Assembly: GCA_013239625.1 (NCBI GenBank)
Contig: MU053629.1
Location: forward strand, 220,676-284,675
Length of the DNA: 64,000 nt
DNA from: Lama guanicoe
Taxonomy: Eukaryota
Direction of reading: 5' to 3'
The notes beneath the pieces were generated by a model, which was not told where the DNA came from, did no database searches, and was given only the letters and a program-made list of their open reading frames with translations. The position numbers were made by a program, and so were the translations under genes. The stretch's first letter is position 1. Every line of letters starts with the position of its first letter. Below, piece after piece: positions 1 through 64,000 of this stretch.

Positions 1-255
1 AAAGGGGAAAGAGTCAGGAGAGAGGGATAAGTGAGAAGTATGGAATTATCAGATACAAACTACTGTACATAAAACCAACAAATAATAAGGACTTACTACT
101 ATAGAGCACAGAGAACTATGTTCAATATCTTATAATAAACTATAATGGAAAATAATCTGAAAAAATATGTGTACCTATATATACATAATGGAATCACATC
201 TCTGTACACCTGAAACTAACACAATATTGCAAATCAACTGGACTTCAATTAAAAC
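1..255 (+). mobile_element. L1 3' UTR end (truncated by window edge)
   Basis: AGATACAAACTACTGTACATAAAA..AGCACAGAGAACTATGTTCAATATCTT..CTGAAACTAACACAATATTG; homologous to the L1 ends at 5.6-5.8 kb and 49.0-49.2 kb. Confidence 0.85.
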
Positions 256-1070
256 AAGAGAGAGAGTAAAGCTGGATGCTGGCTTGTGTAACCCAACCCT
301 AGGTTTTCACCTCAACCACCTGTTTCTCTAGAAATTGCCAACTCAGAGCAAAGTTCAAATAGGTTATAATTCCCACAAGCAGCTGCATTTCCAATAAATA
401 ATTAGTTATCAAATTAACTGTGATCCTGACACCTGCCAGGCCAAACCAATTCACAAGGCTTTTAGAGAGAGCATATTTCAAGATTTTGTTTTGTTACTCA
501 TGTTATTTTCAAAATTACATGATATTAAACACTCAGCTTTAGTTATCACAAAAGCTTTTGGTCTGGTGGAACTCCTACACAATGTGTGTACATGAGTGTT
601 GGGTTTAAGGTACCCTCAGTAATTGCATATTTAAACGTGGTGAATTCAGAGTTTGAACTCAGTCACTTTTCTCTACCTTTCACCCCTCTTCCCAACAGGG
701 AAGTAACTACACCCAGAGCTGTTGTCAGGCCTGGCTGGCTCTCTGAGCTGTGGCTTAGCGGTCCTCAGCTGGTCCTCAGGTTGATGAGCTGGCCTTTCCA
801 TAGATGGTCAGTCCTCACCATGGCCTCTGGTCACTGGGTCCAATCAGCCTGCTTCTTCTTGGTTCCAAAACAAGGCCTTTCTGGGTGGACCAGCTGGCCT
901 GCAGTCACTTCTGAGCTCCTGTTTGGGAGCCGTGGGGGATTCCATATGCCCTCTTGTGAGCTTTCCCCAAGTCCACCGGTGGGCACTCCTCCCTCAGCCA
1001 CTGCTGTCCTGCCACGCAGGCCCCAAGACCAGGCATGCATCTATTTACATATAAAGTGATTACCTTTAAA

Positions 1071-1212
1071 GGGGGGAGGACATAGCTCAGTGGTAGAGGG
1101 CACGCTTAGCATGCTCGAGGTCCTGGGTTCAATCTCCACTAAGTCCATTAAAAAAAGTAGTAATAAATAAATAAACCAAATTACCTCCCCTACAAGGAAG
1201 GAAAAAAAAAAA
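1071..1212 (+). mobile_element. tRNA-derived SINE, camelid Vic-1 type
   Basis: Box A TAGCTCAGTGGTAGAG, box B GGTTCAATCTCC, tail AATAAATAAACCAAATTACCTCCCC and A-rich end. Confidence 0.85.
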
Positions 1213-1744
1213 GAAAGAATGTTCTGCTTGCACACATGGCTTATCTATAAAAATCTTTCACTGAGTCATGTTTCAAAAAAATTGAAAAGTGCTTACCGGT
1301 GTAGGCAGAGATCCTAAAAGAAACGCTCTCCTGATACCTAGACATGCCTCCTTGCTTCCCTCAGCAGTTTCCCGGAAATAATCTGACATGCATTTATCAG
1401 GTCAGATTTACTGAGTGCCTACTCTGTGCCAAGTACTATTCTAGGTACTGGGGATACAGTAATAATCAAGACAAGACATAAATCCTGATCGCATGGAAGT
1501 GAGATTCTAACGTGTCAAGACAGACAACCCATAGGCTCTCATTTCACAATGAACACAGAGCTTATTTTAATTCTTACATCCAAACAAGCCATGAAACATT
1601 AAACTTACCCCCAAACAGGACGTGCCTAAAAGCTCTGTGAATTCTGAGCAATTCTCACAAGTTGCAAATCCCCAGGATCGTGCTGTGGCTCATTTGCCAA
1701 GGTATTAAAAAGTACAGAAGTGACCTCTTTTAAGACAACGCTGA

Positions 1745-1950
1745 TCGTTACCCATTACTGAGTGCTTGCTACGGGCCCGGCACTGCGCCCAGGTCTTGGC
1801 GTGTATTCTCTCTAATCCTTAGTGCAGTCTTAAATTAGGTGGGTATTGTTGTTACTAATGGCCCCACTTTGCAAATGAGAAAACTGAGGCTGATACAAGG
1901 AACTCAGGTATTAAGTGGACAGGACACAGACGGTCTGACATCACTCTGCC
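1745..1950 (-). mobile_element. MIR SINE
   Basis: CCCCACTTTGCAAATGAGAAAACTGAGGCT core and TTACTGAGTGCTTGCTAC tail, antisense MIR pattern. Confidence 0.7.
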
Positions 1951-3609
1951 TCCATACAAATAGTAGGGAAATGCATAAAAAGGAAAGCAAAATTATACAT
2001 AGGGATTCTTGGCAGTGTTCCTTTAAACAAAACCATGCCTTTACATTCAAGAGTGCATACATGTGAGCTGGAAGAATTGGGGAGAAGGGTGGCTTGAAGA
2101 GGATGAAACAGAAATGCTAAAACATCTTAGGAAGCATAAAACAGGAAGGCGTGAAAATAGAATCCATTTTACAAATAGTCAGTTCCCATGTAAGCTTCTG
2201 GGAACAGAGCTTGAGGAGGTGGGGGAGGAGAGAGGGAAGCCAGCCCAGTGCCTCCATTCTGTGGGCACAGGTCCCGCACCAGGCCTTACCCTCACTCCTC
2301 ATCCTCACCACGCTCTGCTCCCTCGTTCCACACACCCCGAAGCTGCCCCGCCCTCTCCAGCGCCCAGTGAGCCAGCCTTCCAACCAGATGGCAGCCGCTT
2401 TCCCTGCATCCTCTGTCTTGGTCCTGGACCCAGCCTCCCAGGCACATGCAGGTGACTCCAGGCCATTCCATTAGCCCAGGCCTCCCCAGCTCCTGGGTTA
2501 GCCTCTGTGAACATTGAATTCTCCACCTGTCCCCCTTTCCCCCATGGTGCCCTCAAGTATGTACAAGGAAAGCAGCTAGGAACGGTGTTAACCTCCCTCA
2601 GGGCCGGTCCTGGGGGCTGTGTTCCCACTCGGGAAGCCCCGGGGGAGAAAGCAGGAGGTAAGCACAGATAGCCCTGCCCTGGAAGGGGCCTTCGAGCCGA
2701 TCAGCCCTTCCGCATCGTGGCCTCTGCGCTGTTGGACTCTTCCACTTTGTCTTGCCTTGTAGAAGTGCCTCACTTGCACAAGACTGCAAGCTCCCTGAAG
2801 GCAGCCCAGAGGAAGTGCTCCGTACACCTTCTTTAAGGTTCCACAAACATTCTCCCCTCTCTAGAAAAGGAGGAACCCAACGATGGCCCGTTGTCAGAGG
2901 AAAATTCAGTCCAGACTAATGCATTTTGTGATAAGCTCAGGGCATCAGGGAACCTCCCCTCCTCTCCTCCCTCACCCTCTCCTCTTTCTCTCACTCAAAT
3001 CTCTCCCTTTCTGGATTTCTGTTCCTTGGAACAAAAATGACACTGTGACCATGACCACATTACAGTGAATGGAAACACAAAGAACAGACCTGATTAAACT
3101 GTTTGGAGTTTCCTGTCACCTGATCTACATGGAAACAAATCCATATCAGATGTTCCATTCACGCCTCTAAATTTTTTATTCTCTTCTTCTGCTCATTTTT
3201 TTACCAATTATTTTTATGTGTCCCCTTTCAAAGAATGTACCTGTTTTTCATTTCATTCTTTAAAAAGTGTCCTTAAGATATCCATCTTCAGAAAAAATTT
3301 CTGGATATATTTGAAATATAAAATTTCATTTATTTGCTATATATAAAATTTCATATATTTGATTCCTGGCATAGTTAATAGAACTAATATCTCAGGGTAA
3401 ACTGCATTAGGGAGTTCTCTCTAAGCCTTGATTTCAGCAGGATTTATTTTTCCAGGTTAGTGCCTGGAAAAAAGTTGTGAGATGGCTGAAGTTTGTTTGC
3501 AAGTGCTCTCTCATTTACCAACCCACTGTCCTCAACTCCCCAAACCACCTGTCCCTGCCTGCAGCAGGCACCCGAGCCCACACGTCTGGAGTCTTCCGTA
3601 GAGAGGAAC

Positions 3610-3820
3610 TAGGGGTAAAAGCTTGACCTCTGGTGCCAGCCTGCCTGTGCTCAGATGCAAGCTCTACCCCTTCCTAGGCATGTGGTTTTGGGCAAGTTAC
3701 CGGATTCCACTGCCGCTCAGTCTGTTCATCTGCAACGCAGGACCAATCCTAGGTTGCCATGAGGATGAAATAGCTTCCTAAATTTAAAGCACTTAGAACA
3801 ACACCTTGTACTCAGAATGA
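3610..3820 (+). mobile_element. MIR SINE
   Basis: TTGGGCAAGTTAC..CTCAGTCTGTTCATCTG..AAAGCACTTAGAACA. Confidence 0.7.
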
Positions 3821-4369
3821 GTTGATATATAATACTACTTAAAAAAATTGCAGTTCTCCACCCAAATAAAACCTCCAAAAGCAGTACCAGTGGTAATTGT
3901 CCATCTCAGCAGAGCCCTCATCTTTCCACCCCTGACCAACCTTTTTTCTCCTTCCTATTCTCTCCCTTCCTCCAATCACACTGTTTGGCAGTTGCACGGA
4001 GACAGAGACGCAGCTGGGGCTCCTGTACCCTGCCCGTCAGTCCTTGCCTTTACACTTCCCTGTGCACGCGCACCACCCGCTCCTTGGCTAATGCCCGAGG
4101 CGCCCTCGTTCCCTGTAGCTGAGGTTGGATCTGCTCCGGAAGTCTGAGAGGTTGCCCGGCACTGCCCTTCATCTCCTACGTGGAGAATCTCACTTCCAGA
4201 GGCAAAAGCTTTGGGCTTTGCCGCGTGAGACAGAGTCCAAGCCTTCCTTGCTGAGATGCTGAGGAGAAACTAGCTCATCCCAGCACACGAATTCCCTCAT
4301 CATCGGTTTTTCTCCCTTGGGTATGAGAAGGGGCACAGCCCAGGACACCCCCAAGGGGTAAATGTCCTC

Positions 4370-4456
4370 TTTTTTAGTGGAGGTACCAGGGATTGAACCT
4401 AGGACCTCATGCATATGCTAAACATGTGCTCTACCACTGAGCTATTAACCTTCCCT
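4370..4456 (-). mobile_element. tRNA-derived SINE, Vic-1 type (short form)
   Basis: Reverse complement TAGCTCAGTGGTAGAGCACATG..GAGGTCCTAGGTTCAATCCCTGGTACCTCC; clearly homologous to 1071-1212. Confidence 0.85.
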
Positions 4457-5221
4457 CTCATGTTATTTTTTCCCCCAAAGGGAAAATGTTCTCTTATCTC
4501 TTAATCACACCTCCCCATAGGTGAAAGTCGGCCCCTCATCCAGCTCGGGGGTTTTCTCCCCATCCCACCCAGTGCCTGAAGCACGCGGCTAGGGGAGCAA
4601 ACGGGGTTCTCTCCTCAAACTCGATTCTCCCAACAGCAGGAACACACGTCCACGTGATGGAGACCCACAGTCCCTGGTGATCTCTCCAGAGCCAGGCACT
4701 TGACAGGTTATGCAGAATCAGCTTCACTATCTGCACAGCGGGCTGGGGTCAGGCAGAGCAGGCCCAGAGGTCAGCAGAGTCAGAGGATGGGGACAACATC
4801 AGGAGAGGGCTAGGGGCCGAAACAGAAGCCCACCTTGGGCAGAGTCGGCCAGAGGAGCTGAGCATCAAGACTTCCAGCTGAGAAGGAGTTGTCGCTATGA
4901 TTTGTGATTTCAGCACTGGTGTAACGGGAACAACCTGGCCAGGTGCACCCTATCTGTATAAAGGCTCAGAATCGGCTAGTATTTTATACGATAATTGATT
5001 TAACCCTCACAAGAACTCTCCAAAGTAGATGATATTACATCCCTGTTTCAAAATGAGGAAACCAAGGCACAGGGAAAAAAATAAATCTCTGAAGGTCACA
5101 TGGCTCCTAAGTAGAAGAGAGACAGTTGAGTTCCAGAATCCATGCTATTAACGGCTACCTTGGACAACTGGGCTGGTAGGCCCAGCTCTGCAGTTGCCTT
5201 ACTTGAAAATCTAGGCTTTTA

Positions 5222-5868
5222 GAAACATGTATCCCAATGTTCACAGCAGCACTGTTTACGATATTGAAGACATGGAAGCAACCTAAATGTCCATCAACAG
5301 ATGACTGGATAAAGAAGCTGTGAGATATATATATATATATATGTATATATATACATACACACATATATACAATGGAATATTACTCGGCCATAAAAAAGAA
5401 TGAAATAATGCCATTTACAGCAACATGGATGCACCTAGAGATTATCGTACTAAGTGAAGTAAGTCAGAGAAAGACAAATATCATATGATATCACTTACAT
5501 GTGGAATCTAAAATACACAAATGAACTTATTTACAAAACAGAAATAGACTTACATAGAAAAATAAACTTAAGATTACTGAAGGGGAAGTGGGAGGACAGA
5601 TAAATTGGGAGTTTGGGATTAGCAGATACAAACTAGTATATACAGAATAGATAAGCCACAAAGTCCTACTGTACAGCACAGGGAACTACAATCAATAGCT
5701 TGTAATAACCTATATGAAAAAGAATATGGAAAAGGATATATATGTATAAATGAATCACTACGCTGTGCACCAGAAACTAGCACAACATTGTAAATCAACT
5801 ATAACTCAATAAAAGAAGAATCAAGTTATCAGAAAAATGAAAAAAAAGATACCTAGGTGAACTAAAAA
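5222..5868 (+). mobile_element. 5'-truncated L1 (ORF2 end plus 3' UTR) with 16-bp TSD
   Basis: CCCAATGTTCACAGCAGCAC..GCAACCTAAATGTCCATCAACAGATGACTGGATAAAGAAG; AATAAA 5808-5813; TSD AAAATCTAGGCTTTTA at 5206-5221 and 5869-5884. Confidence 0.92.
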
Positions 5869-6689
5869 AAAATCTAGGCTTTTATTTCTGAGCCTTAGTT
5901 TTCTCTTTATACCCACACTTCATAGTTTGATGTGAGAATGAAGTAAATCTATGCATGTGAAGCCCTCGGCATGGTGCCTTAATAGTAAACACAATCAATG
6001 TCAGTTATCAACAACATCATCATTATTACTATTATTAAGGGCCAAATGCCCACAAATCCATGTTGCCAGGTTGGCCTGTCTCTCCCGCTCTCCCTCGCCT
6101 GTTTCCCTAAACTAAAGTAGGTCTCTGACAGCTCACAGTTACTCCCAGGCTACCACCGCCTTGGTTTTCAGGCCATCATGCACAGATACTCATGTCCTCT
6201 GATCTTTAAAATAATACCAGAATGTAAGGAGAGCTGAGGCTTAGCAAGATTACTTTGCTCAAGGATCATTCTTTCAGGTTCTAAGATCCATCTCTATAAA
6301 GTTGGGTAGAGTGCTTCCATTTTTTTTTAATTCTAAACTCAATTTTGAAAAACTGTTACTCATAAAGAACAGCATGACCACAACCCCACTGTACTAACAG
6401 CAGTGATACATAATTCATGTAAGGTGTCATTCACCAAGTTTTGCCTGTCTCTGCAAAGACTGACTTTTCTCTGATTCACTGCCTCACGGAGCAGCTGATC
6501 GCGATGTCTACCCCAGTGTTGGGAAGACCCACAAATACTCACTGAGGGATTCTGGAGGGACTACGAAATAAATCCACAATGACTCCAACTTGACCCCAGG
6601 AAAATAAAAATATAATCAAACATGGATAGACAATTAAGTCAGGCAAGCATCCCTTAAGAGACAAATCAGTCTCTTTCAGCTACTAATTT

Positions 6690-6988
6690 TTAAAAATATT
6701 TTTATTAAGTTTTTACAAATAAAACTTGTATACATGTAAGGTGTACAATGTGATGTTTTGATATGTGTATGCGCAATGGATTGATCACCACAATCAAACT
6801 AATTAACATACCTATCACCTCCCAGAGTCAACTGTGTGTGTGTGGTGAGAACACTTGATATTTACTCTCTTAGAAAGTTTCTAGTGTGTAATATACTAAT
6901 ATTAATATAGTCACCATGCTGTACATTAGGATTCCAGAATGTATTCGCCTTATAACTGACAGTTTGTACCCTTTGATCAATACCTCTG
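6690..6988 (-). mobile_element. Old L1 3' end (L1MA-like)
   Basis: AAGGTGTACAATGTGATG..GTGGTGAGAACACTT..GTCACCATGCTGTACATTAG..TTTGTACCCTTTGA. Confidence 0.8.
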
Positions 6989-8220
6989 AGCCATTTTTTT
7001 TAGTCTAAACCACACTGTAGCCAAGGTCTCTATGGTGAACTGTTAAAATTATGTAGGCATATAATCCAGTGATATATTTATCCATGTACTCAGTAAACCA
7101 AAACCAAAGTTAAAATATGAACTTTAATTCTATTCCTTTTTCCCCCCAATATCATTAACCAACCACATCAACTCTGGGGTTTCGGTTTTTTGTTTTTGTA
7201 TTTTGGTTGCTATAGTTTGTTTGTTGTTTGTTTTTACTTTAACAGTTTTTTTAAGTTGAAAGTTTCAGAAACAAGGTTCTCCTATAATAAATTTTACACA
7301 GAGGGGTAGAAATTTGTGACTGGCACCCGGAACATCCTAGAATGTGGATTATAGAAAGTGAGAGGAAGACTAGGGGAGGGAAGTTAGTGATGCTAAAATT
7401 CTAGTTTGGTTTGAGCTGCCTCCTACTTCGCCCCAAATACCCGAAGCTCCGGGCGATCTTCCTCCACTCTGTCCTTTGATTTGATCACCAAACGGCCAGG
7501 ACTGAAATATTTCATCTGTTTTCGCTGCAGGTTTACCTCCTGCACAAACAGCTGGGTTGGGGGATACTGGTAGGAATATATAAAGATGTGTAAGAAATGG
7601 TCCCTGATTCAAGGAGCTTACAATTCCACTGGGACACAGTGGTAACAATCAGAAGATTCGGGACTGATTCCTGGCTCCCTCACTTCTGGGTTTGCGTGAG
7701 AAATTGATGACAATTCTTTGTCTGTCAAATAGCAGTAATAATCGTAGTACCTACACCTGACTTAAAGGGTTGCTGTTTGGATCAAAAGGAATAAATTCTG
7801 TGAAAGCACTTTACAGAGTAGGAAGTGACATTCAGGAAATTGTTATTTGTATTCTTGTAAAATGTTTCCACAACTCAAAACAGCACCTCTCAGATTTTTA
7901 TCACTTTGCAAGTTTGGATTTTCTAAGATTATCCTTTCAGAGACATGTTTCCTCCAAGATGTGATGCCTGCAATTCAGTCTCACCTGGAAAGCATTTGAC
8001 ATTGTGACACACCATCTTGATGTAGGCATGTTTTGACCTAGCCCACAAACAAATCTTTAAGCTTCCAGGTGTTTCTTTTAGTGACCAATCAACGCATGAA
8101 ATATACATACTTACCCCATTCTTGAGTCTCCATCCCTCACCTCACTCCACCGCTGACTTCCTGGGTCAGCAATCAAGGATATGAGTGGAGTCCACAGTGG
8201 GTTGGAGATGGGAACTAAGG

Positions 8221-8750
8221 TGTATCCAGTCAAGGCTCTTTTTGGATGCAGCGACACAAAGTACAATTCAAACCCAGCTTAAGTTAAAAGACACTAGCGG
8301 CAACACAGCCACAGTCGCAGCTAGCATCAGAAGGCAAGTGACGTCCCTGGGACACTGACTCTCCACTTACCACTCTGCTCAGATCCATGTTGCCTTTATC
8401 CTTGGGGTCCACGTACTGGCAAGATGCAAACAAGAGCTCCAGGCCTGTGCCCCGTCAGGTTCCAATTCGGCAGAAAATAGTTTCTTTCTCAACGCAACTC
8501 CTGGGTCTCAATCTCACTGGACCAAATGTGACTCCCACTGGATCACAGTTACATCCTCGAACCAACCACTGCGGCCAGCACTGTGGAATATGCTCATTGG
8601 CCAGGCCTGAGTCAGACCCACCCCTGAAATGAGAAGGAATCACTATCATCTGAAACACCTGGAGTGAGAGAGCTGGTGGAGTGATTCCACTTAAGAATAT
8701 CAAGGTACGACCTGGACTGCAACCACGAGGAATAATTACTTACCAGGTGA
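8221..8750 (-). mobile_element. Degraded MaLR LTR (old MLT1-like)
   Basis: Terminus TGTATCCAGTCAAGGCTCTTTTTGGATGCAGCGACACAAA..CAGCTTAAG; internal TCTCACTGG..GAACCAACCACTGCGGCCAG. Right boundary approximate. Confidence 0.55.
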
Positions 8751-9057
8751 TCAAAGCCAGTAAATATTCATTACTGATTCAAATAAGGGAGACAGTGCTC
8801 ATTGGAAGATGGTGGTGTTCAGGGACCACTTGTCAGACAAGTCAGAAGTATGAGGACTCATACATTTGCCATGTTTACGAGCCTCAAAAAGGGCCAACAA
8901 TTCCCCTAAGTATCTGCTCATTCTCTATAAATTCATCTGTTCATATCTGAATTCTTCAATTTCTCTATTAAGGATCAGATTAATTTTCTGTTAGGGAATA
9001 AACAGATTGATCTTTCTAATGAGGATACTGGTCTCTTTGACAATTGAAAATCTAGAG

Positions 9058-10100
9058 TATTGGTCTTCAAAATGGATGATATGCATCCTAGGGGCAAGAT
9101 AATCCATCAAAGGGAAGGAGATATCAATACATTTATTTAGTCTCATCTTAAAAGCAGGAAATTAAGTTTTACTGTTATTAACTATAAGCACTGTCCCTGG
9201 CAGGCATCGTTGGTCCAGCTGTCAGAGGTTCTCAGGAAAGAGCGGGGGTTCTGTACACAGAGGGGCTGGGTAGTCGAGGGGGCAGCCTCCTCAACACCTT
9301 GCTTTCAGCACATTTCACCCTGACAACAGCGGCTCGTGCTGGGCTTACCGGGCTCGCAGACTGTATTGTCACACTCCAAGACAGCCACCACAAAGGAGGC
9401 AGATGACTTTGAAAAAGATGTCAGATTGGAAAAATACTGACAAGGCAAACACAGCTGGAAATTAGAACCTGGTCCGAGTTCTTGCGGACCATCTTATAAG
9501 GTTAAAAACAGTAATGAATCTAATGGATCGATGAGAGGTTGGCCACTGGGTGAAAAAGTAACTGCTTTCAGAAGAAACTCTGGCTATAGAGAAAGCGTTT
9601 TGAAAATAAGGGTTTAAAAATACTGTTATCGCTAAGTGATTTTTGTTAGTGAAACTGCAAAGGTCACACCAAAAAACCTTAATAATTGAACATTTAAAAA
9701 AACATTTACTGATTTGTTCAAATATTGTCCAATAATGGGTTTTAATAGGCATCTAAGCCTGTTTGTGGAAATACAAGAACACAGAGTTTATGAGAACAAC
9801 TGATAAATGTCAGGCACACACAAGACAAGGCAAAGCCAAGACCAAGGCCTGACCAGTTTGACCAGTAAGGACACAATGAACCCCTTTTAGATTCAGACAG
9901 TTTATGATTTACATACAGAGCAAAAGGAAAGAGAGCAAAGGTGTTCACTTCCTATGCTTCTTGCTCGACACACTGAAAGGTGACATCAAAACAAAGGGCG
10001 CCAGGTGACAGCAGTGTGAACTGCGGGACGCCCCACACCTGAGGAGCCAGCTCTGGACTGCCACTAACAGTGCATCTTAAATTTGAAGGCTAATAATTCT
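9058..10100 (+). mobile_element. Degraded hAT/Charlie-like DNA transposon
   Basis: Terminus-like TATTGGTCTTCAAA..; broken reading EKVTAF/QKKLWL*RKRFENKGLKILLSLSDF at 9552-9643 resembles Charlie/Buster transposase. Boundaries uncertain. Confidence 0.45.
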
Positions 10101-10184
10101 GGGTGATGTGCAGACATGAAAGCATTTTATTTATGATGAAAGCAGACTGCTAGGAAATTAAACTGATGATGATAGTTCAGTTTA

Positions 10185-11797
10185 AGCTCATTTTTTAAAA
10201 AGATTGATAGGCACGTAAATACAGATGTATTTGTAAGAGTGTGTGTGTCCGTGTTCTACCTCTGTCTGCTGAGAGAGCTTAGCACTCAGATCTTGGTTGC
10301 TAAATACTATATCCATCCGTGTAAGAAACCAGGATGCCTTGAAAAATGATTGATTTCAGGGCTGGAGTATCAGAAGGGCAACATGAGCCTGGAACAGATT
10401 TTAGATCCAGAAAGTTAGTTAATGCCCAATGAAGATCTCAGAAGAACACAAGAGCCAGCTTAAAGGAGCGCTCACTGGTCAAACCTGGTGCTTATTTTTT
10501 AAAACCTGGGGAATTTTTGAGAATCAAAAGAAATAATAACTGCAATGAGTTATAACCCATAGAATAAAATAAAACCCACATGGATATAAATAAACAATTG
10601 AATACACAAACAGATGGGGTAGAAAGGGAAGTTCTTCCTTACAGCAGAATATCAACTAAAAAATATCCAAAAAAGGATGAAATTCTAAAATTACCATTTG
10701 AGTTGGGAAGGGATAGACGGGATTTCAAAATTGTAGAATAGATAAACAAGATTATACTGTATAGCACAGGGAAATATACACAAGATCTTATGGTAGCTCA
10801 CAGAGAAAGGAATGTGACAATGAATATATATATGTTCATGTATAACTGAAAAATTGTGCTCTACACTGGAATTTGACACAACATTGTAAAATGATTATGA
10901 ATCAATAAAAATATGTTAAAAAAAAATAAAACTACCATTTGGCAATCTCTGCAGTGATAAACGTTTCAGGCAAGAATCATCAAAGGATGCTAAAATCTAG
11001 TGAGTACAAAGATCATGAAAAACACAATATTAACATAGTTTTAAAGTACGTCTTACAAGAGATTTATTAATTCCAAAGGGGAAAAGAGTAACTTTCACAG
11101 TGGAGAAACCTGGTAAACACCATCACTTTAACCAAGTAATCAAAGTTAACATCTCTAGTAATGAGACAAATTGATATTGTGTGCCTCTGATATGATACCT
11201 TAAAAGACACATTTCTTCTACAGTGTTTATAGCAGAAATGTGTAACCTAAATCTAACCACAAAGGAGTGTCAGACAAACCTAAACTGTGGGAAATGCTAT
11301 CAAAAAAAAAAAAACTTACCTAAACTTATAAAAGATGTCAATATCATGGAAGCCTGACATTAAATAAGATTAATGAGATATGACAACATTTAATACAACT
11401 TGTGACTTTAGGATTTTCTTCTAAAAAAACCCCCAAAACATTATTAGATAATTAGCAAAATTTGAATAGAGTCTATAGATTGTCTAATAGTATTGAGTCA
11501 GTATTAATTACCCAATTTTTATAAGGGAATTATGAAAGAGAATATCTTTATTTTTAGGAATATATAGTAAAGTATTTAAGGATAAAAGGGTACATATCTG
11601 CAACTTATACCCCAATCTTTCAGGGGAAAAAAGGATAGATAGATGGATACATAGATACATAAATATATAGATATAGATAGATAATGATAATGATAAAAAA
11701 TGGGAAATGTTAACACTAGGAGAACCTGGGTGAAGGGTATATGGGAACTCAGTAGTATTCTGCAAACCTGAAATGATTTCAAAATAAAAATTAAGAA
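10185..11797 (+). mobile_element. Old L1 3' region (L1MC/MD-like), interrupted by a young L1
   Basis: ACTTTCACAGTGGAGAAACCTGG..CAAGTAATCAAAGTTAACATC..GGGTGAAGGGTATATGGGAACTC..TTTCAAAATAAAAA. Confidence 0.8.
10701..10927 (+). mobile_element. Young camelid-type L1 3' fragment with TSD
   Basis: Near-identical to 60499-60649 and 63106-63420; TSD AAAA(T/C)TACCATTTG at 10687-10700 and 10928-10941. Confidence 0.9.
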
Positions 11798-12419
11798 TTT
11801 GATGATGGTGAAGAGCATCCCAAGGAAAGAAGGAAGACATGGTTACTCCAGCCCTGGTGACCAGCAGGAGGACAGGACAAGGATCCTGCGCACTGTGAGG
11901 ACTGTTCTAACAAACAAGCCACCATCTCCTGACAGACAAGATTTGAAGCTGAGTCTTTCTGACCTCAGACTTTCTGCTCTTTCTAACACTGCACCTCATT
12001 TCCTCTGTCTTACTTCCTAACAGGAAGAAGCAGTCACCTCAGCAGACGCTGACTTCACACTCAGCTACAGATCCAATTTGGCTCAGTAAAATACATGGAG
12101 AAGTTTGCTGGGGCTTTCCAGGGAAGTTCTCTCTCAGTCTTACGGGAATGCCTGAGAAGCAAGTCCTTCTTTCGAGCCTGGTCGCTGACGAGAAATCATG
12201 GGGTAGTCCCAGCTATCGCTGGCTGACATCCTAGGACCACAAGTGTGACCTGCCTCTGGATGGAATGATGCTCGGATGGCAGCATGGAGACAGGGAACCA
12301 GACATGGCTCAAGAACACGGTTCTTTATCCTGCTTCTACCCACATGTGTTCTGGATCCTCTCTTGCTTTTCCAAAGACTGTGCTCCTAGTTATTACTGGC
12401 TTTCTTTCTCGTCATTGTG

Positions 12420-12929
12420 AACATCTCCCTCTATTCTGGATATTCCAAACATGTGTTGGAGTCTTCCACATTAAAACAAAATGAGTATCTTTTGAATCTG
12501 TAGTCTCTTTCAGCTAAAACCCTTTTATTTTTCTCCTTCCCTTTTCCAAAACTTTGTCCTTTCTTACCTTACACTTACATTTTAACCCATTCTAGTCCGG
12601 CTCCTGTCATCACTACTCTCCTAGAACTACGCCTGCCAAGTTCACCACTGACCTTCATCTTGCTGATGCCAATGGGCATTTCTCTGTTCTCATTTCCCTT
12701 GACTTCTCTGCAAAATTTAAATGGGTTGAAGATCCCCTACTTCTTGGAATACTTTCCTATCTTGGCTTCCATGACTCCAAACTATCCTGACCTCTCTTCT
12801 ACCTCATTGACCGCTGCTCCTCTGTCCCCTACACCGACTTCTTTCCTCTATTAAACTTCTAAATGTTGGACTGTCTCGAGGCTTGGTCCTAGGTCCTCTA
12901 ATTTCTTCTAATTATTCCATCTCTTCCTA
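12420..12929 (+). mobile_element. L2 LINE RT-region remnant
   Basis: CCAAGTTCACCACTGACCTTCATCTTGCTGATGCCAATGG..CTTGGCTTCCATGAC..CTAAATGTTGGA..GGTCCTAGGTCCTCT. Confidence 0.75.
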
Positions 12930-13400
12930 TATTCATTCAGCACTCAATATTTCTTGAGTGTCTACTATATGCCAGACTCTGTTATAGTCACTGGAAGTGA
13001 CTTGGAAGCAGAGCAGTGAATAACAAATTGCTGCCTTTATAAAGCACACACTCTAGTGGAGAAAACAAATAAACAAACAAACAAACCAATAAAATAAGTG
13101 TATAATGCAATGTCAGGTAGTGATAAGTGCTATGGAGAAGAACAAAGCAGTGACAGTGACAACGATGCTTTTTAAAAATAGGAGGCCAGGGGAGGATGCT
13201 CTAAGGAGGTAATATTTACATCTGGGAGAAGTGAGTGTGGGAGAGAGAAGTTTAGGATGATTCCAGTTTCTTGGTTTGAGTGAAAAAAAGAATGATGTTG
13301 TCAGTTATTGAAATAAGAAAGACTCGGTGGGGGGGAGATTTGGGGGGATAATCAAGAGTTGTGGTTTGGACGTATTGATGGGTCATGTGGATACATCAAG
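12930..13400 (-). mobile_element. L2 3' fragments
   Basis: ATTCATTCAGCACTCAATATTTCTTGAGTGTCTACTATATGCCAG..GTGATAAGTGCTATGGAGAAGAACAAAGCAG. Confidence 0.7.
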
Positions 13401-13449
13401 TGAATATTGGACAGATTAAGTTCCTCTTGTGGATGATTCCCTCCTCAAA

Positions 13450-13725
13450 TCTTAGGGAGACCTTTCCTGACCACCGTATCTCTAAGAACATTACTCTACC
13501 ACCTCCCTAGCCCAGAGAACCTCTATCACCCTCCCTAGTTTACTGTCTTCATGACAGTCAGCACAATCTGTCATAACAAAATTTGGCCATCGTTTGGCTA
13601 TCCTCACAAAAATTAAGTCCTTGGGGAACAGGAACTTGTCTGTCTTGCTCACAGCTTCATCCCCTGGTCCCAGTACTGCACTTGTCTCAGAGTAAAAGCT
13701 CAACAAACAATGAATGAATAAACAA
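13450..13725 (+). mobile_element. L2 3' end
   Basis: GGAACTTGTCTGTCTTGCTCACAG..GCTCAACAAACAATGAATGAAT terminal repeats. Confidence 0.7.
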
Positions 13726-14841
13726 AGGTAGGTCAGTCCTCAAGAGAAGTCAGGACAACTTGACTCTTGTCTGAGCCGTCACCGGCTATATGGCTTCAAA
13801 TAAGTCACTTCCGTGGTATTTCCTCAGTTTCAGAAATTGTTTAATTAGATGCTTTCTAAGGGGCTAATTTGTCCACTTTGAATTTATGTTTAAAATCCAG
13901 GATTTTTATTTATTTATTCTAACCAAATTTGTATCCAGAACTTCCTTCTGGTAATAACAATGCTGAAGGGCTTTTTGATGTAGCATGAGGGCAAACTACG
14001 GCTTCTGGGGAAATTTGCCACACAGATCCCGCAGGCTCCTATAATCCCACTCTGGACCACCCTAGATCCTCAGTCGTGGGTAGCCATGTATTCTGCTAGG
14101 CGCCACTCCAGGACCAGGGAGACACAATTGGTGAGAAAGGAGGATAAGTGAACGAGTTCATTTTCTGGAACATTATTGAGCACTTGCTCACCAGCACAGT
14201 TCAAGCCTCTTCAGGTACACTATCATACTCCACATTTATGTTAGGATTATTTGGATATTAAGGCATACTTTCACAAAACCCCGTGAGGTAGATACCAATA
14301 CCCCGTTCCTCTGATGGAGGAAATGAGGTTCAGGGAGACTAACTGATTTCTCCTAGTCCAGACAAGTGACAAGCGGCAGAAAAAAATGATTGGAATTTGT
14401 ATCTTCCCCCACCATCATTATGGACTCGGGTCTATTTGTTGAATCAAATAAAAACAAACTGGATGAAGAAACACTCTCTTAGAACCCAGAGTTTAAAAAA
14501 AAAGTTTACATTTCAACTCCTCTGGGAAATCCTATTGCAAAGCCAATAATTACTAAGTACATATACATAACCAGGTAGAAATAAAGCCACCAAAAAAATC
14601 ACCTTGTTTGCAGAGAAAGGAATGATTTCCCTTCTGAAATACCAAGATTCCTTCTGAGAAGGTAGAGGGGAAAGCCAAGAAAATCTATTCTCCACAGACC
14701 ATCCATTGGAAGATCCTTCACTTCCTGTTTGCTTTTTCTTCAGCAATTTTTGAAGACTTCACTTGCAAAAGAATCCTGTTCTTAATGGAAAAGGAATTCT
14801 TTTCCCATCAAGGTATCCGTGTTATAGGTCACTCCCCCTGA

Positions 14842-14865
14842 TGTGTGTGTGTGTGTGTGTGTGTG
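14842..14865 (+). repeat. (TG)12 microsatellite
   Basis: Direct reading. Confidence 0.95.
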
Positions 14866-15221
14866 CGCCCGCGAATGAAGATGTGAACCAATACCACATC
14901 AGATATGTAGAGCCGTCTATATGAATCTTAGCATTGGGCATGGTTCTGAAAGAATAACATTTTTTAAAACTCGTAAGTCATTTGGCATTGATATAAATCA
15001 GCAAGGAAAAACATCGTAGATGGGGTGTAATTCTGTTCTCTCTCTTCCAGCCACAGCCAACCTTTTTATGTAACAAATGGTCTGGAAAAAAGGATTGTTC
15101 TGAATAGAGGAGGCCGTCATTATTTTACCCTTTTCTACAAATAGACGATAACATAAGCAGACATCCAAGAACTAATGTGGCCATAAAGGAAGAACAGGAT
15201 TAGAAAAATGAATAAATAACA

Positions 15222-15227
15222 TTTATT
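15222..15227 (-). terminator. Candidate polyadenylation signal of C2CD4B
   Basis: Minus-strand AATAAA ~50 nt after the stop, followed by U-rich TGTTATTTATTCATTTTT. Confidence 0.65.
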
Positions 15228-15278
15228 TCGTACAAAGCGGCCGTCGGTGTCCGGGAGGCCCCAGGGGCAGGCGCGCCC

Positions 15279-16391
15279 TCAGAGCGGCAGGAGGGGGCCC
15301 AGCAGCAGCTCGCCCCGGCCCAGCAGGCGGCCCCGGTCCTCGGCCTTGACGCGCACGGCCAGGCGGCGCACCTCGTCCTCCGACAGCCCGTCCAAGCACA
15401 AGTCCTGCTCCAAGACGGCGCGGCGGCTCCGCCGGACCACGGCGCCGCGCGGCCGGCGCGTCTGGCCCGGCGGCTGCAGGACGAAGCTGACGCGGCAGCC
15501 GACGGGGGCGCGGGGCTCGGCGGCCCCTCCGGCCGGGCCCTCGGCGGGGAGCAGCCGGACGCGGAGGCGCCCGCCGGCCCGACTGTACTCGGCGGCCAGG
15601 CGCAGGGCGCCGCCGGCGCGGCCCAGAGCCACGGTGCCCTCGGCCTCCAGGCGCTCGGGCCGCGGGCCGGGGGGCGGCGGAGGGGACGCAGTGAGGGCCG
15701 GGATCGGGGGCTCCGAGTCGGTGCGGCGCTCGTCGTCCTCGTTGTCGTCCTCGTCCCCGCTGGAGACGGAGCGGGCCCGGGCCAGGCTGCGGCTCCTCCG
15801 GGCCCACAGCGCGCGGCGCAGCAGCCCCTCGGAAGCGCGCAAGAAGCGACGGCCGCTGGGCCTCCGGATGAGCGCGTCCCGGGGCGGGCAGGGTTTGCCG
15901 GGAGCCTCCGCGGGGGCGTCCAGGGATCCTCCTGGGGGCGGGAGGGGGGCGTTCCTGCCTCCAACAACGCCGCCGCCACCGCCGTAGGTGCGGGCCCGGG
16001 GGCGGGGCGCCGTCAAGAGGTCGGCGGCGCCCGGGCCCCCGAGGAACAGCGACTCCTTGCGGCGAGTGTGCGGGCTCTCGAGCAGCGCGCAGAAGCCGTA
16101 GGCCGTGCGCGCGCGGGGCAGGTGCGGCAGCGAGAGCGCGGCCTGCGAGCGCGGGTCCCAGTCCGTGCGCCCCGCCCCGTCGTCGGCTCCTCGGTGCCAC
16201 AAGTCCGGCTCCGCCGCGCACCGCCGGGGCAAGGTGGCGGCCGGCGTCGGGGACTCGGACGTGCAGGGCGCGGGCAGCCGCGGCGGAATGCAGAACTTGG
16301 GGATGCGGTCGGGGGTGAGCACGTTGGAGAAGACAGGCTCCAGAGCCGCGCTGCCGGCGGCCGAGGCGCGGAGTTTCCCGAGGAGCCTCAT
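15279..16391 (-). CDS. C2CD4B: C2 calcium-dependent domain-containing protein 4B (370 aa, single coding exon)
   Basis: N-terminus [32 protein letters not shown], family motifs [16 protein letters not shown] and [18 protein letters not shown], and C-terminal C2-like region ..[27 protein letters not shown]. The MRLL.KL start fits C2CD4B rather than C2CD4A (MWCL..). ATG at 16391-16389 has A at -3; TGA at 15281-15279. Confidence 0.93.
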
Positions 16392-16431
16392 CCTCCAAGG
16401 TTGAGGCTGGGAGTGGTGAGAAGAAGCGCTC

Positions 16432-16621
16432 CTGCAGGGGGAGAGAAATTGCTGAGTTTGGGCGCCTGGGCCTCTCGGGAGTGGCTGGACCCCTCCCCGG
16501 AGCCCTCTGAGAGTATCAACGCGCCTACGACCCCCTACCAGTCCAGGCCAAGCTCTCCCGCATCCATAAACCCGCCCGCCTTCCATTCATTGGTGCTAAA
16601 TAAATGAAGTAGAAACCATAC
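16432..16621 (-). other. C2CD4B: Predicted 190-nt 5'UTR intron of C2CD4B
   Basis: GTATGG donor; acceptor TTTCTCTCCCCCTGCAG|G with pyrimidine tract (AG at 16433-16432), 40 nt upstream of the ATG. Confidence 0.75.
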
Positions 16622-16703
16622 CTTTGCCTCTTCTTCAGTCCCTCTGGTTCACGAGTTGCAAGCTCAATTCCCAGTCCGGCTGGCACGCCAGCTTCAGCAC
16701 TGT
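16622..16703 (-). other. C2CD4B: Predicted non-coding exon 1 of C2CD4B (TSS ~16701-16703)
   Basis: Ends at donor AAG|GTATGG (GT at 16621-16620), starts ~30 nt downstream of the TATA element at CCACAGT, and contains no ATG. Confidence 0.7.
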
Positions 16704-16725
16704 GGCCAGGACAGGGGCGCGCCTG

Positions 16726-16760
16726 TCTTATAACGGAGCCTGAGTCCCGCCCAGCTGGCC
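16726..16760 (-). promoter_or_regulatory. C2CD4B core promoter: TATA element plus GC box
   Basis: Minus-strand TATAAGA at 16732-16726; GGGCGGG just upstream (~16746-16752). Confidence 0.7.
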
Positions 16761-17449
16761 GGGAGCCCAGCCCCCGGAGGCGCTGGACGGCCCGCCCTCG
16801 GGGCCACCCCTTCCCGCCAGCGCCGGGCTCCGGCGTGGGAGCGACGCTGTGGCGGAGCAGGCACTCGGCTCGGCTTGGGGCCTGCATCTGTTGTGCGTGC
16901 ACGGAACCGCTTGCACGGGCCTGTGAACGGTTACAGGTGGAAGGAGGCCTCCTCGTCGCCCTGCCGAGGGAGAATTGGCGGCTGAAAATGTTGGCGGCCT
17001 CTTGGAGAAGGTGAAGCAGAGGGAGGAAACGGAACTAAATCCTGCCCTCTTGCACATGACCTACACGCACTAGGGGCTTCTAGTTTACTGCCCCCGGGAA
17101 CCTGCAGAGTGTAGACCGATACAGTTCCCTTGGCACTCGTGTACTTACTTATTTACACGTCTGTCTCCCTCTGCTGGACCATGGCCTCCTTTATAGCATA
17201 TGGCCTGCCTCTATCAAAGCCGCGTATGTTGAAGTAGGTGGATTAATGTACGCAAAACTTTTTGAATGACCACAGGCTCCACCTGTCATCTTGGCTGTCG
17301 CAAAAGATGGGGTTCAGGCTCATGCCCTCAAAATGACGCTTGATATTTCCAAAGCTACCCCCTTCTCTCTGCTCCAGCATGGAAGTGTCCGGTTAGAAAG
17401 CACGTTACAGAAAATCTAGGTTTCCTCTTTCCACCCTCCCCCTCCCCCT

Positions 17450-17550
17450 TCATTTTCTAAGATGAGAAAACTGGAAGCCCAGTGGGACTTGAGGAAATTC
17501 CGTCAGCAGGAAGTAGAGCTAGTTAATGGCAGAACCTGGAACTAGCAATT
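17450..17550 (-). mobile_element. MIR fragment upstream of C2CD4B
   Basis: CATTTTCTAAGATGAGAAAACTGGAAGCCCAG..GCTAGTTAATGGCAGAACCTGGAACTAG. Confidence 0.6.
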
Positions 17551-20500
17551 TCCGGTATATTTGTTTGGCTTTGCATGTGATACTTCCTGTTATCTGAAAT
17601 GCCCTTCTCTGCTTTTTTTTTCTCAATAGGAACTCCTTCTTGTAGTTGAGCCAGACATCATTCTCTTCAGGACCCTTTACCCAACTCCCCCACTACAGTT
17701 CTCAGCCTCTCCTCATCCCCTCCGTACACATTCTTCATACCACCATCGCTGCATTTAGCAAGCTGCTTTGGAATTTTTGGTTTACAGGTTTGTCTCTCCT
17801 AATATGAGTTTCCTGAGGGCAAGGACTGGGGCAACGCCGCCAGAGAGGAATCTGGGGGAACCTACTATGAACACATGTAAAATAAAAAGAAGTGCTACAA
17901 TCCAGAATCCAGATGGAGAGGTCTCCATCCCAAAGCAGACCTCTCCAAGGGACGAGCCTCGCTGTCTTACTCATCTCATCCAATTTCAGCGCCTGGAGTG
18001 CCCAGCAAACAGTAACTGCTCAGTAAATATTTGATGAATTATATTGTGTTGAATTTAGTCTGATCTACAATCCAGGTCTTATGACTGTCATGTGCTTTTA
18101 ACCACATGTCTCTAACTGCTGTATTCAATTTCTGTCTCATGACACGCCAGTGCGGTGGACATTGCTTCTGTCTACGAGATAAGGAACTGAAGCTCAGGTT
18201 AAGAGATTCATCTAAGATGAGTCAAGTTATGGATCTCAGTCCATATATCCTGTCCTAGCTTTTTTCTGATGTTTTCCTTCCTTCTCTCTTTCCTTGCTTC
18301 TTCCCTTCCTCCCTCCACCCATCCACTCAGTTTGGTATCATTCACTGAGTCCACCGTGTGTCAGGCATTGTGTGCATGGCTTGTATTGCACTTTACATCT
18401 GGAATGTTAATTCTCAAAGCACTCCAGTCTGCTAAGTATTTTCCATTATCTTCATTTTGGAATTAGTACCATTTTCCCCCAAATCTTTAACGAAAAGGGG
18501 AGTGACTGTCTCCCACGGAATAATAATTAATGCTTTCTTTTTGGACTGATCACTGTTGTCCTCTAGAATATGCTCTTTTGATAGGACAAGCATGAATCAA
18601 TATGCAGCCAGAGAGCAGTAACCATTTCTGCTGAAGCCAAACTTGCAAGCAGTGGAGTCCCCCGGGGTATCTGACTGGATCATTTCCCTTTGATTCTTGA
18701 GGCTAGTCCGCAAATTTGCAGGTGAATGGTTTTCTCTAAAGCAGAGCACACCTGCGTTACACCCTCCTGCCAACGTACCAGCTCACTTCGAATTAGACCT
18801 CAGTGAAAATGGCTTTCACTCCCCTGAGGGCCTTTGTGACATGAACACACAAACATTTGGTCAATGAGTAAATCCACTGGAAGCAGGACATGGGATTTGA
18901 GAAATTGTGCTGCTACCACATCCATGTTCATAGAAGAACGTAAGCACAGCTTTAAATACAGTCTAGAGGGTTTTCCAAAACCTTTAGTTTTCCATGAATT
19001 AATATTCTACAGAAAAGAAAGTCAGATACTGGGAGATTAAATTACTTACACAGGGATGCGCTCCAGTCATTCACTCCTCTAGAGCCGTAGCTGCAGGCTG
19101 TATCCATAGTTAGAGGCCTGGTTTCCTTCCTGATTCTTAAATCACACAGCCTCTCAGTGGAAACTCTGATCACCCCAGTTGTTTCGTTACTTTGTGCCTG
19201 GTGACCACGTAAGGTTCATCATCACCTTGTATTCAAGCTGTGACGTTGTTATTTCAAAGAAGCTGTCCCATTAATACTACTACTGTTTATTAAACACTCA
19301 CAATATACAGGGGTCTTATTTAATCTCTAAACAACCCCCTAAAGAAGGTAGGGATGTAGACCTGAAGCTCATAGAGAATAAACAACTTGTCCAAAGTCTC
19401 GCATCCAGTAAGAGCAGAGCTGGGACTCAAACCCAGATCCATCTGGCTCGTTGCCCCGTGTGTGCTTATAACCACTTCCCTAGAGCGCCTCCCTCAGAGC
19501 TGTTTCTCCTGAACCCATCTCCTCTCAGGGTGGTTAGATAAAAGAAAAAGGGACCCTTGTTCCAAGCCTTGAATGGAAGCTATACACCTTATTGATTATT
19601 TCGGCACCTACCAGATTAAAGCATGCAATTGTCAGAAGCAGGAAATCGCTAATTATGCATCCTAGTGCTGTACCACTTATAGGCAGAATCCTTGTCCTCC
19701 CAGGAAGTGTATTGATTCTCTATTTATACATATCTCGTTCCAAAACAGGATCTGAGGTGAGTTACATAATAAAGAGCCAGGGAATTTATCATCAGCGAGA
19801 GCCTGACATGGTGAAAATGAAAAAGACATGCTACTAGCTGAGCAGAGAACCCTGAATGAGGTCACAAATTGACACGTGTCAATACCCATGACCCCAGGAT
19901 GGGAAGAACAGGGCATGCAGGCAGGTGAAGAGGCTCCAGCGGGAGAGCTGAGGATAGTGAGCCCCCCACCCGCAGGCTGGGCTGCGCCCTCTGCTATGGC
20001 AGCATTTTCCACGTGCTATTCAGATTGTTTAATTGCCTCTGTCTGTCTCTGCCACGGAGCTCTTTAAAGGAGACTTTGGTTTCCCCTCCATAGCAAAGAC
20101 TCTACCCAAGTATGTAGGTAGTCAAACGTTTGCTGAAATTAGACACAGTCTTGCACTGCTATTTAACTGGGTTTTTTTTTTGTTATTGTTGTTTTTTGTC
20201 TGTATGTGCTCAAGTACCCTGTCTTTTCAAACAGACTCATCTGAAGTTAAGAATCATTTCTTGTATCTGACCACTTCCCCATTTTGCAAATTTCATGTTG
20301 TGCCCTAAAAAGGAACCAGGTGAGAAATTAGTACTAACCTCTATAAATTAGTACTTTCCATTCTATAAGGACGTTAGTGTATTCTTTCCTGTGCTGCCTG
20401 TCTTAATTATTGCTTAATCCAAGTTACGAACAGTGTCATGAATGTTATTTGAATCTCCTCAGGTCAAATAAAAAGTCTTTTAAAATTTCAACCATGTAGG

Positions 20501-20849
20501 TACATTTACATTATGAAAGTGATTATGATACCTTCATATTAAATCGAGTACTTGATATGATTTATTAAATTGATGAACACAGTAATTAATGTGTAACAGC
20601 TTATACTTCCTTATGGGCTGTCTAGAATAAACTGCTCTCGTCTTGATCCCCAGCCAAATGCTTGATTCTAGTTGGTTACTGATTTATTTCTCTTTTCTCT
20701 GTGAATAGCAACCAAAGTTTTAAGTACTCCATTCTCTTTTCCATTACTACTTTAATGTCAACCAAAAGCAAGATTCCTGTGAAGACTTATTTTTGTTTCT
20801 CTGTCCATGGTATCTAGACTCCATTCATGTTTTCTTCAACTTTTCTTTC

Positions 20850-22340
20850 TTGGGTTTTTTTTTTTAATCTGTAACACTCTATATATGCAAAAAACCCAAC
20901 GTACAATATAGTGAACACCTGTTTACTCACCAACCAGCTTAAGAAATAAACTATTTTCAAAACAGCTAAAGCTCCCTAAGTAACCCTTTCTGACCATGTT
21001 CTTGTCTCTTTCTTTCCCAGAGTCAAGCACTATCTTGAATTTTGGGTTTATTCTCGCTCTCTCTCTTTAAATATTAGTTTTACTACATATATATATATAT
21101 ATATATCCCTAATATTATTGTTTATTTTCTGGTTTTGATTTTTATAAAAATGATAATAAATACTCTTCTGCAATGTGTTTTTCTTTACATTCTGCTTGTG
21201 AGATTCATTTATGTGTTCAGGTATAGCTCTAGTTCATTCATTTTCACTGATGTATAGCATTGGATTGTACAAACATATTTCATTTTCTTGCTGATGGATG
21301 CTTGGATTGTTTCCAAATTTTTCCAAATTGAAATTGGCATACGTCTTCTCAATCACCCGTACAAAGGTTTTCTTGAGTACATCTCTGAGAATAGCTAGCA
21401 ATAGGGTATTTGCATCTTCACTTTTAATGCAAAATCACCTTCCTCACAGCAGTATGTAAGATTTCCTATTGCCCCAATCCTCAACGACATGCAGTATGAT
21501 TGGATTTTTTTAAAATATGGCTAATACGGTGAGTGTTGTGGGCTGGATTGTGTCCTCCCCAAATTCATATGTGAAGTTCTAACCTGTGGTAGCTCAGAAT
21601 GTGACTGTCTTTAGAGATAGGGCCTTTTAAAGAGGTAGTTAAGGTTCAATGAGGTCATTAGGGTGGGCCCTAATCTGATGTGACTGGTGTCCTTCTAAGA
21701 AGACATTATATTAGACTAGACATGCACAGAGGGAAAACAGTGTGAAGAAGATGGCCACCTACAAGCCAAGGAGACAGTCCCTTAGAAGAAGCCAACCCTG
21801 CCCACACCTGGATTTGGACCCTTAGCTCCAGAGCTGTGCAGAAATAAGTTTCTGTTGTTTAAGCCCCCTGGTCTGAAGTTCCTTGTTACAGCAGCCCTGG
21901 TAAACTAATACGGTGAGTTAAAAATGGTGAATTATCATAGCTTTAATTTGCATTTCTAGTATTTATAATTGAGGTTAAGCAGTTGTGCATATGTTAACTA
22001 GCCGTTCAGCTTTCTTCTATAAAATTCTTTCAAAAGTGTTTTTAAAAATATTTTTATTCTGTTATTTCCTTTTCATATACATATATGCACATCAAATACT
22101 ACTTCTTGGTCATTTCTAAGTACTGTAAACATCACCTTCCTGTGACTTGCTTTTCATATTTTTATGATGTATTTTGAGAAATAGAAGTTTTAAAACTTTG
22201 ATGTAATCATCAAATGTATCCATTTTTTCCCCTTTGTGATTTTGCTTCAGAGATAAATCCCTGTCCCCAAGGTCATCAAAATACTTTTCTCTATTTTCTT
22301 CTGATGTTTTAAAAGGTTTGCTTATTTATCTTTGGGCTGT
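20850..22340 (-). mobile_element. Old L1 (L1M) fragment, interrupted by an MLT1 LTR
   Basis: GTGAGATTCATTTATGTG..TAGTTCATTCATTTTCACTG..TTGGATTGTTTCCAAATTT..TTTAATTTGCATTTCT. Confidence 0.75.
21534..21912 (+). mobile_element. MLT1-type MaLR solo LTR with 5-bp TSD
   Basis: TGTTGTGGGCTGGATTGTGTCC..GCAGCCCTGGTAAACTAATAC; TSD GTGAG at 21529-21533 and 21913-21917. Confidence 0.9.
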
Positions 22341-23999
22341 CAATCCACCAAGACAAAGAATTTCCAGTCAGTGTTCTCCTGAAGAGGTGGTATGCTGCCC
22401 GTCTTTGGAGGCGTTCGGGTAGTCTGGACAGTGTAGAGGTAGGGGTGTTCTAAAGAGCATTCAAGTATCAGATGGATGAATAAAGCGTTCTGTCTGTTCG
22501 GTCATGGATCTGAGTACAACAGACAGCATTACTGGAAAATAACCCAACATTTCAAATATCACCTCAAAGTACATGGCTGTCCTCTCTGGGCTGCACTTGA
22601 CCAATTGATTGTTATCTGAAAGCCACAACCAACACCACCACGTCATTTAAAGGTATGGATAAGTCAGGAAATGCTGTGCATTGACAGACTTTGACACCAG
22701 TTGGTAACTGTGAAACTACAGCTTCCTGCTTTGCAACATGACTCTGTTCCAGTTTCATTGTGGATCCTGGGGGACTAAATGAGGCTCTTATTGATTTTTC
22801 CTATTAGTTACAAAAACGGAGACTGCCTGGATCCCTCTGCTCTGTCACTCTCTAGCTGGGGCAAGCTCCTTAATTTATTTAGACCTCAGTTTTTTCATCT
22901 ATACAATGAGGTTAATAGATGTCACTGCATCCGAGGGTGATGCTTATGAGTAATCCATGTAAGGCCATTATGAGACAGTGTCTGGCATTTACTCAGTAAA
23001 TCTTCCCTACGTTGTGGGAGTAGTAGTAAAGGCTGACAGCAGTATTTTGTAACTATACTCATTGTTAGTATATCAGGTTAAATTTTAAGACATAGATAAC
23101 AACTTGAAAAGGAACAAAAGAAAAAAAGACAAAACTTTTGTGGACACCTCTTCTGAGCCAAGCCCTTTACAAAAGATCCCTTACCTAATCTTCCTCAATC
23201 TTACAAGGTCACAATCACTTAACTTTTAAAGATAAATTCTGGCTCAGAGAGTTTAAATAACTCCTCCTAAAGTTGCCTGGTCTGTGACCACACAGCTCAG
23301 ACCTAAACACTGTGAACTGATACATACAAAAGCCTAGTCTGTCCGTGGCATTAACGCTGCCTTCAGAAGTCACTTGAGGTTAAAACAAGTTAATGGACTT
23401 ATCCCCAGAGCCTAACCTGCTCACTGCCTCTAGTTTTGAGAAGTCAGTGCAGAGCTTCCTTACAGGTGCTTCCTGACTTTGCACAGTATTTTGACAGGCC
23501 TAGCAGGAGTGCAACCTGGGGAAAGGATGCTTGGGGTTGCTCTGGGCAAGTCACTTAACCTTCCCAGCTCTTGGTTTTGTCCACATGAAACAAGACACTG
23601 AATGCTACCAGGTAATCTTTAAATTCCTTTCTAGGGCTTCATTCCCAGAGCCTAGAAACTGCAGAGCAGCCACATAGGGTCCTGCAAGGAAAGCCCTCCT
23701 GGGCCCCAGCCGTATGCAGACAGTGACTTTCCAGTTCTCCACATTCTGTTCACTTTTCCAGCCTCACTAATTTCCCTGAGCTCAGAATGGACCTCTCGGC
23801 TCCTAACTCTTATCTGTGGTGCTCAACTATTTGTTACAGCCACGACAATACTAGGCACCAGAGGATCTAAACAGATAGTTTCCCTAAGCAGTTAGAAGTT
23901 GGCTGCGTTTGGAATAGCACCTGGATCCAGTTCTGGACTACAAGACAGAAAACCAGAGCTATTTCTAGCATCACTAGTTAAAAGTTTTGTGATAGTGGC

Positions 24000-24462
24000 T
24001 ATATTTGTTTCCCAGGGCTACCACAAATTGGGTAGCTTACATCAAAAATATGTATTGCCTCATAACTCTGGAGGCTAGAAGTCCAAAATGAAGGTGTCAG
24101 CAGGGTCGTGCCCCCCTCGGAAACCTGTGGGGGAGAATGCTTCCTTGCCTCTCCCTGGTTTCTGGTTGTTGGCTGGAAATGCTTGGAGCTCCCTGGCTTG
24201 CAGCGGCAGCCGTTCAGGCTCTGCCTCCCTCACACACGGCGTTTCCCCTCCTGTGTCTGTGCCTCCTCTGTGTCTCTCCTTTTCTTATCAGGACGCAAAT
24301 CATCTTGCACAAAGGACCTACCCTACCCCAACTTGACTTTATCTTAGCTAATTCCATCTGTAAAGATCCTATTTTTCTAAATATGGCCACATTCTGAGGT
24401 GCCGGAGGTTAGATCTTCAACAAATCTTTTGCAGTTGGGAGGACACAATTCAACCCATAACA
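24000..24462 (-). mobile_element. MLT1-type MaLR solo LTR
   Basis: CTCTGGAGGCTAGAAGTCCAAAATGAAGGTGTCAGCAGGG..GGACACAATTCAACCCATAACA; TSD GTGGC/GTGAC. Confidence 0.88.
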
Positions 24463-25290
24463 GTGACTAAATCATGCCTTGTCTGATCCATCCATCGGAG
24501 ATGGCTTCTCAATCCAACTTAATAAAGGGGAAGAGGGAGGCAATTTTAGGACCTAAAGCAGAGGTGGTGGAGGAAGATAGGAATCCCCATAAAAACTGAA
24601 CCATCTATTCCCAGCACAAGAACCAGAGGTCATTTCGACACCCCTGCTTTCCGGGTAGAGAAATTTATAATTGTTCCCTCTCCGGGGGAAACATGAAAGG
24701 TCGCCGACTCAGTTAGGTCTTAGCTATTTTCCTGAGGCTGCGCCAGGTTAGCTGGCAGCCAACAGTTGCTATTTAAGGAGCAAAATCCCCTCATCAGGAA
24801 TCAGGAGATGGCTGAATAAAGCCTGGAATTTCAAGGAAGGAAATACGCTGTAGAAATATTTTCCTCCACATGGACCCATGCCAGTACAGAGTGGAGCATA
24901 GAGGGTCCCAGGCCAACGCAGGGTGACGGGGGTCACAAGGGGCGTGGTCTGCCTAGGAGAAGACTGCTAAGGCCCTGGCAGGGCCATCCCCCGTCCCTGC
25001 CAATTTCTCAGACCAGTGACCTGGGATCTTAGCACAGCCCAAATGGTGGGGGAAGAGCCATCGAGAAGGACAAATAAAGAACACTTCCAGCTGACTTCCC
25101 AAGGGAGAGGTCCAAGCCAGATCTGATTTAACTTGGAAGGGAAAATGTTACATTTCTAGCAACACCAGTGTTGTGGAGAAATCTGGAGCTGTTACAGTAA
25201 GAGCTAATAATCATTTAACTTCTATTGTCTGTGTAAGATCTATCGCACACATAAACTCTTTGTCAGATCAGTAAGCTTTATTTTAGTGTC

Positions 25291-25730
25291 TGTCATAGAC
25301 TGGGTTCCCTGGGAAGCTAAGTGAACTAGAGACATGCATATAAGGAGGTTGCCAGAAGACGCTCTCGGGAGACACACCTGTGGGAAAGGTGGGAGGGGGT
25401 GCAGGGATGGAGGGAAGAAAGGGGATTGGGCAGAGGGAGAAGAGATGCACTGCTGTCCCAACACAGGCCTCCGCAGATTCTGCAGAGAGCTCCGGAACTG
25501 GGAGAGCCCTGAAGAGTTGTCTCAGGACGGGGTAAGGGGGTAGGCAGTTATGGGTCCCCATCAATCATCCATTGTTTGGGAGCTCTCCTGGGCCAGGGGG
25601 CATGACCCTGATGCCCTTAGCTAAGGCAATTCCTGGAGAATTTGTCTGTGACCTGTCAGCAGCTAGGGGAATGAGTGCCTAGGGACTGAAGTGGGGTGGT
25701 GGTCTGGGCAGCACACCAGCCTCCACCATG
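25291..25730 (-). mobile_element. ERVL solo LTR (LTR33/LTR16-like)
   Basis: TGTCATAGACTGGGTTCCCTGGGAAGC..CACCTGTGGGAA..GGATTGGGCAGAGGGAGAAG..GCCCTGAAGAGTTGTC. Confidence 0.7.
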
Positions 25731-26461
25731 ACAATGCTCTCACTCTGGGGCGACGTGGGATGGCACTACCAGAGGGCCTCATGCATTCAGTGTACATAAT
25801 GGCCACTCAGCACGAGCTGGCACATCCAATCCCAGCCTTATCACAGCCCAGCCACCCCTCATTCCACCACAAAGGCACTCCTCCCAGCTGGAGACACGTG
25901 CGCATTACACCGCGGGGCTGCTCTCAGGGTACATCCGGGCGATAACCACCCCTTTTGGAGGGCAAGTTCTCAGGTCTGGTAACCTGTGGGCAACAGCATA
26001 TGGATGTTGCATGAGGCACATCAGTGTTATGTATTAAAATTGAAGTTGTAGAAGACTGTAAAAGAAAATAAAAGTGTGCACCATATGATCCCAGTTCTGG
26101 GGAAAGATACACACATGGGGAAAAAATCAATCAGAACACCCACTAAGCCAGAGGATGGAATTATCTCCGGATGGTGGGCTTCCAGATCATCCTAATCTTT
26201 CTCCTTTTGCCTAGATGTATTTTCTGATCAACCTAAAAAGCATGTTTCTTTTGTAATAGGGAAAAAATTGTTTCTCCTCTAAAGTAGGCACATCTCGTGA
26301 GGCCCTGTGACTAGATCAATCTAGTAGTGAAATTTGTTTAATCACCAGGGACAGAAATCAGGAGCAGGACTTTAAATGGAATTTGAATATTAACAGTGAC
26401 CACTTCAGAGCCCGGGAGATTTAGGAAAGGACAAGTCTGGGTAAGAGAAGGAGACTTAGGC

Positions 26462-26693
26462 CTATGCTGTTCAGAACAGCAGCCATCAGCCACGTGTGAC
26501 CACTGGAGCACTGGAAATGTGGCCGATTTGGACTGACATGTGCTTTAAATATGAAATAGAGATTTCAAAGGTTTAGTGTTAAAATATGTAAAATATCCCA
26601 GTAATAATTTTTAATAGTACATCTTGAGGGGATCATATTTTGAATATATTGGGTAAAATAAAATATAACATTAAAAACAATTTCTCCTGTTTC
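26462..26693. mobile_element. MER33/MER3-like hAT-Charlie element
   Basis: AGCCACGTGTG..GAGCACTGGAAATGTGGC..ATATATTGGGTAAAATAAAATATA..TTTCTCCTGTTTC. Confidence 0.75.
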
Positions 26694-28244
26694 ATACAGT
26701 ACTGGTCTAGACATCTGGCAGGACGCACAAGTTCTCTGAAATACTTCCCCAAAGTACAAGCAATTTGAAAGAGTGATTGCCTCACAGGATACCCACTAAC
26801 CTTAGTTTTACTTGGGGCTTTCACAGGACCAGCACTGAAAAGGGCAGTTGGTTGACAAATGAGCACAACAAAAACGAGCTCTGGGTGCTACAAGGCCATT
26901 AAATGCAACCACTTAATAGCGTGCATGTTGATCCATGTAACTGTACTCTATCAGCTCACGGAAAGTTAAGGAAACACCGTGTTGCTGTAGACAGCCGCTA
27001 GCATCTTCCCCTGGGAAAAGCCCTCATGCCTGTCACGGGGTGCTACCCGGGAGCTGCCAGTGGCACCCACACACCAGATGTTGACTTGAGCTCATCTGAG
27101 CATCTGATCATTTCAAATCTATTTCTTTCCCTAGAGGAATGTGAAAACGCACCCATTTGGCCAGGGTCCTGCCTCACCCCTGAACCTTTCCCCAGATTTG
27201 CTTAAAGAACAATAGCTGCTGCTTAAGGAAACAAAGGGCTGTGAAAATGTTTTTCCCTCTCCATAATAAACATTGCAAAGGTTCAGCTTAGAGAAATTTT
27301 TTTCTCTTAAAATGCCAGATATTCTCTGCAGTTAGCATTTCCCGTAAATTTAAGTTATTCAGATTCAAATGTGCCACGTCCCTGGGCCTTCTACTCTTTA
27401 AAGTTCCATGTGCCATATGGGACTCTTTTTAAGAGAGATGACTGTGGTTCTTTTGCAAAACAAAAGTTGAAAGTCTTTCTCTCTCTATAGAAGTGCAGTC
27501 TGACATTTGCCCACAATCACATGTTCCTTCTCACAGCTCAAATGACACCATTGGCAAGTTTCAAGCCAGGAGGGGACGAGCCAACCTGAACAACCCCCTC
27601 CTTCACCACTATCTGACTGGATGCCAGAGACCCGACAAGGCTCTGAGGATGAACTGTCCACCTTGAAGAAAAGATGGATTCTGGACCCACTGGGGTAGCT
27701 GGGCTTTCCAGTCCTGAAAGTGGCCAATATTACCACTCTACTCCCATTTGGCATCCCTGAAGCAAAGGCATCTTGGAAAGAAGTAACCATCATGGCCCCA
27801 CGGGAGGCTGCACACCATGCACATAACTGCTGGGAGCAGCAGAGAAGTAAGTTCCCTGTAGCCAGCACCGCCCGGCTCAGTGCAGCCACAGGAGGTGCTG
27901 CCTGAACTTAAAATTTTAGGGCTTGAACAGGTGCATCTACGAAGCAAACCAATGGACTGAAGAACAAAGCTCCCTACAGCCCCCTGACTTCTCGCAGTTA
28001 AGACTTTGGCTCTTGGTGTTAGAGCAGGCAGAGAGCTAGATATGAGCAGAGAAAGGGGGACACAGACCATATGGCAGGAATTGGGCAGAAAGGAGGGGCA
28101 CAGGCCAAATGCAGGAAACCACACATCATGTGAGCAGCAGGGATCCTTGGGCAGAGAAAGAAAAGACTGGAATCTTTGATAAGGGGCCACACCTTTTGGC
28201 TTGGAGACCAACAAAGAAAGGTCAGAAAAGGCAGGAATTTCCAG

Positions 28245-28657
28245 TGTCCGAATGTAACCTTTTACTCATTATGCCCTCATTTCAATAAAATTAGCCTTGC
28301 AGATCAGAAGTACCCATCACACACCAATGCCATGACACTCCCGATCCAGACTAAATAAGGACAAAATTCCCTCCTCCCTTCGGGAAGGTGGAGTTGGGAT
28401 GATAATCAGGGAACACGACCCCAAACCCTTCCCTCCCCAGTGAATATTACGCCCATTCATTTTTACATCCTATGTAACTAACTTGCCAAAGAAACTCAGG
28501 GCAGCTGCTCACCTGAGCCTGCCCGCTCTCCCCTGAGAGTGTACTATCCATTCTTTAATAAATCCTCACTTTACCTTTTTAACCTCTAAGTCTTGTCTCT
28601 AAATTCTTTCTGGGACGGGACAAGTGCCTGGAACACCAGTTGCACCTATCGGCGACA
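28245..28657 (+). mobile_element. ERV1-like solo LTR (413 bp)
   Basis: TGTC..GACA termini; U3/R-like GAGAGTGTACT..AATAAA (~28557-28562); U5-like AAATTCTTTCT; 4-bp flanks CCAG/CTGG. Confidence 0.75.
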
Positions 28658-31600
28658 CTGGTACAGTCTAAAACGTGAAGGACCCTCCAGCGATTAATAC
28701 AGAACACTCCTTGTTGCCCTTTACAAGTGAGGGCTTCAAATAATATGACATTTTTGTACCCCAAGTAATATGAAGAAATCCTTATCTATTTCATATAGGA
28801 CTAAATACTATTCAATGTGTGTCATCTTTGAGAGACGTTTCACACAAATGCTTTGTCAGATCATACGTCACCAGAAGTATACTTTATTATAATGCCCTGC
28901 GATTACTTTGAAGTATATATGTTGTGAGACAGCACACACCTCAGGAAGGTTTCAGTAAGACATTTACACACTTGGTGCTGGGTGTGCCACTTGTTTCTTA
29001 AGTGAAGATGCACAATTTCAAAGCAAACTCACACGACGGAACCCAAACATCCTGTGCTTGACCACATCTGCCCTCCCCATCAGGAGAAGCCAAACATCAC
29101 ATCATGGGGGCCTCGTGCACAGTGTCTCTAGTTGGTGTCCATTCATCGTCTCCACAAAAACCTCCTGGATGGGACCTGTGGACAACAGGAGGTTCGTTAA
29201 TAAATTAAAGCACACCTGTGTGAGAGACCATTAACGTCCATGTTTTATAATCCAGAAGAGTATAAGCTCAGAAAAATTAAAAAAGTCCACAAACCAGAAT
29301 TGTATTAAGTGATGCCATTTCTGAAGGGAAAAAAAAGTACCCATGGCAAACACTGTGGAATGTTACCGGCAAGTTGACTCTGCATGGCTGGATCACCGAT
29401 TATCATAGTCTTCCTCTATTTACTTATCTGTATTTTCTAGATTTACCAAAGTGAAGGTGTATTGCCTCTACAGTAGAGCCCCTCCCTCTCAAGTAGATGC
29501 TTCTGCTGGGAGATGGAGCTGAAGCTGGTTTACGTAGACAATGAAAGTGAGTTACCAATAGCTGAAGACATCAGGGTGGAACTTAAGAGTTAGTGTATTA
29601 AGAGTTGCCACTTTAGAGCCTGGGTTCTTGGGAAAGGACAAATTTGGGTAAAAGAAAAAGCCTTTAGTCACACGAGAGGGTACATGAGTTCCCTGAAAGC
29701 TCAGGAAAAAGGGAAAAGGCCTGATCATAGTGCAGTTTTCCCTGAAGCCCTTGAATGTCAAATGCTGGGCCCCTCACCGGGCAAAAAGAGGCCCACCCTA
29801 CCTCGCCAGCGTGTATGCACATTAAGCCATACAACTGGGGGCCTGATAAGAGAACAATGCACTTACGTTGAAAGGGGAAAACCAAGAACCACGAGCCTGT
29901 GGGAGCACTGAATCAGGCCAGGCCCAGGGCCGTAGGTGGAGGCCAGCCACGGGAAGGACTCAGCAGTACGGGCCTGTGTGGAACTGAGCATGGGACAGAC
30001 GCATCCCAACCCGTCCCCGAAGAAGAAGATCGGTGTCTCTGGAGATGTTCACATTAGGATGAATGAATGAATGTGGTTTACAATATATGATTTTGGTTAT
30101 TTTGATTTTGGTCATTTTGTTTCTTCACCTTTAAAATTAGTCATGTCATAATTAATATGCAGTCAATGGTTACCCCAGAGAAGTTCCTTTGGAAAAACAC
30201 AATCTGGTTAAAATTGATCCTAGGGAAGGCTTTTGGACTACCTTCAAATTTCAAATTCTATTTTCAGGTAAGAGGAAAAGAGAAGGATGGAAACTTACCT
30301 AGTTCTTAGTTTCTTTAGTTTCATACTTCTTGTCTCTTTCTTCCTCTCTAAAATATTCTAGCCCTTCTCACTCGTAAGGTTTTGAATCCTTGAAGACATT
30401 AAATCAAGATTTAAATGAAGATTAACAAGGCACTGTGTTGTACTGCAAATTAAAATAGAACAGTGCTTAAAAACTACTATAAATCTTGTAGTTCACTAAG
30501 TAGGGTGTCAATGGAACGTTTCAGTCTTTGTGACAACCTAGAAGATGTGAGGAGAATGGCAAAGGGGTGGCAAAGGGAGGAGGCAGAGACAGGAGAACTT
30601 GGTGCACCAGGGAAACAGCACAGTACAAACACAGAGCCAGACTCTGCACTGTTAGTGGGAATGCAAAATGGAACTACCAATTCAAAGAACAGTTGGGTAG
30701 TTTCACTGGTTGTTAAATGCATACTTTCCAAGTGATGAGCCACTCAATTCTACACACACAAATAGCCTCAACCCAGTTTAAAAAAAAAAAAACACAAATA
30801 GTGAACCCTAATGTAAAGTATGGACTTTAGTTAAGAATAACGTATCAATAGAAGTTTAAAATTATAAAGATTTTTATGCTTAATATTCCTCATGTGGGGG
30901 TGAGGATTCCAAATCCACCCTCCCTAAAGCACAGACATGAGGCTCTCTTAACCCCTCCAAACAGCCTTGCGATCCCTATGACTTACCTGCGTTTTAAGGC
31001 ACCTGAAAAGCAGCATTTTCCAGAAGTAAGCAAACCTCCTGACGTAGAAAGTGGGAAGACTGCAGGCATTTGTTCCCCTGAGAACCGGAAGTTCTGTGCA
31101 TGCGAGGAAGACGATGTGTTTGCTCAGGGAGCCTGGGTTCTGGCAAGTCCGTCCCACGGTGAAAGGTGGAGGTTGAGCCTCTGGTCCATCAAAGTCTTGG
31201 CTCTTAAGTAGCCCACCAGCTGTCTTCCTGCCCCAATTACCGGGCCCTTCACCTCTGCAGGCCTGCTTTTCCCACCTTTATCCAGGATGAGCTCCTTGGA
31301 TGCTCTGCCCGCCTCCTTGCTCTGACACTCCCTCTTTTTCCTCCTCCACAAAACTTGATTCATTTCTGCCACAGCCGGTCTCCATCCAAGTCCAGTTTTG
31401 ATCTCTCTTTCCTAGAGAATTCAACCTAGGAACTTTGGAAATCTTCAAGGTCAAATCCATTACTTTACAAAGGAGGTAACAGATTCCATGAGGTAAGGTG
31501 ACTACCGTAGGACAATGTAGTTAATTCTACATCCACCATTGCCACCATATTAGGCAACTGAATAATCAAATGACTGCCATGATCATGTGTCCAAGATTTT

Positions 31601-31751
31601 GAATCCTGATTTCAAATGTCCTGTACGGTCATCAGGACACATTAAGAATTTCACTATCTAACATTGCAACTGCTACTGCAGATGTGTTAAGAGGGACCTT
31701 CTGCAAGCAATACATTTACTTCTGTTACTGAATCCAACTTTCCAGTTATGA

Positions 31752-31900
31752 AGCACTGATTCTTAACTTTTTAGTGCAATGAACTCTCTTTAGGAAACTG
31801 ATGAAACTTATGGACCCTCTCCACACAAAAATATTTCCACAGAAACATAAAATTTTGCTCCAGTGAATTAACCATGCAGTACATGACTGTGAAAACCCTT
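31752..31900. mobile_element. MamRep38-like hAT non-autonomous element
   Basis: GATTCTTAACTTTTT..CTGATGAAACTTATGGACCCTCTCC..AAAATTTTGC; a related copy lies in opposite orientation at ~57725-57875. Confidence 0.55.
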
Positions 31901-31984
31901 GCTCTGATAGCAGAAATCAGCCTATCTGCCATGTGGTCAGGGACAACTTTAAAATAGCTCTTAAATCCTAACAAAAATTTGCCA

Positions 31985-32160
31985 ACATTTATATGACAGA
32001 TTACAGAGCACGTTTAATCCTCACAACAACCCTGTGAGGTAGGTATTAATACCCCAGTTTTACCCACAAGGAAACCACAACCCAAAGAAGTTTGGAGACT
32101 TGCCAAAGTTCACACAGCTTATAGTTGCAGTGCCAGGACTAGAAGATGGGCTTTTTGTTC
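31985..32160 (-). mobile_element. MIR SINE
   Basis: TTTAATCCTCACAACAACCCTGTGAGGTAGGTATTA..ACTTGCCAAAGTTCACACAGCT. Confidence 0.75.
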
Positions 32161-35100
32161 CTTGATCAAAACATCTTTACATATAATGTGCTCAGTTTGG
32201 GAATTAAGATCCTACCGAGGGAAGACTCATTGGCAAGCCCTTTCAACAAAGAGGGGACTATGAGAGGCTACAGAACAGAGCCCAGTGAGCTGTGTGGACA
32301 CACTCCCCGAGCATCATTCCCGGGCAGGGATACGAGAAAGGATGTCCTTAGAATTGCAGGCTTTGGGGTCCAGACAACAAACACCATTCGAAGGAACACA
32401 AAACAGAGCCAAAGCAGATGCCAGAAGTTGCAAGACACACAGGTTTGGTTTTGGTTCTGTTTTCACCATAGTCATGAATTATTTGGCTCTTTTCCCAAAG
32501 AGCTGAAAGTTAGCTGGGAGGGGACCCAAAAACATTTTCAAAAAGGCAGAACATACACCAAAACGGGAATCTGAGAGCCAGAAAACAAACATCCAAACTT
32601 CACCTAAAGATTAAGATGCTTGGAAACCTGATAAATGGCCATAGAGAAACACCTCCAATAGGGAAAGGTGGGGTGAGAAACCCTAATCAACCCGTAAGCC
32701 AGAGATTTCAGAATCTCCACAAAGTCCCTGGTCATATTCTTCATGACCCAGAACCTTCCTTTGGCCATCTGCTCAAAGACATGAAGAGAGGGAAGTTCAT
32801 GCCATTGTTTCTGGGCTGGATCAGTGGAAATTGAATGCTGTCCAAGGACTGTGGCAGGTTTTTGAAAGTTTTCAACGGTCCACAGCAAATGAGAAAACTA
32901 TGGTGGTGCTGTTGTTTTAGTAAACGAACCTATCTATCCAAATGAGAGCACTGTCCACCACTGTGCTACCTTAGTACAAAAAGCACTCTTCAAAATGCTT
33001 GGTAAAATGACAGTAATAGAGCCAATTTCCTTCACCCAGCTTTGTATGTATGTATCAGAGTGTCTACCCAGCCAGTGCCTTAGTTCCAGGGTCTTGGGGA
33101 CTCTGGCCAGGCAACCTTAAGGCCCTTGCCAATTATCTTCAGCAGAAATGAACACCTTAAAAACAGACCACGTAGGAAAGGGTTTCCGGATCCCATCATA
33201 ACCTACCAATCTACCCCCCTCAAACTCTGGAAACCCACAGCTACTTTTCAACGTCTGCTTTGTAAAACCAAACCTACTCATACAGCAAAACTTGACTCCC
33301 TCAGAAGGCCCCCCAGCTTCAGCAAAGACCCTTAACCCACCCTTCACATAGTGGTAGCCTCTTCTACAAGAGGGGTCTTCGGGCTCTCTGGACTTCGGGG
33401 ACCCATAAATCGGATACCAAAATGTTTTTCTTCAGCTTCTTTGTGGTCATTTGGGGATAAGGATGCTTCTTCATTCTTCCTTTGCATTTTCCAAATTTCT
33501 CACAACTCCCTTCTCCTCCATTTTTCACACAGCATGACAGGCAAGCGAGAGCCTGAGGTGAGTCGCAACTGAACCACTCACAACAGCACAGAGGTACTTC
33601 AAGGAGAGGAGAGGAGAGAATATGGCCCGTCACACCGTGCCTGCGGGTATGGCGCCAGGACACAGGAAGCGTCCTATCCCTGACTCACTTCAGAATAGTG
33701 ACTGTAACACCATAACCCGGGTTCCCACCCGGGGGAAGGAGGGAAGCCACGTATCCTTAGACCATACACGACAGCTTGTCATCCACCCTCAGCCCAAGAG
33801 CAATTACAAGAAGACTTCAGGACCCATTCTGGGGGCCTCCCTTTTCTTAAACACAGAAAAGGGAGTACTCGGAACGCCACTTCTCACCCCACGCCCTTCA
33901 GGCCACCATGACATTATCTCCCCTCTACATACGAGCTCTTCTAGAGCACAGAAGGACTCATGTTCATCTTTTATCACCAGTACCTAGACAGTGCCTGGCA
34001 TGTAGTCAGCACTCCGCATTTACAGGAAGGAAAGGAGGGAGGAAAGAAGGAAAGTTGAAGCACAGGAAGGGATGTTTCCTGTTTCCTGTTCTGTGGGTTT
34101 CTTGTGTGTTTCTTCCTTTGCCGTCGCCCCTCCCCTTAGCCTTTGCCCTTTCCTCAATATTCATTTATCTTTCCTTTTGTACAACCTCTACCTAAATCAG
34201 TGTTTCTTCTACTTTTTTCCCCCTTATGTTTCTCCTCTCTCTGTTGCTGCAGCCTAACTTCCCTAACACTTTTATTCTCTATAACGTTCTTGGTTTCTCC
34301 TTTGCTTGCTCTAGTTTCGTCATTCTTCTTGGCTTCCTTTATGGTGAGGATCACCAGACCCAAGGGAAGTGAAAAGGCAAGTAATGCTGAAAAGAGGGAT
34401 GCCACAAAATGATGAAAGGAGAAATAGCTAAGAGGAGGAGGCCCACAAACCCAAGCCCACGGGTCCAGCAAAAAGAAGCCATTAATTCCTTTTTTCCCTT
34501 ATCACAAAGGACAAGAAATTTCTATTTATATGTTTTCTAACCTATTCTTTAGCTTCTTCAAAGTTACCGCAAAAGCTCTTCCAGTTACCATCAACCTAGA
34601 AACTGACCCTTTCAAGGGTATGTATGTATCCTTGCTCAGCATGGGAACACCTGGCACTTTGTCTGTCAGCACACTGCTCCCAGGAGGCCACCGCAGGCCC
34701 TGTTTATATGAGTGACAGCAAAGGCCCCAGCTAGCACCCTGAGGCTGGGGAAGAGTCCTTGCTCAGCACCACTGTCACGTGCCTCATGTCCCTCCCCCAC
34801 TTCCTGACCATAATGCAGTGTCCCCCGGGGCTGGTATCTCTGCAAACTCCCTCTTCCCAGCTCCAAATCTGGATTCCAAAGGTTTTGGGCCTCCTCAGAT
34901 GATCTCACAATTGGAGGAGGGAACAAAACTTAGGAGACTTACAAATCCAAAATCCCAGTTTCCCACTAGAATCTAGCCCTCCCTACCACCTAGCCTAGCA
35001 GCACAGAAGGTATGGTTTTCGATTTGGGGACAAACAGCACAGGCTAACTGGAGGCACTCTGGTGATGCTAAAATGGACGGGAGAGCTAAGAGGTCAAAGA

Positions 35101-36628
35101 AGCAAATAACCAGAAAAGACTTTTCCAGTTTAGAATGTAGATGTATAACTGACATTGTACATCTAGTGTCCTTCCTACTGGGGAATGCCATTCATAGGGA
35201 CCACCTGCCTAATAATGAATATCATGTCTCATTCTCAACCAAAGACTCCAGCTACTCTGACACCACTTGCCAGATCCTGAATACTAAGGGGTATTCAGTT
35301 TCAAGGTTGGATCCCAAATTCTTAACAGCCCTTAGAATTATGTTTGGACTGCTGTTTAGGTGTCCCTGCAATATTGTTTCTATTCCCCAGGCCCACTTAA
35401 AGAGACAGGGTACTAATTGAAGAGAAATGAAGAGCAATCTTCCTCTAATTTCACACGTGTCCCTTAGGTCAGGAATGACTATCCAGTGATGTCCCACCCT
35501 CTTTTCCTTTGGGTCTGTGAGGACTGTGGTAAGTCTTTTCTAACCACTACCACCATGGACATGAACATCCATACGCAGGCTTAGCCTATTTTAAAATAGG
35601 TTTTAAGAGTGCCCCGCCCACAGGACTTTCAAGGCAGCCTTTCTTACCACCCCAGTTAGTATCTACTTCACTTTCCCAGTTCTGGCCTCAGGAAAAACAC
35701 CCCCTCAGTTCCAAAATGCCCAGAATCTCTGGAGAACCCACACCTAGGTCCAGTCTAATATCATTTCAGGGTTCCTCCTTGGGAACACCACCAATGTTTG
35801 CCTCATTAACAGACAAAACTTCAGAGCCCCGTTGGAGCTCACACATGTGCTCAAATCTACAAGCCAGAAAGCCTGTGCTAGTGAGAGAGAAAAGCAGACT
35901 CTCCCACGAGGGACAGAAGTCTCAGAGGGAGATTTTCTTTTGTTTAACCCCTTGAACCCAACAGCACATTGTTAAGTGACTTCTCCAATGACATCAAAGG
36001 GACTTTAAAGTCTTTTTGGGAAACAGCTTTCTTCCTGTCTCCTAAGAATGGGGAGAAGGAATACATCGTCCCCTAAGAGATGAGAGAATAAGAGGGCTCT
36101 GATAGGGAAAAGATAGGAACAGAAGGTAAGTAGGAATGGCCTAGATGGCAGAGACCCCTAGGCTTATCTTGAGACAGGGATCTGGGTGCAGAGGCTGAGT
36201 CCGTGCGACCCTGACTGGTTGCAGGCTTCAATAAATTGATGACCACAGTCCCAAGGTGATCACTTAGAGCAGGAAGCATGCCTGCTCCCTTCTTAGAGTC
36301 AGAAAAGCTGGCTAAAAACCCTCAGCCTTGAGCAAAAGAGAAGTCATCTGCCAGGCTGGCAGCTGAAACTCAGAACTCAGTATTTATGGGTGCAACTGCA
36401 AATTTCACCCAATTTAGCATCCACTGTATAACTTTCTGCCCAGGACAAGGTTTGAAATGTTCCAGTGGTTCCCCCAAGGCCACTGCACAGGCCAGCTGCA
36501 TTATTTAAGAAGGCCTGTGCAGCTCCGACCTAATCATCCTAGATACAGAATCTTCTCCTAAGGCCACTGTCACCACAAGAATATATGGCTCTGCTACAGT
36601 TCAAGGCCTGAGCAACAGCCTAGGTGGT

Positions 36629-37113
36629 CGTGTCCCCGCATCTACAGAGCCTCCTGGCCTGCCGGCCTGCCTGCCGCAGTGTGCGAGCCTGTGCCCACCT
36701 CGACCCCCGCAGCGAGCTTAACGGAAGGCAGGCCGGGAGGGGGCAGGGGAGCGGCCAACGCCTTCCAACGGCAGCTGGGGGCGAGGGGGGGCTCGAACGG
36801 GGGTCTCCCGGCGATTGGGCAGGGGCGCTGCTGGTGTACAGGGATCCCAGGGCTTCCCTGCAGGGGCCGGACCAACGGCTGGGCTGATGTTCCGCTGGCC
36901 GGTGGCCGCTCTCCTGGGCGGCCCCGCCCCCTTGCACTTGTGTGACCTTGGAGCTCTGTGCACGGATCCCTCCTCCGGGCTCGCGCTGGGCTGAGCCCTG
37001 CAAACGCTGGGGGCCACTTGGAGGTTTGGCTGGTGGCAGCCCCGAAGCTCTGCCCCTCCTGCGGTGGCTTCCAGTTGCAGTTACCTTCCTATTTCCCTGC
37101 ACAGGCTCCGCGT
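36629..37113. promoter_or_regulatory. Orphan CpG island / candidate MYB (A-MYB)-driven bidirectional promoter
   Basis: About 35 CpGs in ~485 bp (hand count). TAACGG 36719-36724, CAACGG 36766-36771 and 36873-36878, CAGTTG 37072-37077, CAGTTA 37078-37083; minus-strand CCAAT 36814-36818; GCCCCGCCCC 36921-36930. No recognisable repeat or CDS. Confidence 0.75.
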
Positions 37114-38499
37114 AGGGTCCCTGGTGCTACATGAACAGTTTCAACCTGGACGTGGGGAGGCAGTGGTATAGCCTTCTGCCCTTACCAGCCCTTCCGGCTT
37201 CATTTTCTTCATCTTAATTGCTTGGGCCATCGTAGACTTTTCTGGACCATGGGGGTTGGGGCAGGTGCCCATTTACCACCTCTCAGTCCTCCCCAGAAAT
37301 GAAGTCATTTCACCCTTTCCCTCCTCCACTCCATGCTGAGGCTCTCATATCAAGCTTCTTCCTGCCTCCGTGCCCACCCATTCTTCTTGCCCTCATCTGG
37401 GGTAAAGAGGTTCTGGCTGAGCAAAGGTGGCCATCCTGCCACCTCCCCCGTGCAGCTCCTTGTTCGGAAGCATCTGGGGCATCTGAGCATCTGTGCTCCT
37501 GTCACTCCCATGTTTCTGGTCCCTCCTGGGTCTGTCTGGCATTCTCTATGTTGCCCTGTCATCACCCTCTCCCAGGTGTCAGTCACCACACATCCTTCAA
37601 CTTGCTTCTCCTTCAGGTCCAAAGGGCATGTGCTGGTGGAAAGCAGCACTTGGCACTGTCTGTATTGGCCTCTGTGCTTGGCTTATTAAACTCAGACATT
37701 TAATGAATATCATTTTGAAAAACATTTTTACTTGAGCATTTACTTATTGATTACAGGTTTAACACACATCTTCTATGTTATTTAAATTACAAAGTTAGGA
37801 TAGTTGAGTCATTTGAACACTTCAATGGCTTAAACAGCAGACACAACTGGAACTTCTTACCAAAACTATAATAGCTTTATAACTCCCCACCTCCCCAAAG
37901 GCAACAATTGAACTTTGTTTCTTACACCTACTCTTTCCTTGGGCAGAGGGAGAAAGAGATGCCAAAACAGGGACAGTGGTTATTTGTTGGCGATGAGATG
38001 AATGCTTTCCATTTTCCTATTTATCTGTGTTTTCTACAAAGCAAATATATTTTTAAAGCCTTTTTTAAAAGAGACATGAAGAGACTGTGGGAACAGGGAA
38101 TCAAAACCTTTGACAATCTGATCAAAGGACATGTGTCTGCTCTTTCAGGGAATTTTCCCTAACACTTGCAAGCCTTTCCCACACAGTGTGGTCCTAACAA
38201 AGAAGAGGCAAGGGCAGCTTAGGGTAGATGGAGGGGAACTGGTGTGGAAAAGGTTAGTGGGGATTCTGACCATGGTTTGGGGCAGAGGAACCTGAGCGAT
38301 TCATTGTACCTCCCCTAAGAGAGGGACCAGCCGAGTGACACTGCGCACTCGTGAGCTGGGAGCAGATTGCTCTGTCCCCAGGAGGTATCCCATATTTTGT
38401 TTATTCAATCCTCAGGCTGCTTTCCCACTCTTTGGAAAGTGTAGGGCAGGATTCCAAATTACAGCCACCAGAGTATTCAAAATAATTTGGGAGAGCCTA

Positions 38500-38680
38500 G
38501 GGGTTAAGACTCCGGCTGTGAAATCAGACAGGACCAGCTTTCATCTAAACTCTCCACACCGATCAGGTGTGTGACCTTGGGCAAGCCATCCAAACAAAGA
38601 GCCCCTGATTTTTCCATCTCTACACAAGTGATAATACTCGCTGGAAGGATTATCATACATCACGGCACCTGTCACGTCGT
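38500..38680 (+). mobile_element. MIR SINE
   Basis: GGTTAAGA..GTGTGTGACCTTGGGCAAG..TTTTCCATCT. Confidence 0.6.
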
Positions 38681-41600
38681 CAGCGCTTAGCTGATGAGAG
38701 TTAGTAGCCCTCTTCCTGCTTCCCCCCCCGTTGTCAGACCCCGGAGCCCACGGCCTCCTTCAGCATGCACCTTATTCCCATCTGTGTCCCCAACACTCTG
38801 CATGGACTCAATATGAGATAGTCTTAGGTAATCGTAGATAGCTAAGATTTTTTTCCTTTTCATAGAACCCTTTGCAGACCCTGAGGAAGGGTGCCCCCTG
38901 ACCCTCACAGTCCCTTAGGGTGTGCCAGGGTCTAAGATCTTGGGTCTCTAGAGGAATCTGGCCAGAGCTGGAGGGTCCATCGTGCCCAGGGGGCATGGAG
39001 AGTCCCACTTAGGCTCTGACTCGACCTCCTAAATGAGCAGTGCCCAGCTGAGGGCCCAGGGTGAATGGGCCTCCCACTCCCAATCCGAGGCTGACTTGAC
39101 CACCCCAGACTTTGATGCTCCCTGAGAGGAAACACTTGCACAAGACCCAGGGTCCTGTCCTCCCCGGTCAAAATCCGACCTCCTCTGTGGCAGGAAGGCC
39201 CCGGGTGTGGAGCTCAGTCAGTCATGCCTCCCCAGCAGGGCCCCTTCATCTACCTCTGTTTCCACTGCATCCTCACCATTGCCCTTTCCCTGGCCCAGAC
39301 CCTCAAGGGTCCTCTTCCCCTTCATGCCTTTACCTTCTCCCTGTGAGTGCTGAGGCCCCCAGAATTCAACCTGCCCAGTGCCCTGTCAGGTTTTGATGTG
39401 GGGAGCTTCTGTAGAGATTTTTACCAAGCAGAGGAGCCCCACAGTCACGCGTCACCCCCTCAGCTTCCCTCAGCACATTTCCCTACTTCTTCTGTTCCCT
39501 TCTCAGTGTCCTGGAGCAGCCTCTTTAATCTCTTCCTCCTAAATCAGCCCCCATCTGGCCAATTCCAAGGGGTCTGATGACAGGTGCATCAAGTCTCGAA
39601 AGAGGCATCTCCAGCTTTAAAAGCGGGGTTTTGGGTGTCAGTAACCGGCAACTGTCAGCTCTAGTCTGTCCACAGAGACAGGGACTCTGATGGGGCCTTT
39701 GAAGTCCCACTCTCAGGTCCAAGCCCACGCTGCTTGCCTGCCACCCTCCCCCACCCATCCAGGTGTAGCTGGGAGAGACCATCTCTCCGTGACAACATGT
39801 GCATAATTTGTAGGGGGAATGGAAGAACATTTAGATCTTTTTATTTACTACAAAAATAAAAGACATGCATTTGATCATGAGTGTCAGGGGCTGGGAGGTA
39901 ATGACAAGCCAAATGGAAAAATAACAGAACTTCTAAATTAGCCAGGGGAAAGGGGAGAAAAAATAATGGAAAAGAAGGAAAGCAAAAAAAAAAAAAAGTC
40001 AAATGCAAATCTATAAACAAGAAAGCAGAAATAGGAGTATTACTATGAGGCAAGGTTGACCCAATTATGTCACAAACTTATATACATCTAGGAATACAGT
40101 AGCTAAGTGTAACAAGCAAAAACAATTAGCCACGCGAGAACTTGATTTCAAAATACAGCCATGATGGGAGATTTAAAAATACCCCAAGAATCTGCTTGTT
40201 TTGTTTATTGTTCCAAAATTAGATAAGACGATCTTAGAACTGATGTGGGAGAGCACATGTCTAAAATCGCTAAGAAAATCATGTAAAGGAAGACTGCTGA
40301 GGAATCTTACCTCGTGAGATGTGGATAAGGTCCTCAAAAGAGCTGCTGAATGCAAGGGCTTGGGGCACAGGAGGGTTGACGGGTCGCCTCAGCCGGGGAC
40401 CGCTGTGGAGAGGGCAGCTCCCAGCTCTCAGTGGCTGCACTGGCGCTGCAGGGTGGCCTCCACCAGGAAGGAGACAAGGGTAGAGCTGACCCTGTTGGTG
40501 GCTCCGGCTGGTGGCGAAACTAGCGATAGAAAATTTAAAATAATGCCATGGCTATGATTTCTCACTCTAGGGTTGGAGAACATGCAAAGAAATAAAGAAA
40601 TGTGAATTGACTAGACAATGTTTGAATATTCATTCAACAAACGGATCCTACAGGCAGGGTACTGGGGGATCACATAGCTACTCTTTGGCTACAGCTGCAG
40701 GAGAAGACGTTTTCCTTTAAGGGGATATATACACTTCACGGCTCAGATTGAACGGTGTCTGGAACTGACTGGGTCCTCTTGGAACCCAGCTCGTGGCCCA
40801 AACTCACAATTTCTCAGATGCAACCAGAGAAGCCAGGGTACTATCCGCTGTCTAGGACTCCTATCCCCATCCCTAGCCTATACTCCTATACTCAAAGCAT
40901 ATTTTGTGAAAGAAACCTGTCACGTAGAAGATCTATCTACATATATATATATCTAGATAATATATATATGCATATATACACACACATGCCCATACACATG
41001 TATATACATATATGTATGTGAATGGATAAACTTTTTTCAGGGCAGAGAGAGGGAGGGAAAGACTGAGACACGGTGGCTCCCTTAGAGCAAAGCACACTGT
41101 TGTTACAGAACAGTGGGTAAGGCTAACTGATATGTGATTGGTTTCACTTAGGTTTCCTATCGTAAGTGGAGCCAGCTAGGTAGTTATTGCAAGGACTCCA
41201 GAAAACCTCTATCTAACTTCACTTTCTTCCATGATTAATAAAAATAATAACAATAATAGAGGTTGACTTGGGATGGTCCCGAAGAAACACCCCCACGGGA
41301 TCAAATCCTCTTGACACTTGGAGGAGGACGCAGATAGTATTTGGGGCTTGCAGAATCCCCAAATCAGCAAAAATGAGCCAACATTTCAGAAGATGATGTG
41401 GGGCAAGAATAGCTGGTGGGGAAGGAAGCCAGAAACAACCTTTTTTTTCTGTATTCTGTTAAGAGGAAGTAAGTCTGGAAATAAATCTTTGTCTTCAAAG
41501 AGCTAAGTCTCACGGGGAGGCATATAAAAGTACAGGCAAATGGAAAACACACGCTTGTTGCTTTAACAGTAGAAATACAGGGTGGAGGCCCACATAAGAG

Positions 41601-43361
41601 ACAGCTGTGCAGGTAGGGAATGCCTCCAGGAGGAAGCCATGTCTGAGCCTTGAAGAATGAATGGGAGTAGGTGAACAGTGGCTTCAGGGTGGTGAAGGCT
41701 TTCCAGTAGAGGGAATGGTACCTGCAAAGGGTAGAGCATATGTAGGGGAAAAAGTAAAGTTCATTATGGCTGCAGTGGCGCACGTTGGAGGGCAGGAGTG
41801 GCGAAGGCCTTTAAAACACGTTAAAAGACAAAAGCAGTGTCTTTTTTTATTTTAATCTTAGTTCCTGCTCCCCTCTTGGCTTCCCCGAAAGAATAAATCA
41901 GCAATAAAAAAACAGACACAGACACGTCTTCTGCAAGATACATTCAGAAAAAAATAGAGGAAAAATATTTCAGACATAAACACGTATCAGAAGAAAGCAA
42001 GCATGGCAGAGAAAAACAGATAAAGCAACAAAAGGATGGAAATGGACAGTGGATGGGGTGGGAGGAGCCACAGGCCAGCAGAAGAGAGCTATGGAAGACA
42101 GTGTGGTCAAGGAGCGGGAGGGAGAGGGGAGGAGAGCAGGGGCCCCCAAGAACTCGGGGCAGGTTCAGGCACTAGCGCTCAGACCCTGCTGACCACACAC
42201 GGGCTCCCTGACCTTGTGGGGAGGCTCTCTTGCCCAACCAGACCTCTCTCTTCCCTCAGTTCTCAGCTCCAAGGGAACGGGAGAAAGATGTTTGCAAATC
42301 TTCAAGTTTGGAGAGGGGAAAGCAGAGTAAAGACCATTGCCTCCATGTGCAGCCAAAGAAGCGCCAGAGGTCCCAAGAATTGTAGTTGGTGGAGTGATAA
42401 CATTTATTTCCTTTCCTAGGGCTGCTCCACGGGTGGTGTTTGTAAACTTTTTGAAGGAGCTTGGAACAAAGCTGCTCCCAGAGACTCAGTGGGTAGCTGT
42501 GCCCCAGCCTGAACTGGAAGGTTAGAGGTGAGCTGCTGAGCCTGGAAGGGAACCAAGGCGACACGGACTAGGGGCTCTGTGGCAGCTGAAGGCAGGGACA
42601 GATGGTGGAAAGCCTTGGAGCAGCTCTGCCTGTGAGCTCTTTGAGGCTGATGCTTTGTGTCATAAATTTGACTCTGCTCAGCCCCTAGGGTGTGGTAGAT
42701 GTGTTCCAAGTGCTTGCTGAATGGATGAAAGGAGGTGGCTGAGAAAAGCATATGCTAATGAGACCGCCTAAAACCCCCCCTGACTAATAATAATCAGCTA
42801 CTCCCTGAGTCCTTGAAGACACTGCTATGAGCTGCTGCCTGCAGCCTCTAACCAGCCCACAGAGTAAAGCCATGGCCTCTGCCAGGGAACGCTGTGACCC
42901 GAGGGGAAGCTTTGGAAACTTTGGCAACTAGTCTAAGAGCTCCTCCGGGGAATTCCTTGAAATCATAACATAAAATCCTGAAACCTCTAAAAGGAAGTCT
43001 GGAAGCCCCCGTCTGAAATCCTTGGAATCCCTACCAGGAAACCCTGGAGCCCTGCTGGGAGGCCCTGGCAGTGCTGCTCAGGGTGACGGACAGCCTCTCA
43101 AGCTTGCGTTACTGCGTTGTCTCTGCCTTTGCAGCAACAACTCCTGCTGGAGTAGGGGACGGGATTACCGTTTTGTTTTAATAGCAGTGGCTGTGTCCCA
43201 GTCACTTGGGCCCAGAAGGCCCATCCCAAAAGGACAGGGCATGGACTTCCCAGGTCTCCTATCAAGATGGTGGGACTTTGGGAAGGCTGGTCCTCATTAG
43301 CCGTCAGGTGCAGGGCTTGAAACCATTTCTGGGTGGTTTTAGTTGAAGGACGGAAATCATG

Positions 43362-43371
43362 GCGTGCGCGC

Positions 43372-43425
<54 letters not shown>

Positions 43426-43426
43426 A
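43362..43426. repeat. Compound (CG)10-(TG)n microsatellite
   Basis: (CG)10 at 43367-43386 followed by a TG repeat with one interruption at 43410. Confidence 0.95.
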
Positions 43427-44080
43427 GGCAGCCAGAGGCTGGAGCACAGATACTGACAGGAGTGGATGCTATCTGACCCCTGAAAAATGTCATTCTCTGT
43501 TCACAAAGAGATGACTCAAGCGGTTCTACTCGTGGACTCTGATGGTTTCACTCTCTAGGCTTCCTTGGGGGAAAAAAATGTTTTTTGAAATGTATTTAGC
43601 TGTTAGAGAGAAAAACATTCATGTCAGAGATAAGAGACAGATGCAGGGACAGCTTCAGAAAAAGAAAAAAAATGTAGACAGATCCTGTAGCAGAGGGAAA
43701 GGGAAAAAAACACAAATTTTAAAAAGGGATATTAAAGTAAAAGGAGGCAGTAAAGATTGGGAAATCACGGCTCACAGTATCAGAAACCAACACACAGGCA
43801 GGGCACTGCTGTCAACTGGGTGGTGGAAGGCATCTCTGTCATAGTTGGCGAGCTTCCTTAGAAAGACTTTCTTTCTGTAATTCTGAGAGAAAAAGGAGAT
43901 ATGAGAAAAGACAAGTGGCTTAAGGGGTGTGTCTGAGGGAAGCAGAAATGAAAAGGGACAAGGGAATATACTGGGACTGAAGGATAAAAATTTTCCTTTC
44001 TCCTTCCTCTCCTCTTCCAGCCTCCCCAAATGTGTTTCTAGGCATAAGATCTAACAGAATGAAGGGAAAGAAGAACTAGG

Positions 44081-44618
44081 TGGCATACGGGAGGCTAAGA
44101 CCAACCCCAGCTCTGTGAGCTGCTGGGAGGACTGCCAGGACCCAGCACATGGTCAGGTTCACGGCTGTGATTCATGACAGCAACAGTACACAAAGCAAAG
44201 TCAGCAAAAGGAGATGGTATGTAGAGCACAAAGCCTGGAGTCTTCTCCCAGTGGAGTCACACAGGACATGCTCACTTCCTCCAGCAATGAGTTACGACAA
44301 CACACTTGAAATTCTGTCTATCAGAGAAGCTTGTTAGAAGCTCGGTGCCCAGGGATTTTATTGGGAGCTGGTCGTACGGACATCCTCTGCCTGCCGTGTA
44401 GCAAAATCCCAGACTCCCAGAAGGAACACAGATGCTCAGCACAAACCAAACTGTTTGTACAAACTGGATGTATAAACAGTGAGCCACTCGAATCAGTTAG
44501 GGTGGCAGGAACCTTAAATCCAAGTTACCAGAACCCAGGTTCCTGGCGACTCAGCCTGGCACACAGGCTTTTCCAGGGGAGCAGCCTGGAGCCTGCGGTC
44601 TTCACTCTTTTCCACACA
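44081..44618 (-). mobile_element. MER21-like solo LTR
   Basis: Reverse complement begins TGTGTGGAAAAGAGTGAAG..; internal TCTCCCAGTGGAGTCACACAGGA and CAGACTCCCAGAAGGAA. Confidence 0.8.
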
Positions 44619-46799
44619 AGGTGCTTTGGGTGAGCACGAGCTGATGTGTTCCCCACATGCCTTCCTCTCTAGTCAAGCTAAGAAGCTGAAATCCAGTCCA
44701 CGCCTTAGGGACCATTTGAATGATCTGAAACGGTGTAGGTGCTGCTGAGCAGCTCTACTGTAGAAAAAAAGAAGGCTTGGTAGTTGTCAGAAGTGTTCCC
44801 AATTAGGCCTAACATGGAGAGGGGTCTTGGTGACACTTCTGAAACCTGGCATCCCTCTCTACCTCCACGACCTGACTGAAACAAGCCCCGAACTTGGCTG
44901 CCTCGGGAGGGCTTCCTCTGGTTGTTAGCAGCACCTGCTCTGTATGACTGGGGGCCTCCTCTCGCCGCCATCAGCAGATGAGCTGGAGAAACGGGGGACT
45001 TTATTCTCTCAGTACCCTCCTCCGACTTCTTAAGAATCTATGTCCATCTCTTTCCTCTACATCTCCATTTTCAATCATATAAAGGGATCTAAAATCACAC
45101 TGAGGTAGACAAGCTTGAAGGATGTGTGAAAGAGTTATTTTTAAACACTAGATTAAATCCACCTTTTAATTTAAGGAGAGTCCCAAATAATGAGCTCTGG
45201 AGGTGGCTTGCCTCCTGAATGCAGGGATGTAGCCCCTCCAATTTCCCACCTGAAGATCACACATGGCAGTGGGATCCCTCTTGGTGTCCTCCTCTCTCCC
45301 TGCAGGGCTGAGTGTGTTCATTCCCTTGGTTTACAGGCATTGGGCAAAGACGGGGCCATCACGGCACTTTTTACTGAAGCTATCCTTGGCATTACAGCCA
45401 ACTGTCAGCAGAAAAATGACTCAGTCACCTAGAATCAGACAAGGAATGACCGCAAATCAGGAGCTAAAGGCAATCTCAAATAGGAAAACATGATTGAAAT
45501 CTGATCTTTTTGATATTTTTTACAGTTAATGTCTTTGGTTTAAGGTTAGTATTTCCCCATGACAATCTTATGAGAATTTGAGAATTTTTGATGAAACTAA
45601 GAACCAGTTTTAGAAAAAAAAAAGGGGGGGGGGCAGGGATTTTCCAGAGCAGTCAAATCCATGGGAGTGTAAAGTGAGACCTGAAATTAGAGCCAGAAAC
45701 TGACTCGATGGGTTTATGTTGAAAGGCTTTGGGCTGGTGGTGCTGTATTAGGTGAGAATTCAGACTCTTGAAAATACTTTATCCTCACTCCCCTGCTGAT
45801 GGAAACTCAGGAAGCCTTAGTGTACCTTATCTGGAACCAGGAAAATGAACTGCTATTCATTCTGGAGAGATTTTTCTAGTGTCCCTTCTGAAACCTGTGT
45901 CTCATGAATCGTCTTGGACAAACTGGTAAATGATCCCATTTACCTTCTTTAAGGAAAACTGATTGTAGAAGGCAACTTCTGTCTTTGGAACCTTTTCTCA
46001 GAATTCACCCTGGGGCTAACGTATACAATTGGCAAGTGTGCCTACAGATTTCTCAGCCTACTCTTTTGTGCACTCTTCTCCTTTTCCTAAAACCTCTTTC
46101 CATGTACCCCTGACCTTCCCCTTCTCTCTCCTCTTCTCGGAGCTTGCACATATACCTTTATAAAAGATCTAATGATTTACCTGCCAGTGTGTTTAATTTC
46201 TAAGAAGGTCCAGTTCTTTCACCTAAGGAAATACAGCTGCAGTGATATACTCTAATGCATTATTAGCAAGGGTTGGTTTAGCCTTTTTAAGGAGTGAGGC
46301 TTTCCTGATGCTTTAAACTTCCCCAAATGCTGTAATGTAGACATGATCTCATTGGTCAAGGAAACTCTCAACAGTCCATATCAAGACCCGAAGGATGGTA
46401 GCTCTTCTCACCATTCTTCTAGGGCAGAGTCTTATAAGATTCCATGAGGATCAGCATTCTTGATCTATGAGGATTGGGCATAGAAAAGATGGACATAGTG
46501 ATCTCATCTTGACTTGGGTTAATGGGCTCTGCTCCTATAATTGCTCAACCAGTGTCCTCCTTTGAGTCCTTCTGCCCTCCCTCTGGTCTCCCTTGCTAAT
46601 TGGGTTCTAATCTGTCTGTGACAGTGCAATATAAGGTAGTTATTAGGGAAAATAATAGCAAAACATAGAAGCAATAAAAGAGAGAAAGAACAGTGACTGA
46701 GAGAGGGACAAATGTGGAGAAAGATGGATACAGAAATAATATACACAAGATACAGCAGGAAACAAATAAGATAGGAGAGATGGAACAACAAAGAGTAAT

Positions 46800-48180
46800 A
46801 AATGGATATAGGGATTTATCTCAGCAAAGCAAAAGCTTGTCAACATACAAAACTCAATCAATGTAAAACAACACATTAATAGAATGAAGGGGGAAAAAAC
46901 ACAAGATCATCTCAACAGATGTGAAAAAACATTTGACAAAATCCAACACCCTTTAGTGGTAAGAACATTCAGAAAACTAGGAATAGTAGAAGGGAATTTC
47001 CTTAATATAATAAAAGTCATTTATGAAAAAACCTACAGCTAACATCAATGATGACAGATGGAAATCTTTTCCCTAAAGAGAAAGAACAAAAGGAGGTGCT
47101 CATTTTTGCCACTGCTATTCAATATTGTACCAGATGTTCCAGCCAGAGCAACTATTCAAGAAAAAAAATAGGGATCTAAATTGAAAAGGAGGAAGTAAAA
47201 CTCTCTCTATTCACAGATGACATAATCCTATATATATATATATATATATAATATTCTAAAAAATGTACATAAAAAATCTGTTAGAGCTGATAAATTAATT
47301 CAGCAAATATTTATAAGATCAAAAATTAGTTGTACTTTTATACACTGGCAATGAACAGTCCAAACAAGAAATTAATTTAAAATTTTCATTTGCAATAGTA
47401 TCAAGAAGAATAAATACTTGAGAATAAATTTAACCAAGGTGGTACAAGACCTGCACAAAGAAAACTACAAAACATTGCCAAAAGAAGTTAAAGAGGATAT
47501 CAATAAATGAAAAGACAAGATACCCCACAGATTGGAAGACTTAATATTGTTCAGATGGCAATCATAAGCAAAGCAATCCATAGAACTAATGCAATCCTTA
47601 TCAAAAACCAACGATCTTTTTTTTTACAAAAATGGAAAAAATTATTCTACAATTCATATAGAATTGCAAGGGGCCCCAAATAGCCAAAAAAATAATCTTG
47701 ACACAGAAGAACAAAATTGGAGACTAACACTTATCCTGGTTTCAAAACTTACTACAAAGCTACAGTAGTCAAAACAGTGTGGTACTGGGATATGATTGAC
47801 ATATAGATTATTGGAATAGAATTGAAAGTCCAGAAATATAACCATAAATCAAAAGTCAGTTGATTTTTAACAAGGATGCTAAGTCCATTCAATGAAGAAA
47901 GAATAGTCTTTTCAACAAATGGTGCAGGAACAACTGAATAGCCACATGCAAAAGAATAATGTTGGACCCTTATCTCACACTATATGCAAAAATTAACTCA
48001 AAATGAATTAAATATAAGAGTGAAAACCATAAAACTCTTATGAGAAAACACAGAGGTAAATCTTTTGACATATTTGGCAATGGTTTCTTATATATGACAA
48101 TAAAAGCACAAGTAATAAAAAAATACATAAATTGGACTTGATCAAAATTAAAACTTTTGTGCATCAAAGGACACTATCAA
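46800..48180 (+). mobile_element. Old L1 ORF2 remnant (L1MB-like), disrupted
   Basis: CATTTGACAAAATCCAACACCC, CTCTCTCTATTCACAGATGACATAATC (RT active-site region), TTCAAAACTTACTACAAAGCTACAGTA; many frameshifts. Confidence 0.88.
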
Positions 48181-49250
48181 AGTGAAAAGACAACCTACAG
48201 AATAGGAGAAAATATTTGCAAAAGATGAGACTGACAAGGGCTTAATCTCCAGAATATATAAACAGCTCATACAACTTAATAACAAAAATACAAACAACCC
48301 AATCCAAAAATGGGCAGAAGACCTAACAAGCAATTCTCTAATGAAGACATACAAATGGCCAATCGGCATTTGAAAAAAATGCTCAATATTGCTAATTATC
48401 AGAGAAACGCAAATCAAAACTGCAACGAGTTATCACCTCACACCAATCAGAATGGCCATCATTCAAAAGTCCACAAAATAAATGCTGTAGAGGGTGTAGA
48501 GAAAAGGGAACCCTCCTACACTGCTGGTGGGAATATAGTTTGGTGCAGCTGTTGTAGAACACAGTATGGAGATTCCTCAAAAAACTAAAAATAGACCTAT
48601 CATATCATACAGCAATCCCACTCCTGGCCATATATCCAGAGGGAATCTTAATTCAAAAAGACACATGCATCCCAATGTTCATAGCGGCACTATATACAAT
48701 AGCCAAGACAAGGAAACAACCTAAATGTCCATTGACAGATGACTGGATAAAGAAGTTGTAGAATATTTCTACAATGGAATACTACTCAGCCATAAAAAAT
48801 AATAAAATAATGCCATTTGTAGCAATGTGGATGGACCTGGAAAATGTCACTCTAAGTGAAGTAAGCCAGAAAGAGAAAGAAAAATGCCACATGAGATCAC
48901 TCATATGTGGAATATAAAAGAAAAAAAAAAGAGAGAAACGAACTTATTTACAAAACAGAAACAGACTCACAGATACAGAAAACTCATGGTTACTAGGGCG
49001 GGAAGGGGTGAGAAGGGATAAATTGGGAGTTTGAGATTTGCAGATACTAATATACATAAAATAAATAAGGTTGTACTGTATAGCACAGGGAACTATATTC
49101 AATATCTCGTAGTAACCTACGGTGAAAAAGAATAAGAAAACGAATATATGTATGTTCCTATATGACTGAAGCATTGTGCTGTACTCCAGAAATTGACACA
49201 ATGTTGTAAACTGATTATACTTCAATAAAAATATATTTAAAAAAAAGAAG
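48181..49250 (+). mobile_element. Younger L1 (ORF2 C-terminus, 3' UTR, A tail)
   Basis: Better-preserved ORF2 end (..[12 protein letters not shown]..), 3' UTR like the 5222-5868 copy, AATAAA 49224-49229. Left boundary approximate. Confidence 0.85.
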
Positions 49251-49254
49251 AAGA

Positions 49255-49749
49255 AGGTGTTCAAACAAAACCTAGTAAATGAATGTTCATAGCAGCACTA
49301 CTCATAATAGCCAAAAAGCAAAACAACCCCTAGGTCCACCAATTGATGAGTAGATCAGCAAAATGTGGTATATCTGTACAATGGAATACTATTATGTCAA
49401 AAAAAGGGGTGCAGTATGACAGATGATAGCACATGGATGGACTCTGAAGCTTTTACCTGAGTAAAAGGAGCCTGACACAAAAGGTTGTATTGCATGATTC
49501 AATTTTTTAAGATATAGCTAAAATAAGCAAATCCATAGAGGCAGCAGACTCGTGGTTGCCGGGGTGGTGGTGGGAGGGGAAGCAGGGAAGGATGGGGAGT
49601 GACCATTATAATGAGAACAGTTTCCTTCTGGGGTAATGACAATGGTCTGGAACTAAATGGTGGCGACAGCTGCACCACACTATGAATATGCTAAATGTCA
49701 CTAACGGTAATTTGATATCAAGTATATTTTACCACAATTAAAATAAAAG
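49255..49749 (+). mobile_element. Old L1 3' end (L1MB-like)
   Basis: GGTGTTCAAACAAAA..AATGTTCATAGCAGCACT..GCAAATCCATAGAG..TATTTTACCACAATTAAAA. Confidence 0.85.
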
Positions 49750-52700
49750 GTATGGGACTACAGGGCAGGAAGAAGTTAGGTAAGTTAGGAACTTGGCAAG
49801 TTTGAAGAGACAAGAAACACTGCGGACATTGTGAACACAGAACACTGAAGACAGAACAGCTTCTGGAAGCTGCCACAGGCAGCAGAGCGCCCCGGGGATG
49901 CCAGCAGTGACGGACCATGAGTTCCCCCACTTTGTCCTCTCATGTGCCCACTGCCAAGCTCAGCGAGAGGCGTGTTGTAGGTGCTCTGACACAGAGCAAG
50001 TATATGAATGACAGAGTGACCTGTTGGAGGGGCTGGGCCTGTCCGAGCTGAATGAACCAGCGAGCCCAGAACTCCTGCCAAGAAGCCCTGAGATGCTAAC
50101 TGGAAAACCTGACAACATCACTAGGACATCTGGTGGCCCCTGCCAGGAAACTTGTCAGGAAGACAAGCAAGCGCTGACCTCCGGCCTTCTGTCAGAATTT
50201 AGGGAGTGGTGTCTCCTCGAAATGCCTGTTACTTTAGTTATATTTGGTTCAAACCAGATGGCAAAGATAATTGACTTTTTAAAACACTCCTACTGTGAAG
50301 GGGACTCCCTCTAGAAAACAGCAAACTGGAAAGTCCAAAACCGTGGTAGCTGAGCACTTGAACTGCAACTGGGCCCACACGTTCCTATGCAGGGTGTGGC
50401 CTGGAAGAGGCCCTGACCTCAGAGTGAGAGTGGGTGTCAGCTGCTAGAGTCTAGGAAGCCTATTCATAGGATCAGTGTGTGGTGACCTTAAATTAAACCC
50501 CCAGACTCAAACATTACTGTGGAAAAAAGAATTACATGAAAGACGTTCCATTTGGAGAAGGGAGTTCTCCTGACTTTTGTACGAACAGGTCTTCACAGAA
50601 GAAGAGAGGCTGAGAAGTAGGGCCTGGGGCTGCCTCTCTGAGGTAGTGCAGCAGAGGACGAAAGCTGGGTAGGGCCTGAAACGTTAGCTCCCCTGTTAAT
50701 GGTAACTGGTAGATCCCAAGGGCCACTAAGTAGAACCCAGAGGGAGATGGGGGTAGGACCGCCGTTGAATGGTCATTTCTGACTCCCTGGGACAAAGCCA
50801 GGGGGAGGAGGACGGATGGGCCCCGCCCCCACGAGGAATTCTTAGATGACATCCTCCCTCTTAGCTCCTCTTTCACCCCGTTATTCTCCTGAGGCCCTGA
50901 CATTCCTATTTAAAAGAAAAAGTTGTCAGATGATGGAATAAGAGCTCAAGCAGAAAAAAATAGAGAACTGATGAGATATGCAAAAAATGACAAAGGAGAA
51001 AGGAGAAATGTCTAGAAAGCCAAGAGGGACAGAAATATGGCCAAAACAGGAAAAGATTAAGTGATACTAGAAGTAAAGAAAGAATTAGTCACAGGAAGAA
51101 GGATTTGGGCAAGAAGAAGAGAAAAAAGGCAGGGGTCAGAAAGAGCTCTTCAAGACGGGACAGAAAGAGTCCATAGCAGTACCCTTTCTCCCTCATGTTT
51201 ACACGTAAGCGTGGTTTCTCTCAACGCCCTCTCTTTCCTCTCCCTTTCTCCTTTAATAAATAAATCTTGATTGTTGATTATCCCACGTACTAGGCTTGAA
51301 AAAGGAGGAATAAGACGAGAGAGATCAATGCCTTGCTCTTAAATTTCCTTCAAGCGAATTACGTGATCCCCTGCGAAGGGCGGGGATAATAGTGTTCCTG
51401 CAGCTCGACTGTGGCTGGGAGCAAGGCTGGGTGGGGGCAGGGCATCCTACCTGTATACTGCAGAGAGACTGATTTCAATCACTTGAAATTTGGGTCCACA
51501 TCTGTCTTGTTCGTTGAGACGATGCAGGGGACAGGGGGCCCAGTGATGTGGGTAGTGGCTTAAGATTCAGACCTTTAAAGTTCCTGGCTGCCCTCAAAGT
51601 GTTAATTGGGTATTTTTGAACTGGTGGGCCTGTGCCTGCTGCATCCTCACACACACTGTGGGAGAAGTTATGAGACTGCCTCTACTTTTCCTGAATTAGT
51701 GTCTATTAAAGGGATTAAACAACACTCACATATACACACACACGTGCACACAACTGTGTACTATCCCTGTAATTTGATAAAAGACGTTTCAACACCAAAT
51801 TATGGCTCTGCATCCCATCTTCTTTGAAACTCCCTTGCTTTGTGGATGGCACCACTAGGGTGACATTTGGAGCTCTTCCCAAGATGCGCCCTGGGGTCTA
51901 TGAAGTTTGGGTGTTGTATTCCAGCCCCTCCTCTGCCCTTTTGATGTTGTCAGCATTCTCCGCAGCATGGTCCTCTGCAGTACCCAGTTCCTTGATCTTC
52001 ACATAATCCCCCTGCCCACATAAGCTCTCAGCCATCCTTGGAAGGAGGCCACATAACACACAGGAAGTCAAATAAAACCTTCCTATTGCTGCCTCTCCAA
52101 GCTGCTCCTCCAGCGAGGATATGGGGACAAAGATGGAGGTTTAAGTCTGCAAGGATGCACCTTCCTCGCCTGGGGGGTGTGCGGGGTATGGGGGAGGGCA
52201 GCTGTTGACCCTTCTGAATCTCTGGCTTGGGGACGTATTCTCATTCTGCCTGGTCTTGGACACACCACTCCCTCTTGCCGTTGGCGTCTTTGGGCCATAT
52301 ATACAGAGGGGTCTTTGTCTCTTGAGCTTCTGTAAAGTGTGGTTATCTCCTAGTCCTCCCATGTTCCTTTTCAAAGCTGAAGCATTTTTCTAGGATTCCT
52401 TTTAGTCAACAAGCACCTTCATGATTTGTCTCCTCCTCCTCCATCAAAATCAGAAGTCAGGTATCCTTTAGCAAGGAGTCAGGCATCTCACACCAAGATG
52501 AAAAAGAACACAGTTCCTCATTTTGACTCTGCCCAAGGGAGAGTTGCGACGGCCAACAGGAGTGTTGCCCAGTTTTACAGGGACCTACACATTTACCCTC
52601 TTGCAGGGAGAGAGGGAACAGATGCATTTTTGAAAACTCTGAAATACAGGTGGACTGCACATTCTTACTGTGCCTGCTTTGGGACACGCCACACTGTAGC

Positions 52701-55700
52701 CCAAGAATATAGCTAGAACCTTTCCCCAGGGCTTGCCCTAAATGTCTCTGAGAAAAGAAACAAGGTTGTCTTCTTGCTCTCTTTCACCTCTCCTCTGCTC
52801 TCTCTCTCTTCCTCCTCCTTGGCAGCCTCCTGCCTCATGCCCAGTTTCTTGGCATCCTCGGCACCAACCTGTCAAAATCCACTTTAAGCTCTTTGCATAA
52901 GAGACCAGAGCATCAGCACTGTAGTCAGAGAAATCCATGGGTTTCCACTTTCCCTTGCAACCTGCTTCCCAGGGGAGGATTCTCTGGGGATTAGGAACAT
53001 GGCCTGTGGTTTATGGGGATCTACACATTTTTCTCCTTTTTTTAGAAAAGAGTAATTAGTGTCACTTCTGAAACCCTGACTTATGAGTGTATTACAGGCT
53101 CTCATCCCTCCTGCTTTGGCACCTGCCCACCGTGGCAGGTGGCATCTCCAACAGCTTGTACTTCTATGATGTCTGGGTGTCTGCCTTCTGGCTTACCGGC
53201 CTTCCCCGCAGTGGATCTCCTTGTGCTCTGCTCTCAGATGCCCAGAGCCTTTATGTTCTGTCCCCTTCTCCCTCCCTCCCTTATTCAGCCCAATCCTCAG
53301 TTACCCTTTGGGAAGTAGTCATGTAACTGTCATGATGGCTAAAATCTTCTTTCTTCTTCTTTCTTCTTCTTTCTTCTTCTCCTTCTCCTTCTTTTTCTTC
53401 TTTTTTAACCAATATTGTGATGGGATTTTTCCTCCTATCTCTGGAGAAGGGTAATGTATCATTTACAAAATCTCTGGTTGATAGATAACTTTGGGCTAAA
53501 CTGAGAGTAAGTATATGGCAGAGGGCGGTGGCTTTCCCAAGATGGCATTTTGGAGGGGGGTGTGTGTGTGTCAGAGGTGGAAGAAGGACTAGAGATGATG
53601 CCATCCCACAGTGAGGCCCAAGTGTACCTTTCCAGGTGATCTAAGTGTCTCGGCAGGATGTCAGGTGAGGTAGGTGTCAGCTGCAGTGTCAGATCTCTGA
53701 AGGTGCCGGCATGTCCCCTGCAGGGACCAGGGTGACTTTCAGGGCTGCTGTGTAAAAGCCTGGAGTAGGGGATGGATGTTTTCTGCTCTTACTCAGGATT
53801 TAAAGACAGACCACAAGGCCTGTCCTCTGGCCCCTTCTCTTTTGCCCATTCTACTGTCTGGTCTTTCCTGAATGGAGGAGAATAAGGGAGGAAAGTTTTT
53901 GAAAATCTGGTGAATACAAAAAAGGAAGAAAATAAAAATCAGTTTTCACCCCAAGTAATAGAAAGCACACTAAAGAAGAAAAGAAGAAAATGTGTATGTA
54001 TATTTGGAGCCCTATTTGCAGGCCCTCAAACCCCTAAGGATGCATGTGGACCCTGGGTCGAGGACTCTTGCTCACGTTGGTTTCCGCAGAGAATGAGGAA
54101 CACTCGACGAGGGTGGAGCTCGTGGTCAGGTGGACACTTATCCTTGATCTCCCCCCTTGTGAGAAGAATCCTGGGGGGTGCGGGGGCTACCGTGAGACTT
54201 CCTTGGAGACGTCCGTGTGATTTCACGGATTGGGCTGGGACTGCAGGAAGAGGGTGTTCAGATGAGTCCTGCTTCTGAGAGTCAAGTTCTGTGTTCCGTC
54301 TCAGCTTCGAGTATAGATGCAGGCCATGGTCGGGGACTGCGGGCTGCCTAAAGGGGGCCTTTCTGGGAAACAGCATTGTAGCGCCGGGCGCTTAAACCAG
54401 TTACTCCTTTCTTAGCAATCTCCTAAAGTGGTACCTGCTCCAGTTGATGGTATCTGAAGGCACCTTAGGGTCCTTAGTGTGGCGTGAGCCCCAGCTCACC
54501 TGGGAGTGTGGGCCCTTCAGATCACTGGGGCAAGCATAGGGAGGGACGGACAGGCTCCTGCTTAAGTCAGGCGATTGTTCCTCTTGGATAGTCAGTGCCC
54601 CTCCTCCCCTTGGTTCTTGTTTCTTCTTATCTCAATCTCCATTACATTCAATGTCCTTGTGAAAGGAGAAAAAAATATTAAGTAGCATCTGTCTACTTCT
54701 ACATATTGACCTTAGAGAGGGCAGGGATACAGGGGAGGTTTGGAATGAGGTACAATTCATGGAGACAAGGCAGGGAAAGAAGTGAGTCTCTACTTGGACG
54801 GCATCCTAGAGGCCTGAAGGGCCAGCAGGTGCTTCCTGTGCCCAGAAAACCCATTTGCCACAGGAGGTAAGAGCAAAGGGAAGGGCAGGTGCACGCTGAC
54901 TGATGTGGGAGAGGTGGTCACGCGCTTCCCGCCCCACTCTCTCAAGTCTTCTTTGATGCAGCATTAAAAGTCAGCTGAGGATACCGTGAGCTAACCCAGT
55001 TGATCTCAGACTTAGAGTTCACGGACAAGTAAATTTAACAACAAAACAAGCAAATTTTTAAAAACTAATGTAGGTTTGACATCTTTGATCTAGCCTACTA
55101 AGGACATATTAACAAAAATTTATAAAACCAAGCAGCTTTGTATTATCAGGTCATTTTATGAAAAACATTTTGACACCATAAAATAGAACTAATTATCAGA
55201 ATACGGAAAAGCCTTTAAAAGGAACAATTTGGCTTTAAAACTCAGTACATGGTTTGAACTTTCCTCCTTTTGCTTGCTTCGGTGGAAACATTTCCCTGGC
55301 TCCTCCTCAGTCTTTGGACCGGCATTTAGCATCCACACCACCAATCCAGCTCCTGCCCCTCAGAAACCACCTCAGTCTCACACACCCTCTGTGCCTCTCC
55401 GAGCCGCCTGTAAGGCACAGAGGCTCAAATTCAGTGGGTTTACACAGGTCTGTTTCCCTTCTCTAGGGGAAAGGGAGGTGATGCCCTTCAAAAACCCCTA
55501 TTTACAAAAGAAATGTTCTGTGTCCTCATCCTGCCCGGCTCTAAGACATGCCACCCCGACCACAGGAGGTATCTGGGGGGGGGGTCTAGAATCTGTGTCC
55601 CACGACTTGCTCGAGACTTTGTATGAAATACAGCAGCTTGTTTCTTGCTCTCCCAGCTACTGCCTGTGCACTTTTTTCTCCTTTGTTAGCCGTCACCTCC

Positions 55701-58700
55701 TAGGTATCCATTTTCTCCCTCCCACCTGTGCGAAACCAACTTCAAGTTGTCATTTTTCCAAGAGGCCGGGGGCTTCACTAAGGGGAAGATCAAGGCTGCC
55801 TCCTCAACCACTGGTGCTGTGCTGCGCTATTTCCCCGCGGGAGAAACCAGGGCCCATCAGGAACGTAGCCTGAGGCTCTTGGGGATCTGCGCTTTTCTCT
55901 CACTCGTGGGAGGGGTTAACAGTATCATTTTTGAAATGATCTGATTTATAAATAGATTATAGGACCTTGTCCTGCAAACGTGAAGCTCTGCCACGTTCTC
56001 CGCAGAGAGTGTCTCTAGGGTCTGTGGAGGGTTTTCCTGCAGCCTGCCCTAGACCTGCAGAGGAGTTTTGACTACTGATTCCAGCTTCTCCACCTCCCAT
56101 CTTGATGCTGCATCAGTTTCCAGCCCTCCTTCAGGGCCTTCCCCCTCCATCTCCCACTTCCCTATCAGAACCAGCTTTCATCCATCCTCAGAGAAGGGAC
56201 CAGTTAATGAAAGTGAAAAATGTGCACAAAGTCCCCAACCCCTCTTATTTCCCCTTTCCAAGCTGTCGCCAAAGAGAGAGTGCAGCCACCGAGGATCTGG
56301 CCTGAGGTACCCAGCCGTCTGCGCTTTCCCCTGTCATAGGACAGAAGGAACTGGTGTCGCTTCTGAAACCCCCGACCACGGGTGGGACTTCATGCGCTCT
56401 GCTTTGGGAACTGCCACCCTCCGCAGGGAGGAGGATCTCTAGGTTTGTGTAGAATCTTTTTTCAGGGACTGCCCTTGATCTATTTATGAAATAAAGAAGG
56501 TTGGTTTTTTGGGCCTTCACCTCCCCACTAAGCCCTGCCTTCCGTGTTTTTCACTCTCCTAATGCGAGCTACAGCTTCTTGGGATGCTCACTTCAACTAT
56601 CAGCTATCCTTTGGCGTAAGGCCAGCATAACTCACGTTAAGGTGGGAAAAGCATGCAGCTCTCCATTCTGTCTATTCAGACTGTACAACTGAGGGGTCCA
56701 GTGAGCGAGACCCAAATTTGTAAGTGACCTGAACTTTTCCCACTCGCCGGGTGAGAAGTGTTATAGGAAAGGTCATTGGCACCACTTTTGAAATCTCTGA
56801 CTTCACAGACATGGACCTCTATGTTGTCCCACTGTCCCGCTTTAGAATTCTTTTCACTGATAACTAAACTTTGTTTTCTTGCTCTTTTACCTCCCCTTCG
56901 CTAAGATTTTGGCAGATGTTCTGTCTTCTCCCCACTTTTAAATCGTTTGGGGAAAACACCAGATAACTCAGAATAGGATAGAAAAGATTCATATTTTTTC
57001 CTTTTGAAACAGTGACAGTTCTTAGAACCAAAGCAATAAAGTTCTAATGATTGCGTATCAGGCACCTCTGCTTGGGATAACCCTTGGGGAAGCGCAGTTG
57101 TGGAGGAGGGGGGCTGTGAGTCACCTGCCTTTGGGGAGTATGCCCTGGTGGCTATGGGGACTCATCCTGAGTCAACCAGTCTGTCCTGAGAGCTTCCTGG
57201 GGTCTTAGGAAAAGGAAGTCCACAGGGTAGCTATGCCTACAGGTTTATACGCCTTTGGTTTCATAAGAGGTTTCATTTGCCTCGTCCTGAAACTGCTCTC
57301 CGAGGTTTTTTTTTAATAAGACCCTAAAAAGATCTACATTTTTAAAAAGGCTGGCATTCAGTTGTTCAGCAAAGATTCTGAGATAAAACTGCAAGTAGTT
57401 CAGCTACAAAGGTGCTGGAGGACCTAGAATGTGCTAGAGAAGACCTGTTTTGGTTCTGATTCTGCCATTTTCCAGCAACATGGAATGGGCCCCTGAACTT
57501 TTTGATCCTCTATTTCCTCATGGACAAAATTGGTTTACTGCTACTAACCACACAGTGTTGGAAGGTTAAAAGGCTCTCTCTAGGGTGAGAAACATAACGT
57601 TCCTTGTCCCTGTAGCACTGTGGCTTGAGTGCTGCCAGTTCACATGGGCACATCCTTGTCCCCCATGGCGCTTCCATCCTCTCTGACCATACTGAAGTTT
57701 CTACTTCAGTGTCTGAACCTATACTCCGTAGACACTGACGGGCTCTATGTGGTCTGCAGAACTCCTGAAACTGCCTGCAGAAGTGTATTTGTATGTGTGG
57801 GGAGGATTTTCTGGGGAGAATATTCATAGGTTTCGTTGGATTCCCCAAAAGATTCCAACATCTAAAGAGTTTCAGATTTGGAACTCGAGAGTTCAACCTT
57901 TGAATTCATCAACAGAAGTCACTCTCATCTTGTGAGTCTAAGGTTCTAGCAAATTTAATGGTGGTGTCTGACTGTGAGACAGGATACCTGAAATTGTAAC
58001 AATGAGGAAAAATCTGTGACGTGCTCACTGGCATAAGATTATGCAGTTGCCTACAAGCTGAAGGGCAAGGCTGCAAGTCTGCCTGTGTTATGTTATTGTC
58101 AGCTGTCTGACCCTGAGCAAGACTGTTCCTCTCCCTGACCTTCAATGACCTTGTGCGTAAAATGACGGGATGAGCCCATGGTTTCCCCAAGTCCCTCTAC
58201 AACTCTAAAATAATATAACTCTCTTAGGAAGCAGGATGAAAGCAGACCTAGATTCCTCCTGTAAATGAAAAAGAGCTGCAAGGAAAAGGTGCTTTGTGCC
58301 TAAGGTTTCTAGATTCCAGGGACTTCGTCCATGAAAATGATCTGAGAGCGAGTCTGCTGCTCAGAAAGTTCCAGGGTGAAGGAAGCAGGAGGACTGCTCC
58401 AAGAACCTCTGATAAACCAGACACTGGATGGGCCCCCTATGCTGAGACCCGGGATGGAATCGTCGGGGTTACTTCTCTGCAGGGCATGGCCTTTCCCGGC
58501 CATCAGTGCCTGAGCCAGAAGACATTCCTGAGTGTGTCTTCAGACTTGCACCATCAGTGGCTGGCTGGGGAGCATCAACACTTCCCTGCAAACAGCTGAG
58601 TGCTCATGTAAGTCCAAGGGGACCACTAACACAACAGGAGGGGAGCCTGGGCAGCAGAAAGCAGGGCCTGCCAGCAGCCAACTCCCAGGCTGGAAAAAGG

Positions 58701-60498
58701 GAAGCAGAAGCCTCTGAGAAATGTGCTCTCGTGCTCTGCTGGGTCAAGTGGATCTTCTATGAGTTTATGATATGTTACCTGACTTGTTGCTAGGTAATGA
58801 TTTAGCTTTTCAAAATATACCCACAGATCATTACTATTTCTAAATAGCTTCAGGATAGTCATTACTACCCATTTTCACTTAAAAAGAAATGAATTTTAGG
58901 GAAAGGGGATAAGGGCAGACAGATTCCATTCAGGGAAAAGGAGTGGGGGCTGTATCTTAACACTGCCATTCCCGTCACTAAGGTGGATGACTTTTGGATG
59001 TCAAAGACAGGTGAAAAGGAGTAGTGTGTTTGCCACAACTTTCCTGAAAGGGAGTGTGGAAAAGAAATCAAAAGGCCTCTTGACAAGCGGAAAGAGGAAA
59101 CCACGTGCTCCACAGCATTGCCATCCACACTCCACCTAGGCTACACAGATGGAGCACCTCTCTCCTCCACTTTCAACAGCCTGGACATTTTTTAAAAAGA
59201 TTTTTTAAAACATTTATATGGTCTCATATAGCATCAAGAAATTGGGAGAAATTTAGAGTAAAAAGCAAAATGTCCCATTTAGCTCCTATCCTTCCAAAGT
59301 AACAACTGCCAACAACCTCTTGTCCATCTTTCATGTCTTTTCTGTCTTTACATACATGCATGTATGTACATACACTCCACTCTACTCATTTTTGAGATGA
59401 CTGCTTGTCTGTGTAGGTGGGTCTTTCTCCTTTCTTGACAGCTACATGCTACTCTATAAAATACACTGATAGGTCCTTAGGTTGTTACCCTGTTTGGGTC
59501 ATTACAAGGACATCCACCTCGATAGCCTATTTTTTTGTATATGTGCAAGTCCACTATCTCTTAAAAAGGAGTGGGAAGTCACATGGATTTAAAACAGCTA
59601 CTCATTATATGCTTTTCCTTTATAAAGGAAGAACTCTAAACTATTCCATTCAACACCTGCCTTCTGACTTAAGAACACAGAACATTCATTATTTTCAGTC
59701 ATAAAATATTCAATTTAAAAAAACTAATTTACTTACTACACATAGGATACATAGCAGAGAAATAAAGAGGAAAATAAATAAGCAAGGGAAAAACAGATAA
59801 AATCTTCATGATTTCTAAACATCTGTGAAGCAAAAATCTAGTATATTATACTAAACACAAAAATACCTTCTCAGCTTTTAAATTTCAAGATGGGTAGATT
59901 TCAATTGATATATATTATACTCTGTTCATTGAAAAAAAAAAGAGTACATCTTTTCAAAAGCCCTTGAAATGTTCACAAAACTGATCATTTATCATACCAC
60001 AAAAAAACTCAATAAACTCCCCAAAGTAGAAATATTGTATCGAAAATTGCATAGATAATATACTCTAAATTAACAAAACTAAAGAGATTAAAAAGACCAT
60101 CACATGGAAAACATCTGGCGTCCCTTAGCTCTGAGTACAGCAGGGAATGAACACTAAAACTGTAGAATATCCATAAAATAATCACAGGGAAAGCAGCCAC
60201 TATCATAACCTGTAGGATTCTGCAGAAGCCTTTCTCTGAATAAAATATGAACTTTATTTCATAGACGTAAATTCTTCTAGTAAATAAAAATAATTACCAA
60301 ATTATGCATTCGGCTCAAAAATCTGGAGAACAGGAAGAATTTGTTAATAAATATTAAAATGGAAAGCATTACAGTAAATAAAGCAGGAAAAGGACAGAAC
60401 TAATAAATACAAGAGCTGGTTCTTTGAAAGATTAAAAAGTAGATTAACTTTTTGAAAAACAAATTATACAACCTAATCAGTGAAAAGAATGGGTACAA

Positions 60499-60649
60499 CA
60501 GGATCTTGTGGTGGCTCACAGCGAGAGAGAATGTGACAGTGAATATACGTATGTTGATGTATGACTGAAAAATTGTGCTCTACACTGGAATTTGACACAA
60601 CATTGTAAAATGACTATAACTCAATAAAAAAAAGTTTATATAAAAAAAA
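60499..60649 (+). mobile_element. Young camelid-type L1 3' fragment with TSD
   Basis: Matches 10701-10927; TSD GAAAAGAA(TG/CA)GGTACAA at 60482-60498 and 60650-60666. Confidence 0.88.
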
Positions 60650-61190
60650 GAAAAGAACAGGTACAAATACCCAAAAGACGAAGCAGTAAGAAAATTAAGC
60701 ACCAAAAAATATGTAGAATCGCAACTGATTCTCTTACTGAGCTCTAGGCAAATGTATTTGAAAATGTGAGTGAAATAATTTTCCAGGAAACTGTCAGAAA
60801 GAAACCACTACCCTCCAAAAATGCACTGGGCCCAGACAGTTTCACAGAGTAGTTCTACACAAACTGTAGGGAACAATCTAACACATCCAGAACTTACAAA
60901 AACAAGGAAAGCTATCACCAAGAAAAAAAAAAATTGAAGGAAGAATAACATTAATGGCAGAGAATCTAGGATGGCCAAAACTCTTTTTCAAATGAACAAT
61001 AAAACTGAAGAACTTGTCCTGTTTGGTTTTAAGATTTAGGAAAGAGCTGTAGCGATGAAGGCAGTGTGGTATCGGCACAAAGGTAAACATACAGATGCAG
61101 GGAATATGAGAGAAGTAATACCACATATACACGGCCAAATGGTCTTCCAGAGCAGTTCCACGGGAAAGGAGAATCTTTTCAACGTGGTGC

Positions 61191-61564
61191 TGTCACCAGT
61201 AAAGCCCACCAGCAAAGTCCCGGAAAAATAAGAATCTATGAAGGTCTAACCTCTTCTTTTGTCCTTAGACTGATGCCACGTGCTCAGCCGAGGAAGCGCT
61301 GCGCATGTGCACTCCGTCCCTCAGCTCAAGGTGGCGACACTGCCGGCTGGGAGGTGAGCTGTACGCATGCGTCTGCCTGGTGCGCACTCAACCCCCTCCC
61401 CCCGACAAGATTTCTGAGCGTGGACCCTGGAGCCTGAGCTCCGGCCTCTCCACTCTCTTAGCAAAGAAGAAAGCTTTTCTTTGTTTCTGAACCAGACCCC
61501 GTCTCCAGTCCCACACCGGGCAGGAGGACCCTTACTGGGGACCAACTCTAAAGGTCCAACGACT
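61191..61564 (+). mobile_element. Probable ERV solo LTR inserted in L1
   Basis: ~370-bp CpG-rich segment starting TGTCA that splits the L1 motif TCTTTTCAAC..GGTGC|..CTGGATAT; LTR-like 3' part GGACCC..GGGGACCAAC. Confidence 0.6.
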
Positions 61565-62001
61565 GGCTGGATATTTGTGTGGGAAAAAAATGAAATTCCA
61601 CCCTTATCCCACGTTATGCACAAAAATTAATTCAAAATGTATCATAAACCTGTATGTAAGGGCTAAATCTTCTCGATTTTACAAGAAAACAGCGGGGAAA
61701 CTGTGACCTTGGCTAGGCGAAGATTTCTTAGATATGTTGTCCAAGAACTGTAACAATAAGAAAATTTTGATAAACTAGTCTTAATCAAAATTTTAAACTT
61801 TAATTCTCCAAAAGACACCATTAAGAATGTAAAGATAAGCCACTGACTGGGAGAAATTATTTGCAAAACATAATAACCAACAGAGGATTTATATAGACAT
61901 TATGTAGTGGACTTTTATACCTCAATAAGACAACCCAATTTTAAAAGTGGGCAAAAAAGTTGAACAGATGCTTCATCAGAGAAGATAATATGAATGGTAA
62001 G

Positions 62002-62453
62002 TAAACAGGGAAACAGCTTCGCCCTGGTGCCCTGGCAACCCCACAGGCAAAAGCTTGAACAACAGCTTATCCGAGTCTTGACATAATGCCTTAGGGTACT
62101 CCCAGAACAGGAGAGGATGGGAGGCTTGTGAGAAGTTCAAGGCAATCTCTCCTGGAAGACCCCACTTCATCAGAATAGGGTTGCAGAATATAAAACCTCA
62201 GCTATAGTCTAGAATTGGCTCCTTAGCAGTGGAGTTTCCCATATTTTACATCACAATCATCCAGCCCCTCTGGTCTCTGTATCATGCTTTGTGGCAAGAA
62301 CCACGGGGCAAGGACCACGGGGAGCTGGCATCTTTGGTTTATTCTTCCACTCACTACCTACATAAGTAATTGTCTAAACTGAAAAGTGGCTCATTGTATC
62401 CTTACAAGTTGAATCATGCAGGCCTTGGCTTTGTCTGGTGTGTGAACCTGACA
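62002..62453 (+). mobile_element. ERVL solo LTR (MER74/MER54-like) inserted in L1
   Basis: TATAAAA at ~62189, AAAAGTGGCTCATTGTATC..GGCCTTGGC..TGACA end; flanks GTAAG/ATAAG; splits the L1 motif GAATGG|ATAAGTACAT. Confidence 0.7.
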
Positions 62454-63105
62454 ATAAGTACATAATAAAAGCTCAACTTCTTTGGTTATCAGGGAAATGC
62501 AAATAGAAGCCACAGTGAGACGACACCACTACACACCTATTAGAAAGGCTAGAATCAGAAAGACTGACCATACCTAGTATTGGAGAGGATGAGCAACTAA
62601 AACGCCCAGAACTTCAGAGGGTATACAAAATAGTAAAACTATTTGGGAACAATATTTTGGCAATTTCTTAAAAAGTTAAACATACACCAACCATATGACC
62701 CAGCCAGTCTGCTCTCAGCTCTCAGCTGTTGACCCAAAAGCAATGAAAGCATATGTCCACACAAAGACTTCTATAGCAGCTTTATTTGTAATAGCTAAAA
62801 ACTGGAAATAACCCAAATGTCCATCAACAAGTAAATGGAAAAAACAAAGTGCAGTACATTCAAATAAAGGAATATTACCCAGCAATAAAAAAGGATCAAA
62901 CTATTGATAACAGAATGAAATCATTAAACCATACCAAAGATAGTACATGTTACATAAGTTCATTTATATAAAATTCTAGAAAATGCAAACTAATCTACAG
63001 TGACAAAAAACAGATTGGTGGTTACTTGGGGATGGGAGGTGAAGGAGGGAAGTTTGGATTACAAAGCATCATGAGGAAACTTAGAGTGATACCTTCATTA
63101 TCTTT

Positions 63106-63420
63106 TTTTAACATTTTTTATTGATTTATAATCATTTTACAATGTTGTGTCAAATTCCAGTGTTCAGCACAATTTTTCATTCATTCATGGACATATACAC
63201 ACTCATTGTCACATTTTTTTTTCTCTGTGAGTTATCATAACATTTTGTGTATATTTCCCTGTGCTATACAGTGTAATCTTGTTTATCTATTCTACAATTT
63301 TGAAATCCCAGTCTATCCCTTCCCAACCTCCACCCCCCTGGTAACCACAAGTCTGTATTCTCTGTCTGTGAGTCTATTTCTGTCCTGTATTTATGCTTTG
63401 TTTTTGTTTGTTTGTTTTTG
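63106..63420 (-). mobile_element. Young camelid-type L1 3' fragment with perfect 18-bp TSD
   Basis: Reverse complement of the 10701-10927 type; TSD GATACCTTCATTATCTTT at 63088-63105 and 63421-63438. Confidence 0.92.
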
Positions 63421-63564
63421 GATACCTTCATTATCTTTATTGGAGGGATAGCTTCATGGATGCATACATATGTCAAAACTCATCAAATTGTACACTTAAA
63501 ATGTGCAGTTTATTGTATGTCAACTATAAATTAAGCCATACAAAAATGCAACCTCATCTAATTT

Positions 63565-63750
63565 AAGTCACTCTGGCTTCTGTGAGAAAGGCCCGGGGGT
63601 TGGGGGAGGCAGGTAAGAGCAGAAGCTGGGTGGGGGTCGTTAGGAGGCTGGTGCAGTCATCTGGGTGACAGATGCTGATGGCTGTGGTGATAGTGGAAAT
63701 GGAGGGGAGTAGACAGATTTAAGACATATTTTGAGACTTAGAAAGACTTG
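63565..63750 (-). mobile_element. L2 fragment
   Basis: GTCACTCTGGCT..TTAGGAGGCTGGTGCAGTCATCTGGGTGACAGATG..GATTTAAGACATATTT. Confidence 0.6.
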
Positions 63751-64000
63751 CTATTTTCTCTCTTGAGACACATACCTTCTAAGCTAGCTATGAGGAACCC
63801 TGAGCCACATATATGGGTTTCAGCTGACAACTCCTGCTTCATGGAGGTGACATGATAGGAGAGAAACCCAGGGCACTCAAGGTGGTGGACCTAATAACAC
63901 TCTACCCCCATAAAATTTGGACCCCAAAAGCGAATGGAAGGTCCACAGAAGCACTACCACTTCCCAACAGACGGCAAAGCAAACTGCCTCCCTTAAACTG

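Follow-up and report, generated by a model that had tools for sequence, protein, structure and literature searches.

A compact MYB-site-rich element between C2CD4B and TLN2 as a candidate camelid orthologue of the pi9/15-q22 bidirectional piRNA promoter

A weakly CpG-rich, single-copy element carrying a cluster of MYB-type sites lies at positions 36629-37113 of the Lama guanicoe DNA analysed here, a 64-kb stretch hereafter called the window. Judging from its composition, a genome search and sequence shuffles, we regard the element as a candidate bidirectional promoter core, and we lean, with a little better than even confidence, towards its being the camelid orthologue of the piRNA promoter known as pi9 in mouse and 15-q22 in human. 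Synteny, the published mouse and human loci, site density, CpG retention, position within the interval and locus-specific RNA words together make this reading probable. An earlier note, made from the letters alone, had proposed the same orthology. Its grounds of synteny and relative position stood, and the element proved to be the only CpG-rich MYB-dense one in 264 kb; a compositional strand switch at the element was not found.

The element was examined by sequence reading and regex scans. Five exact YAACKG sites are present, with the positions and strands that the earlier note had given. Three lie on the plus strand, namely TAACGG at 36719-36724 and two CAACGG sites at 36766 and 36873. The other two form a tandem pair on the minus strand at 37072-37083, where CAGTTG (37072) and CAGTTA (37078), 6 bp apart, read as CAACTG and TAACTG. 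Both CAACGG sites are embedded in the identical context CCAACGGC, the copies of which start at 36765 and 36872 with a spacing of 107 bp. The first of them overlaps an E-box, CAGCTG at 36772 (composite feature 36765-36777, plus strand), and the second occupies 36872-36879 on the plus strand. The string CCAACKGC occurs five times in the 64-kb window, and two of the five fall inside the element. Near-matches to the MYB site are found at 36756 (CAACGC) and 36795 (GAACGG). The remaining promoter-like motifs are an inverted CCAAT box of NF-Y type (ATTGG, 36814-36818, minus strand), which is the sole one in 36560-37160, and a GC box of Sp1/KLF type at 36916-36930, composed of GGGCGG (36916) beside CCCCGCCCC (36922). 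Neither TATAAA nor TATAWA occurs in 36560-37160 by regex. The shared context, both near-matches, the CCAAT and GC boxes and the missing TATA box were thus all as previously described. The element had also been called non-repetitive and free of coding genes, and both descriptions were borne out: a 701-bp query over it matched one place in the 2.05-Gb genome, and the eight ORFs on it (four of at least 110 aa and four of 70-109 aa) yielded no Pfam family. Rfam gave no match at the element.

CpG islands of the Gardiner-Garden type are defined by a length of at least 200 bp, GC of at least 0.5 and CpG O/E of at least 0.6, and a stricter definition demands at least 500 bp, GC of at least 0.55 and O/E of at least 0.65. 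The 485 bp of 36629-37113 contain 35 CpG, with GC 0.70 and O/E 0.59. A 420-bp core at 36571-36990 (GC 0.69, O/E 0.60) passes the lenient thresholds marginally, and no 500-bp span reaches an O/E of 0.65. The proposal of a CpG island therefore survives for the core under the lenient thresholds, as a weak island, and fails under the stricter ones. For comparison, the island at C2CD4B (15121-17160) extends over 2,040 bp with GC 0.70 and O/E 0.94, so that the element is both smaller and CpG-poorer. The local CpG O/E of 0.59-0.63 compares with a window background of 0.26, which points to long-term germline hypomethylation of the element. Calculated with the formula of Yu 2021 over the element and 500 bp on either side, O/E is 0.44; this value falls in the intermediate-CG class of that paper, whose promoter window may differ from our ±500 bp. 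Of 100 mouse pachytene promoters classed in that study, 49 are low-CG and 33 intermediate-CG, together 82 of 100 (Yu 2021, PMC7782496). A low or intermediate CG content is typical of pachytene piRNA promoters, not defining.

The significance of the MYB-site cluster was assessed in several ways. A uniform-composition expectation of about 0.7 sites had been put forward, and its arithmetic is right. In 5000 dinucleotide-preserving shuffles of the region itself, the mean was 0.57 sites over 36629-37113 against five observed (P = 0.0006), and 0.45 over 36719-37083, where none of the 5000 shuffles reached five. The YAACKG density at the element is accordingly about 10-fold above that of the shuffles. 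It is about 27 times that of the C2CD4B island, which holds one YAACKG site in 2,040 bp versus five in 365 bp here. When the 87 sites of the window were placed uniformly, at least one cluster of five in 365 bp arose in 0.11 of 20,000 trials; for the 323 sites in 264 kb, the corresponding value was 0.26. Since the cluster count alone is unremarkable after this look-elsewhere correction, the motif count needs context to mean much. Of the 14 occurrences of the CpG-bearing form YAACGG, three fall inside 160 bp of the element (P = 0.006). Across the 264 kb, a density of five sites per 365 bp is reached at two loci only, the element and 4922-5196, and one more locus has four sites. The A-MYB consensus has been called "information-poor" (PMC10060231), and the TCFL5 motif WANSWCGW (bioRxiv 10.1101/2021.04.04.438419) is too degenerate for a scan.

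The cluster at 4922-5196 comprises five YAACKG sites in 275 bp of AT-rich, CpG-poor sequence about 10 kb downstream of C2CD4B, and it is probably due to chance. It lies near a tRNA-like element, probably a SINE, at 4380-4451, which is the sole Rfam match in the window.

The genomic setting of the element was established by homology. A 435-aa ORF at 15279-16586 on the minus strand is the coding sequence of C2CD4B; its best match is C2CD4B of Camelus ferus, with 96% identity over 88% of the query, and Pfam assigned no family to this ORF itself. A second minus-strand ORF, at 16525-17034, includes the exon that lies upstream in the Camelus ferus model. Both ORFs (15279-17034) sit inside the strong CpG island at 15121-17160. 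Because the N-terminus of that model maps to this second ORF, the 5' exon of C2CD4B is located in this large island and not at 36.7 kb, and the possibility that the element is a distal first exon of C2CD4B was rejected on the same ground. The element lies about 20 kb upstream of that 5' exon. On the window's contig (C1293), a C2CD4 paralog (C2CD4A-like) was found by homology at 164.9-165.9 kb on the plus strand, followed by the window's C2CD4B at 236.0-237.3 kb on the minus strand, the element at 257.3-257.8 kb, and finally the plus-strand gene TLN2, whose first FERM_f0 exon is at 582.8 kb and whose Talin_middle match spans 627.7-631.0 kb. The order and orientation of the paralog, C2CD4B and TLN2 are those which we take to be the human arrangement. 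The synteny that the earlier note had given for mouse and human is thereby found on one camelid contig, with C2CD4B in the window and the element between C2CD4B and TLN2.

To the right of the window, a plus-strand-gene signature begins at about 141 kb in extended window coordinates, with more T than A, more G than C and a deficit of poly(A) hexamers on the sense strand (59 v 87; 62 v 109). Since this signature begins just after a 2.7-kb CpG island at 137.9-140.6 kb, the start of TLN2 is probably in that island. With the start so placed, the C2CD4B-TLN2 interval measures about 121 kb, and the element is located about 0.16 of the way along it. A site between the two genes and on the C2CD4B side is where an orthologue of pi9/15-q22 would be sought, and this is where the element lies.

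Several minor features of the C2CD4 genes were noticed. On a short separate contig (C43390:26-430), the last 135 codons of C2CD4B recur with 100% identity; this contig is probably an assembly duplicate or a haplotig. Over their C-terminal halves, the two C2CD4 paralogs (15279-16586 in the window and C1293:165225-165947) are 81% identical, and a Vicugna pacos protein named "C2CD4A-like" is near-identical to the window's C2CD4B over the last ~130 residues. This likeness suggests gene conversion, or a mixing up of the A and B names by automatic annotation.

The mouse and human loci are well described, and the literature agrees with what the earlier note had said of them. The pi9 locus is indeed 9-qC-31469(-)/9-qC-10667(+); it is among the four largest sources of mouse pachytene piRNAs, and promoter-deletion alleles exist (PMC11566022). 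Human, macaque, marmoset, rat, mouse and cow share a conserved piRNA cluster between TLN2 and C2CD4B (PMC12676428), where the earlier note had correctly placed the mouse and human loci (PMC12676428, PMC7782496). In mouse the cluster is bidirectional and loses its piRNAs when 646 bp of the promoter are deleted; an age of more than 90 My is given for the locus, whose human counterpart targets GOLGA2 (PMC12676428). The mouse genes occupy chr9:67691251-67733786(-) (42.5 kb) and 67733944-67760929(+) (27.0 kb), and the human genes chr15:62488207-62516381(-) (28.2 kb) and 62516074-62574360(+) (58.3 kb), all of them single-exon (PMC7782496). They are divergent and unspliced, with TSSs 158 bp apart in mouse and an overlap of about 300 bp in human (PMC7782496). 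By liftover, the mouse arm on the C2cd4b side corresponds to human chr15:62455997-62516253, with its end inside the human promoter, and the human minus gene, taken back to mouse, starts 124 bp from the mouse TSS (PMC7782496). Because the arms lift over to each other's promoter, promoter-proximal DNA is alignable between the mouse and human orders. At mouse pi9, A-MYB ChIP gave 18.7 and 18.5 RPM versus input values of 0.30 and 0.26 (Yu et al. 2023, PMC9808571 Table S1B), and the A-MYB and TCFL5 peak summits are 0 bp from the TSS (PMC9808571).

Compared with these loci, the camelid element shows both likenesses and differences. Mouse pi9 (mm10 chr9:67,733,786-67,733,944) also lies between C2cd4b and Tln2, nearer to C2cd4b. 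Its arm facing C2cd4b spans 27 kb from the promoter to the far end, whereas the gap in the camelid is 20 kb. The A-MYB and TCFL5 summits of mouse pi9 are on its TSS and its arms are unspliced and non-coding, whereas the camelid element is known from sequence and synteny. The human locus, 15-q22-8218.1/15-q22-56093.1 (= piC-as(GOLGA2)), likewise has C2CD4B on the minus strand and TLN2 on the plus strand; its short arm points towards C2CD4B and its long arm towards TLN2. The human promoter is presumably about 59 kb from C2CD4B, versus 20 kb in the camelid. The element also resembles a generic TATA-less CCAAT/GC-box CpG-island promoter, having one inverted CCAAT box, one GC box and GC of 0.70. 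As to the bodies of the clusters, a mouse pi9 arm carries a Spin1 pseudogene fragment (PMC12676428), whereas Pfam revealed no pseudogene fragment in the camelid window. An antisense GOLGA2 fragment is present in the human cluster and missing from that of cow (PMC12676428).

By analogy with mouse and human, the following sequence of events may be proposed. In pachytene, A-MYB (MYBL1) would bind the homotypic MYB sites, and the NF-Y CCAAT box and the Sp1-type GC box would help to hold the TATA-less, germline-unmethylated core open. RNA polymerase II would then start divergently within a few hundred bp and produce long unspliced transcripts, running on the minus strand towards C2CD4B for at most about 20 kb and on the plus strand towards TLN2 past the end of the window. 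The transcripts would be exported and cut into 26-31-nt, 1U-biased piRNAs. A-MYB binding, start sites, strandedness, transcript length and piRNA output are all features that we infer for the camelid locus from its mouse and human counterparts. A minus-strand precursor arm towards C2CD4B is predicted at 17200-36628 by analogy with mouse 9-qC-10667.1 and human 15-q22-8218.1, and a plus-strand arm towards TLN2 at 37114-64000, probably continuing past the window end, by analogy with the 42.5-kb mouse 9-qC-31469.1 and the 58.3-kb human 15-q22-56093.1. Much of the window would accordingly be piRNA precursor, as the earlier note had also proposed. The predicted arms contain no protein-coding gene recognisable by Pfam, as would be expected of a piRNA locus. 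To the right of C2CD4B, none of the 35 ORFs of at least 110 aa and none of the 149 ORFs of 70-109 aa passed the Pfam cut-off, and Rfam had no match in that part of the window.

RNA from the locus was sought by sampling 1074 words of 32001-42000 in sequencing runs. All eight RNA-labelled runs classed as holding this segment carry 0.32-0.34 of the sampled words; four come from study P1, whose record label reads reproductive-system transcriptome, and four from study P2 (organism A). Six DNA-like runs (organism B) carry 0.82-0.84 of the words. Six further runs with a word share of 0.07-0.12 were left out of the evidence. We considered whether the RNA words derive from repeats and rejected this: none of 9970 31-mers is common to 32001-42000 and the other 254 kb, no BLAST HSPs were obtained between them (E<=1e-5), and genome-wide the segment has only three weak matches. 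Since 32001-42000 has no repeats in common with the surrounding 254 kb, the RNA words are locus-specific, and because they are locus-specific, part of this intergenic segment must be present in the RNA libraries. If the RNA is from the same species, RNA contigs account for only about 40% of the 10 kb, a smaller part than would be expected of two abundant unspliced arms. Alternatively, RNA of a sister lineage that has diverged by about 3.5% may cover the segment completely, given that 0.965^31 is about 0.33. The RNA word share is near-constant across libraries of 178-939 million letters, which would fit coverage by a sister lineage. In an attempt at locating expression, none of 10 window ORFs was found in the protein collection. 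For 10 kb of mammalian intergenic DNA, 32001-42000 is unusually repeat-poor.

Strand composition was analysed across the predicted arms. No strand switch is seen at the element in large-scale A/T, G/C or poly(A)-hexamer asymmetry. Between 45 and 90 kb, A exceeds T on the plus strand, and poly(A) hexamers (AATAAA/ATTAAA) on the plus versus the minus strand number 23 v 1 (47-57 kb), 27 v 10, 25 v 11 and 30 v 16 per 10 kb. This asymmetry is the reverse of the plus-strand TLN2 signature (59 v 87; 62 v 109), and the composition of 45-90 kb does not support the predicted plus arm. It resembles a signature of minus-strand transcription or of repeat orientation, and may be due to old A-rich repeats or to replication polarity. 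A switch of the GC-skew or R-loop type was considered and rejected, the only local flip being at ~36,720 (from -0.18 to +0.27/+0.38) and gone within 150 bp.

Rival elements were sought in 264 kb, at 220.7-484.7 kb of the contig, comprising the window and 200 kb to its right and reaching from C2CD4B to inside TLN2 (247 kb beyond C2CD4B). This stretch has 17 CGI-like segments of 300 bp or more; no other short one among them holds five sites, and the element is the sole segment in the 264 kb that is both CpG-rich and MYB-dense. Two strong islands further right have five MYB-type sites in 1.86 kb and three in 2.7 kb.

Several observations count against the assignment to pi9/15-q22: the RNA share of 0.32-0.34, the cluster chance of about 0.11, the second cluster and the information-poor consensus, as well as the absence of a composition switch, a core CpG-richer than the low-CG class (49/100), and the presumed human distance of ~59 kb versus 20 kb. 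Some of these would fit a promoter or enhancer of another kind, such as a lncRNA start or a distal element of C2CD4B or C2CD4A. Its MYB-type sites would then either be incidental or be used by a different member of the MYB family or by an unrelated factor. The MYB motif is a short one, with a family-wise chance of such a cluster of about 0.11 per 64 kb, and CCAAT and GC boxes occur in promoters generally; the share of flanking 10-kb words in RNA runs, only a third, would suit a transcript of a few kb, and a lncRNA or enhancer is compatible with the lack of a strand-composition switch. Yet the element occupies the very interval in which a conserved piRNA promoter would be expected, no competing CpG-rich MYB-dense element exists in the 264 kb, and the Camelus ferus C2CD4B model starts in the 15.1-17.2 kb CpG island. 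We consider this alternative possible but rather unlikely. The same site and CpG figures bear on another explanation, that the element is a chance GC-rich patch with no regulatory function. It is a weak island that fails the 500-bp O/E 0.65 threshold, and the look-elsewhere probability is 0.11-0.26. Against an accidental patch stand a CpG O/E of 0.59-0.63 versus a background of 0.26, three CpG-bearing MYB sites in 160 bp (P = 0.006), the co-occurrence of generic promoter boxes and RNA words at the locus, and we hold it to be very improbable.

A further alternative accepts a camelid piRNA promoter and places it elsewhere in the 121-kb interval, either at a weak CpG-rich segment at 54.0-54.4 kb or at the island at 105.8-107.7 kb, the element then being internal to one arm. 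The asymmetry at 45-90 kb resembles minus-strand transcription and would be consistent with a promoter beyond 90 kb, although its cause may simply be replication or the way in which old A-rich repeats are oriented. The island at 105.8-107.7 kb does have five MYB-type sites in its 1.86 kb plus 100-bp flanks, but this is a density of about 2.4 per kb, compared with 13.7 per kb at the element. The human promoter is also farther from C2CD4B; a promoter at ~106 kb, however, would be 0.74 of the way to TLN2, versus ~0.13 in mouse and 0.26 in human. A promoter elsewhere in the interval is distinctly unlikely.

A fuller version of the preferred reading, in which the element is the pi9/15-q22 orthologue, would combine several propositions. 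The 0.33 word share would represent full-length RNA of a sister camelid at about 3.5% divergence, with both arms transcribed over the 10 kb. A pair of CCAACGGC copies 107 bp apart, flanking an inverted CCAAT box in a small CpG-retaining patch, would suffice to find pachytene piRNA promoters in the raw sequence of unannotated mammals. The camelid locus would have been compacted, its minus arm running in tandem into the C2CD4B promoter island. That all of these hold jointly seems to us unlikely.

The camelid instance appears to be undescribed in the literature searched, in which no camelid piRNA-cluster map was found; the locus itself is known and already phylogenetically mapped. In the available text of PMC12676428, neither camel nor alpaca occurs, and in PMC13252550 camel figures solely as a reference genome. 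If the assignment is true, the camelid orthologue adds a second cetartiodactyl lineage to the phylogeny of the locus. It would also offer a compact, sequence-defined promoter, with five MYB-type sites, one CCAAT box and one GC box in less than 0.5 kb, for testing which sites are needed, and would indicate that such promoters are recognisable in raw sequence once synteny is known. An orthologue here would be an expected addition and would leave the current view of piRNA biology unchanged.

The strong CpG island at 105831-107690 in extended coordinates (contig ~326.5-328.4 kb) is an orphan, 1.86 kb long with GC 0.63 and O/E 0.81. Its place is within the C2CD4B-TLN2 interval, some 30 kb short of the island at which the TLN2 signature begins, and it may be an upstream TLN2 promoter or the start of an unannotated gene or lncRNA.
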